From positions 1,728,280-1,792,279 of the forward strand of contig CM119265.1 in assembly GCA_051294375.1 (NCBI GenBank): a stretch of DNA of 64,000 nt, in the 5' to 3' direction. The notes under the pieces are model-generated. The model was given only the letters and a program-made list of their open reading frames with translations. It did not search any database and had not been told where the DNA came from. How positions within the stretch are numbered: position 1 is the first letter of the stretch; every line of letters begins with the position of its first letter. Shown one piece after another: positions 1-64,000 of the stretch. A program made the position numbers and the translations under genes. Source of the stretch: Paraspadella gotoi (lineage: Eukaryota > Animalia > Chaetognatha).

Positions 1-22
1 CTCATCAACAATTTATTTTTAG

Positions 23-2474
23 GTACAACGAACAGAGTGATGACTATCTACATCACAGCGAATCGCGCAACCGTGATTCTAAATCTCAGACTCGCTATCA
101 CTCGCCTAGATTCTGATACGACTCGCGCTGCCAAGCACGCAGCCATTTTTGGTCTCATTCCTGGAATTATGATTGGAGGAATATTGGGGACGGTGTGGCA
201 CTGTGTCTTGACTGAAACATATGAAAAAGGGTGAGAAATTGTATTTAAAAATAATGTTTACTGACTTAAATATATATAAGAAAGGCTATTTAAATTTATT
301 AGAAATAGTATGGCACCGTTTAATTAGATATTTAGAGGGGCTGAGTGAAACTCAAGTGCAAAAAATCTTAAAAATTTAAAATAGGGTGTCACTGTTTGCT
401 TGAAAATGGTGAGCGAAAACTTATGACGTATCGTGTATCAGATTAATGTTAAAATAAATATTATACAAATGCAGACCATTATGGTGGACTAAAATCTACT
501 AACTGTTTATCAGCGGCCATTGGTGCCGGAGGCAAGTCATTCTCTTCCCAACCTAAAGGTCCGGGGTTCTAGCCCGGTGGCCGCCTAGCAGTTAAGAGGG
601 ACGGGGCGCTTAACCCGCCTGTAACATGGTGTTACAGCCTGATCCGAAGCTCAGGGACTGTCACTAACTCATAATAATTATCATTGTCTCTTTACTATAT
701 TATTTTATCAATTAAATAATTAATTTCTTCAGAGCGAACGTAGCCACATTTGGTCGACGCATTGGCCTCGCCTCTTATGCAATTGGTTTTCTTCTCGTCA
801 TCATCATTATTTCAATTCTTTCTGTTCGAATTTTTATTCAAACGAAAAAAATGATGAAAGAAATGTCCAATGGAAGACGGAGCTTTGAACAAAGTGTTAA
901 GTATTGAAAAGAGAGCTAAGAAATTGGGTATTCTGGGAAAAAAGAGCCTGGGAAAAGAGAGCCAAAAAATGAGGTGGTCTGGGAAAAGAAAGCCAAGAAA
1001 TGGTATGCTCTGGGAAAAGAGAGCTAAAAAATGGGGTATTCTAGGAAAAGAGAGCTAAGAAATGGGGCACTCTGGGAAAAGAGAGCCAAGAAATGGGGCA
1101 CTCTGGGAAAAGAGAGCCAAGAAATGGTGTGCTCTGGGAAAACAGAGCCATCCCCCCAACCACCCTTCCCTCAAACCACCTTCATCCCCCCCCCAAATAC
1201 AGTGCAAGGGTCTCCTCGAGTATCAGCGGATGGTCGGAGTCGTCGCCGTCGTCTTCGTCATAACGCAAATCCCCGCCGTCGCCGTTTACTTTTGGCGCTG
1301 GTTTCTCTTGGGCGACAGCGGCGAAGAAGGAAAGGGCGGCGGCGTAGGGCTGGCGCGGCTTAGCTACGTTCCCCGGTGGCTGCGGACGATGCAAGCGGTA
1401 ACTCTTGACTCTTGAGTTCGTTTTGCCCTTTTTTTATATATTTTTAATTCAGCTAATAACCTAATGTAAAAATCTACTGCTTTTATTAAAATTTGTATTC
1501 TTTTTTTAAAATTGATAAAAGTTTATCCGTTGATTAATCTGATCCATCCATCGCCAATAGATTCTATCGGTTATTTCCCTACCACGACACTTGTAAAAAT
1601 TATATTTTACTAAAACTTTGGCAACTGATTGAGCCAATATAGAAAATATCCATTAATTTAATGAATAAACTAACTTTCCCCTGACTTAGGACAATGGACA
1701 GGCTCATAAGTTAATAACATAAAACATAATAACATAAACATAACATAAAATTCAGCTCCTTGTATTTTGATGCTAGTGCGGAGTACAATAAGTATTCCCC
1801 GATCTAATACTTAAGGGAGTAGTCTTTTCATACAATTGAAACATTCTTTGAAATATTTTCCACTTCATTGATAGGGAGGCCAGGTACTCTGGGAGTGAAT
1901 AAACAGGACTGTGAGAGAGTCTGAATTGAAAGCTTGCAGGGACCTGCTATGTAATTATCTTGTAAGAGTGATGGAGGCCTTAAACCACCAAAGCCTGTCC
2001 AAAGTCAGGGGCAAGATAGCTTATTTATTGAATGAATGGATAATTTTTATATTGGTTGTACCAATTTCATAGCATGATCCTTTCAATAAAGACTCATTTA
2101 TTTGTTCACTTTTTTTTTCTTTTATTTTCATTTAATTCAGTTAATATAATGATTTGAAATTGTAATTTGCACAGTAACTGTAACATAATAAAATTACAAA
2201 TCATTATTCACCTATTTATTTTAATTTGAACTTTCCGCCACCCCCCCCCTTCCAAGGTTGGTCACCTCCTCAACAGCGGCGCCAACTTCCTTGTCTACGT
2301 CGTGGTCAGCGGGAAATTCCGCGCTGCTGTCCTGGAGACGATTCCTGCGCTGCAGCGGCTGGCGACGCGGGGTGGAGGGGGGGTGGAAGAAGGGAAGAGA
2401 AGGAGGAGGAGGACGAGGAGTAGGACAAGTTGCTTGTCCACTGCTGAAGAGGAGTTGGATGAGGAGAGGGGGTG

Positions 2475-2475
<1 letters not shown>
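23..2475 (+). CDS. Class A (rhodopsin-like) peptide-type GPCR, FMRFamide/myosuppressin/sex-peptide receptor-like; 5' end lies outside the window
   Basis: Exons 23-230, 733-895, 1203-1397, 2257-2475 splice in frame. They give TM3 ITANRATVI (DRY-like), TM5 YAIGFLLVIIIISILSVRIF, TM6 MVGVVAVVFVITQIP and TM7 LLNSGANFLVYVVVSGKFR (NSxxNFxxY...FR signature). TGA at 2473-2475. Confidence 0.85.
481..697 (+). mobile_element. tRNA-derived SINE family A (copy 1)
   Basis: A-box-like TGGTGCCGGAGG and B-box-like GGTTCTAGCCC; near-identical copies at 21483-21711(+), 13390-13607(-) and 11715-11822(-). Confidence 0.75.
905..1150 (+). repeat. 31-bp minisatellite (CTGGGAAAAGAGAGCCAAGAAATGGGGCACT, about 8 units) in a GPCR intron
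   Basis: Unit starts recur with 31-bp period (about 979, 1010, 1041, 1072, 1103, 1134); about 1.5 inverted units also at 21078-21126. Confidence 0.85.
1812..2070. repeat. Interspersed repeat family B (about 250 bp, unclassified)
   Basis: Core GAGTGATGGAGGCCTTAAACCACCAAAGCCTGTCCAAAGTCAGGG recurs at 5479-5733, 13157-13375 and 49832-50037. Confidence 0.8.
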
Positions 2476-2516
<41 letters not shown>

Positions 2517-2964
2517 GAGACGACTGGATGAGAGACGAGAGAGAGAGGATAAAGTGTTCGAGGGAAAGGATTTTATCTTTCTTTGTTTCATTTTAAGTTA
2601 TGTATATATTTAAATGTTATTCTCTAAATATAGATTTCATTTGCCTTCTTTTTTGTAGTTATTTCTTTTGGTATTAATCCATTAACTCACTCACTCGCCG
2701 AACTTACTGATTTTCAACTTTCGATCAAGAAGTAAAACAGGTATCAAGACGATCCGATGATAAGAGAGAGAGAGAGAGAGTTAACCAAACAGGTTTTTGA
2801 TCGTTACATTTTAATGAGAAAAAAAAACGGGTATCTGCAGGGGTTGGACACAATATCGAGACAAAACTAAACGTCCTGCCCTGTCTGAACGATTTGATAC
2901 GCAAAAGTTTTTTTTTTTTTGCTTTTTACTTCTATATACAATCAAATAAAATAAATTTATAATC

Positions 2965-3185
2965 TGTGGATAAGGCGCTAAAGCATGGAACGGGTCCTGG
3001 GCTGGGCCTGAAAGTTTTCCACGACCCCGGCTTACGGCCGTTCTCAAGCTTCCGACAGGGTAGGTACCAGGTTGGGATTAAACCCGGTACCTAGTGGTCA
3101 GGAGCTGATGGCTTTTACTCAATGACCCACCGGGTCACAACTGAGAGTGTCATGCTTATAGGCGGGGTGAACTGAGGCAATGCCC
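2965..3185 (-). mobile_element. tRNA-like SINE family C (copy 1)
   Basis: Reverse complement aligns with 20268-20597 and the split copy at 16007-16770; GGTACC-flanked B-box hairpin. Confidence 0.7.
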
Positions 3186-5154
3186 GACTAAAAATCAACT
3201 CCAAGGCGTCGTGGATGTTCTTAAAATATTGTGTCGTTTTTATGCGCGCATTGTATTGCATACGATAAAAGCCATACTTGTTAATATTTTTCAGTGGTCC
3301 TTTCTGAACATGACATTGTTATGTCTTGTCTTCAATTCACCTGATTTTAAACTTTTCATTACTATCCAAATTAAACCTATGTGGAAGCAACAAGTTTCAG
3401 AGTAAGAATGACTTTATCTTTTGTTGAGATAGATTTTTATGGGTTTTTTTTTTTTTTTGTTTTGTTTTGTTTTTTCACGGGGCTCACCACGTGTGGACGC
3501 AACAAATAATAACAATAACGGTCAAAACTCAGATGCTAAGTCTATAACAATGGATATTTACAAAGTAAGAAGTTTGACCGTAAAGAGAAGAGCAAATAAT
3601 CGAAGGTAAATGAAAGTAAGGTCAATGGTTTGACCGAGGTTGCGTGTTGTAGTTGTTCGTCCACACTTTTTTTTTCAGGTAAGATAAAACAAAATTTTAG
3701 GAAGATATATAACGAATATGCTTAAATTGTCAAATACTTTATGTACGTATTTCTTACCTTTTTAACGCTTTTATTATGCATTCAAAAATCTTGCATGATT
3801 AGTTTAATTATCTTGACAATATCGTTAATAATTTTTTTTGTTAAAAGTAAGTTTTAATACAAATTAAGCCATACTAGTAACTTACCCGAGCCATACCTGC
3901 TTTCTTTAAAATTGTTTTAACCAAAATACCATGTACATCTTGCCAGAAGCATTATTATACTACAAATAAGTACTTCCAAAAATATTTTTAACTGTTATGT
4001 ATTAGAATGAGATTAAAAAATAAATATTCAAACATTTTTCTTCCAAACCACTTCATTTCGTTTATGAAAGATACAGTACGATATAACGAAATTCAACTTT
4101 TTAACTTCAAACGAATCGAAAACATAAAATGATGAAAACAAATGAATTGCCATCTCGATCACTATACCGTACTTATCATTTTACACACATTATCATCTTA
4201 TCATTTAAACTAATAAATTTCAGGGAAATCATCGCTCTGTTTTTCGAATCCTTTCCAATCCTTCGCCGACAAATGTAGAGACAGAGACACTCTCTCTCTC
4301 TCTCTCGATTCCATCGCGTGGGGATAAACGCTACCCTCAATTCCGTTGCCAAGACGACGAAAACTGTTTATTCCCTCGGGAACAAAGAAAACCGAAAAAA
4401 AAAAATTTGAACTCAAATTGAACTTGAATTGAAAATGAATTAAAAATGAACTGACTTTTCTTTCTCGCCGTAAACTTTATCAGAACGAACCAGCGTTCAC
4501 TTTTTCGCAACGGAACTACTCAAAATAAAATAGACAATGTAAATTGTAAAATAAATTAGAGTTACTCCCGCTTTGAAGACCGCGTTAAAACAGTTCTTCC
4601 CTCAAACACAATTTGGGATTAAAACTCACACAAGCGCCGCTGGAGGCCGAGATACAATTCAGTACCAAATCCAAAGTGAGAATTTATAAACCCAACGTAC
4701 AAAATATGAATCACTACAATTTACAATATTGAAAAAAAATGTAAAATGTAAAATTTTACATCTCCTGACGAGAATTATTGAATCTTATCAGTAGCTATGT
4801 ATAAGAAATTTTATTACTAACTATCCCTATCCATAACCCTAAACTATCCATAACTTATCCCTAACCCTAAACAGCTTCTAACCCTAGTCGCTCAAAAAAG
4901 ATTTAATTACAAATCAATTCTGTTCGCTACTGCTGCCGCCGCTGCTGCCTGCGCCGCTGCTGCCGCCGCCTGCAGCCGTAAAAACGAAAAATTTTTTAAA
5001 AATAACATCGTTTTTAAACTTAACAATTCTTGAAACCACATTAAGAAAACTATTTATTTTAAATTTTTTTATTCCGAATGCAATAAAACCTTCCCCCCCA
5101 AATTCCAGAATTCTCTTGAGTTCCATCTGCAAAGGCGTTGTCGCCATCAACGGA

Positions 5155-5899
5155 ATGGCGCCTTTCTGCAAGATCTCAACCGCCACCTTTCGGTCGCAAC
5201 ACGAGTTTTTACTCGGGGCTTTAATGGTCGCCGTCGTGATGTTCATTTGTTTAGTCCACGTCCAAGATTTTTCGTACGACATTGGCTACTACTGTAGATA
5301 TGGTATGCTTATTGCTTAATGTAGAATATTATTTTGTAAGAGAACTGGGAGTTCTAACCCACCATATGTCAGGGTCAAGGTCAAGGTCAGGGAAAAGATA
5401 GCTTATTTATTGAAAGAATAAATAATTTTGATATTGATTATTCCAATTGCATTTGTAGAATTTCTGGATAAGATAATTAAGGGAGTGGTCCTTTTATACA
5501 ATTGAAACATTCTTTGAAATATTATACCACTTCAATGGTAGAGAAGACGGGTACACTGAAAGTGAATAAACGATACCCTGACTGTGAGAGAGTCTTGATC
5601 GAAGGGTCATCTACGTCATTTTCTTGTGTGAGTGATGGAGGCCTTAAACCACCAAAGCCTGTCCAAAGTCAGGGAAAACATAACTAATTCATTGATTGAA
5701 TGGTCAATTTTTTCATATTCGTTGTACCAATTTTGTATATATTTGAATAATTGGCTGCAGTTTTAGACTAATGTAATGTATCATAACATTTAACATTTAT
5801 TTTTTCAGGGCAGAAGTTGAAGCGAATTTCGTTTCGTCGAAAAATTGGGAAATTTCCGGAAACTTCTGAAGAGAAATTGATGAGGTTAATGATGAAAAA

Positions 5900-5975
<76 letters not shown>

Positions 5976-6217
5976 ATGAAAGAAAGAGAGAAAGAAACAA
6001 AGAAACAAACATAAAAAAAAAGAAAGATCTTTTACCTTCTGATGTTAACGCTGTTTCTCAACCCAATCATTGCAATCACCATCAACTGCAGAAGGCGTTG
6101 CGGTGGCAAATGGTTGGTGACGGCGTCGAAGAGAAACTCACCTTCGGCGGCAGTGAAGAGATTCTTGAGGAGGAAAGATTGGTGCGTCGTCGTCGTTGGA
6201 GAGGGAGGGAATTCACA

Positions 6218-6300
<83 letters not shown>

Positions 6301-9205
6301 CGACCGACCAAATCCACTTTCCCTTCAGACTTTCTCCTCTTCCTCGGTCATCTTCGTCTCCGAAGAATCACAAACGAAACTCGGACGTCATTTCGTGAAT
6401 TTGATTCCAATGGAAAATTTGGCGGGAAAAAACTTGGGATTTCTGCTCGCGATCGCAAACGAGGCCGAAGTCATATGGGACTGGAGGAGGAGGAGGAGGA
6501 GGAGGAGGAGGAGGAGGAGGAGGAGGAGGAGGAGGGAAGGACGGAGGAGAGGAGACCGATCCTTAACTTCGACCTCGACGCATTTCTCAGAAATTCATCG
6601 GGCGAGTCTATATTTTTTGTCGTTTTTAGTTTTATCGGATCAATTTTAGCGTCTGTCTGTCTGTTTCTCTGTGTGCCTTTCCAAAAGACTAAACTTTCAA
6701 TCTCACCGACTCTCCGTCCTGCCGTTTGTCCTAATGTTTTTTTTTTTTCACTTTTTTTTTTTTCATTTTAATGATACAGCTGCCACCAAGTGGCGAACAA
6801 AATGAGATGAATCAGAAAAGAGAATTGAATTGGCTAGTTTTACAAAGTGGCATCCATTTATATATGAAGAGAGAGAGAAAATTTGGTTTTCATTTGTAAA
6901 TTAAATAATTATAAAAATAATTTTAAATAAGGTAAAATTTTACGACCGGCGTTGAAACATGGAGAGAAAAACCAATGGTACATAATTTTTAATTAATTCG
7001 TTTGGTGATTTTGTTTTCTTATTTTATTAATTATTTTCTTATTTTTTTCTTTTCATTTTTTTTAATTTTTTTTTCTTATTTTTCCTATTTTTTCTAATTT
7101 TTCTAACCAAGGATCTTCATTCCCCAATTTTCATTTTCATTTCATTTTTCCCTTCAGCCTTCAAAATCCAAGAACCGACAGTCAACTCGACTCATTCCTT
7201 TTTCTCTCCCGACGGACATGACGCCATCTGGAATCAAAGACTCAAAATCGTCAAGGGAGAATCGAGGACATTCGGTGTCCTGCAATTTCTGGCAGATGGA
7301 CGTGGGCAATCTCTGGCAGATGGTCGATGGGAGCGAATGCCGTCGGGACTTTTGCATTATCGGAAAATGTTACCAGGTGAGAAACATTTACGATTTATTG
7401 GCAATGATTAGCTAAACGGACAATATACAAGGCTCTCATTTCTGATCTTTTATTTCTAAATTTAATATTTAGCCTTAATATGTTGCCTAGTCTAAATTTT
7501 ATCCCTAACCCTAAACCACAATACCCAATGTTTAACCCAAAATCTTAAACCATATTCCCTATCCTTAATCTCAAACCCTAATCATTAACCCAATCCCTAA
7601 TCTTAAACCTTATTCCCTATCCTTAATCTCAAAGCCTAATCACTAACCTAATCCCTAATCTTAAACCATATTCCCTATCCTTAATCTCAAAGCCTAATCA
7701 CTAATCTAATCCCTAATCTTAAACCATATCCCCTATCCTTAATCTCAAACCCTAATCACTAATCTAATCCATAATCTTAAACTATATTCCCTATCCTTAA
7801 TCTCAAACCATAATCACTAACCAAATCTCTAATCTTAATTATCTAATTAATCCATAACCTAATCTTTAAGTTTAACCATAATTTCTATCTTAATGCGCTC
7901 TGGGAAAATAATTCCAAATAGAGCTTTTCGTGGAATTTCTATTTTCAGTAACAATATCAAACGAGTCTTCGGACGTGTGGGTTCGAATGGCACCGCTGCC
8001 ACCACATTTGAGAATATGTACACAAGGATTTCGATGTAAAACCAAAGTGGAATTTATTTCAGGCAGAAAATACGACAGAAGAAATGCGGTGACAATTTTC
8101 GAGACGGAGTGAATAAAAGTCTATTTAATAAATAAATAAATATAATATTTATCCAATGGAACCGGATCAAGGACATGTGCGAGATTCGCCGGTGGATGGA
8201 AGCCAATTGTCTCATTGGCTGATGCCATTGCTGACTCGACCAATGAGAGAGTCAGGATTTATTTCTTACGGATTCTTCTCGAGTCGTTGATCCGATTTCG
8301 ATTCCAATTTCCCTTTTTCCAGACTCCACCAAACCTACCCTCATGTCACCGACCACCATCATTCGAGTTCCTCGCGGAAGTCTCGCCCCTTACGATTCAG
8401 CCCTTCACTTCCGCCCAGCCTTCTGGGCTCTCTTCCGCCCTCCAACGGCGATCGGCGGCCGCGGCGGCGTCGGGCGATCGATCATTGCGCAGGCCACCTT
8501 CGAGGATCTGGGTTTGGCGGTTGGAGTCGTTGAAGGGGCTTTGGGGAGAAGAGGTTGGTTCGGAGTTGGAGGGGGATGGAATGAATGAATGAATGAATTA
8601 ATGAATGAAAGAATTAATGAATTAATGAATGAATACATGAATAAATACATGAGTGAATAAATAAATCAGAGACAAGTATGAACATTTAACAAATTACAAA
8701 ATAAATTGACTTGTAAATGAACGAATAATTGAAGTCTTTTTTTTAATCGATAGGAAAGTTTAAACGTCGAAAATCAATCAAAGACGGACGAGGTTCCCAA
8801 GCTCGCACGCGACCTCACAGAATTGCCCACCCTCGCGTCCACAAAGGGACCCGCGACCAGGATGTAAAGAGAATCGAGGCGCTGGCGGATTTCATCCTCT
8901 TCAATTACGTCAGGAGCGAAGAAGAGTGGATGCCGTCGACGACGACGACGACGACGATGACTCTGGCGAGGAAACTGGAACGCATCTGGGACGACCTGCG
9001 TCTCGTTCGATACGTAGAGCCTGAGGACGTGGAGGCGTTGAGAGGTTGGCTCGGAGCGTTGGAGGACGTCGGGTATAGATTTCCGATTTGGGAGGAGGAA
9101 GAAGTGACGAGCCGTTGCGCGGGAGGTTCGGGGTTGAAGGAGAGGCTCGTCGAGATGGCCGACGCGTCGGAGGATGTGGAGTCTTGGAAGAGAGGGTTGC
9201 GCTGA
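5155..9205 (+). CDS. STELLO/DUF288-like glycosyltransferase, type II membrane protein; degenerate, 1-nt frame break near 6484
   Basis: Exons 5155-5302, 5809-5884, 6092-6218, 6329-6601 (GC donor), 7158-7376, 8323-8553, 8754-9205. Signal anchor FLLGALMVAVVMFICLV, then KWLVTAS..DWCVVVVG, KNLGFLLAIANEAEVIWD, VPRGSLAPY..AFWAL..RSIIAQ and DVEALRGWLGALEDVGYRFP, in STELLO motif order. Confidence 0.75.
5479..5733. repeat. Interspersed repeat family B copy
   Basis: Aligns with 1812-2070. Confidence 0.8.
7500..7880. repeat. 58-bp tandem repeat (about 5 units) built from degenerate CCCTAA, intronic
   Basis: TTCCCTATCCTTAATCTCAAA at 7555, 7613, 7671, 7729, 7787; followed by GCGCTCTGGGAAAATA, which resembles the MITE TIR at 26180-26200. 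Confidence 0.85.
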
Positions 9206-9829
9206 AGACGGGGTTGAGTTGATAGAGGGTCAATCGGGTGGGATTGGAAAGCTTGTGAGTTTAACTTATTTGACAATATCCACTGACCAGTGAATATGGA
9301 ATCGGGTCAAATACTGAAACCAGGATGTAAATAGATATGAGGAGCGGTGAACTGTTAGCTGTGAACTGTTAGCTATGAGCTGGGAGCTGTGAACGGTCAA
9401 CCCGTGATTGAGAAAGGATAAAACTCACCGAAGGAAAATGATTCCCAGGAAACATAGAAAATCTCTTCGTGATTCGTGAATTCACGAAAATTCCATTTCT
9501 GTGTGAAATTCCATTTTTTTATGAACACGTGAAACAATCGTGAACAATCGTTGATCTTGTAATTAAATTATATTTGTTTACATTAAACAATATAAATTAT
9601 TTTTAATACTACTGCTACTAGGTATAGTTTGAGCAAGGCGCAGATATACATATTCCTATTAGGTTTTTGAAGTTTGTTTTAAAAATTTCGACAAAAACAT
9701 CATATGACTTTTGTTTGTTACCCAAAACTTTATCGGTTTGCATCGGCAAATCATCACAAAAGATGTCGTTTTAAAACAGAGAGCAATAAACAAAAGATAT
9801 TAGCATTTTTTTTCATTTCATCGAAAAAA

Positions 9830-10441
9830 TATAGTAATTATAGTAGGGACCAACTCCGGATATAATATAAAATTTCGACTATTAACAAAGTTTTTTTAGT
9901 TGTCTTGAATAAATATTTAAGCAATCTTTTTCCAAAAAAAATTATATTATACGTCTTGATTAATACATTAAATATTACTTGTCTTTTTTCGCATTATCAA
10001 ATTTTTTTTTTAATCTTAAAATTTTTTGATGGATTCTGATAGAGCATAAAAAGTTAAACAAGAAATATAATTATAGGTTTTAAAAATTCCTACGTTTTCT
10101 AAGTGAAAATATAAAAAAACTAATAAAATCATCGAAAGATGATGATAATGATGATTTTTTACAGTTTTTCTTATTTTTGACTCACTGATCATAAAAATAT
10201 TTAAAAAAGAATTATACTTTGTGTGGACAACTTTTTATGAGCTATCTGAATCTAAAAAATAAGTTTCGCCTTTCCTTTCTATAAATAAATATTAAAAAAT
10301 TAATGATTTGGGTATAGAGCCATATAAGAAATGTTTGGTCCATCGAAAGTTAACTTAAAAATGTATAAATTTTCTTTTGAGCATGTAATCATTCTAATTT
10401 TTGACTCACCCCATTGAGTGGGGCTACCCCTAATTATAGTA
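9830..10441. mobile_element. AT-rich internally palindromic non-autonomous element (foldback/MITE-like), family D
   Basis: GATTCTGATAGAGCATAAAAAGTT ... AACTTTTTATGAGCTATCTGAATC inverted arms; related arms at 16107-16671 and 18053-18646. Ends approximate. Confidence 0.55.
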
Positions 10442-10611
10442 GATTTTAAAGTTTTTTCTTTTTTTTTCTCTCTCTTTTTCTACTTGACCCATTATCTCGA
10501 TTCATGAAGGAAACCCTAAGTTGTACACGTAATACTGAGTCTCTCTCTCTCTCTCTCTCTCGATTCATGAAGGAAACCCTAAGTTAGAGCCTGAGTTGGG
10601 CTTTCTCCACG

Positions 10612-10670
<59 letters not shown>

Positions 10671-10966
10671 TCGGACCTTACCTCCCTTTATGGCTCAGGA
10701 TTTGACACAGTCAAAACTAAAAACAGGTTTCTGACTCAAAGTCGTAAAAATAATAAAACGCTCGCTCTCTCTCTCTCGTTCAAACGGCGAAAAACGGAAA
10801 CATTAAAAAAAATAATAATTATTAAAAATCAGCGTTCCTTCCATTTTAAAAATGCTGATATCGTTGCTCTAGCAGTATTTTAAATAATTGATTAATTTAA
10901 TGTCTCCCACAAAAAAAAAACTTGGAATTAAGACTGAAAGACTCGTCGAAATCTGAAACTCAAAAA

Positions 10967-13900
10967 ATGCGTCCCTTCGTGAATCGGTCCCACCGTTTAG
11001 CCTCACTCGAAACTCACGATTTAACTTACCCTCGTTCCCACGCCGCGACTTTCTCACATTTACGAGGCGATCGAGCAAAAACTTACCCCAAAATTTACTT
11101 GAGAATTAAATTTATCGTCGCCTTCGTTTTCTTGGTCGAACCCGTGACGGTTTTTGGATCGGGTAAGTTTGACATGACCTGACTTGACATGACCTTACGC
11201 TTCTATTGATAAAATGTAAAGTCCAGACGACCGTAACTCAGATGCTCTTTTAATATAGGAGATATCGACATACGTCTCTTTCTCTCTTTTGCGGTCATTC
11301 CAGATTCTGCTCTGAAACGGGACTCTTCTCTAAAATAATAAACATTTGTGGACGCTTAGTGGATTCTTTGTGTGGATTTGTTTATTTACTATTGCTTCTT
11401 TTATTATTAGTTAGTATATTATTATTGTCTGTATGAATATCTATATGCTTTGATTATTTTATTAAGGTACCATTAAATATCAAGACTCCAAGTGGATAAG
11501 AAACTTATTATAAACTTTACGGCGCCAGCGGTCCCGGTCTTTAGTCCAGTTTCTCTCCCGACTTCTTCTCCCCCCGCTAGGTCGAGGAGGGGGGTTTCTT
11601 TCAAAAACACTTTTTTTAACGTAATTTGTGACTAGAATAATAGATAAATAATGAATAGGTTTTGTTTACTGAAATGATTTTCTAACAAGAACAATATGCC
11701 TAATAAAAGAGTGAAGAGACGGTAATAATTGTTGTATTAGTGACAGAACCGTTCAATATAAGCAGTTAAGCAGTCCCTGAGCTTCGGATCAGGCTGTAAC
11801 ATTGTGTTACAGGCGGGTTAAGCTTCATCTTTCATCCGAAAGACAACCCGAACGTTCGTTTCTCTACGCATTATATGAGATACCATTTTAAATATAGCTA
11901 GTTATTACAAAGGCTTAACATTTTCATACATCAATCTAAATTGTATTAGTATAAAATATAAGCCAATTTGAAACGAAGTTTTGAAATTTTTAGAACACTA
12001 TCTTACAATGATACATCGATATCAGTTAAATAGTAATTAAATTAGACAGTAAATTAAACTGTATTTAATTAATATAAAACTCTTTTTTCCCCCAGTGTTG
12101 ACGTGTTTAAAAGAAGCAGGAACGGTCTATGAAGGCCACGATTTCTACAACGGAAAACCTTTGCCTTATTCTCTGAGAGAATGCGAGCAATATTGTCTCG
12201 CCATGAAAAATTGCGCGGGTAAGCGATGGAGGGGTAAGGGATTTGGGGTAAGCGATAAGGGGTGAGGGATAATGGGTAAGCGATAATGGGTAAGCGATAA
12301 TGGGTAAGCGATAAGCGTTAAGGGGTAAGCGATAAGGGATAAAGGGTAAGGGGTAATGGGTAAGCGATAAGGGGCAGATTTAGCGGGTTGAGCATGCCAT
12401 GGGTTACGGGTTAGGAGGTAAGAGGGTTAGAGTAGTAATCATTGTAATTACTGTAATGGGTTTGTGGTTTTTTAGGTTTAAACGTAATATTAGGGTTAGG
12501 GGTTACGGATTAAGCTTAGGGATTAGATTACGTTTCTGGATTAGAGAATGTGTTTAAGATTTGTTATGAGATTAAGGTTAGATATTAAAGTGAAAATTAA
12601 ATTCTGGGAATCAGGAACGGTTATGGGCGCTTTCAGAAAATAGTGATAATAGGGTTGCATCGGCACGGGGGCTAAGGCTGTGGTAATAGGCAATGGTCAT
12701 AAGCAATGCAGTCTTAGGAGTAAATCTGAAGTTTTTTGACTTTAATTATCCTTTACGAACGGAGTTTTATTTTTGAAAAAAATAATTGTTAACGTCCTAG
12801 TTAATTCCTACAGACCTGGCCATTAGTGGCCTCTCCTACGAGCATCCGTGTCCTTTTTTGAAAAACTTAACGAAAGGCGTAACCCGTTTTGCGGTTTAAT
12901 TTTTTGTTTAAAAGGTTTCGTCTCCTACGAGAACAATTTTTACCGAATGTGTAACTTCAAAACTCGCATCGACTCGAAACGAAAACAACAGCGCGCAAAT
13001 TATACGGCGGGAATTTGTAAACAGGAAGAACCGCCAGGTATTCTATTAATTATATATACTAACCAATTGGCATTAACCTTTTATTTGGCTTTAATTTTAA
13101 GTACGTCGAAACAGTAAATCTCGAGATCCATCTTTGCAACCCCGAGTTAACATTTAAATACAATTGAAGCAATTTATACATCATATTATTCCACGTAATT
13201 GATAGGAAAGCCAGGTAATCTGTGTGTGGATAAACTAGACCGTTAGTCTTGATTGAAACCTTGCAGGGTCTTGCTATGTCATTAATAATGACTCATTATC
13301 TTGTAAGAGTGATGGAGGCCTCAAACCGCCAAAGCCTGTCCCAAGTCAGGGACAAGATAGCTTACTTATTAAATGAAAAATTGATATTGAAGAGACGGTA
13401 ATTATTGTTATGTGTTAGTGACAGAACCGTTCAAAATAAGCAGTCCCTGAGCTTCGGATCAGGCTGTAACACCATGTTACAGAAGGGTTAAGCGCCCCGT
13501 CCCTCTTAACTGCTAGGCGGCCACCGGGCTAGAACCCCAGACCTTTGGGTTGGGAGGCGAATGACTTGCCTCTGGCACCAATGGCCGCTGATGATTTTAG
13601 TCCACCAAAATATATTGGTTGTATCAATTTGTTGATATGAACTCTCGCTGTCGTCTTTTGAGACTTGCCATAGGCATAGAAGACACCTATTCCCTTCGCC
13701 CAACTAAAACCTCTATACAGATCTGGTCCAAAAAAAGTTTAATAGTTATGATGAAAGCATTTTGTTTCATTCTCTAAAAAACAATATTTTTTAAGATTCA
13801 GTTAATTAATATATCGGACAATCATTTACTTCTTGCACCGCAAATAAAAAGGGTTCAGCTCCTACCAAATACATTTTATAATTTTTTTGATTTTGTCGAC

Positions 13901-14532
13901 TGTTGTAGTATTGTACTCCAAAATGTCCTTTTTCATCCTTGACCAGATACTTTTGATGTTTTAGTCAGGCGAGTTTTAAGGCTAACCTTTTAGCACTTCG
14001 ATCTCATTTACCTCATCATATTTTTTGGTGGCTTTGGCTTAGTATTAAAAATTATATTCTTTATAAAAAGCCGCCAATTTATTGTTGAAAAATTGGCGAC
14101 AATTTCTGAAACCCCGTCTCCATTAAATTTAAATCCTCTTTATCTTTTCCCTCAGAACCCCCGACGACCTCTTCCGCGGATTTAGCCATTTCCCAAATCA
14201 TTTCTTTCGACGCCCGCCTCGCGGCCTTCGACGAGCGGCTCCGGACTCTCGACTCTCGCCTCCATTCCGTCGACGATCAACTCCGCCCCGCCGCGTGGAA
14301 TCGGCCGCCGCTGCAGCAGAGCCGCATTTTCCGCGGCGTCTGTCCTCTCAGCGCGGCGCTGCTCTGCCTCGTCGGCGTCGGCTGCGTATGCGTCGTCGTC
14401 TGCCGCGTGCGATCGAAAAGAAGAGGAGTCGAGAGTTGTCGGGGGCGGGAGGGGGAAGAGGAAGAGGAAGGGGTAGTGTATGTGGCGAAGGAAAAAGGGA
14501 AGAATTTATTGGGGGACGAGGAGACGGGTTAA
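10967..14532 (+). CDS. PAN/apple domain + coiled coil + single-TM membrane protein
   Basis: Exons 10967-11162, 12096-12218, 12915-13037, 14156-14532 (all phase 1). CLKEAGTVYEGHDF...CEQYCLAMKNCAGF...CNFK...AGIC matches the 6-Cys PAN pattern; heptads FDARLAAFDERLRTLDSRLHSVDDQL; TM LSAALLCLVGVGCVCVVVC followed by RVRSKRR. Start codon uncertain. Confidence 0.75.
11715..11822 (-). mobile_element. SINE family A, 3' fragment
   Basis: Reverse complement of the 3' half of 21483-21711. Confidence 0.7.
12217..12372 (+). repeat. About 14-bp tandem repeat GGGTAAGCGATAAT starting at a splice donor
   Basis: About 10 GGTAAG-containing units directly after the exon end at 12218. Confidence 0.8.
13157..13375. 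repeat. Interspersed repeat family B copy
   Basis: Aligns with 1812-2070. Confidence 0.75.
13390..13607 (-). mobile_element. SINE family A copy
   Basis: Reverse complement of 21483-21711. Confidence 0.8.
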
Positions 14533-14736
14533 GGGGGGGAAAGGTGTGTGGGATTTGTTGGAGTGTTGAAATAAAAGTAATTTTATACAGCTGGAATTAC
14601 TTCTAGACTTTTGAATATTATTTTGTTGTTTCACTTGCCAATTAAAATATTTTACAAAAGTGCATATTTTTACGTATTTGAACTATGAAATGCGATTTGG
14701 CCCCAACGATAATATTTAACCTTTTCGGCAATCCTG

Positions 14737-15210
14737 TTTTTCGTTGCGCCGCGAGTTCTCGCGGAGCAACTCTATGAGACACTTTAGGCGTCGGTCGGTC
14801 TGCCGGTCAGTTGGTTAGTATGTCTGTCCGTCGGTATGTCTGTCCGTCGGTCTGTCCCACTTCCGTTAAAAATGCTGATAACTTGGTTATGGTTTAATTA
14901 ATTTAGTTTATATTTGGTGTGATAGGAAGTTACAATAAGACCTTTAATGTGCATATGTATCATACTTGTCTTCACGTGATTACCTGAAAAGCAATCACAT
15001 GACCCAAAATTCAATGCGGCTTAAATTAAGTTGCAATTTTGTGTATTTTTGTGAAATTGAATATTAGTGACTCCAGTCCAAAGCTACATTGTTTTTAAAT
15101 GTAATCACTTGGAAAGACAGTCACTCCGGCGCAACACACAACGTTTTTAGTTGCGTCGCGAATACTCGCGGAGCAACTTTATAAGTGACTTGTCGGTCGG
15201 TCGGTCGGTA
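14737..15210 (+). mobile_element. Helentron-associated/DINE-1(HINE)-like non-autonomous element, plus a second head at 15144
   Basis: T-rich start, subterminal palindrome GTTGCGCCGCGAGTTCTCGCGGAGCAAC and (GTCG/GTCY)n microsatellite; copies at 28541 and 50340-50442(-). Confidence 0.6.
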
Positions 15211-16006
15211 TTCTTAATTCTTATAAACAATAAGGAATAAATGACATGATAAGTAAAAAGAAAAATAACGCAACGCAACACCTTAATGAGTTTTTTTTAA
15301 TGAGTCATAAGTTCAATTTTGTGTCCAGATTATCGGTTTTAAGCCGTAAATTACGGATTGTGATAAGCATTTATCATACATTCAAAAGTCTCTTTCTCAA
15401 ACTCTGTGGTAGCCAGAGTAAAATTGGTTTTAAATTCTTACCCGAGTCTTTTTGCAATTTTTTTTTTATTACGTATTAATTATTTTTCGTGTTTTGCTTT
15501 ATTTGCTTTTTTTTGGTTGTTTGGTTTATTTTATCGAAATTTCTTTGTCGCTTTTTTCAAAATCGCATCTCACATACGTCCACCCCCTTTTCTGCATCAC
15601 GTGATAATCATATTTGTGTGGGGGAAAAAACGTGTGATTAATTTGGGGATTTGAGGATTTCCTAATTTAAGATGAAAGATTTGGATTTTTAAGTTTAATA
15701 ATTGTCAATGTAGAATTGATGAGCATTAACTAATGGATTAAGTCATGGATTTTTGTGAAAATCTATTTCAATCGTCGATTATTTGTAAGTTATAACAATT
15801 TGATCTCAATACAGTGAATTTACGTACATGTCTAAACGAGCATAATACTTTATTTACTCTCAAGCCAAGGGTCTCAAATTTCGAATAGTAAGTGTTAAAA
15901 CAGTTTTGTTGACAAATTAAATGGCTACAGTATAGCAGTTCTTTAATAATACTCTGCCAATGCTAATAAGCATAAATGGAGATTGAATAGTAAAAAATGG
16001 TATAAA

Positions 16007-16770
16007 TGTGGATAAAGCGCTAAGTGGGCTGAAGATGACTATGCGCAACTTTTTTAACCCCTCTGGTAGCCATGGAACGGGTCCTGGGCTTGGAACCAGG
16101 CTTGAGCCGTAGGGGGAGACTAACTCAGTAAGGTGGTTAAGAAATTGAATTCAGCACCTGCTCAAACGAAAATTTAAACATTTTTTTAAAAATTTGAATA
16201 GACAAAATTTTTTTATATTACTCCATGCTCCATATATTAATTTTTTAATATTTATTTATAAATAGGAAAGGCTAAAAATGTTTTGGGGATTTTTTTATTT
16301 TAAAGATCAAAGTATATTTTTTTTTCGATATTTTGATCATAAGTATGTGAAAAATATGAAAAACTATTTATAATCATCATTTTTCGATAATTTTATTACT
16401 TTTTCTTAATTTTGACCAAGAAAACATAAATATTTTCGAAAGTTGTAGTTAAATTTTTTATTTAACTTTTTATGCTCTTTCAGAATCCATCAAAAAAAGT
16501 TAAGATTGATTAAAAAAAAATTTTATCATTATATAGTAATATAGTAATTTTAATAGGACCAATAAAAGCATTAAAATCGAACTTTTTTAAAAAAAATATT
16601 TTTTTACCTAAAAGTAGACTTCAAGACTAAAGTTTTGAACCCCCGCCCCTATTGAATTTAATTTCATAGTAGAGGGTTTTCCACGCCCCCAAGGCGGTCG
16701 TCCTCACGCTTCCCTCAGGGTAGGTACCGGGTTGGGATTGAACCCGGTACCTCGTGGTCCTGAGCTGATG
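16007..16770 (-). mobile_element. SINE family C copy interrupted by a family D insertion (16107-16671)
   Basis: 16007-16106 and 16672-16770 join (CTTGAG...GGTTTTCCA) to match the reverse complement of 20268-20597. Confidence 0.7.
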
Positions 16771-17172
16771 AATACAAATGAATTAATCTTAAATAACGAA
16801 AAATGGATCATTCATATGCTTATAATAATATTATGGGCTAAATTAATGACTTTTTTTTAAATTACGTAGGAGACAGTTGTGTACTAAAACCGCGAACCGA
16901 GCGCCGAGGAAATCGTAAAACGTTTAGAATTTTGGGAACAAAATAGCGTCGCTCGATGATAAAGAGAAAGCTTTGAAATTGGAATAAAATGAGCAATTAA
17001 GATGAATTTAAACTTCCGAACGAACTTTGTTCCAATGAATTGATTAAAATTAATCCACCTCGTATCTGCTGAATTATTTTTAAAGAACAATTGGCGAAAC
17101 TGGAGTAAGAACTTTTAAAGTTCTGTGAGTCCGAGCTGACCTCGTGAACGGGGGCTCCAGCTGAACGAAAAG

Positions 17173-17182
17173 GTCACGTGAT
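17173..17182. promoter_or_regulatory. CLEAR-like E-box GTCACGTGAT upstream of the PAN-M6PR-tail gene
   Basis: Close to the TFEB/MiT CLEAR consensus GTCACGTGAC; partial GTCACGT sites at about 17290 and 17527. Short motif, could be chance. Confidence 0.3.
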
Positions 17183-17337
17183 TACACCGAGTTTAGACGA
17201 GACAAAACGAAATAAAGGAAATAAAAACAGAATGAAACAGCGCGCGGAATCTATTTAATTGTTAATAAAATAATAAATTTAAAATCATTCGTCACGTCTT
17301 TTTTTTCGTAGTATTAAAAAGTTTTTCTCTCTTTTTC

Positions 17338-17375
<38 letters not shown>

Positions 17376-17586
17376 CGAACTTTGTTCCAGATTTGTGATC
17401 TCGAATTAATTGCCTTCACTCCGAAGGGTTAAGAAACTTTGACTGACTTTTAATTTTCAATTCAAGATTCAGAAGAAACAATATAAACTTTTTTAAATTT
17501 AAATTTCACGAATTTTTGTGAATCGCGTCACGTATTTTGATTCCCGCGTCTAACGTTGCCTCACTTCGCCTCACTTCGCCTCACCA

Positions 17587-20500
17587 ATGACCATGACGAA
17601 CTCACTTCTTTCTTCAGCCTCGAAAACTTACCTTTTATCTCGCTTTATTCTCCACTCGACGACAACACGCCTTCTTCTTGGTCTCATGCTTTTAACGTTG
17701 GTCAGAGTTTCGGGTCAGCCCAGGTCTCATGGTAAGGTCAACTGGGTTCAACTTGACCAAAAGACCATAGTGAAACGACCCTTTTTGATAATAGGGAATT
17801 TTATAATATATATGAATAATACACAATATTACACATTGTATATATGTTCATTTTAGACATAGATTATATTCTCTCAGTGACCAAACCGTTTTTGAGCTAA
17901 ATTGACCACAATGCATAAGTTTTGATCGGACTGGATCGTATTTTGACCAACAACTATGGTAACGAGATGACCCCATTTTTAACCCATTTTAAAATCAGAT
18001 CAGGCTTGAGTCATTGATAAATCATCGTAGTAGACATAGTTCTGAACACTGACCAGTGGCCGGCACAGGTTGAAAACTAGAAGTTCACTCAAATAAATAA
18101 TGGTTAAGTGACTGTTAGAGAATATGAAAAAAAAAATTTTTTGAAAATTTATCTTATTGATTAGGGCACGGAAGCATTTAAAGATTATTTTATTACTATA
18201 TAAAGTTTAAAATTTGTTTTTAATTTTTCAATTTTTGTTAATAGATTCTGGTAGAGCTTTAAAAGTTAGATAAAGGTTATTAATACAACTTTTTAAATTT
18301 TTTTGTTTTATTGATAAAAATTTTAAAAAACTATAAAATTCAGCCAATAATGATGATGATGATCATTTTTAAGATTTTTTTAATTTTAACCAATTTATTG
18401 TCAAAATTTTAAAAAATTGTAGTACTAACTTTCATTTAACTTTTCAAGCTCTATAGGAATTCGTTCTTAAAAAATAAAATTTAATTATTTTTTTTGTCAT
18501 TTGTTATATATTAATAAATATTTAAAAGCTTTAGTGAAACAACCCAATTCAACTAATTCAAAAAGTTGCATTGAAAATCTATTTAGTAATAGAAGGAAAA
18601 AAGAAATTTTTTTGAGAGAACTAGAAGTGACCGCGGACCACTGGCCAGTCTTGACCACATTTTGTTTTAAACTGATCACTATATTTTGGTCCCTTTTTTG
18701 TTTCCCTCTTAGGATTTTGTGTTGCGGAGAGAGGAATCGAATATGACGGAACCGGTTTTGGGAAACCGATTCCTTATGATATTGATGGATGTGAATCCTA
18801 TTGCCTGGCGACGGAAGACTGCGAGGGTGAGACCGTGAAAGAGAGAGAGAGAGAGAGATAGATTATATATATCACAACATCTAAACCTCATCAGGCTTCA
18901 TAATCACAGACGGTTTATGTGAGATGCAGAAAAGCATCGACTCTGAAACCAGAAGAGAAAATAATCACACAATCGCTGGACTTTGTATTCGTGAAAAACC
19001 CAAAGGTAAGTCACGATTTGGTAATTAATTAATTAATTGTAAGTCGTTCTATTCACAGTAATGATCTATTATTGTCAGGCTCTCTTTGTCACTGTCTGTT
19101 ACAGTTTGTCATTTTGGGTTCTTCTAAAAATTTTAATAAAGATCTAAAGAATTTGTTAGATTATCATTAATATCATTATTCTAAAATCTACATCGTTCAT
19201 TCCTCAGGTTTTTGCCTTTTGGACAGCGGGGTCGACTACTTGGGTCACGATTTAGGTTCATCGATTCCAGACTCCAATGTGAATCTTTGTGAAAAGTCTT
19301 GTCTCTCGGACGACGAATGCGTTGGTAATATTTTGCATTTGTTTTATATATTTTATATAATATTTTTGATCTGTTCTAGTTAGTTTTTATACAAGGTTTG
19401 TGAAAAGGATGTGAAAGAAAACAAAAAAGTGCCATCTCTGAAACCTATAAAATCTTAAAATATACCCATGAGACTCTTAATGCGGTAGGTCATCAAAATC
19501 CGATCAAAGCAGGATTTTTTTTTAAATGCTAATTAAAGTTTTTGAACGAATATATGTAAAAACTATCCTTTGGGTTATTTGCCTTCTTAAAATATTTAAA
19601 AAGCAACTATCCGCTATTGATCAGGAGTCTAGCTTATTGATTCTTAGTAGACAAATTATACTTCTTTTTAAACTTATATTCTTCATTTCTGTCTTTCTTT
19701 TTATTTTCTCATTTTAAATCCTGCCTACTCTTTTATTCTTTTGTATCCTTCTCTCTTATTCTCCTTACTTTTAATTTCTTCCTCTCCTTCTAAAAAAAAA
19801 AGGATTCGTCGTCGACCCGAAATTCGTTTGTCGATTGAAATCAAAATTGGACGCAGACATGAGGATCGAAAAAGCCAAGTTTATGGCGGGAATTTGTGTG
19901 GGCGAAAAACATCCGACGCCTCCGGCCACTGGTGAGATTTTATGGAGGAGATTTATTTGATATCATTTATTTTTCTTTCATTTATTCTATTTATTGACGA
20001 TTTAAATTAATTGATTGATTGATTAGAATTTGTGAATTTTACTGGTTACCTATTGATTGGAAGATGAAATATATTGATTACATGATTAATTTGGTATTGA
20101 CTAATTGATCCTTTGTTTGCTCGATTCCATTTCGGTGATTTCTCCCCGAGCCTCCGATCCAGTTCCATCTCTGTATCTCCTGTAATGATATATTTGATAA
20201 TTCGATTTATTGATTAAATATACTACATATACTTTTTCGTTAAAGGCTCTGTAGTCGTGAACTGCAATATGTTCACCCAGCCTATGATCATAACACCAAT
20301 CGTGACCCGGTGCCTCATTGAGTAATACCGTCGGCTCATGACGATTAGGTACCGAGATCGATCCCCAATTGTACCGAGATCGATCCCCAATTGTACCGAC
20401 ATCGATCCCCAATTGTACCGAGACCGATCCCCAATGGTACCTTCCCTGCGGGAAGCGTGAGGACGGCCGTAAACCGCCTTGGGGGTCTGGAAAACCCTCA

Positions 20501-21077
20501 AGCCTAATTTCAAGCCCAGGACCCGTTCCATTGCTGCTGGGGGGGGCACGGAAGATACGGATAGTAGTCTTCAGCCCCACTTAGCGCTTTATCAACTGCT
20601 CTAATGATAAATTAATCGATTGATCAATTAGATATAGATTAATATGTTTTACTAATATTGATACAATTGATGCGATCTTCCTCCCTTCTCCTCCTCCTTT
20701 CTTTTTCACCAATAGACCTCTCCCCCCCTTCCTCTCTTTCCCGCGGAATCGTCGGCGTCATCGTCGTCGTCGTCGTCTTCACGGTCTACTGCATCGTCGG
20801 CGTCGTCTTCAACAAGTTCCATCGCGGCGCCGTCGGATCGGAGATCATTCCCAACAGAGAGTTTTGGTTCGGCTGTCTCAGCCTTTTGGCTCGACCGTGC
20901 CGTCCGGGGCCCGGCTCGGCTTACGACGCCGACGATCCTGCGGCGACGGCCTCGACGGAACGGTTGATGGGGGCGGCGCGGCGCGGTCCCGACGTCGCGG
21001 CTGCTGCTGCGCCGACCAAGGAGACGGGCCGGGCCCGGTATTCTGGGGCGGGAGAAAAGACGGGGACCCCGATCTGA
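17587..21077 (+). CDS. Type I membrane protein: signal peptide + 2 PAN/apple domains + CD-M6PR/ATG27-like TM and cytoplasmic tail
   Basis: Exons 17587-17731, 18713-18826, 18895-19005, 19208-19324, 19803-19931, 20716-21077 (all phase 1). PAN1 FCVAERGIEYDG..CESYCLATEDCEGF..CEMQK..AGLC; PAN2 FCLLDSGVDYLGHDL..CEKSCLSDDECVGF..CRLK..AGIC; TM/tail VVVFTVYCIVGVVFNKFHRGAVGSEIIPNREFW. Confidence 0.8.
18053..18646. mobile_element. TIR element (CCAGTGG..CCG / CGGACCACTGG) with a family D palindromic interior
   Basis: Imperfect terminal inverted repeats; internal arms GTAGAGCTTTAAAAGTT / AACTTTTCAAGCTCTAT. Confidence 0.55.
20268..20597 (+). mobile_element. SINE family C, longest copy, with a 22-bp B-box unit repeated 4 times
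   Basis: GTACCGAGATCGATCCCCAATT at 20349, 20371, 20393, 20415; flanks match the other family C copies. Confidence 0.75.
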
Positions 21078-21482
21078 GATTTTGGCTCTCTCTTCCGAGA
21101 GTGCCCCATTTCTGGCTCTCTTTTCGAACGGTGACAATATATTATCGCATTAACTGTCAAATATGTATGTAATAAATAACTGGAATTAAAATCGCGTCGT
21201 TCTTGATTTTTTTTTTTTTTTTTTTTTTTTGATTTTTTGTTTTTGTTAGGTTTTCTGAAATATAATCAATGTAATAAACTAAGCCATCAAAGCTCTTTGT
21301 CATGTAAACGTTGAAATAATCATCAATGTGAGGGATACATTTTTCTTTGCTGAAATGAATTATAGTGTAACAAATTGAAGCTGTTTGAAATAGAAAATGA
21401 AAAAAAGGCTCAATCAAACCTGCGTGACACTAAAAATGTTGAAATTTTTGTACTTGTAAAACCTTTTGAAAAATAAAGCTCT

Positions 21483-21711
21483 ATGGTGGACTAAAATCCA
21501 CCAACCGTTCATCAGCGGCCATTGGTGCCGGAGGCAAGTCATTCGCCTCCCAACCCAAAGGTCCGGGGTTCTAGCCCGGTGGTCGTCTGGCAGTTAAGAG
21601 GGACGGGGCGCTTAACCCGCCTGTAACATGGTGTTACAGCCTGATCCGAAGCTCAGGGACTGCTTATATTGAACGGTTCTGTCATTAACACTTATCAATA
21701 ATTACTGTCTC
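21483..21711 (+). mobile_element. SINE family A copy
   Basis: Near-identical to 481-697. Confidence 0.8.
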
Positions 21712-22690
21712 TTCAGCTCAATCAATAAAGGAATTGTACCCTAACCAAGGATATGAAGACCTATAGAGAATGCTTTTTGCATTGCTGTGGTCCAAGTCTG
21801 CTGATAATAACATGGATGCTTTCTGATGACAGACAATTCTTATGCCGTTGAAAATATACTATGTATTTCAATCACAGAGATAAACTCAAATTCAAACAAT
21901 CACGTGGCAGATACTGACGATAGTAAGGGATCATATTTCGTTTTAACATCAGTAGCTAAATCAAGGATGATGGTAAACAGAAAGGCAAATCTCGCATAAA
22001 TTTACATAATTCTGAAGAACTTGACTAAAATAAATCAAATTAGGAATTTTCGAAAATAAATTTCGTTTTTTGTTTTTTGTTTTTTTTATTTCTTGAACTT
22101 TGACTTTTTAAGATAAGGTCTTAAACATAAAGACACCTATAGATTATAGAGTCAGAAAGAAAGGAGAGAGGAAGAGAGAGAGAATAATTGAAAGACGGTT
22201 ATAAGTAAATATTAACATAATCGCGAGAAACGTTAATATAAAAGAAGGAAAAAATGGTACCGAACCGATTTGCTTTGTTTATAACAAATATATTTCGTAA
22301 CAAATGTCAGATTATTATAACAGAAAGGAAATTAATACATATCATTAATAAGATTACCATTTTTTATTAGTTTTTTCAAGCCTAATTTATAATATAATAT
22401 AATAAAGACATTAATTAAGACATTAATTGAGACATTGAGTCCAGTTTTAGAAAGTTTTAGAAAAAAGTGAAAGTAATAAAAATTTTATCTAGAATAATAC
22501 AGAAACATACATCACAACAATATATAATACCAAAACATTCTAGTCTATGCAAGACATTTTTTTTACAAAATTATAGCTACATTGAGTAGTTTCAGCTACT
22601 TTACTACGAGAGTCTTTCATTCCACTGCTATATTGTTATACAGAGACACAATTACTGTACAATTATAAGAAGGTTTACATACAAACCAAA

Positions 22691-25042
22691 TTAATAACTC
22701 AAAACAGAACCAATTACAGTTATTATTAATGTTAGCAAATTAATTACGTTATAATTGTACTTTTGTTCCCTATCCGCAGATTCAAGTAGATTGTCATAAA
22801 CCTCATTTAGATCTCTTGTAATGTTGTCAGAAGGCGTGTTATAAAATAGTTTATCAATAAACTTATCTAAAAAAACAAAATTAATTGACTCAGATGGTAA
22901 TTTTGTGGAAAGAAGAATTTGCTTATGATTGTTTAAGTAGATTGAGTCATAATATAAAGCAAATTCATGATAATTAGTTTGTTTGCATTTTATGGAAAGT
23001 TTAAAAAGCGTATGAAAGCTAGTCAAAAATACCATTAAGATTATAAAAATGGTTTTGACAAAAAGTTTATATTTTTTTAAAAGTTTTTCTGTGATCAAAA
23101 AAAGCCATACCAATATGGGTATAATAGAAACACTTGAAACCAAGTCGTAATACTCACTGTTTAATAATAGGATAATAATTTGATGGGTGTAATATTCGTG
23201 AGGCTCAAAATACCATGGTAAAGATACACAAGATAAAATGACGAAACGAAGCTTTTGACGAATAATGATTGCTTGTTTTACAAGCATGGACCAAATTGGA
23301 AAAGAGCAAGCAATTAACCCCAAAAATCCAAACATCTTTTTTTCTCCAATTGACAAGCAGTTAAGAGATTTACCAGCATACACTTCCAGCATTAGCAAAA
23401 CAAAGTATGATATCCAAGAGGTATAAGCAAAGTTGGTGTACATGATAAAGCTTCTGGACATTTTTGTTTTTGAAGAAAAGAGCATTTCAAAGTTTATTGA
23501 ACTCAGATAAAATCTTTCGCCTTGAAAAAATAAACCCGAATTTTTACTCGCAACATCGTGATTTAGCGTCGTAAGTATATTGATGGAGGTTATAAGCAGA
23601 GGACTGAGAGCGCCCAGCACAAAATTAATCAAGTTAACAAATTCTTTTCTAATAAAGAAAAGAGATGCGTTGTATAAAAATCCCAGCCCGAGATCGGACA
23701 TCAACATGATTAAAACGGTTAGATGGTCAGGTTCGAGAAACTTGTAGTTTCCGAGTTTATAACTAAAAACATCATCCGCTAGAATTACGGTTGGATCTTT
23801 GCGTTGCAAAGCGTGGCAAGACATAATCACGGAAATGGGGACCATTTGTTCCCATCTCACGCTATCGACAAATCCGGCCGTGACGAAACATCTACGAGGG
23901 GACAAGACATCTTTGTGAATGTAGATGTGCGGGGTCATTATTTTCTTCTCGCTAATAGCTATCCACATTTCCAGATGATGGAATTTGATGATTTTAAATT
24001 TGTCAATGACAAAGAAGATGGAGCAAGTCATTGCGGACCAAGATATCATGACTAGACATTGAGCAAAAGAGTTTTCTTTCCCATTTTTCGCTTGTTTGGT
24101 GATGAAATTGGTCACCTGATCTCTCAACTCTGTGATGGTGAAAACTCTCAAGAGAACCAACGGAGTGAGCAGAATTAGCCAAAGCGACCATTTCAAAGCC
24201 CAAACATAAACGAGGTAAATGTAGATGACCACTCCGAAGACTCCTTGGACCACACCGATGATGCTCAAAACCAAACGCCTTCCACTCAACCTGGAGGGAC
24301 TTCGAACATCCACTGTCGCTTTGGCGAGACCCACGATAGAGAGCGAAAAGGACACCAAAGTTTCATAATTGTCCAAAGGCCAACTGCAGGTCCTCAGTTG
24401 CAGCATGTAATTTAGCACCTTTGACCCGCAAGTGCAAGGGCTTGGGCTGATAAATGTCGACCCATCCGAATTCAATTTAATTAGGGAATAATTTTTAATC
24501 TTCTCGGTATTATTTTGGTCGGGTAAGCAGAGCTTGGTGGTGCCGCTCGTCATAGCTAAGATGATGGCTGCTGCTTGTAGGAGAATTTGCGGAAAAGTTT
24601 CGAGCAAAAGATGCAGCAAATCAAAAGTAAAAACGAGGCTCCTTTTGGACAAAGACAAAGACGACGATGACAACGATTTGGCCACCAACTCGGAAGATGA
24701 CGACGTGACTGTCAAAGTTGCCGAATACTCGTTATGTTGATCCAATCTTTCATCGATCGAGGCCACGGAGTTGGCGAGTCCCGCAAGGCACAAACACATT
24801 GTCACCATCTTACGCCAACAGTGGCGCCAAAGTCGCGGATAAACCGGCGCCTCTTTAGAGAATTGGCGCCATGCCAATGAGGCAGAAATGACGCCATGTG
24901 CCACGAGGACGACGCCCATAGCGACGCCGATGTAGCGCTCGCCGTAGAAATCTTTTCTGAGAAATAGGTAAGTCGTGCGAAGGTCAGTAAAGACATCGGC
25001 GACGTTAAGGATGATGATGATGACTACGATTTTGGGATTCAT
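22691..25042 (-). CDS. Intronless XK-related (Xkr scramblase-like) multipass membrane protein, about 783 aa
   Basis: Single 2.35-kb ORF from ATG 25042. N-terminal LNVADVFTDL and LLETFPQILLQ resemble the XK-family DxxxD and ExxPQxxLQ motifs; many hydrophobic segments. Confidence 0.65.
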   Translation of the reverse strand: MNPKIVVIIIILNVADVFTDLRTTYLFLRKDFYGERYIGVAMGVVLVAHGVISASLAWRQFSKEAPVYPRLWRHCWRKMVTMCLCLAGLANSVASIDERLDQHNEYSATLTVTSSSSELVAKSLSSSSLSLSKRSLVFTFDLLHLLLETFPQILLQAAAIILAMTSGTTKLCLPDQNNTEKIKNYSLIKLNSDGSTFISPSPCTCGSKVLNYMLQLRTCSWPLDNYETLVSFSLSIVGLAKATVDVRSPSRLSGRRLVLSIIGVVQGVFGVVIYIYLVYVWALKWSLWLILLTPLVLLRVFTITELRDQVTNFITKQAKNGKENSFAQCLVMISWSAMTCSIFFVIDKFKIIKFHHLEMWIAISEKKIMTPHIYIHKDVLSPRRCFVTAGFVDSVRWEQMVPISVIMSCHALQRKDPTVILADDVFSYKLGNYKFLEPDHLTVLIMLMSDLGLGFLYNASLFFIRKEFVNLINFVLGALSPLLITSINILTTLNHDVASKNSGLFFQGERFYLSSINFEMLFSSKTKMSRSFIMYTNFAYTSWISYFVLLMLEVYAGKSLNCLSIGEKKMFGFLGLIACSFPIWSMLVKQAIIIRQKLRFVILSCVSLPWYFEPHEYYTHQIIILLLNSEYYDLVSSVSIIPILVWLFLITEKLLKKYKLFVKTIFIILMVFLTSFHTLFKLSIKCKQTNYHEFALYYDSIYLNNHKQILLSTKLPSESINFVFLDKFIDKLFYNTPSDNITRDLNEVYDNLLESADREQKYNYNVINLLTLIITVIGSVLSY

Positions 25043-25379
25043 GGTGATGTGATATGTTGTAATATGAGATAGGATATGATAGAATATGATATCATAAGAT
25101 GGGAAGGAGTGAAGGAGAAAAAAAAGGAATAAGTAAGACAAGGGAGGAAGAGAAGGAAATAATGCGAAATGACTTTTGGAGTCTTAATATCTTAGCACAA
25201 ATGGAACATTTATTGACAATGCCGAGGGAATATCGTAAGAGATTGCTTTTTGTCCTATTATTTACCTTATTTCGTCTTTCTGAACGATTATGATTACGAT
25301 TAAGAATGATACAGCATCTTAGATCACATCCACATCACATATAAATAATATAAATAATATAAATACTGATTGCTTATTT

Positions 25380-25935
25380 TACAAGCATGGAGAAAATAGG
25401 AAAAGAGCAAGTAATTAATTCCAAAAATCCAAGCATCATTTTTTCTCCAATTAAGATTTGGTTGCCAATACTGAAGACGACGATGGGACTGACAAAGTTA
25501 CTAAATTCTTTGTTCGTCAACCGATGCCAATGGGTTAGCGATACCTGCAAAGCACAAAATTATTGCCACAGTCTCCAAAGTTGAGGATATACCGCCGCCT
25601 CTTTAGAGAATTGGCGTCATGTCAACAAACCGGAAATGACGTCATGTGCCACAAAGACGACGCTCATAGCAACGTAGCATTCGCCATAGAAATATTTTCT
25701 GAGAAATAGGTAAGTCGTGCGAAGGTCAGTAGAGACATCGGCGACGTTAAGGATGATGACCACAATAGAGACGACGATTTCGGGATTCATGGTGATGTGA
25801 TGTGTCGTAATATGACATAGGATATGATAGAATATGATACCATATGATGGGAAAGAGTGAAAGCGAAAAAAAGGAATGAGAGAGAGGAGGAGGGGGGAGA
25901 AAGAGAAGGAAAAAAATGACTTTTGGCTTCTTAAT
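25380..25935 (-). pseudogene. Internally deleted duplicate of the XK-like gene
   Basis: 25590-25935 aligns with 24845-25190 (upstream region + first about 65 codons, with indels); 25380-25455 aligns with about 23280-23355. Confidence 0.75.
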
Positions 25936-25950
25936 ACGTATATTTTCTCA

Positions 25951-26200
25951 GCTTTATTTTCCCAAAACGCCTAATTTCATTTAAATTCAAAAAGATAGTT
26001 TTTCAATACAAAAATAAAATTAGATTAAGGCTAAGGATGGGATTAAAAATTAAGTATAGGATTATAGTTAGTTTTTAGGGTTCGGGATTTTGGTTATAGA
26101 TTAGGTATTAGGGTTAAGGATAATTTTAAGGTTAATAAATTTGATTAGGGATTAGGTTAAGGGTTTGATAACAGAATTGAGGCGCTTTGGGAAAATAGAG
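25951..26200. mobile_element. MITE with about 22-bp TIRs enclosing degenerate TTAGGG repeats
   Basis: GCTTTATTTTCCCAAAACGCCT ... AGGCGCTTTGGGAAAATAGAGC. Confidence 0.65.
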
Positions 26201-26590
26201 CCTTTGTCTCTCTGGCATCCTTGATATATTCTGTTTATTAACATCGCCGAGAGATTATCGGAAAAGATTAATTGTTGTCATTATGACGATTTTTTTCCTC
26301 TACCTCATTTCTCATTAGGCTTTCTTTGTGATAACATTTCCTCTGAAATAGGTTTTCAAAAGGCCGATACATTTTAAGCGAACCGACAGCCGAAAGTATG
26401 TATATTTACATAGATTACTCAAAAAATGCAAATCAAAACACGACAACAATCTAAATTTTCTCAGACTTGGTTTCTGTTGTTGTAGTTGTCGTCGTTTTGA
26501 TTCTTAGAGTTTATGCTGGTTATCGTCTGCCGAGTAAATTAATTCGATCGAGAATCAGACTATTTGTTTTGTTTTTTCAAGTCGAATTTG

Positions 26591-26621
<31 letters not shown>

Positions 26622-26786
26622 CAAGTCGAATTTCACTCACGTTGCAAACTTTATCGTTAACATTGAAAAAATATGAATTCGTTAAATATTTTCTGGAGCT
26701 GAAATTGAAAGTCGGTTTCAGGGATCGAACCGGGGACCTTCACATTTACTTTTCCACTTAAGTGAAGCCTTTTTACGGATTCGGTG

Positions 26787-26818
<32 letters not shown>

Positions 26819-27370
26819 CCGAAAACCAGTTTTAAAGCGAAGAACGAGAAAATCAGGTTTTTATTTCGTCGTTGAAATACTTTTTTTAGAGAATAAATAA
26901 TTAAATCAATAAATGATTATTGTCTGCCTAAAAAAAAATTCGAGAAAAGAGGAATTAATAATTTGGTTTTGCGGTAAATTTGTCAAAAATCACGGATTCG
27001 TTGATTTAATATAATTGTAATTAATATCGTAATAAAACGAACAAACGCTCGCCTTTTTTTACGAATTAGGAATTTTAACAACTCACCTACGCAACCCTAG
27101 AAATTAAAACAAAATTATATTTATACTACGAGACTTACTTTTTATAACTCGAAAATTGGCAACTGTCCTTTTGTTAATAACATTTTTCATTTCAATCTCC
27201 ATTTAATTTTATGCAGAAAAAAATAAATGCAGCCGCACGTGTAATACGAAATTAAGAAAAACGAAAAAATAATAAGGGAAAGAATTAAAGTAATAGAAAA
27301 TAAAAAATAACAAAAACAAAACATAGGAATCTAGATAAAAAAATTTTAAAAAAACAAAGGAGGATTTAAG

Positions 27371-32085
<4,715 letters not shown>

Positions 32086-32105
32086 GGACTTAAAACTATA
32101 AAATC

Positions 32106-32337
32106 GGGTTATTTTTATTTTCACAAACCGGGGTTAACTTAAGGAGGGGTTAGAGTTAAGGGTGGTTTAGAAGTGGTATAAGGTTAGGGGTTATTAGGGT
32201 TAAGATGGGTTTAAGGTTAGGGTAATTAAGTAATATTTTTAAACAATTTTTTAAACAATTTTTTAAAAAATAACTATTTTTAAATAATTTTTCAAAAACC
32301 GTCAAAACCGCGGTCGGCGAAAGTAAAATTTATCCCT
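32106..32337 (-). mobile_element. MITE of the same family, in the GRB2 3' UTR
   Basis: Reverse complement aligns with 31584-31776. Confidence 0.7.
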
Positions 32338-32852
32338 AATATTTTCATTTATAGATTTAACGTCTAATTACTAAAATACTGAAAGCTCAACTAATTCGGG
32401 TCACAGCCTTCAGAAAAACTATTGGCCTATTAGTATTAGTATTACTATGATATCCGTTTTGTGTGTAATTCCCATTTCTGTTATCTGATGTTCATTGGGT
32501 GAATTTTGACCTCATTTTGACCAGAGGGTTAAAGCAGACCTCTCACCGGTTCTTCCACAATCCACATCCAGGGTCGTTCTAGTCAAATTCCAATCCATAT
32601 ATTGAAATATAAAAAAAATATGTTTCAATTGCTAGTCACAACTTTACTGTGTAAAAAGTTTATATATATATTCAAATTAGTTTAGTTTGGTTAACCAATT
32701 TGATTACCACTTTCGGTGGAACGTAATACATTTATTGTTTCATTGTGTCAATTTATTCATTTTGAACAGATGAAATAACACTTAAAAATAACTGAAAAAC
32801 TAAAAAAACAAAACTAAGAATTTTTTTTTTCCGAAATAAAAAAAAAATAAAA

Positions 32853-34555
32853 ATGGAAGCAAAATGTCTGTACGATTTTTACGCAACGAGACAAGACGAA
32901 CTCGGCTTTAAACAGGGAGACGTTGTTAAGGTTAGTAATTGTATAATTAATGATAATAAAAGTATAACTTGAAATATTAATCAATTTAACTAACGTCTAC
33001 TCTCTCCCATCAGATCATCGGTCAAGGCGACAACGACCAGTGGCTCCGCGCAGAGCTGGTCGGTCGCGAAGGCCAGGTCCCGTTCTCTTACGTGCAAATG
33101 GCGCCCCGCCCTTGGTTCCAGCCGAAAATGAGCCGAACTGAAGCTGAAAAGTTCTTGTTGACAAAAGTAGAGAAAGGGAATGGAGGCAAGAAGGAATTCG
33201 AGTACGAGGGTGAGAAAATTAGGGGGGGGGTCGATGTTTAAAAAAAAAAAATCATTAAATCAAAAGGGCGATAAAAATTCTTCCAAAATGAGCAAATAAT
33301 ATTTCTATAACTTTCTTGAGGCAAAATGGTTTTAGTTTACAACGAATTTTATTTTTTCATAGAAACTAAACTAAAACCATTTTGCCTCAATACATATAGT
33401 GGTAATAACCTTTCTTTTTTCGTTGTTATAACTTTCTTTAAATAAGTTCAACACGTTAACTTTACAAACAATTTTTTAAAATAAATCGTTTGATCGTTCC
33501 TATGTTTAATTATAATAATTTAACTCATCGTTGCAGTAACAAATTAAAACTGTTTTTGTAATCATTTATTAATTTATTGAATATCAATTAAATCTAACTC
33601 GCATCCAATTCCACCTAAACTCCCCCAGACGGTTTCTTCATCATCCGTCCGAGCGACACTCGCCTCGGTGAATTCACGCTCAGCGTGAAATACAACAAGA
33701 CGGTCATTCACGTGAGAGTCAATCGCGATGGAGACGGAAAATATTTTCTTTTGAGTGAAAAGGAAAAGTTCGATTCGCTCAACAAACTTTTGGAACATCA
33801 CAAGTCATCGTCGGCGTCAAAGTGAGTTAGGGTGAACACTGAACAGTTAACACAGTGAACCTGTAGATGTCAAGGATGGTCCAAAGGGTGTTTTCTTCTT
33901 CCCCCCTCTCTCTCTGTCTCTGAGTGTCTCTCTTACTCTCTCTCTCACTCTCTCTCGCTCATCGTCTTGAGTTGTAATGTATCTCTATCACCTGAGGTCT
34001 GATCAATCTTTCTTTTATGGCAACAGCCGGGTTGCCTGTGATGCCCATTGGGATGGGGCATCTCACTGTTGGCTTTGAGGGCTTCCGACCCTCAGTGACG
34101 CCTCCTGTCACTGGCGCGGTTACCCGAGGACGGTCTCGCTTTGCCAACGCAGAGGGAAGTCATTAGGACTGTGGATGGAACACAACGCCTGGGATGGTGG
34201 GTTCCCCCTCTGAGCCAATGGTATTGAGGTGGTGTGAATATACCGCCACACTTGTCATTAACCTCCACCATATCTTCCCATAAAATACACTATTGCAACA
34301 TCCTTCACATCCGGTCCAACCTCCAGAGCCCATCACGTCCTTCTCCGCTTCATCGATCGCTACGCGGAGGCGGTCTTCGACTTCCGTCCACAGAGCGACG
34401 CGGAACTCGAGTTAAGTCGCGGAGATGTCGTGAGAATCGTCGATGCCTTCGACGCTGATTGGTGGGAAGGCGAGTGCGGTGGACGAAGGGGCATTTTCCC
34501 CAAGAACGTCGTCAACACGGGGACCGAGGCGGCGGTAAACGGGGCTTTTCATTAA
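32853..34555 (+). CDS. Divergent GRB2-like SH3-SH2-SH3 paralogue (tandem duplicate)
   Basis: Exons 32853-32930, 33014-33209, 33629-33821, 34327-34555. MEAKCLYDF..DELGFKQGD..QWLRAE..PWF..DGFFIIRPS..GEFTLSVK..RDGDGKYFLL..AVFDFRPQ..DWWEGECGGRRGIFPKN. Confidence 0.92.
33317..33390. repeat. Perfect 24-bp inverted repeat (mini-MITE or hairpin), intronic
   Basis: TTGAGGCAAAATGGTTTTAGTTTA ... TAAACTAAAACCATTTTGCCTCAA. Confidence 0.85.
34017..34169. repeat. GC-rich multi-hairpin interspersed element (copy 1)
   Basis: About 150 bp, near-identical to 49362-49513. Confidence 0.85.
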
Positions 34556-35611
34556 GTTGATAATTTACGGCTTAACTTTGTTAAAATTAAACCCGTCCAT
34601 GTTGAGAATGCGCCGAAGATAGAACAATTCTAAGTTAATCTTTCGATTGATAATCGTCATTCGTATGTAAAATTTGTATATATTTTAGTAGCTAATTTAA
34701 AAAAATTTCTCCCGCCGATGATGCCTCATGAAACAACCCCAACAAACTTGTGTATCGTTATTGAAAGACGTTCTGCTCAACTAGTCAAGCCTAACGACGT
34801 AAATTCAGAAATTCCTTTCTCACCGACCTCGAAGTACTTTCTACGTTAACAGTTTGAGTAAACATTTCCACTTCCATCTTGTTTAATGTACTACTTTGGA
34901 ATAAATTTGAAATTGATTTTTGGTAAATACAGACTTCTCCATTTAAATTTTTAGCCAATTAAAAATATGTTTCCTAATCACTAATAGCTTTTTCTTTTTA
35001 ACTCGGGTCGTAAAAAGTAACGTAATTTATGACATTTTGGTCAAAGAAATTTTATTTTCTGATAAACAAAAACAAAAAGGCGTGATTCCAGCGTTACGAC
35101 AACAACAACAAACCCACGAAATTCCCGAAAAAAAGGGAATTAATCATCTTGGGGGAAAATTCATATCACTCGTTTGTTACCTAGAATATGACCAGAATGT
35201 AAAATGATATAATCATGTAATGTAATGACTAATATATTATGTAATCGACTTTGACTGGGCTCCCGTAGATTTAAATTAAATTAAAAATTTGGCACAACAC
35301 TAAACATGAGAAAAAAGTTATATAAACTGATTTTAATTAACAAAATAACCCGGTTTCTAGTCGTAGTATGAAAGTAATTAAAGCGGACATGTAATGAATA
35401 TAAATACCCGCAAAAAAAAGTAAACGAAAAACTGTAATAAAAACATTTCCTAATTGGACCATATTCCCGGCAGACGACTGGGCATCAACGGTGTTCTTCT
35501 TATTCTTTGTCTCTTTTTTTCGTCACCAGAATGAATCACTTTTTGTCACTTTCTTTCGCTGAGAATCCGCCTGGCCAAGTTCGAAAGGCCAATCACTACA
35601 ATTTGACATCT

Positions 35612-35648
<37 letters not shown>

Positions 35649-35729
35649 AGAGAGAGAGAGAGGAAGAGAGAGAGATGAAGAAGGACGTTCCCCGTTCTAC
35701 GACATCTTTCGACGAGCCAATGGAGCCCG

Positions 35730-35933
35730 TCAACCGACCATGAGGCCGAAGCCGAATCGGTAAGTCGGCTTGCTGTGTACCAAGAAGCCAGAGAGGATGA
35801 AGGTGAAAGGCAGTGGCTGCAGCTTTTTCTCGAGGACGGAACCCACGTTGTAGTTGGAGTCCAACATCCCGCGAAAAACCACGTCGGCCTTTGGAGGGGG
35901 ATGGAGAATTGGAAAAGGTCAAAATGAGCGAAG

Positions 35934-35998
<65 letters not shown>

Positions 35999-37645
35999 GC
36001 CCAAAAACCCACCTTGGGAATCTCGTACTGGAATCCCACGTTGGCGGTGCTCTCCTGTTGCGCCAAGTTGGTCTCCAACTCGACGCCGATTTGAAGGTCG
36101 GATCCGACGCTCTGGTGGAAGCAGGCGTGGACGGCGCCCATCATCGACGCCGTCAATGACGCCGTCCATGAGGCGCCGGTCATGCTTCCGCCCAACGAGT
36201 AGACGGCGATCTGTTTGCCGGGAATCTTGAAGGGGGAAGGGAAGGGTTAGGGGCAGGTGGGGCCAGGGTGAGTAAAAGTATCACTCACTCTCACATTCAC
36301 TCACTCACTCACTCACTCACTCACTTGAGGTCCGAACTGATAGACCAGTTCCGCCCCGAGATTAAGTCTGGGCGCGACCCGCTGGAGGTAGTGACTGATA
36401 ACGATCCCAGAGTCGGTCACGATGTCGGGGTTCACCGCCGTCAATGAGGCCGAATAGGAGGGGCCGCGATACTCGGTCGAAAACTATTAAAGGGAATAGC
36501 AATGATATTTAATTAAGATTAGCACAATTATAACGATATTTTAAACAAGCAGACCTGCGTTCCCGCGAACTTTCCGTTCTGTATCTGGGCGATCATCTTT
36601 GAGCGGAGATCCGGACGCCAGGCGTGCATGATTTGAGCGTTCATGTTGCCTGACGGGTCCATGTCGCCGACTGATGGGGAGAGAGAGAACAGGAAATCAT
36701 GATGAATAGATTAAAATTACTTATTATTTACCAAATTATTATTAAAAACTAAGCGAAAAACAACAATTTTTATTAGTTTTTACAACGATTTATTTGACAT
36801 TAGTAACGGACATGTTTCGACTTGTAATTTCGAGTCTTCTGTAGCATATGACGCTACAAACAACTCGTTAGCTCGGAGCATTCAATCTCGAGTTTGTAGT
36901 TTTTACTACCTTCGGGGCATGGGACCTGGATGCTTTCTCAAACTTAAAAGATTTCGCCAAACTCCAGCAACGAATGCAGGCTTAGATATCGGCAAAACGT
37001 CTAAGCACTTTTTTGAGAGACTTTCTGTCTGCCTTCAGCGCGAGAACGGGGAACTGCTCGCTTCCCGAAGTCCCGTGATTGAGTTGCCGTCTCATGTGGA
37101 CGGAGTTGCTTGACTTTGTCTCCCGATCTCTTCTTCTTTTTCATTTTTATCTTCCCCTTATTTGTTCTCGTTTATTGTTGACATAAGATATTTTTGCAAC
37201 CATTCCCGCAATTTATTTTGTTTGCTCTGTTTTCTTTTCAGAAAAAAAAAAGTTTTTAGAAGAAAATTGATTTGAGGTTATTTGGTTTTATTTCTTTTTA
37301 CAACAAATAGTTTACAAAGTTTAGACAGTTAATATCAAGATGCACAAAATTTATTTTTATGTTTGGGACAGCGGTCCTTATTTTATTCTCACTCTGCTCT
37401 CCTTCTCTCTTCACCTTGGCTTATATACCCTCTCTCTCTTTGTTTCCATTGCTCATCCCCGTTCCGTTGTCGCCGTTACCCGAGGAGTTTTTGTGCTCAT
37501 CCTCATCATAGGTGAGGGGGCGTCCTTTCTCGGCTACCAGTGAAGCGTGAACGACGGTGGTCACCCACCTCTCCCTCTTTAGTGGATCCGTTACACTTCA
37601 TCAGCGTTTGATTTTTTAACAGTTTTTCTTCACAAACATTAAGTT

Positions 37646-37704
<59 letters not shown>

Positions 37705-38385
37705 AAGAAATATGTCCGTTACTAATGTCAAATAAATCGTAAAAACTAATAAAAATTTTCGTTCTTCGCAAGATCAATAACAACGAAAATAGAGAAATGT
37801 CTATTTAAAAACTGAAAAATCGGGGAAAACGTTTAAAACCCTAAAAACATCCCAGAGAGTGTCAACGTTTGAAAAAGGATTTTCAGAAAAGGGTAGAATA
37901 CCCCGGTGGGTTTAGCGTTTCAAAGAATCTACTCACCCAGAATTGGAAAGGCCTCGGTGGGTGAGAACTGTTTAGTGCCGACGTAAGTGGCACCGAACTT
38001 GTATCCGCTCGGCGCCACGGACGACATGGTCACGTGATGGCTGATCTGGAAGTGATTGCTAAGACCCTTCTGGATGATCAGCTTCGTGCCCTCGAAGTTG
38101 ATCGGAAAAACGTCCTTGCACTTCTTGTGGAGGTCGTCGAACTGGCCGGGGTAGTCCTTCTGCCCGGGAGGGGGCGACGGGTCCGCTGAGAATGGAGATA
38201 TTAATTAGAATCGCTCTCTTTCTCTCTCTCTCTGTCTGTCTGTTTGGCGGTCTCTCTCTCTAACCTGGAGGCGGCGATGACGACATCGGCGGAGGAGGCG
38301 GCGACATTGGCGGCGGCGGCGGTGGCGGCGGCGGCGGCGGCGGCACAATGCCAGACGACATGTCGGCTGCGTGAACGTTTCCCAT
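35730..38385 (-). CDS. TOMM40: Mitochondrial import channel TOM40
   Basis: Exons 38385-38265, 38185-37937, 36670-36555, 36483-36325, 36225-36013, 35888-35730. MGNVHAA, poly-Pro, PGQFDDLHKKCKDVFP, KGLSNHFQISH, GDMDPSG, LEKKLQPLPF, FGFGLMVG*. Confidence 0.97.
36765..37757. mobile_element. About 1-kb insertion bounded by about 52-bp inverted repeats (Penelope pLTR-like ends) in a TOMM40 intron
   Basis: 36765-36818 is the reverse complement of 37707-37757; the left arm (minus strand) reads AGACTCG..CAAGTCGAAACATGTC...AATAAA, a decayed hammerhead-like end. Confidence 0.6.
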
Positions 38386-39842
38386 GATAAATTATAGGAG
38401 CTTTAGAAAATCGGAATAGTTTGTCTCCGCGTCGAGAATACAAAAAAAAATTTATTTTTTTAATTAAAAGTTATTATAACTAAACATGCGTTCTTATTCT
38501 GGGTTACGACGACCGTTTTTCCATTTTTGTTGGCCGGGCGTTGGGGGAAGGAGGGAGAAAAAAGTCTTAGGTTTGAGGGATTTTCGAAAGTTTTATTTTG
38601 TGAGATTTTAAACCTAAAAAAATCTGTAGAGAATGAAATTTTTTTTTTTGTGAAACAAAACTTTTTTTGTTAATATTAATGGAATCTTTTTGTTTTTAAT
38701 GGAATCGAAAGGAATTTTTTCATGCAGAACAACAAAAGGAATCCTAATGTATTTTTCAGTTAAGTACGATTCGAACAAAATTGTACGTCGATAATAAATA
38801 ATTAAATCAACAAACGATTTAGACAGAAATTCTTTAAAAAAAAACTTTCAAAAGCGCCATTTTTAAATTGTAAATATATTCGAAACATAAATTGTTTCAA
38901 AAAAAAATCAGGGTTACGCTTACGAACGGTATTACTATTAAAGAGCTAATGAAACATCCCTGTTGATCCGCGGCCAAAGTTCCACGAGGCATGCAATAAA
39001 TATTTTGGTTTAGCTTTGGTTCGCTGCGATTGTGCACAATGAGTTTAGCAAACTCCACGGAAAACTGTGGGGCTCCAATTCCGGACCTTCGTTTCCAAAA
39101 GCGCGAGATTTATTCAAACCAGAGACTTCAACGTTAATCAAATAAAAACATGAAAAGCGAAAGCGAGAGTAATATTTGTTTTGTCGTAGTAACTTGTAGT
39201 AAGAACGATAATTTTGAATAGTATATCGTAATGTAATTATAACTATGAATTCGACATTTCGTGGCCTTGATTATCTCGCGATCAGATTAGAAACGGATCC
39301 AAAATCGGAACGGACTTTTGTTGGGTTTTTTTTTTTTTGTCAAACGAGAATTAAAGTCGCGCATAAAAAGTTCCGCTGTCGTCGCTTCAATCGACGATGA
39401 ATCCGGAGAAGACAAAAGCGATTCGCAAATATTATCAGTATAAAAAACCACTAATTAATATAAACATAAATATCCTTAATCTTCCATAGGATATTCGGCA
39501 ACCCAAAGCGAAGAGAATAAAAAAAAATTCTCCACCAAAAAATTAATTCTAACCCAAAAATCAATCAATGCCAATCAAAATGAGTGAAAAAGATTTAACA
39601 AGCCTTAATTAATGTGACCTAAAATGATTCTGTAAAATTTAAATATGAGTCGAAAATTTGACTCTCAAATCCACAACAGAAATTTGAAAGCGTAAAAAAA
39701 GCAAAGTTTTACTTAAAAAAAAAAATGAAATAAGAAAAAAAAACTGAACCGATATCCTCATACAAAAATAATTTTAAAACCAAAAGAAGGAATCGAAAAA
39801 AATTCAACTTTGTCCTTCTCCCTCTTGTTTTATTTGTCCTTG

Positions 39843-40247
39843 TCAGGCGACGACGCAGGCGTCCTTGTCCTTCTTTTTGGCAGCGGCGCCCCTCGATTCT
39901 TTCCTGCGACGCCGCGGCGGCGACGGCGGCGATTCCGCTCCGGGCGAAGTCGGAGTCGTCGTCGGCGTCGTCGTTCGACTCGACCGCGGCGCCACCGGTT
40001 GGCCGGGAGACGGTGGCGGCTCCGTGTCTCCGCCGCGGCGTCGTTCCTTCGACGTGACTCCGCCGCCGGTTGAAGCGCCGCCGGCAGATTTGGGGCCGCT
40101 TCTACCGCCGCCGCCGCCGGCGCTGCGCTTTCCGCGTTTTCGGTGCGGTCGATAGGCGCCCTTGTCGCCCAATGACGCCAGCGACGGCGCCTTCCGCGGA
40201 TGACGCCGCGATTTCTTTCGTTTGGTTCCAGTTTTCTTCGGATGAGG
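39843..40247 (-). CDS. AGTPBP1: Alternative terminal exon of AGTPBP1 encoding a basic, Pro/Gly-rich tail ending KKKDKDACVVA* (CaaX)
   Basis: Strong acceptor CTCCTTCTCGTTTTCAG at 40248, phase 0; open for 134 codons; in frame with both upstream donors (after 40700 and after 40467). Confidence 0.7.
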   Translation of the reverse strand, partial: PHPKKTGTKRKKSRRHPRKAPSLASLGDKGAYRPHRKRGKRSAGGGGGRSGPKSAGGASTGGGVTSKERRRGGDTEPPPSPGQPVAPRSSRTTTPTTTPTSPGAESPPSPPRRRRKESRGAAAKKKDKDACVVA

Positions 40248-40481
40248 CTGAAAACGAGAAGGAGAGCGCTCGATAAGATAATGGAAAGAAAGAATGAATG
40301 AATAAATGAATGAATGGATGAATGATGGGATGGATGAATGGAAGAAAGGTATTATGGAAGAATTTATGGATTAGTTATAATTATTATTCAATTATTAATA
40401 ACCAATGGTCGAATGAATAAATGAATGAATGAATGAATGAATGAATGAATGAATAAAAGATCGAACCTTAGTGGACTGAAC

Positions 40482-42116
40482 TCAAGGTGTGTAGTATTCA
40501 TAATCGTGAGGGTCTTCGTCGTCGTCGTCGTCGTCGTCTTCGGACTGCGTCGCTTCTTCGTCGCTTTTCGACGGACGAGAGAATCGAGCCGTTTGAAGGT
40601 CGTGAGAGGCGAACGCCTGTTTCGGAGGGTAAAAGGCGGACATTTAACTAACAATTTATATAAGAATTTAACAATTTAATTTACTTTCCCCGTCCCGACC
40701 TGTTCGAGATTGACGGTAAGGGCGTAAGATTTGAATCCCGTCTTCTGGTTGAGTTTGAGCAGCGCCTCCGCGAACTTCTGCCCCATCTCCTCCAGATGGC
40801 GCGTGCTGACGTGGAGGCCACGGTAGGGGCCTTGGTCCAGCCCGCAATACGTGCTCTCCATCGTGTAGCTAATTGAGAGGAATGGGCGAGACAATTAAAA
40901 TACCACGCCTATCCAGACCGCGCGCACTCAAACCACAACCACTCAAGACCACGCCCACTAAAGTCTAAAGTAAAGGCCACGCTCACCTCCTGTTGACGCC
41001 GAACTGGCGCCAAACGACGACGCGCGCTGTAGCCTCTTTGGCCTTCTCCACGACGAAGGCAGAGTTCTGGATGGAGAAGGATGGGGCGATGTGCTGGAGA
41101 ACGCGGGGGAGGATTTTGTAGGAGGAATCCTCGATGCGGTTCGAGTCTAACGAACACCACGACAACGACGGCGAACACCCTGGAAGAGGAAAAAAAATGA
41201 GAGGGAGAAGTCAATATCTACTGATAAATCAATAAATTGATAAACAATTCCTAGGAGCGATAAAGTTTCCAAATAATTCGACACGCACCGTAGAGAAAAA
41301 CGTTTTTCCGGCGGGAATGTCCGTGCATGTCGCAAAAGACGACCGGTGGCTTTTTAAAGGCGTTTAGGAAATGAAGCAAACCTTGGATCAAGAAAAAACC
41401 GTGATGACGTTGACGATAAGTCACGTGATTGACTCTCATTTCCGTAAAAATCGAAGGCCAGCATCACAAGCTTACCTTTCGTGTGATAAATTGGGGCGTG
41501 AAGTTTGGAGCAAGGGGCGGACCAGGTCCGGTTTAAATCTTCCGCTCCTTGAAAATCAAATTAATGAATCGATAATTAAAATTTACTAAAATCAACTAAG
41601 GAAAAAAAAAATCAACAATCGAAAATAAGTAACGGAAATTTTAACGACGTTGGAGTCCCCCCTCCTCCTCCTCCTCCTCCTCCTCCCCTCACCCAATGAA
41701 GTCCGGTGGCAGCCGTTAATAACTCCCTCCGGGTTCAACATGGGAACGATTTTGAAGATGAATTGATCCCTGAGCGATCGGGCCGTCGGGTGGCGGCTTA
41801 GCAAAAACTGTTCGAGAAGGTTCGATTGAAGACATCCGAGCTCAAGATTGGCCCAATATGTGGTACTTTATCCCAACCAGACCTGCAGCGTGCCCTTCAT
41901 GAGCCAACTGGCGTTACTCTCGCCAGGATGTACGCGGGCGGTGAGGAAGACGTGAGGTCGAGAGGCGACGTCGTCGAGCGTCGCCTTGGAGACGCGGGGT
42001 GAGTTCGAGGTCAGGGTAAGGACCTCCACCTTATTCTCGTTCAGGGTACGGCAAAGGGTTTGTCTAAATGGAAAAAAGTCATGGTTATCCACCTAATAAC
42101 AAAAACAAAAAAAGGC

Positions 42117-42165
<49 letters not shown>

Positions 42166-45100
42166 GATAGTAGATGTCGTTCTTGTCGATGGTTGATTCC
42201 CATCGATCGAGCTGCGCGACGAGGGTAGTGTAGGTGAAAGGGTAGTGATAGGCGAGGTAGCAGACGTCGAAGGGATGCTTGAAGGACACGGTGAAGGTCG
42301 TCGTGAAGTAGGTTTTGCCTTTGGCTCCACCTGTCATCGAGGAGAGGGGAATATTTTCATTTCTTAGAAATGCTCCAACCCATTATCTTCCCTCCCGACA
42401 TTATTCTCCTTTCGCTCTATCAACAATTCCTCAACTTCCTTCGGGCCAGATCTTCGAAGTAATCATACATCAATGATAGATGACACATGACACATGATAC
42501 AATGATACGATTGTCTGATCACAGCTCACAACAGTTTTTTTTTTCCGCTGAAAATGGTCATAGAGTCTCCAAAAATGTGTCATTCTGTTCGTTATTAAAA
42601 CGTTCTTTAAGAAAAAAAAACCTTTCAAAGATTTTTTAAATACTTCTCGCCTCTCCAGGGGCGTCAAAGTGGCCACGAGGTCCAAATTTATCGATTTTTG
42701 ATAATTTTCTTTATTTTCTTGTTATAGAGATAGGCTAATTTTAAATAATTTTTCCATAATATTGTGTATGATTTATTAGTTATTCAATAACAGAAAATCT
42801 TTATAGAGATTTGTAATTTGCATTGATTATCAACGTATCAGGGTTAAACCGGAAAAAATGGCAACAGACCGGAAATGACTCAACTCGAAAAATCATGTTA
42901 TTTTTGCATAAAAATTTCAATTTAGGAATTTTTCCGAAAAAAAAAATATATGAAAGCTAGAAAATATTTAAATTTTATAAGTCATTGCAAAAGATGAGAA
43001 AACGATAGATACGCGGGACGAAAATGCAGAATTAGTTTCAATTTACTTCAATTTGTAAAATTCGGAGCGCGTGACTGGAATCAAGTATGAATTTGTAGCC
43101 GGACTACGCGTTGAAATGAGGAAGAACAGGCTTGTCAAGGAAAAAGATTTGATGAGAAAAACAGTGTGAGACTGGATTTAATTTTAAAAACATCTTAAAT
43201 TTAAACGTATTGTAAATATTTTTTTAAAAAGTTTTTTTATAATAAATATCAATCTTTTTGAATTAGCGGGAAGAAAACCTTGCAAATACCACATATGTCA
43301 TAAAAGATCCGAGATTTAATCACTACAATCTAACGATGCTGATATTATGTGCCGAACACTAAACATATGGAAATGCCAGAAACTATTACAGTTACATTAA
43401 AGCAGCAAGAGGTGAATATGGTCAGCCATCAGCACTGCTGATCGGGCATGTCTATCAACCGGACAACCTTTTTCTCCTTTTACGAGATTATTGTTGTCAC
43501 AGTAAAGTTGTCATGAAAGAGGTTTTTCTTTTGCTTTCACTTATTGCTGAGATCGCTAAAGAAGTTTCATATGACCAAGTTAAATCTTACAAAGGTAAAA
43601 TTTAAAAACAAGTTTTATTGATCGTAATAATATCTCATCTCAGGAAACCTTTAACTTCTGAAAATTTTTATTGAAATGACCTGTAGGAACATAAACTCCC
43701 TATGTAGTTCGTCGCTTTAAATTTACTTTTGTAAAAGTGTTTAAAATATAAACAATCAATATTTGTTTAAGCGCGTTCTTGCTTTATATCCTGAATATGC
43801 TTATTTCTCGTGTGTTTTAGCTCTGAGCCCGCAGCAAAAAGTTTATGTCACCATTATGTCATTTTACAATGTACATCATGGCGAGATGCGTCTCTCCCTC
43901 TAAAAAAATAAACGCAATGCAATGAAAGACGCAATGGTGGCGGCTCTTAAAATGGCAATATTTGTTTTGAATGGGGAAAACAGGCAATGCCTTGTATGTA
44001 CGATGATAGTCATCTGAAGAATTTATAACCGAATAGTCTTGCTTGTTTTTTCAGTTCCAATATTTGTTTTAACAATTTGGTAAAATGAATTAATATAAGG
44101 AAACATAAAAATTCTTCCATGCTTACAGCAGATTTGAGCCGTCGATGAATGGAAAGAAGCAATTCAAATTTCCAAGCTTTCGTCACTTTTTAAACAGATT
44201 TTCTCTGCTCAATGAAGCCACTGAGCGTTAGGTCAAGTTTGCAAGTGCATGACTTTGCAAATTCCCATATAATCTTGGCAAACTTCATTCAGGTATTTTT
44301 GCAAGGCAATTGATATGAATCAACGCGAGCCGATCCCAAAGTAATAGTTTTAAACTTGAAAACGGTTACGGCCATTTTGGTCACATGATTCTCATCTAAT
44401 ATCCTCATATACTGATTTTTTTGCCATAAAACTTTTGTTACGAAATACATTATTTTTACTTTTTAAAACTTGGTCTTTGCATTTTTCTTGTAGCAATTAA
44501 AATTATTTGAATCTGTGATCTAAATTTTTCATTTTTAGGAAAAATTTCAAAGTAATAATTTAACTTCCGGTTTTATTATATTATTAAAAATTCTTAATAA
44601 CGGTTTGAGGTTGTTTAAATTACGATTAAATATTTTGGGTAACATTTAGTTAACAGGTAATACAAATTTTATCCTTATTTTTATAATTATCTAAAAAATT
44701 GTTTTGAAAGACCTCAAAAAATTGCTGAAAATCAATTATTTTGACGCCCGTGGCACTTTAACGCTCGGGAAGGCGAGATATTTAAAAAAAATGCATTATA
44801 AATGCTTTCATTGTGTATAGCGTCGGTAGAGAATACGAAAAGAATTGGACACTCATTTTTGTTGCATAACTCGTATGAAACAACCTTTTTCAGCGGAAAA
44901 AAATGTGTCTAATCATCATCATCATCATCATCATCTCCCCCTACCCGTTGTCTGAGGCGATCGGGCGAAATGGTTCCTGTAGTAGCAGACGTCGGTGCCG
45001 ACCCTCGTCCAACGAGAATTCCCGTGCATCGCGTCGAAAACGGAGAAGCAAACGGGCTGCGACGGTGAGAACGATAAAAATCTCATTTGCATGTCCGAAC

Positions 45101-48100
45101 TGCCATATAATCGAGCGACGCACCTGCATGCCAAAGTTGAACTGGCTATTTTGCTTCTCGCAGTTGATGATGTTGAACCTATAGGGAACAGCGGGCTCCA
45201 TGTTGGAGACCTGAAAATAGAACCACTGGTGGTGGTGGTTCGTATTCACGTCAGGGTTGAGGATGAGGTCGTACTCGTACTCGCGAGCTTGGATGGCCTG
45301 AAAGGGGAGGGAAGAAGGGACGAAAAAAAAAAGAGATAAATTCATCAATCGACAAAGGATGGATTCATTTCCACCTCGATTCAGCCCAAGCGCACCTTCC
45401 TGAGATTGCCCGCCTCGAACTGCGCGTTGAAGAGGAGATGATCGGCGAATTCCCTGACTCCGACGCGAGACTCGTCGTCGTTGGTCAACTCGTTGTTGTC
45501 CCCGCAATAGAGCGGACCTTTGGTGGCGATGACCGCGTCCTGATCATACACCACTCTGCGATAAAAGTGATTTTCTTAATCAAATGGAAAAAGAGAGTTG
45601 ACTTCCCGACGCCCCGCAATCCGCATGGCCTCGCGACGAACCTGTTGATGACGTCCTCGGGGTGAATGAGTCGGTCGATGTCTTCGAATATCTTGGCCCG
45701 TTGGACGCCGACTTTCCGGTCATAAAGCGGTTCCTTTGTTTGGAAAAAAAAGAGTGGAGTCGCGTAATTTGTGGTTAAAAGAAAAAATATTTTGACAAAG
45801 TATCCATAGATAAAAAACTACAACGTATAAGAAAACCTAATCAGAAGATAATACAGATTTAAAAATCATCACATTTGAAATGAAAAAAATGATCGGGTCA
45901 ACCCGACTGGTTAAGCACCTGAAAAGTTGGCGGTTTGTGGCCATAGAGATCGGGGTAGGCGACTTTGTTGAACCAACCGACCGAGTTGGTGCGTTTAGCT
46001 GCGGCCGTGACCAGACCCGGGTCGGGTAGCCCGAGTTCCGCGTCCTGATGAAGGAGTCCAGTTGAGGAATTAAAAACAGTTGAAAAAACAAATAAAAATT
46101 TTACATTTAATTATGAATAGCCCTTGTCATTTTCAAATTTTAATATTTAACTTGATTCCCAGACTCACCAGGTCAATGTAGCTGCCGTGAGAAAGGCCGC
46201 AATATGAACCTAAAACGCGAAAACATATTATTCGTGGAGTCCGTTTGTCCTTCTGTCAATCTCAATCACACGCTTTGTTCACCTGGTCTGAGACGCGAGG
46301 AGCGTTTGTGCGGCTGTTTGGCCGAATCCACGGCTGAGCGATACAATTCCCTAAGGGTCGTCTTCGCCCCCTGGGGGAGACTAGATTGGCGGGGAAGGAA
46401 CCGTTCGGGTGATGCCTGGAGAGTGGGTGAGTTGAGGACAAGGAACTCAATTTAAAATAATATAAAAGTAAATTTATTAATAATTATTCCACTTATTCCC
46501 TCTTACGCTCTCTACGGCCCTTATCAACCCCTCGTTTCACCTCGCTTTCGTCCTCGCCGCTGCCGCCGCGGTCCGACGATGCGGACGATACGCGGCGTCT
46601 GCTACGCGCGGGTTCATAGTCGAAGTCGCTGTCGTCGCGACGCAATTCCGCCGCGCGATGCAGCTCCGACCCGCGATTTCCCACGCTGCCGCCCTGAGTT
46701 GAATTGTAACAGCGTTAGAGTCTCATTGTTCCGAGGGGTGACCAAGTTACTATAAATTGCGCTACCTGTATCATCAGCTTGCCGAGAGGATTCCCGGCTT
46801 CCGAGGAAGGAACATCTCTGCGTCCGAGACGTAAAGGAGCCGGAGGGGAGGATAGGTGATACTAGAGCGGAGGATCAAATCCGTCAGGCTGTCAGTCTCA
46901 CTCGAACGTTCTCTCTCTGATGCGCTCACTCATTTACCTGTAGAGATCCGGACGGCGGGGGTAAATCCATCAAAGGGCGTGAAGAAACGGATTTGATCTG
47001 CACCGTCTGCCCGACGCCTTGCGGGACGATGCCCGGCACCAAGCCTTGCCCGACGCCAACCACGGACGCTTGGGTCGAGGCTGGACCTGTCAGAGCGGGC
47101 CGAGCCGGTCGTCCGTTGGTCTTGAGAGGACCCAGGGTAGGTGGGGCGACCAAAGCCTGCGGGGAGTCAAGGCGTAAAAACGGTTTAACTTTCTGTACAG
47201 TGTAAAGGATAAACTGAAGCCATTCCTCACTACTTTCTTAAAAATAACATGCTTCAGTTATATTTCAAAATATTGTTGGAGATAACAATTATAATATAAA
47301 GCTTGAGATTTTATACGAACTCAAATCTTTCACGTTTAAAAAGACGAAGAAATAGAAAAATCTTTTAGAGTTTTTTTCAACTGAAAACTGAAAAAAAAAT
47401 AATCAGAAATAAATTTTAAAAGAGAAAAAAAAATATCTAACGAAACTGATGCAATCATTTTTTCGATAATTTCTCTTGCCCAATTTGCTTTTAATGATTT
47501 ATTACCATATATATAGGGGAAAAGAGTACTTAAAGCCTTAAGATACAACAAGCTATTGGCCAAAGAAATGATCAACCCCCTAGAAGTTTCTTGGTAATTT
47601 TAGCAGCAGTTTCAACGCGATGGGAGAGGACGAACCGGAAGCGGCCGACGCCGCAAAGAAAGAAGGTCCATTGCCGGCGACTATATCGGTGGCAACGCTG
47701 CCTCGCTCCTCCATCTGGGACGCAAACGTCAACGCCACCCGCAGTTGCGGCCCAAAAAGATGCGATTGCAACTGGTTTTTCGTCTGCTCCACCTTTCTGC
47801 TCTGCGTTGCTATGGTCGGTTTTTTAACCAGATTTTTTGAGAGCCTCTATAGCGTATTGAGATGTTTGTGGGAGGCTACCCTTACTCCTATTGGAAATCT
47901 TAAAATATGACACTCGTTTAAATGAGACAACAATCATCTTCTTGAAGATAATGACTAATATTTGACAAAAATACAACACGTGCGATGTTTATTTCTTTAA
48001 CCAAACCTAAATACTTGTTCTCCTTTTCTTTTGATATAAGATTTACATTGAAGTTTCCAATCGATTCTCTTTTTGCAAATTGAATGATGTCCCTCGAACT

Positions 48101-51100
48101 TTTCAACACATAAGAGCTTGAGCATCGTGGCCGCCATCTTCATTGACCAACTCTGGTGCCACAACCGAGGAAAAAAAGTTTGCCCAACACATCCGGGCGT
48201 CAGGGTGATCCAATTAATAATCAATTATATGCATATCATTATCGACATTTTTACATAAATGTAGATTAATGTCCAACACCCAGGAGATGCTTTTTCCCGC
48301 TGCGGATAATGTCAAGGTGAAGGAACTTGTGAAAATCGCGACGGATCTCAACGACCTCAGAGAGTTGAACCCCCAAATCAATAAGAAAAATCTCATTGTG
48401 CGAGGAGGGAAAGAGGAAGTCTGCCTCACCTTCGAGAAATTCCCAGGCCTTTACAACAAAAACGCCCAACCGGAGGGAAACTTCGAGGTAAATACAACAC
48501 GGGAAGCGTTGACCATCACACGCTGGTGATGAACGATGAGCAACGAAAAAATTTTGACCCTTGGGTTCCATATCTCGGCAGTTAACAAGAACGAATTAAG
48601 TAACAGTCTGGGATTAAAAAGTCAGCGAGCGATCATGGAGCCGGATCTTTGTCCTCTCTAACTTCAGAGTACAACTATCTATTACCACGTCTTCTTCGCG
48701 CAAATCATGTTCTCGTCTTCGGCGGTGCTAGCCTTCTTCACCATCGTCTTCTCCACCTCCGAGCACCACATGATCAAGAGGGGCGGCGACGACTTCGAGA
48801 ACCTCTATAAGTGCCAGTTGATCACGGATCTCCTATGCGGCATTCTCACCGCCATCGGGGTCGGCCTGCTGCTCGGCGGCGTCGGCAGCATCAACGCCAA
48901 CGTAAAAGGGGCGCGGGGGAGGAAGAGCGAAGGGAAGTTTATCATTAAAATCCTCCTCAAATTTTGTTCTCCTAGTTCATGGACAAGATCTTGACCGACG
49001 TTTGCAAATACAACTTGAGCGGGGGAATGACCATGGTCGTGTTGCCGGCGGCCATCGCCGGCGTCTTCTTCATCATCGCGGCGCCGCTTGGGTTTTTGAT
49101 GCATAGAGATTGAAAAGAAAGACCCGGTTTTGAAAGATTCGTGGATGAAAATACAAGAAACAGCTCGTCATTGTTTTTTTTTTGTTTTACTGTTTATATT
49201 TTGATTTTTAGAAACAATTAAAACGGAAAAAAGTTTTGTTTGATGTTTTTACAAACTAAAAAAAAATTAAGGAAAAGAATAGAAAAGAAAAACAATAAAT
49301 AGGAGAGAATCTCGATTATAAAAAAATTCAACATTTTTCTAATCCGCTCAAATCTGACTACTATGGCAACAGCCGGGTTGCCTGTGATGCCCATTGGGAT
49401 GGGGCATCTCACTGTTGGCTTTGGGGGCTTCCGACCCTCAGTGACGCCTCCAGTCACTGGCGCGGTTACCCTAGGACGGTCTCGCTTTGCCAACGCAGAG
49501 GGAAGTCGTTAGGATGGAACACTACGCCACCGTAACTTTCTCATTACGTCACTTTTGAGGTGAACATGTGACTACACAAGTTATTTATATGCAGTAAGCG
49601 TCACATCGCAGAGGAATCAAGACTCCAGAATCGCAATCGGATCAAAAAGATTGAATTTCTCAATCTCATTTTCATATTGCGGTATACACATCATACATTA
49701 ACATCAATAGCGATTATTATTTTAACATCAAGTATTTAAAATGATTTTAAGCCGAAAAACACAATTAATAATATAATAATAATATTAATATTAATAACAT
49801 ATTAAAAATACTAAACCGTAAGCTATGATTACATTGATAGGGAAGCCAGGTACTCTGGGAGTGAATTAACGGGACAGTGAGAGAGTCTTGATTGAAAGCT
49901 TGCAGGGACCTGCTATGTCATTATCTTGTAAGAGTGATGGAGGCCTTAAACCACCAAAGCCTGTCCAAAGTCAGGGGCAAGATAGCTTATTTATTAAATG
50001 AATGGATAATTATTATATTGGTTGTACCAATTTCATACATGTAAATGATTAGAAATTTTGTTTCTTAATTCATTTGTATTGTTTGTAATTTATCTATTTT
50101 TTCAAAAATAATTTTAATATATTAAACTTTTCAAGGTATACGTCTTATAGGAATATTTATTGCTTCAAAAAATTTAAAAATAATATGTACGTATGTAAAA
50201 TAGTATTATTGAACAAGGAACGGTTATTCCAAGGTGTTGCGCCTCATTACTTTTCTTTTTACTTATCATTAAAAACAAAAGAGGGCGTCAGTAGTTGCTT
50301 AGATTTGATTATTAACAAATGAGCAACAATATATAAACGTTTTTAACGTAAGTTGGACAGACCGATGGACAGACATACCGACCGACCGACCGAAAAGTGA
50401 CTTACAGAGTTGCTCCGCGAGTACTCGCGGCGCAACTAAAAACAAGACCCGGAAAGTTCAAGGTGTAGAGTGAGAGTGACTTTTTTATGTAGACCGAGTT
50501 TCAGATGATCACGTGTAACACGAAATAAGCCTCATTGATCGAAGACCGAAAAAGAAAAAGAAAAAAATGTAGAAAGAAAATAAGAAAAAAAAATTTCACC
50601 TGAGGACGAGTGGAAGAAGTCGCCTCGCCGGCGGCCGCAGCAGAGCCAGCGCAGGAGGCAGCGACGGAGGCAGCATCCACGGCTCCGCTCTCCAGTCTCG
50701 CGCCACCGGGATCGTAGGGAGCGTTGTTTGGCGGCGGCGAGGCGGCATTAATGGCGAGGGGCCAAGATTGCGACTTAGAAATGGGGCTGGTGGAGGGAAG
50801 GGCGAAGGGCACTCGAAGCGGCGTCAATTCTGCCGTCAGCGGCGTCGGTGGAACTGAGGAAAGGCGATGGAGACCCGCGGGCCCGTCGAGGTAGAGAGGA
50901 GTGGTTTGAGCGCCGCGGGGCGTTGCGGCGTCATGCGCGGGAGTGACAGCGTCATCGTCGTCGTTATCGTCATCGATGCTGTCGTAAGATTTCAATCGAT
51001 GCTGGGAACTTAAAGAAGGAAGTTTCGGCGCTCCGTTTTCGTTGAATCTGCCTGGACGACGGTCGGACGTCGACGGCAGCGAGGGACCGCCGCCGCCGCC

Positions 51101-52892
51101 GCCGCTGCAGTCCATCAGCTTCAAGCTGCCGAGAGAATCTGAAATGCCGAAAGTCGAGGCGCAACAACTAAAAGGAAAATGAAAGCGGGAAAGCGTTAAT
51201 ATTGGCTTATTCTTTTGCGCAATAAAATCGGTGGGTTCACCTGTCGGAGACGCTGAGAAGAGTGTTGCTCGAAGAATCGACGAGAGTGCTTTGCGTCGAA
51301 TCGAGATAAGCACCCGATTCGTCGCTGCCAACTGATTAAATAAAAATATTTTTTCAATTCAATAATTAATTATTCATTTAACAGTTTCAAAAATTCGGTT
51401 ATTTCGTATCCTGACCGGCGCCTTTGATCGACGCGGCGTCGGCAACGCCCGAATCTGGGCGGCGCGGCGCGGAATCAGCGCCGCTCGATTCGTCCGAATC
51501 CATAGACGCCAGTTCCTGCAGGGAAAGGAAGAAACGGAGAAAAGGAAAAAGCGTGAGAGAGAAGGGTAAAGAGAAGAGCAAAGTTGAGAAGGGCAAAGAA
51601 GGGCAAAGTTGCGAGAGAAAGTCTTCGCAACTAAAGACTCAAGCGAACCTTCAAGTATCTCTGTCCGAACTCGTATAATTCGGGAAAGAATTCGGCGTAA
51701 GACTCGCGGAGTTCGTCGGCCGAACGCGGAGCCTCGCGGACGAAGCGAAGAACGTCGTCGTCGTCGCGTTCGAGGGAGTCTTGGGAGAAGAGGCCTGGGG
51801 GGGGGGAGGAAGAGGAAGAGGAAAGGTAAGTAGAGCTCCTCCTCCTAATAATTCCTTATTCCTTCTCACCGCTCTTTCTCCTCTGCGCCGCCAACTCGGA
51901 CAACGACTGCCGATGCGCCGCCGCCGACGACGACGACGAAGACGATGGTTTCCCGCTCTTTTTGCCGCTGCCTTTGGAGGAAGGAGCGGCGGCCGCGGCG
52001 GCGCGTTTTCCGCCCGCAGCGGCGGCGCGGCGCCCGGGAACGGCGCCGCCAACGCGTTTTCCGCCGGCGACGTCGCTGCTCGAACCGTCGTCGTCTTCGT
52101 CGTCGTCATCGTCGTCGTCGGAGGCAGAGTCGTTGTCTTCCTGAGAATCGCTGCCTCCGCCGTGGGAGAGACGTCTTGGACAAAAACGTGGGGAGAAAGT
52201 ACAATTTTATAAGCTTATAACTTTTATGCCGTTTAACTTTTATCTGCTACATTTTACACTATCAATATCATACAAACATTTCTTAAAATTTTCACGCATT
52301 TTAGGCAATGACTAACGTCAGCAAGGCGGAATTCGAAATATAAATCTGAAAAAACTTTTCCCGAAATAAACGAGCATAAATGGAAGGGGGAATCTCTGTC
52401 TCACCTGTAGTCGCTGTCGGGAAGAGAGAAAGTCAAGGGACTCGCGACGCTGGGAACCGGGAGGCGACTGCGGGGGAGGCACTTGCGCATGATTACGCTG
52501 AAGAGAAGGAGGAGGAGGAGGAGGAGGATAAATAGGTGAAATTCTCTCTCTAACTCTCTCTCTCTCTCTCACACTAACCTGGCGGTGTTGACAGCGCCCT
52601 CCAACTCTCTAGAGTCGAGAGTCTCGATGCAGACGCAGTATAGAACACGAATCCCGTCCGCCTCGACGAATGATTTGCGGCCTAAAGAGAGAATTTTGAA
52701 AAAAAAAAGATGTTTTTGTCGGGAGATTCCAAGACGTTGACTTACCCGATTTGAGATTGGCGATCTGCTTGAGCGCACCCAGGATGGACTTGCGGATGTT
52801 GACGTGACGATTGGAGGAATCGAAGCGATGCCAATCACTGTAGAGGCCGATGAGGAGTGCGACGCCGCCTGAGGGAGAAAAGAGTCCATCAA

Positions 52893-52954
<62 letters not shown>

Positions 52955-54188
52955 TCTTTCACCCATGCTGACGAGGCGAGAGGCGTTGCTCTTTGACTTG
53001 CATAGCAGCGCCAGGACATCCAGAGCCAATTTCAGTTGAGTCACGTGTTTCTTTCCGCACATTTGAATGACGCGGAACATGTAGGAGACCGCGCCGGCCT
53101 TTCCGAGCTGTTGGGGGGGGGGGGAACGAGAGAAAGAAATGGGGGGGGGGAACCGGGAACGAAATGGGGGGGGGGACCGGGAACGAATTGTTATGGACTC
53201 ATCACTTACATAAACCAAATAGGATAAAACGGGATTGTTTCTTGTATTTTTTAAATTCTACAAAATTGCAACATTTTCCACCTGCGAGGCGTTGACGGCG
53301 TTGTTGGCGTATATCTTGAGCACGTAGAGGGCGGGTTGCAGCGTCTTGAAGTAGTTGGCGTGATTGCGCACGAGATTGAGGGTGACGCCGAGGGCTCCAG
53401 AGAGGCGCGCCTTCACCTCGAACTTTCGGTCCTTGGGGCCCAACTTGGCGAGGATCTGGTGGAGGCTCATCACCAGCTCCTCGTTCACGGGGACGTCGCG
53501 GGACACGTTGACCAAGATGTTGAAGAGGACCTTGGTGGAGAAAAGTCTCTATTTGGTATTTCCGTGATTTCTAATAGTACTACTTTTTTACTATTAAATA
53601 TATTAATGTTCAAAAATTAATTTTTATAAATTAAATTATATTTCATTCTGAAAACTTTATTTTAATTTTTATCCAAGTTAATCAAAGTACGACAAAATGC
53701 TAATTAGTTTAATGTCTCACTTGAGTAGCTCCACGATTAATGAGAGCCGTGACCCTCTTGCTGGAGGACGACTTCCCCCCGACGAGTTCGTTAATGACGA
53801 GGACAATATTCTGAACGACGACGGGGTCCGACGACGACTCCAGGAGGACGAGCAGCGTCTCGACTCCTCCGGACGACTTGGCCGCCACCTCCTTGCGCAC
53901 CTTTTGATTGGGGTGGATGAGGAGTTGTTGGACAAAGGCCCGACACTTTCTCATTAGATACTTATTTCGATGACAAACCTTATCGTGCGAGGTCACCAGC
54001 TGTAGCAACTTGGAAGTGGCCGTCTTCAATTGCTCCCTGCGAAGACGAATGACTTGAAGTTAGGAGTTATATAAAGACAAATTAAACGAGTGATGCTGAT
54101 TTTTAACTTACACGTCGTCTCCCTGATGGGCTTCCAACGTCTGCAATAGCGACGCCACTCGGTGGCGAACGTCTTTCTTGCTGTTCAT
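40482..54188 (-). CDS. AGTPBP1: Cytosolic carboxypeptidase 1 (CCP1/Nna1 tubulin deglutamylase), more than 20 exons
   Basis: N-terminal ARM-like region ([16 protein letters not shown]), [85 protein letters not shown]; stop TGA 40484-40482 after an acidic tail. Confidence 0.95.
42533..44907 (+). mobile_element. Decayed DNA transposon with long imperfect TIRs in an AGTPBP1 intron
   Basis: TTTTTCCGCTGAAAA..TCTCGCC..AAAGTGGCCACG at the left mirrors CGTGGCACTTT..GGCGAGA..TTTTCAGCGGAAAAAA at the right; interior has broken transposase-like peptides ([24 protein letters not shown]). Confidence 0.65.
47620..49113 (+). CDS. Claudin/PMP22-superfamily-like 4-TM protein nested antisense in an AGTPBP1 intron
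   Basis: Exons 47620-47814, 48115-48204, 48284(or 48265)-48488, 48668-48901, 48976-49113. TM1 [21 protein letters not shown], Cys-containing loop, TM2 [21 protein letters not shown]3 [18 protein letters not shown]4 [21 protein letters not shown]. Confidence 0.7.
49362..49513. repeat. GC-rich multi-hairpin interspersed element (copy 2)
   Basis: Near-identical to 34017-34169. Confidence 0.85.
49832..50037. repeat. Interspersed repeat family B copy
   Basis: Aligns with 1865-2070. Confidence 0.8.
50340..50442 (-). mobile_element. HINE/Helentron-like element head
   Basis: Perfect palindrome CCGCGAGTACTCGCGG, (CCGA)n and T-rich end; reverse complement of the 14737/28541 heads. Confidence 0.6.
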
Positions 54189-54358
54189 CTTGCGAAATAT
54201 GGAAGAGAAGAAAAAAGAGAAGAAAGAGAAGAAAAAGAAAGGGAAAGAGGATGACGCAACCCGAAGGGACAGGAGACGATCGACGTTACAATGGCGGGAC
54301 AAGAGGACGGCGATTTGAGGCGAGACCAGGCACGTTGTAGGGGGAGATTGAATGAGGG

Positions 54359-54399
<41 letters not shown>

Positions 54400-54962
54400 G
54401 TTGATTTTTTCCAATTGAGTCAAAAATTTACGATCAATCGCGTCGTCGTTCGAAATAAATTTGGTTCCGAGCGTCAATATTTTGTTTCGCTACCATTAGC
54501 GCGTTTGTTTTGTTTTGTTTTTGTTTTTTTTTCAAAAATCCAGAAAACAACGAAATAAAAAGTTTCGTCCGAAAGATCAAGAAATGACTAGTTTTTTTTG
54601 GTTTTAGTTTGTTTCAAGCATTTGTAAAAAAATTTCTAGGTGAAACAATGATCACGAGTTCGGTTTTTTTTGTCTTTTTCGAAGAAACGGGGGAGAAGCC
54701 GGGAGAGAGTCATTGAGTGACTAGGTTTTTCAAAGAAGAGCTTCGTATTTACATTTTTTTTTTTTTTGTATTCCAGCCGCAAAAGTCAATCCGAAATTTT
54801 TTTTTTTCATTTGTAGCGAGAAAATTGAGAGCGAAAGCAAAGTCGTTCACGATTAAATTAGCATTTTTGGGATTTTGGAAAAACTTTTCCTCCTCATCTT
54901 CATCTTCGAAGCCTCGAGTCGGAGGCGTTCGAAACCCCGCTTCGTTTCTGTTTCACTTTCTC

Positions 54963-55622
54963 TCACTCGACGAGCGCGTCGACGATTCGCGCGAACTTCT
55001 TGGGATCGGCCTTCGGAAAGGGAACGAGATTGACATCGTCCAAACGGGTCACAGCCTCCGCCAGGCCCGTTGTCTGGGTGCGCAGGCAGTGACCCAGTTC
55101 CACCATCTTGTCGGCCAGCTCCGCCTGGTGGTCGGCCATGAGGGCGACGTTGACGACGACGATGAGCGGCTTTGCGGCGCCGAGAGCCTCTAGGACGGAG
55201 CCGGCGCCGCAATGGGAGATGATCAGGTCGGCAGAGACCATTTCCTTTTCGAGAATAAGTATTAAATTAATAATAAAATAGGAATTTAACAAAAAACCAT
55301 TCTACGAATCTACAGGATTCATTGCTCCAAGAACAGAACTTGGTCATTCCATAGATTTTCAACCGCCATCCCTCTCAGTCACTCCTATCCTTACCCTTTC
55401 GATGGAAGGCTTCAACCGGAACCACTCGATCTCCAACCCTTCATCCGTCGTCCCCTCCGGCGGCTCGAACTCTCCCTCCCCGATCTGCAGGACGAGTCGA
55501 CGAAAGCCTCGGGCGACGAGGGCGGCGCCGACCTCGGGCCGGCAGGCGCCGCGGACGAGCGCGTCGAAGGAGGTGGTGCCGACTGTGAGGAAAGCGGATT
55601 TGGAGGAAGAAGGCTCCACCAT
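54963..55622 (-). CDS. ALG13: UDP-GlcNAc transferase subunit ALG13 (short form)
   Basis: Exons 55622-55395 and 55244-54963. FLTVGTTSFDAL, LVLQIG, ADLIISHCGAGSVLEAL, LIVVVNVALMADHQAELA. Confidence 0.95.
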
Positions 55623-55934
55623 CGTAGGAGGGGGGAGTGTTGAGGAGAGACTTGGGTGCCGGTGGAGGGAAAGGGAGTGTGCCGCGGGGAGTAGGGTGAA
55701 GGGTGACGAATGCGAAATAACCAATCGGGGGAACCCTCGATTATATCCAAGCAGTATTTATTTAACTGGATCAACAATTAAATAGAAAAATATAAAATAA
55801 CAGAAACAATGTGGTTCGATAGCCATAATTTCAAACTTCAAATTTAAAACAAGGCTTTCGTTCTACTCTTTGCTAAATAAAGTTCATAGTTCGTTCCATG
55901 AAGTCATTCTCTGTACTCTTCCTCCTCCTCTCCT

Positions 55935-58900
55935 TCACTTCCTCCCCTTCTTCTTCGTCATCCTCTGCAAATGTTTCTTCTGCCTCATCCTCTTCTTCCT
56001 CTCCTCCTCAAACTTCTTGACCTCCTCGACCTTCGCTTCCCCAAAGGCTTTAAAAGAGGCGTCGGCGAGGAGCTCGTCCGCGATCGAGGCTTTCCGCTGC
56101 TTCTTGGGAATTCTGCAAGTTTGGGAGGAAAGAGAGAATTTTGAAGGGAAGGAACAGGATAGAAAAAGTAGTCATTGCAATTAATAAGCGACATTGCCTA
56201 TGTCATTTAATTTCTTTAAACTACAAAATAGCAGAAGGGGGGACAACCCTTGCTGGGTTCTTTCTTTGATAAGAAGTAGTCAATTTTCACTTTCTGGTTT
56301 AAATTTTTGCCTTGAGATTGACCTCAAACTGACCTTTCTCAGTCTCTCTCTCTCTTTTTCTATAATCATATTTAATTGTTAATTATTATTCTTCAGTTTA
56401 TCATCTTAATTCTTTACCAATGATGATGGCATAGAAATTTATGCCGAAATATATGGAAAAATCAAATTTTTTTGTAGCACAGTATTTCTCGTATTAAAAA
56501 TAAATCTTATAGTCATTTAATTAAATATTTTTACAGTAACCAGTAACTTTCAATGCAGTTTTAAAAGTTTTTAAAAAAGGCAAATAAACATTTAACAATG
56601 GCGAGAAATAACACGGCCCCTTCATTTGACTAAAATAAATGTTGAACAAAAGTAAACAAATGTCGATACTTAGATCGTGTAGAATTCTAAGAAAGGCTTA
56701 TAACTCTTTGATTTTTTTAATTTTTTTATTGTTTTTTATTTATTTTTAAACTTTCGTTTTATGGTCATTATTAGAAGGGAAAGGGAGCAGATCCCGTCGC
56801 CAAAATAAAACAAAAAAACAAAAAAAAAACCAAAACAAAAAAGGTAAGTTTTAACATTAATATATTTTAAACAAACAATGATCTCTAGTGAAGCCAAATC
56901 TCTTCAACGTCCAAACGCAGAAACGTCTTAACCCACCGCCACCTAACGACAAAGATGGTAGAACTCAACCGCATATTGGACACGGGCGTGGTCAAGCGCT
57001 GCATCCAGCTTCCGATTCCAGAGGACAAGTGCCTTGCGACCTACATCTGGATCGATGGCACTGGAGTGCAAATGCGCAACAAGACGCGGACTTTGGACAA
57101 GGAGCCTACAAACCCTAAGGAAGTTCCGGTCTGGACCTTCGACGGTTCTTCAACGGGACAACTCACCTCGGCGGGGATTCACAAGAGGTTCTAGGTTTTT
57201 TTAAATCAAAACACCGAAGATGAATAACACAATCGTTTTTCTTTATCTTAGCCCGAAAAACAACAGTCTAAACCTATAATGCAAGCAATACTCATTTCTT
57301 TTTCTTTCAGCGACCTCTACCTAATTCCAGTGGCGATGTTTCGAGACCCGTTCATGTGCGGAAACGCGAAACTCATTATGTGCGAAGTCTACAATCCCGA
57401 CAAAAAACCGGCGGCGACTAACCATCGAGCCGGCTGCGCGGCAAACATGCTCAAGGTAAACGTCCCTCATTCATCGTCTCCCTCAAGAACAAATCAATCC
57501 CACCCACCGAGCCTCGATTTCAATATTTTATCTCTATCATTTCAGGTGCGTGATCACCATCCATGGTTTGGGTTCGAACAAGAGTACACGATGCTGGACG
57601 CGGACGGGCATCCACTGGGATGGCCCAAACTGGGTTTTCCACCGCCTCAAGGCCCCTACTACTGCGGGACGGGTGCGAATCACGTGGTGGCCCGCGACGT
57701 GATCGAAGCTCATTATCGGGCCTGCCTCTGGGCCGGGGTTAGAGTCGCGGGTACCAACGCCGAGGTTATGCCCGCCCAGTGGGAATTTCAGGTGAAAATT
57801 AGCTGGGCTGATTGATATACACTAAATGCGCTTAAGCAATGCCTCGTCCTGTCACGTTTTTTCGATTTAACGGATCAGCCTAAATATAGGGAGTGGCAGG
57901 GCGTGTCACTTCAAAGAATTAGTATTAATTCATAAATTCATCTTCCAGGTCGGTCCCTGCGAGGGAATAGAACTGGGCGACCACCTCTGGATGGCCCGCT
58001 GGATTCTGTACCGCGTCTGCGAGAACTCCGGAATCGTGGTCACTCTGGACCCGAAGCCCATTCCTGGCGACTGGGCCGGGTCGGGTTGCCACGCCAACTT
58101 CTCGACGCTGGCCATGAGGGAGATCGGCGGCCTGAGTCACATCCACGAGGCCATCGAATGGCTCTCGCGCTTCCAAGCCGAACACATCGCCGCATACGAT
58201 CCTACTGGAGGCATCGACAACGCCAAGCGACTCACGGGGCGGAACGAGACGGCCAAGATCAACGAGTTCAAATACGGTGAGAATTGAAGAGGAATTCTAA
58301 TTGGGTTTGCATGTTAGAATTGTCTCCATCATGCAGACTAAACTAACGTATGTAATATCTAATTTACTGCTTCCCCTCTCCTCAAAATCCTCGCAGGCGT
58401 AGGAGATCGCGCGGGTTCCGTTCGAATTCCTCAACACGTGGGCGACGCGGAAAGGGGCTACCTAGAGGATCGACGTCCGGCCTCAAACTGCGACCCTTAT
58501 AAAGTCACCGACATGCTTATCCAGACATGCGTCCTCCACTCTACCAAGGCCTTTGAATAACCCGTTTTTTCGTTCTCATGGAATTGGAATAATATAAAGT
58601 TTTCGGCGGCGGCGGGAATGACGATTTCTTGAGAAAATTTAGTCCGATTTTATTTTTTCCTTGAAAAATTTTAGGCGTTAGTCGAATTACAATTGTTTGT
58701 GGGATAAAAAAGAAGCAAAAGCATCAATTAACCATCATTTAACCCAAAAAAAAGGTCAAAATTAGATAAATCAATTAATGATAACTATTTCAAGGTGACG
58801 ACTTATTATTTTCGATGCGCGTATACTAATTTGGGATCAAGAAAGCGATACCCAAGCCGCCCGTCGTCCACCCAAAATCCTAGCCTCACCTGGCGCTGTA

Positions 58901-60136
58901 AAAGTCTGACTTGTCTTCCTTGATGACGCCGCGTTGGAAGAACCTCGGGAGGCCCCTCATGTCGTCGCCCTTGTAAAAGGTCTTGGGGTCGAGAGACTTT
59001 CGCATCTTGAGAATCTTGAGATCGCGTTTCTCTTCCTCAGTCATCTCCGCCCTCTTCATGCCGAACCATTTGGGGCCTTTGGAGGCTTCGCGGGCCTTGA
59101 GAGAATTAGGAGGAGAGCGGGTGAATTCGGAGGAGTGAATTATGAGGAGGGCGGGTGAAGAAAAGACAAAAGTGATAGAAACTTCTTTTATTCGCCGTTC
59201 TTTCATTTATCCTTTAATTTCTATCCTTTAATTTTAAAACTCAATTAACCATTGATTTAATTTTATTAAGCTATTTGGCTTCCTGACTTTGAACAAACAG
59301 GCTACGGTAAGGTTAAGCCCTCAATCCCTCTTACAAGAAAAGCTTACAATAACGGTCACGGTCTCTAACAGTTTAACTTGTCTAATTTAACTTTATTAAC
59401 TCCCGGATTTTCAAACGGCAATCATCTTCACATCTGTAATTCTTCTTTTTTAAATCCTCATCTGCAACTCCCCCTCCCCATCCTATTCCTTCAACATCTG
59501 TTACTCTCCATCCCATTCCCCAACCATCTGCAACTCCGAATCTCATTCCTCCAGCATCTGCAACTCTCCATCCCATTCCCCAGCCATATGCAACTCCCCA
59601 TCTCATTCCCTCACCATCTGCGACTCCTTCTTCTTCTCCCTCCTCGATCTCTTCTCGCTGGGGACTGAGTGGCGTCGACTGAAGTCGTCGGTGACGAGAG
59701 AGTTGGCGAGCGCCGCCGCCGCGGGGCTGGAGGAGGAAGAGGAGTCTAGGAGAGTGTCGAGGAGAGGATTCTTGGTGGACGAATCCATCGAGGCACCTCT
59801 TGAGAGTCTCGCACCAGAGGATCCGGCGACGAGCGATTTGGGGTCGGCGCTGAAGTAGACGAGGCTGGAAACGTCGACGAGATGTTGGAGTTTTCGCGAC
59901 GCCGGATCTAGAGGCGTCGAGGGCGTCGTTTTCTTCGTCGGCGGCGGCGTCGACTTTTCCAAGGAGACGAAATCGGCGTCGAATCGAGGAGCTGCCTCGA
60001 CGCTGGAGCCGAAAGAGGAATAAATGGCGCCGACCGAGATAGCCCCGCCGGACGAGGTATCGGCGCCGGTGGAAGAGGCGGCGTCGACGCCGCTCGTCGT
60101 CGAGTCGATAAAGAACAAATCGCAGTCAGTCGCCAT
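55935..60136 (-). CDS. DNTTIP2: Fcf2-domain pre-rRNA processing protein (DNTTIP2/TdIF2)
   Basis: Exons 60136-59615, 59095-58890, 56112-55935. [47 protein letters not shown]|[17 protein letters not shown]. Confidence 0.9.
56955..58560 (+). CDS. GLUL: Glutamine synthetase (GSII type), nested antisense in DNTTIP2 intron 2
   Basis: Exons 56955-57187, 57311-57455, 57546-57791, 57949-58276, 58397-58560. [74 protein letters not shown]. Probable 5' UTR intron 56844-56920. Confidence 0.96.
59452..59627 (-). repeat. About 30-bp tandem repeat (about 6 units) whose first unit spans the DNTTIP2 exon 1 donor
   Basis: Units GGAGTYGCAGATG-NNNRGGRAATGRGATGG on the minus strand. Confidence 0.8.
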
Positions 60137-60349
60137 TTTAAAGTTTTTTTTTTTAAGTTTAATTACGAAATAACTTGAAAATAAGCATAACAAAAATGTA
60201 AATGGGAACAAACAAGTGTAAACCACAGAAAAGCAAAAATATGAATATTTTCATCCTCTTCCTCCTCTTCCTCCTCTTCTTTCTCTTCTAATATTAAACA
60301 GTTTTCTCCTTCTCAAATAAGAATTAGTCTTCCAACTCCTCCTCCTCCT

Positions 60350-60430
60350 CCTCTAATACCAATAAGTCGTCCCTCTCCTCTTCTTCCTCCTCTAATACCA
60401 ATAAGTCGTCCCTCTCCTCCTCTTCCTCCT

Positions 60431-60460
<30 letters not shown>
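60350..60460 (-). repeat. 39-bp triplication of the MRPL24 C-terminal codons and stop
   Basis: CTAATACCAATAAGTC at 60353, 60392, 60431. Confidence 0.9.
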
Positions 60461-62361
<1,901 letters not shown>

Positions 62362-62575
62362 CGCGAGTCCTTTTTATCAAAATATTATTCCTTTTTTCGA
62401 TGATTTAAATTTTAAGCCTAAGCAATAACAGAAAAGAAGAATAAATAATGGTAAAAGTAACCAAACAAAAATATTTTGAGGGGGTATAACGAAAAGTCGG
62501 TGAGGAAATGATTTCTCATAGTAGTTAATAACAAAAAATTGCGTTTTTGAGGCGAGTGAAATATTCTCATTCTTA

Positions 62576-62635
<60 letters not shown>

Positions 62636-64000
62636 TTATGTATCCGCGTCTCTTCGACGCCAAAATAAATGACTAATTAATAAATAGTGAATTTCTAATA
62701 TAGCTAAATTAACAAACGGAAAATGAAACCAGTAGAAAGGTTCTCATAATTAAAACCAAGCGGGCTCAAATCTCGGGAGTTTTAGAGTAGACAGAACGAA
62801 TTGTAATTAACCGAAAGAGAAAAAAACACGATTCTTAACAAACGTTTGCTTGGTTATATTAATATAGTTTCATCCGAACTAAACTTGCGTCCGAGAGCCA
62901 CGAGTTGATGAACATCCCGACGCTGAAAATTTTAAAAATAATTTCATAAATCACGGCGACGTCGTAATTTTTGTGGATAAGTGTAAAAAAAGGCGTACGT
63001 GGTTCGTTTTTTGTTTAAATACTTAATCATACATATGTTTCCCTTCATTTTGTCAGAGTAAACAGGCGAAAAAATAATTAGAGAATAGTAAAATGCGGAA
63101 ATTAATCAATATCTAATGCATAATTGAATAAATTAATTTTCTCCGAGGTTGTATTTCAATTTCGTTCTTTTTCGAATTTCGAGTACATACAGTCTTGAAT
63201 AATTTTTGGATGACCCATAACAAAAACGCTCGGTTGCATTAGGCAAATTACGTAATAAAGTATAATAGGTTTTTTTTGACAATGCAATGAAGCATTGTAA
63301 CAAAATGCCTCGATCATACATAACTTGTAGTTGGTAGTTATAATTGCGGTAATACATAATAGTCATGCCGTAAAAGTTGTGTAGGAAAGTGGAAGGTGAG
63401 GGGAGGGGAATGTGAGGGGAGGGAAGTGTTGTTTCGGTTAAAGATCCTTTGAAAATCACGACGAATACAAATAAAAAGAATTTGACAATACTCAAAAACA
63501 TAAATTTAAAAAAAAAAAAACAAATTAAACTTGACCCCTGAGTGAATTACCTACAAAACTCCAAAATAATTAAACCTTAAATAACCAGAGTCCTCCTAGG
63601 ACGCGCGAGTTTTTCAAACGTGCATGTTTGCGAGTGCAAGTTGCATGTTTGCGAAAGTGTGAACGTGCGGGGAAGCAGGAACTTGCGATATTTCATAAAC
63701 GGACGCGGCAATGCGAATCTACTCTCCTACGGTCACATGCTTTTTAAATCGCTAAATATCAAAGTAGCAGTCAACAAGTATGTACGATATAAATAAAACT
63801 TAATAAGTAGTAAGTACCTATAAATGTTTTTTTTAAATAAGCGTCGATAAAAGTGGCAGCGCGCTTCAAAAAGCCGAAGCGAGGCCGGTAGCGAGAAAGG
63901 GGGAGGGAGAGCGTTAAGGTTTCTTGTTTTTTGCTCAAGTAATATTCTCTTGATTCGTGCTTTTTTTGAGTGTTTTTAAGTTGTTCTATTGGTAATATTT

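What the first reader, a model, noticed from the sequence alone, without database searches (positions are those of the whole stretch)
17587..21077. PAN/apple domains fused to a CD-M6PR/ATG27-type TM and sorting tail: candidate new cargo receptor
Seen: signal peptide, two 6-Cys PAN domains, then VYCIVGVVFNKFHRGAVGSEIIPNREFW...RYSGAGE..TPI*. Known: CD-M6PR has YxxGGxxYxRxVxGAKGxEQFPHxAFW..YRGVGD, ATG27 has a similar YxxxG..GxExIPNxxFW, and both normally carry a luminal MRH domain; PAN domains bind glycans or proteins. Inference: phase-1 exon shuffling put PAN in place of MRH, making an endosomal/lysosomal sorting lectin with a ligand other than M6P. A CLEAR-like GTCACGTGAT lies about 400 bp upstream (weak support).
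Basis: partly seen in the sequence, partly recalled or inferred. Interest (0 to 1): 0.75.

Follow-up and report, generated by a model that had tools for sequence, protein, structure and literature searches.

The report
PAN receptor with borrowed sorting tail
A spliced gene, likely from an animal, joins two cysteine-rich modules predicted to be PAN binding domains to the membrane anchor and inner tail of the mannose-6-phosphate/Atg27 sorting-receptor family in place of that family's usual sugar-binding domain, so it likely carries a different cargo between cell surface and endosomes, although it lacks the family's standard tyrosine and dileucine sorting signals.

Summary
Real. Six exons, five phase-1 GT-AG introns, 325 aa; contigs of one probable RNA run skip all five introns, including the PAN-to-membrane joint (one joint borderline). 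The last exon passes Pfam's cut-off for Man-6-P_recep; 105 of 106 HMMER relatives are M6PR/ATG27 proteins. The two 6-Cys repeats are PAN-like only at sub-threshold scores; folds failed. There is no MRH domain. A tandem neighbour carries the same PAN exon pair on an unrelated last exon, supporting exon swapping. An unnamed protein pair (P0041/P0107) also joins one PAN-like domain to this tail, so the design exists at least twice; shared origin is unresolved. Best reading: a recycling or endocytic receptor for a non-M6P ligand; a surface protein with a decayed tail is close behind. The scan had not noted this on other DNA. New variant; interest 0.5.

The parts
17587..17731 (+). Exon 1: start codon and probable signal peptide with a long n-region
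   Evidence: hydropathy; cleavage site by eye, rule recalled; joint 17730>18712; upstream in-frame stop at 17551
18713..18826 (+). Exon 2: first half of PAN-like repeat 1 (4 Cys)
   Evidence: no Pfam hit of its own
18895..19005 (+). Exon 3: second half of PAN-like repeat 1 (2 Cys); one N-glycosylation sequon
19208..19324 (+). Exon 4: first half of PAN-like repeat 2 (4 Cys)
   Evidence: PAN_4 E 5.5e-4, below cut-off
19803..19931 (+). Exon 5: second half of PAN-like repeat 2 (2 Cys) and Pro/Thr linker
   Evidence: spliced to exon 6 in a contig, 129 letters on the short side
20716..21077 (+). Exon 6: stalk, membrane helix and whole 88-residue cytosolic tail in one exon
20748..20810 (+). Predicted transmembrane helix, with the family's Tyr and Gly
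   Evidence: hydropathy 2.8; invariant columns; coordinates
20811..20867 (+). Juxtamembrane block of the M6PR/ATG27 family, ending in the Phe-Trp pair
   Evidence: FW in 99 of 110 relatives
20898..20900 (+). Cys 11 residues after the conserved Trp; possible palmitoylation site (a second Cys at 20874-20876)
   Evidence: same offset in 28 of 110 relatives, including named CD-MPR-like proteins; palmitoylation inferred
20952..20969 (+). Near-dileucine stretch (Ser in place of the acidic residue, Leu-Met); weak lead only
   Evidence: such a stretch arises in 7% of tail shuffles, pattern chosen after seeing it
21039..21050 (+). Tyr after basic residues, with Ala where a sorting motif needs a bulky residue; possible decayed motif
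   Evidence: not significant
17173..17182 (.). Palindromic E-box/CLEAR-like motif 414 bases upstream of the ATG; not specific to this gene
10967..14532 (+). Tandem neighbour gene A (272 aa): leader exon, one PAN-like repeat split at the same phase-1 site, and an unrelated last exon with a membrane helix
   Evidence: joints; model; PAN_4 E 3.2e-4; 37-39% identity to the two repeats; no similarity of last exons

Best explanation
This spliced gene joins two predicted PAN domains to the membrane anchor and juxtamembrane tail of the M6PR/ATG27 family, and it likely works as a type I receptor that binds a non-M6P glycan or protein and cycles between cell surface, endosomes and Golgi using the retained juxtamembrane block. 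Shown: gene structure, splicing, tail homology, absence of MRH, absence of canonical Tyr and dileucine motifs. Inferred origin: a PAN-membrane gene like neighbour A was duplicated in tandem, doubled its two-exon PAN unit and took on a new last exon from an M6PR/ATG27-type gene. That exon lacks two introns seen in one genomic relative, which hints at a processed copy or intron loss. Inferred function: retrieval from endosomes would depend on the juxtamembrane block and a palmitoylated Cys; without YxxPhi or DxxLL the protein would sort less like a Golgi-to-lysosome hydrolase carrier and more like a recycling or scavenging receptor.
For: Splice joints. Pfam above cut-off; 105 of 106 HMMER hits are M6PR/ATG27 proteins. 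The ectodomain clusters with none of the 103 ectodomains of the main (MRH) cluster, only with P0041/P0107 (E 4e-8 at Z=1000), whose domain hits PAN_1 at E 6.6e-4 and 5.3e-3 and beats 1000 of 1000 shuffles against a profile of the three window repeats (24.8 bits, best shuffle 11.8). The conserved block is kept ungapped although the distal tail has diverged, which suggests selection on it. In yeast Atg27 the tail residues 222-237 are needed for Snx4-dependent retrieval (PMC5940307, passages); that they correspond to this block is my inference, not aligned here. The CD-MPR membrane helix contributes to lysosome avoidance (PMC2120581, abstract). Introns: L003 has predicted GT-AG introns inside the helix and after the block (by eye), and 17 of 143 proteins read into Val at that second site.
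Against: No YxxPhi, DxxLL or [DE]xxxL[LIM] in the tail, against 78 and 5 of 110 relatives with terminal YxxPhi and DxxLL (near-duplicates and incomplete proteins are among the 110). The LVKDG-type stretch after the Trp is degenerate. In CD-MPR the essential palmitoylated Cys is Cys34 and Cys30 is dispensable (PMC2199859, abstract); by recalled numbering the kept Cys matches Cys30, and there is no Cys four residues later. PAN identity never reaches a Pfam cut-off and no PDB sequence match was significant. No orthologue was found to test conservation. RNA support is one run of one study, as contigs. Ligand, localisation and tissue are unknown.
Confidence: 0.5

Rival explanations
1. A cell-surface PAN recognition or adhesion protein, like neighbour A, that merely borrowed a membrane anchor; the sorting function of the tail has decayed.
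For: Canonical motifs absent; long branch of 1.06 in the tail tree; distal tail Ala/Gly-rich and unlike any relative; neighbour A shows PAN exons on another anchor with no such tail; the C-terminus fits a class I PDZ-binding pattern (pattern recalled, untested).
Against: The juxtamembrane block, Phe-Trp and the helix Tyr/Gly are intact and still pass the Pfam cut-off, while the repeats have diverged to 35% identity, which suggests an old gene in which the block was kept.
Confidence: 0.3
2. One reading: a true Golgi-to-lysosome cargo receptor for hydrolases or other luminal cargo, co-regulated with lysosomal genes, perhaps replacing the ordinary CD-MPR/Atg27 in this lineage.
For: Tail homology; weak placement beside named CD-MPR-like proteins (SH-aLRT 76); near-dileucine stretch resembling the mucolipin-1 signal listed in PMC5297682 (passages); CLEAR-like box upstream; fly LERP is an MPR orthologue without conserved M6P-binding residues (PMC4610224, start of abstract). 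P0041 keeps a terminal YxxPhi and fits this reading better than the window's gene.
Against: No GGA- or AP-type motif; the near-dileucine arises in 7% of shuffles; the box is not specific; no genome was available to test whether an ordinary M6PR/ATG27 gene is missing.
Confidence: 0.14
3. An artefact: mis-assembly, read-through, or a mis-spliced join between a PAN gene and a separate M6PR remnant.
For: One run only; record 1 carries 1190 upstream letters that were not placed, so contigs of this run can be chimeric or the 5' end is not understood.
Against: Genome and contigs agree on all exons, joints are GT-AG and in frame, the ORF is open for 325 codons with a polyadenylation signal at 21171, and no MRH-like exon was seen upstream of exon 6.
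Confidence: 0.04

Closest known systems
[quoted passage not shown]
   Same: Type I layout, stalk, membrane helix and juxtamembrane block with Phe-Trp; Cys at the same offset; a long tail.
   Different: No MRH domain, so no M6P site; two PAN-like repeats instead; no YxxPhi, no terminal DxxLL, no second Cys four residues on; distal tail not alignable.
Atg27 and the ATG27-like single-MRH proteins of animals and protists (Pfam PF09451)
   Same: Best pairwise matches to the block are these proteins (18 of 31 identical columns for P0006, P0008, P0095).
   Different: ATG27 score is below cut-off; no MRH; tail after the Trp is 69 residues against a median of 29; the terminal YxxPhi (AP-3 signal in yeast, PMC5940307 passages) is absent.
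Unnamed PAN-like plus M6PR/ATG27-tail proteins P0041 and P0107 (source label 'merc')
   Same: Signal peptide, 6-Cys PAN-like domain (25-29% identical to the window repeats), stalk, family helix and block.
   Different: One repeat, short tail, terminal YxxPhi in P0041; their tail nests among MRH-bearing proteins; one origin with the window gene neither rejected (p-AU 0.244) nor shown. Not a described family; predicted proteins without a contig.
PAN/apple-domain membrane proteins (Pfam PF00024, PF14295), including neighbour gene A
   Same: Cys pattern and sub-threshold Pfam hits; identical exon split in gene A.
   Different: None of the described ones that I found carries an M6PR/ATG27 tail (paper searches).

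Membership tests
P-type lectin / CD-MPR | Luminal MRH domain | tested here: not met
   No Pfam M6PR/ATG27/CIMR hit on exons 1-5; ectodomain unlinked to the 103-member main cluster
P-type lectin / CD-MPR | Membrane helix and juxtamembrane block with Phe-Trp | tested here: met
   PF02157 27.4 bits, cut-off 25.4
P-type lectin / CD-MPR | YxxPhi, dileucine and DxxLL signals in the tail (PMC5297682 passages) | tested here: not met
   0 matches; only a near-dileucine stretch
P-type lectin / CD-MPR | Palmitoylated tail cysteines (Cys30, Cys34) | tested here: inconclusive
   Cys at Trp+11 present, none at Trp+15; numbering recalled; modification untested
P-type lectin / CD-MPR | Binds M6P and sorts hydrolases | not testable with these tools
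   needs binding and trafficking assays
ATG27-like | PF09451 above cut-off over the luminal domain and tail | tested here: not met
   22.8 bits against 27, profile 199-235 of 261 only
ATG27-like | C-terminal YxxPhi | tested here: not met
   absent here; present in 78 of 110 relatives
PAN/apple domain | Six-Cys pattern over about 75 residues (pattern recalled) | tested here: met
   6 Cys per repeat, aligned across five domains
PAN/apple domain | Pfam PAN score above cut-off | tested here: inconclusive
   Half-domains only could be scanned: PAN_4 20.4 and 21.1 bits against 27 on about 30 of 51 positions; homologue PAN_1 19.9 against 21.4
PAN/apple domain | PAN fold | tested here: inconclusive
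   Both models of the homologue failed, pLDDT 38.0 and 36.6; no fold search run
PAN/apple domain | Glycan or protein binding | not testable with these tools
   needs a glycan array or pull-down

The most novel reading that the evidence does not exclude
The M6PR/ATG27 membrane-and-tail exon is a portable trafficking module that has been grafted more than once onto non-MRH binding domains: twice onto PAN domains (this gene; P0041/P0107) and once onto another Cys-rich domain in Thecamonas (P0060). This gene would be the first genomic example, caught beside its PAN donor, of an undescribed class of M6P-independent sorting receptors, and would show that the juxtamembrane block alone can route a protein through endosomes.
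Probability: 0.3. Interest if true: 0.72.

Novelty: new variant of a known kind. Interest (0 to 1): 0.5.

Why it matters
How invertebrates sort lysosomal and endocytic cargo is poorly defined (PMC9109462, passage). The most conserved part of the M6PR/ATG27 family across eukaryotes in this sample is the helix and juxtamembrane block, and this gene is a natural chimera that keeps that block while lacking both the MRH domain and the standard sorting motifs. It therefore gives a direct test of what the block does by itself, and, with its tandem neighbour, a clear case of a receptor built by swapping the last exon. The limits: one unidentified organism, no ligand, and domain shuffling of PAN modules is in itself common.

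Tried and rejected
No whole genome was held, so presence of an ordinary M6PR/ATG27 gene and further PAN paralogues outside the window is open; inside the window only three PAN-like repeats and one tail were found. Word-indexed search with the last exon for longer proteins: 0 of 2731 candidates (weak evidence by the tool's own note). Searches with P0041 (20 of 41 candidates) and a tail profile (33 of 4498) gave no further PAN-tail protein; both cover only proteins up to about 330 residues. JGI scan with the last exon: 0 of 593 stretches; with an alignment: 6 loci of 343 stretches, none examined showed a PAN domain, only L001 and L003 were read in detail. The ESM Atlas could not be searched. Mixed alignments of half-domains with whole proteins were misaligned and dropped. 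Two structure predictions of the homologue failed, so no fold search; the spliced window protein itself could not be folded or scanned whole against Pfam. PDB sequence searches gave nothing significant. Tail trees were uninformative: 104 rows by FastTree grouped the gene with other long branches; 40 of those 104 rows, 66 columns, left 19 of 37 branches open. High G+C of exon 6 (0.67) is no sign of foreign origin, since gene A's last exon has 0.63. Runs X2 and X3 covered only low-complexity spots. No holder is on record as RNA. Not-in-print claim rests on: 0 papers with all four terms; 4 papers with two of three terms, none with PAN plus M6PR; listings only, nothing on this architecture; subscription journals and supplements, including those of PMC12460157, were not searched or read.

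Full report
Observation. The window holds a six-exon gene on the + strand from 17587 to 21077. All five introns are GT-AG and phase 1 and the joined frame is open for 325 codons. No whole genome was held. One public run, guessed to be RNA, holds the stretch. Its contigs skip all five introns: four joints are listed and the 68-base intron is skipped between consecutive pieces of one record; the listed exon pieces show no differences from the window. The joint that matters most, exon 5 to the membrane exon, has 129 letters on its short side. The record with exons 1-4 carries 1190 further letters upstream of 17437 that were not among the listed pieces on 1-18000; they cannot lengthen the protein, because an in-frame stop lies at 17551 within the covered leader.

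The last exon. It passes the Pfam cut-off for Man-6-P_recep over profile positions 161-217 of 254 and hits ATG27 below cut-off. A HMMER search of 1.84 billion representatives gave 106 hits at E up to 0.001, all on the helix and the block behind it; 105 of 106 hit one or both of those families and none hit PAN at that threshold. The homology is therefore real, but covers only stalk, helix and about 20 cytosolic residues. Among 110 fetched relatives of 150 residues or more that carry the block (near-duplicates included), 99 have the Phe-Trp pair, 78 end in YxxPhi and 5 in DxxLL; the window protein has Phe-Trp and a Cys 11 residues after the Trp (28 of 110) but no YxxPhi, DxxLL or [DE]xxxL[LIM], and its tail after the Trp is 69 residues against a median of 29. 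A near-dileucine stretch exists but turns up in 7% of shuffles.

The ectodomain. Two repeats of about 75 residues have 6 Cys each and 35% identity. Only half-domains could be scanned: exon 4 hits PAN_4 at E 5.5e-4 and the matching exon of the neighbour at E 3.2e-4, both under the cut-off. PDB searches gave nothing significant and both structure predictions, made on a homologue, failed. PAN is thus the only supported name, but it is not proven. MRH is excluded: among 116 ectodomains of 70 residues or more (115 fetched proteins plus this one), 103 form one cluster, read as MRH from their Pfam matches, 10 stand alone, and this one links only to P0041 and P0107.

A second instance. P0041 and P0107 are unnamed predicted proteins, 87% identical. 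Each has a signal-like start, one 6-Cys domain that hits PAN_1 at E 6.6e-4 or 5.3e-3, and the family helix and tail. A profile of the three window repeats scores the P0107 domain 24.8 bits against a best of 11.8 in 1000 shuffles. Their tail nests among MRH-bearing proteins; holding them in one clade with the window gene is not rejected (p-AU 0.244; 40 of 104 rows, 66 columns) and not shown. They have no contig on record, so an assembly chimera cannot be excluded, though two variants share the junction. A named Thecamonas protein, P0060, also has this tail behind a different Cys-rich domain. Three further searches found no more PAN-tail proteins.

Origin. Gene A, 3 kb upstream on the same strand, is spliced and has a leader exon, one PAN-like repeat split at the same phase-1 site, and a last exon with a helix that shows no similarity to exon 6. 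Its repeat is 37-39% identical to the two here. The same two-exon unit therefore sits on two unrelated anchors side by side, as expected from tandem duplication and last-exon exchange. One genomic relative, L003, has predicted introns inside the helix and just after the block, and a phase-0 intron before the last luminal strand rather than a phase-1 intron at the stalk (read by eye); 17 of 143 proteins read into Val at the second site, the mark of an unspliced GT. Exon 6 has neither intron, which hints at a processed copy or intron loss; with one genomic comparison this is a lead only.

Promoter box. GTCACGTGAT lies 414 bases upstream. It occurs 3 times in the window (0.09 expected) and its core 6 times (0.63 expected), the others 3' of gene A or far downstream. 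It is enriched in this DNA in general and does not mark this gene as lysosomal. The CLEAR consensus is recalled.

Mechanism. Most likely (0.5) a type I receptor for a non-M6P ligand that recycles through endosomes by its juxtamembrane block. Support from print is indirect: yeast Atg27 needs tail residues 222-237 for Snx4-dependent retrieval and a terminal YSAV for AP-3 (PMC5940307, passages); the CD-MPR helix and tail residues 34-39 keep it out of lysosomes (PMC2120581, abstract); Cys34, not Cys30, is the essential palmitoylation site (PMC2199859, abstract); MPR tails use YxxPhi, dileucine and DxxLL (PMC5297682 and PMC9109462, passages). The role of the Phe-Trp pair in CD-MPR is recalled; I did not find it in the passages read (PMC9988951). 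Rivals: a surface PAN protein with a decayed tail (0.3), a true hydrolase sorter (0.14), artefact (0.04).

Organism and novelty. The DNA is from an intron-rich eukaryote, likely an animal; an earlier unreviewed note suggests an arrow worm, which I did not test. Passages of PMC12460157 describe frequent tandem duplication and trans-splicing in one chaetognath and do not mention PAN/apple domains or lectins in the main text. Paper searches found no description of a PAN plus M6PR/ATG27 architecture (listings only), and the scan's own notes had none. It is not a member of the P-type lectins or of the ATG27-like family, since the defining MRH domain and terminal motifs were tested and not met; it is a new variant built from their membrane module.

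Noticed in passing
window 17437 (record 1 of run X1): The contig carrying exons 1-4 has 1190 more letters upstream that do not continue into 17000-17436 and were not among the listed pieces on 1-18000; chimera, distant exon or trans-splicing, unexplained.
   Followed up: partly
window 10967-14532 (+): Gene A: one PAN-like repeat, a probable coiled-coil stalk and a Cys/Val-rich membrane helix with an acidic tail; its 65-residue leader exon is long for a signal peptide; no Pfam hit on first or last exon.
   Followed up: partly
window 22694-25183 (-) and 25620-25970 (-): An uninterrupted 830-codon frame for a multi-pass membrane protein without a significant Pfam hit, with a 75%-identical partial copy of its 5' part about 780 bases away.
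   Followed up: partly
protein P0060: Thecamonas protein of 408 residues with 22 Cys in a non-MRH-looking ectodomain and the M6PR/ATG27 helix and block.
   Followed up: no
protein P0139: Tail relative whose 160-residue ectodomain stands alone in the clustering and does not look like MRH by eye.
   Followed up: no
window 27557-60125: Ordinary neighbours by Pfam on single exons: an SH3 domain (27557-28051 +), cytosolic carboxypeptidase N-terminal domain (44944-45543 -), glycosyltransferase 28 C-terminal domain (54966-55301 -), glutamine synthetase (57252-57812 +, weak), Fcf2 (58889-59206 -).
   Followed up: no
window 4241-5900 and 6877-9531 (+): Two further spliced genes (joints) without a clear Pfam assignment; a weak TIM21 hit at 7031-7408 (E 5.8e-4).
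   Followed up: no
window 20340-20440: Short tandem repeat of about 22 bases inside the last intron, next to sequence that many contigs of run X1 match, so probably a dispersed repeat.
   Followed up: no

What the first reader, a model, noticed from the sequence alone, without database searches (positions are those of the whole stretch)
39843..40710. CCP1/AGTPBP1 has a hidden in-frame exon beyond its stop codon encoding a polybasic CaaX tail
Seen: the exon 40616-40467 encodes an acidic tail ([17 protein letters not shown]) and TGA at 40484. Fifteen nt later comes a phase-0 donor (AAG|GTTCGA), an intron and a strong acceptor (40248) opening 134 stop-free codons: PHPKKTGTKRKKSRR...AAAKKKDKDACVVA*. 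This exon is in frame both by skipping the stop exon (VNLEQ|PHPKK) and by UGA readthrough. Known: polybasic + C-a-a-X is the KRAS4B-type prenylation and membrane signal, and a stop less than 50 nt upstream of the last junction escapes NMD. Inference: a switch between a soluble acidic-tailed and a prenylated membrane-bound tubulin deglutamylase. I know of no prenylated CCP1 isoform.
Basis: partly seen in the sequence, partly recalled or inferred. Interest (0 to 1): 0.85.

Follow-up and report, generated by a model that had tools for sequence, protein, structure and literature searches.

The report
Tubulin enzyme hides lipid-anchor tail exon
The gene for a tubulin-trimming enzyme (CCP1) in this animal ends at its normal acidic tail, but a spliced last exon behind the stop codon reads in frame as a basic tail with a lipid-attachment signal, so skipping the stop-bearing exon would likely give a minor membrane-anchored form, which has not yet been seen.

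Summary
In RNA contigs of one run (X1) the stop exon is included. Contig geometry puts the next joint at 40467>40247, so the "hidden" exon is the mRNA's last exon. No skipping contig was laid; the TGA itself lay in a stretch the tool skipped. The TGA is the ancestral end: 49 of 70 homologs end acidic, 0 of 70 in Cxxx. The tail exon still looks coding: 69% GC (the richest 400 nt of the window) falling to 25% at its own stop, codon usage best in the CaaX frame (P about 0.015), and CVVA, a motif prenylated in yeast screens. Its openness alone is not significant (35% by chance). No relative of the tail was found, so conservation is untested. The layout matches KRAS4A/4B. The intron behind the stop exon holds the window's two densest YCAY (Nova-type) clusters, while the stop (UGA-G, no stem, no SECIS) lacks readthrough marks. 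Best reading: a minor spliced, prenylated CCP1 isoform (0.45); readthrough 0.2; plain UTR or relic 0.28.

The parts
39843..54188 (-). CCP1/AGTPBP1-type cytosolic carboxypeptidase gene, putative ATG 54188 to second stop
   Evidence: tblastn of homologs; Pfam PF25571 and PF18027 on single exons; 18 3' exons give 810 stop-free codons; 14 GT-AG joints listed in X1; ATG read from sequence, not tested
40700..40868 (-). last catalytic-domain exon (YTME...VNLEQ), phase-0 donor at 40699
   Evidence: close relatives P0108/P0109 (89% identical) diverge right after LEQ, so they share this junction
40467..40616 (-). 150-nt phase-0/phase-0 exon with acidic tail and first stop; candidate cassette exon
   Evidence: sequence; included in X1 contig of depth 61.6
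40482..40484 (-). first stop TGA (context UGA-G), ancestral C-terminus
   Evidence: homolog ends, Owenia ...GVYEYP vs window ...YEYYTP; base identity in RNA not seen
40467..40475 (-). possible 9-nt in-frame microexon behind a cryptic acceptor just after the TGA
   Evidence: acceptor score 4.2, inside the leave-one-out range 1.7-12.0 of 18 used acceptors; keeps frame; use not seen
40248..40466 (-). 219-nt intron with two YCAY clusters (about 40452-40405 and 40369-40281), 24 YCAY in all
   Evidence: 11.0 per 100 nt against 0-3.5 in 17 other introns; densest clusters of the window (10 and 11 per 50 nt; 10 is matched by one + strand tract)
39843..40247 (-). coding-like part of the last exon: 134 codons, basic, Gly/Pro/Ser/Thr-rich, net charge +27, then TGA
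   Evidence: transcribed and spliced at its 5' end in X1
39846..39857 (-). CaaX motif CVVA
   Evidence: sequence; in the prenylation-positive yeast set and predicted cleaved (PMC9231725 supplements)
38745..39842 (-). AT-rich 3' UTR (GC 0.32); AATAAA at 39834 and 39114
   Evidence: X1 contig covers 38745-40249 without differences

Best explanation
This CCP1 gene splices its stop-bearing acidic-tail exon onto a further last exon whose in-frame reading is a basic tail ending in CVVA, and occasional, likely regulated, skipping of the stop exon would give a minor long isoform predicted to be farnesylated and membrane-bound. Shown: gene identity, inclusion of the stop exon in RNA, frame arithmetic, coding-like composition of the last exon. 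Inferred from contig geometry: the 40467>40247 joint, so the main mRNA makes the ordinary acidic-ended enzyme, and its stop, 15 nt from the last junction, should escape NMD (50-nt rule, recalled). Inferred, untested: in some cells the 40700 donor joins 40247 directly (or through the 9-nt microexon), swapping 44 acidic residues for 134 basic ones; a Nova-type protein on the intronic YCAY clusters would favour inclusion; FTase adds farnesyl to CVVA, and the lipid plus basic stretch would tether the deglutamylase to a membrane (plasma, ciliary or, given the NLS-like clusters, nuclear envelope) next to its tubulin substrates.
For: Same layout as KRAS, where exon 4A carries the stop and exon 4B follows untranslated unless 4A is skipped (PMC5945503 passages). 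Stop exon is symmetric, 150 nt, phase 0/0. Last exon GC 0.69, the highest 400-nt window of 64 kb, against 0.33-0.48 over 400 nt after the stops of 6 other genes; the GC step falls at 39836 (39834-39847), which holds the CVVA stop. Synonymous codon usage fits the gene best in the CaaX frame of 6 frames, P=0.015 in 3000 shuffles. CaaX by composition about 5e-4 (loose) or 3e-5 (strict); 5 of 1214 stop-ended frames in the window, one being this. CVVA is in the prenylation-positive set. 24 YCAY in the downstream intron against 0-3.5 per 100 nt in 17 other introns; downstream YCAY clusters promote inclusion of Nova-regulated cassette exons in mammals (PMC3737533 passage).
Against: No skip or microexon contig was laid in X1: only one contig covers 40700-40868 and it runs unbroken into the stop exon, so skipping is minor or absent in that sample. 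0 of 70 and 0 of 145 CCP1/4 homologs end in Cxxx (many are close kin). No relative of the tail in three searches. Full codon log-odds (P=0.11) and lag-3 asymmetry (P=0.52) do not support coding; several statistics were tried, uncorrected. The genome is rich in microsatellites: 4 perfect tetranucleotide tracts in the window, one other of the same ATTC type at 8579-8598. The donor at 40467 is unremarkable (4 of 17 leave-one-out donors score lower). Two Asp lie just before the cysteine.
Confidence: 0.45

Rival explanations
1. The last exon is plain 3' UTR, or the relic of a once-coding tail, and the CaaX is chance or no longer used; only the acidic-ended enzyme is made.
For: Only the stop-exon form is seen in RNA; open frame expected in 35% of shuffles and the +1 frame is also open; no homolog of the tail; no homolog with Cxxx; scanning many windows will turn up chance CaaX ends.
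Against: GC 0.69 with a step at the second stop, unlike 6 of 6 other post-stop regions; frame-specific codon usage; a strict CaaX at exactly that stop.
Confidence: 0.28
2. Ribosomes read through UGA 40484 on the main mRNA at a low rate and add 140 residues, so the long form keeps the acidic stretch and ends in CVVA.
For: The main mRNA carries stop and tail in frame with no second stop and is the only form laid. Readthrough extensions with predicted prenylation signals exist: Drosophila Syx17 (PMC3840789), Arabidopsis MT1C (bioRxiv 2021.11.09.467898).
Against: Context is UGA-G, not UGA-CUAG (leaky context recalled); the same TGAG ends the neighbouring ALG13-like gene. No unusual structure after the stop: z from +0.96 to -1.84 in 20 windows. 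No SECIS match on the coding strand and none by pattern. 0 in-frame TGA and 8 TGG in 810 codons, so no code change.
Confidence: 0.2
3. The TGA is a private nonsense allele, an assembly error or an edited site, and the normal protein is the long one with both acidic stretch and CaaX.
For: The three bases could not be seen in RNA; the main mRNA has exactly the splice pattern a continuous frame would need.
Against: The TGA sits where homologs end: 101 residues after SYTME against a median of 116 and a maximum of 174 in 70 homologs, while the long form would have 241; Owenia ends YEYP. The listed X1 exon pieces show 0 differences from the window.
Confidence: 0.07

Closest known systems
KRAS4A/4B alternative C-termini (PMC5945503, passages)
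   Same: A cassette exon with a stop near its 3' end is followed by a last exon that is UTR when the cassette is included and codes a polybasic CaaX tail when it is skipped.
   Different: In KRAS both forms are seen and conserved across jawed vertebrates (PMC9882654, passages) and both are lipidated (recalled); here one form is acidic and unlipidated, the skip form is unseen, the tail is 134 residues and the protein is a peptidase.
OAS1 p42/p46 (PMC8357416, abstract and outline) and ZAP-S/ZAP-L (PMC8568172, listing only)
   Same: An enzyme or RNA-binding protein gains a prenylated, membrane-targeted isoform through an alternative C-terminus.
   Different: Both isoforms are demonstrated; mammalian antiviral proteins; OAS1 depends on a splice-site SNP.
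Functional stop-codon readthrough adding a prenylation signal (Drosophila Syx17, PMC3840789; Arabidopsis MT1C, bioRxiv 2021.11.09.467898; passages)
   Same: In-frame tail behind a stop ending in a predicted CaaX.
   Different: Those have ribosome-profiling support; here the stop context is UGA-G with no stem, and an intron lies 15 nt behind the stop.
CCP1/AGTPBP1/Nna1 (M14D cytosolic carboxypeptidase)
   Same: N-terminal repeat domain PF25571, PF18027, catalytic motifs VHPGE, NPEG, MHGH, YTME, acidic C-terminus.
   Different: No homolog held ends in Cxxx (0 of 145); no paper found joining AGTPBP1 with farnesylation.

Membership tests
CCP1/CCP4 cytosolic carboxypeptidase | N-terminal repeat domain PF25571 and pro-domain PF18027 | tested here: met
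   114.4 and 50 bits (cut-off 27); 31.5 bits (cut-off 23.2)
CCP1/CCP4 cytosolic carboxypeptidase | M14 catalytic domain with intact zinc and catalytic motifs | tested here: met
   motifs read in the spliced translation; tblastn across the domain. PF00246 itself was not hit by the two single exons scanned. Motif roles recalled.
CCP1/CCP4 cytosolic carboxypeptidase | acidic C-terminal tail as in invertebrate CCP1 | tested here: met
   short form only; 49 of 70 homologs
CaaX-prenylated protein | C-terminal Cys-a-a-X accepted by a prenyltransferase | tested here: met
   CVVA in the yeast positive set, predicted prenylated and cleaved by the six scores of the 8000-motif table; motif only, not this protein
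CaaX-prenylated protein | second signal (polybasic stretch or palmitoylated Cys) before the CaaX | tested here: inconclusive
   last 24 residues hold 10 K/R and 3 D/E, two Asp next to the Cys; no second Cys
CaaX-prenylated protein | the CaaX-ended protein is made and lipidated | not testable with these tools
   needs proteomics or labelling
KRAS4A/4B-type stop-cassette switch | symmetric stop-bearing exon spliced to a last exon that is in frame on skipping | tested here: met
   (the 40467>40247 joint by contig geometry)
KRAS4A/4B-type stop-cassette switch | skip isoform exists in RNA | tested here: inconclusive
   not among contigs of one run; contigs drop rare forms
KRAS4A/4B-type stop-cassette switch | last exon conserved as coding in relatives | tested here: inconclusive
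   no relative's last exon could be fetched
Functional stop-codon readthrough | leaky context (UGA-CUAG) or 3' stimulatory structure | tested here: not met
   UGA-GUUC; folding z between +0.96 and -1.84
Functional stop-codon readthrough | ribosome footprints or peptides beyond the stop | not testable with these tools
   no such data available
Selenoprotein (UGA = Sec) | SECIS element in the 3' UTR | tested here: not met
   only a sub-threshold SECIS_5 hit on the opposite strand, E 4.7; pattern search empty

The most novel reading that the evidence does not exclude
A Nova-regulated splice switch gives this lineage's CCP1 either its ancestral acidic tail or a new basic, farnesylated tail: the first lipid-anchored eraser of the tubulin code in the CCP family, confining deglutamylation to microtubules near a membrane (cilium, cortex or nuclear envelope) in chosen cell types.
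Probability: 0.3. Interest if true: 0.72.

Novelty: new variant of a known kind. Interest (0 to 1): 0.5.

Why it matters
How soluble tubulin-modifying enzymes act on only some microtubules is an open question (own knowledge). A CCP1 isoform with a lipid anchor would be a direct, testable way to localise deglutamylation, and would show a KRAS-like C-terminal switch arising anew on an old enzyme. It would also be a tail that annotation misses because the main mRNA treats it as 3' UTR. If it is only UTR, the gene is an ordinary CCP1 with an intron just behind its stop.

Tried and rejected
No genome is held for the window. The run search gave one holder, not on record as RNA but spliced at GT-AG joints; X2 and X3 of the same study hold next to nothing of the stretch. 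Both read layings skipped the repeat-rich stretch holding the TGA, so the stop and the 40467 joint were not seen directly. Tail homolog searches: 0 of 5328 candidates at E<=10, 0 in 1.84 billion representatives, no usable Atlas hit; weak for a low-complexity tail. Close relatives P0108/P0109/P0199/P0200 hold only the penultimate exon and their contigs could not be fetched. Metagenome scans: pattern 0 hits; 10 loci, none above 70% identity; 7 of the 10 were translated and only L001 shows a transcript-like end, acidic with a stop 7 codons later. The tree (quick method, 32 rows) leaves the animal unplaced: nearest row Owenia, 62% identity, support 83. Rejected: selenocysteine, code change, a donor before the TGA (only a phase-1 candidate scoring 1.8), an independent ORF (no Met in the tail), and openness of the frame as evidence. 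Earlier scan findings for this place or sequence: none.

Full report
Observation. The minus strand holds a CCP1/4-type gene from a putative ATG at 54188. Homologs align across its exons, single exons hit PF25571 and PF18027 above cut-off, and 18 exons from 47156 down give 810 codons without a stop. Exon 40616-40467 ends the frame at TGA 40484-40482 after an acidic stretch; 15 nt later comes AAG|GTTCGA, a 219-nt intron, and 134 open codons ending in CVVA and TGA 39845-39843. Skipping the exon, reading through the stop, or using a cryptic acceptor at 40475 (9-nt microexon, new here) all keep that frame.

RNA. One run, X1, holds the stretch. It is not on record as RNA, but 14 of its 15 listed joints are GT-AG introns of this gene (2 more joints not shown). 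A 3372-nt contig (depth 61.6) runs from 40700 into 40616 without a break. A 1578-nt contig (depth 55.1) matches 38745-40249 with no difference and has 75 letters beyond the acceptor. Joined at 40467 the contig would reach 40541 and overlap the other by 28 letters, close to what graph neighbours share. So the main mRNA includes the stop exon and then the last exon; this joint is inferred, because the tool skipped 40278-40549 and 40448-40549 as repeats. No skip form was laid, but contigs drop rare forms, and this is one sample.

Is the TGA real? Of 104 homologs, 70 reach the last catalytic motif; 49 of these 70 end with a net acidic last 40 residues, and 0 end in Cxxx. With cluster members and later hits, 0 of 145 (of 201 proteins held) have Cys four from the end; these are not independent, being mostly molluscs, sharks, birds and arthropods. 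The short form has 101 residues after SYTME (homolog median 116, maximum 174), the read-through form 241, and Owenia ends GVYEYP beside the window's YEYYTP. The first stop is therefore the ancestral end and the tail an addition.

Is the tail coding? For: GC 0.69, the highest 400-nt window of the 64 kb, against 0.33-0.48 in the 400 nt after the stops of 6 other genes and 0.27 after its own stop; the GC step lies at 39834-39847, holding the CVVA stop, with the +1 frame's stop at 39832 just beside it; synonymous codon usage fits the gene's own best in this frame of six (P=0.015), and neighbouring identical residues use different codons 17 times (P=0.012, though other frames give 8-16). A CaaX is expected at about 5e-4 (loose) to 3e-5 (strict) from the exon's composition and occurs in 5 of 1214 stop-ended frames of the window, this one included. 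CVVA is in the positive set from yeast prenylation screens and scored prenylated and cleaved (PMC9231725, passages and supplements 6-8; file 9 unreadable). Against: openness is worth nothing (35% of shuffles), two other statistics are null (P=0.11, 0.52), and no relative of the tail turned up. I put a coding function at about two in three.

Route. Readthrough has no mark: UGA-G context, no stable structure in 20 windows behind the stop, no SECIS, no reassigned TGA in 810 codons. Splicing has one: the intron behind the stop exon holds 24 YCAY in two clusters, 11.0 per 100 nt against 0-3.5 in 17 other introns of the gene, one starting 14 nt after the donor and one ending about 33 nt before the acceptor. 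In mammals, Nova on YCAY clusters in the downstream intron promotes inclusion of cassette exons (PMC3737533, passages). The caution is that the first cluster is a plain tetranucleotide repeat in a microsatellite-rich genome with one more tract of this type at 8579-8598. The layout equals that of KRAS, where exon 4A carries the stop and 4B follows untranslated (PMC5945503, passages; PMC9882654, passages, calls the exons mutually exclusive and conserved for over 450 million years). I therefore favour regulated skipping (0.45) over plain UTR or relic (0.28), readthrough (0.20) and a faulty or private stop (0.07).

Known and new. Isoforms that gain a prenylated end are known: OAS1 p46 (PMC8357416, abstract and outline), ZAP-L (PMC8568172, listing only), and predicted readthrough cases in Drosophila (PMC3840789, passages) and Arabidopsis (bioRxiv 2021.11.09.467898, passages). 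For CCP1 I found none: 'AGTPBP1' with 'farnesylation' 0 papers; 'Nna1', 'readthrough', 'carboxypeptidase' 0; none of the 20 listed of 1603 papers holds 'cytosolic carboxypeptidase'; the 12 listed of 24 (listing only) show no such isoform. The library lacks most subscription journals. The targeting outcomes named in the best explanation (plasma, ciliary, nuclear membrane), the 50-nt NMD rule and the leaky-stop context are recalled, not tested.

Verdict. A real, transcribed, coding-like last exon with a good CaaX behind the ancestral stop of CCP1; the long protein and its conservation remain unshown. New variant of a known kind, interest 0.5.

Noticed in passing
window 47600-49100, + strand, inside the CCP1 intron between about 50400 and 47156: Hydrophobic, GC-richer reading frames on the opposite strand look like a nested membrane-protein gene; not scanned against Pfam.
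   Followed up: no
window about 60300-60435, - strand: The end of a gene (KTYWY stop; ribosomal-protein label recalled, no Pfam hit) is repeated in tandem about three times, stop included; real repeat or assembly artefact.
   Followed up: no
window 42331-44944: The one long CCP1 intron in the 3' half (2614 nt) draws high-depth, divergent X1 contigs, as expected of transcribed interspersed repeats.
   Followed up: no
window 8555-8669, - strand: A second TCAT/TTAT-rich tract between two GC-rich segments; either background microsatellite or another YCAY cluster.
   Followed up: partly
window 35500-62400: Densely packed genes, mostly on the - strand: porin-family (PF01459), CCP1, glycosyltransferase-28 C-terminal (PF04101), with a glutamine synthetase on +; the glycosyltransferase stop at 54965 is under 800 nt from the CCP1 ATG.
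   Followed up: no
window 27900-34555, + strand: Two successive sets of SH3/SH2-like adaptor exons, GRB2-like by eye (SH3 confirmed for 34262-34552).
   Followed up: no
proteins P0108, P0109, P0199, P0200: Short unnamed metagenome ORFs 89% identical to exon 40868-40700 show that close relatives are in ENA assemblies; their contigs (656-838 nt) may reach the stop exon.
   Followed up: partly
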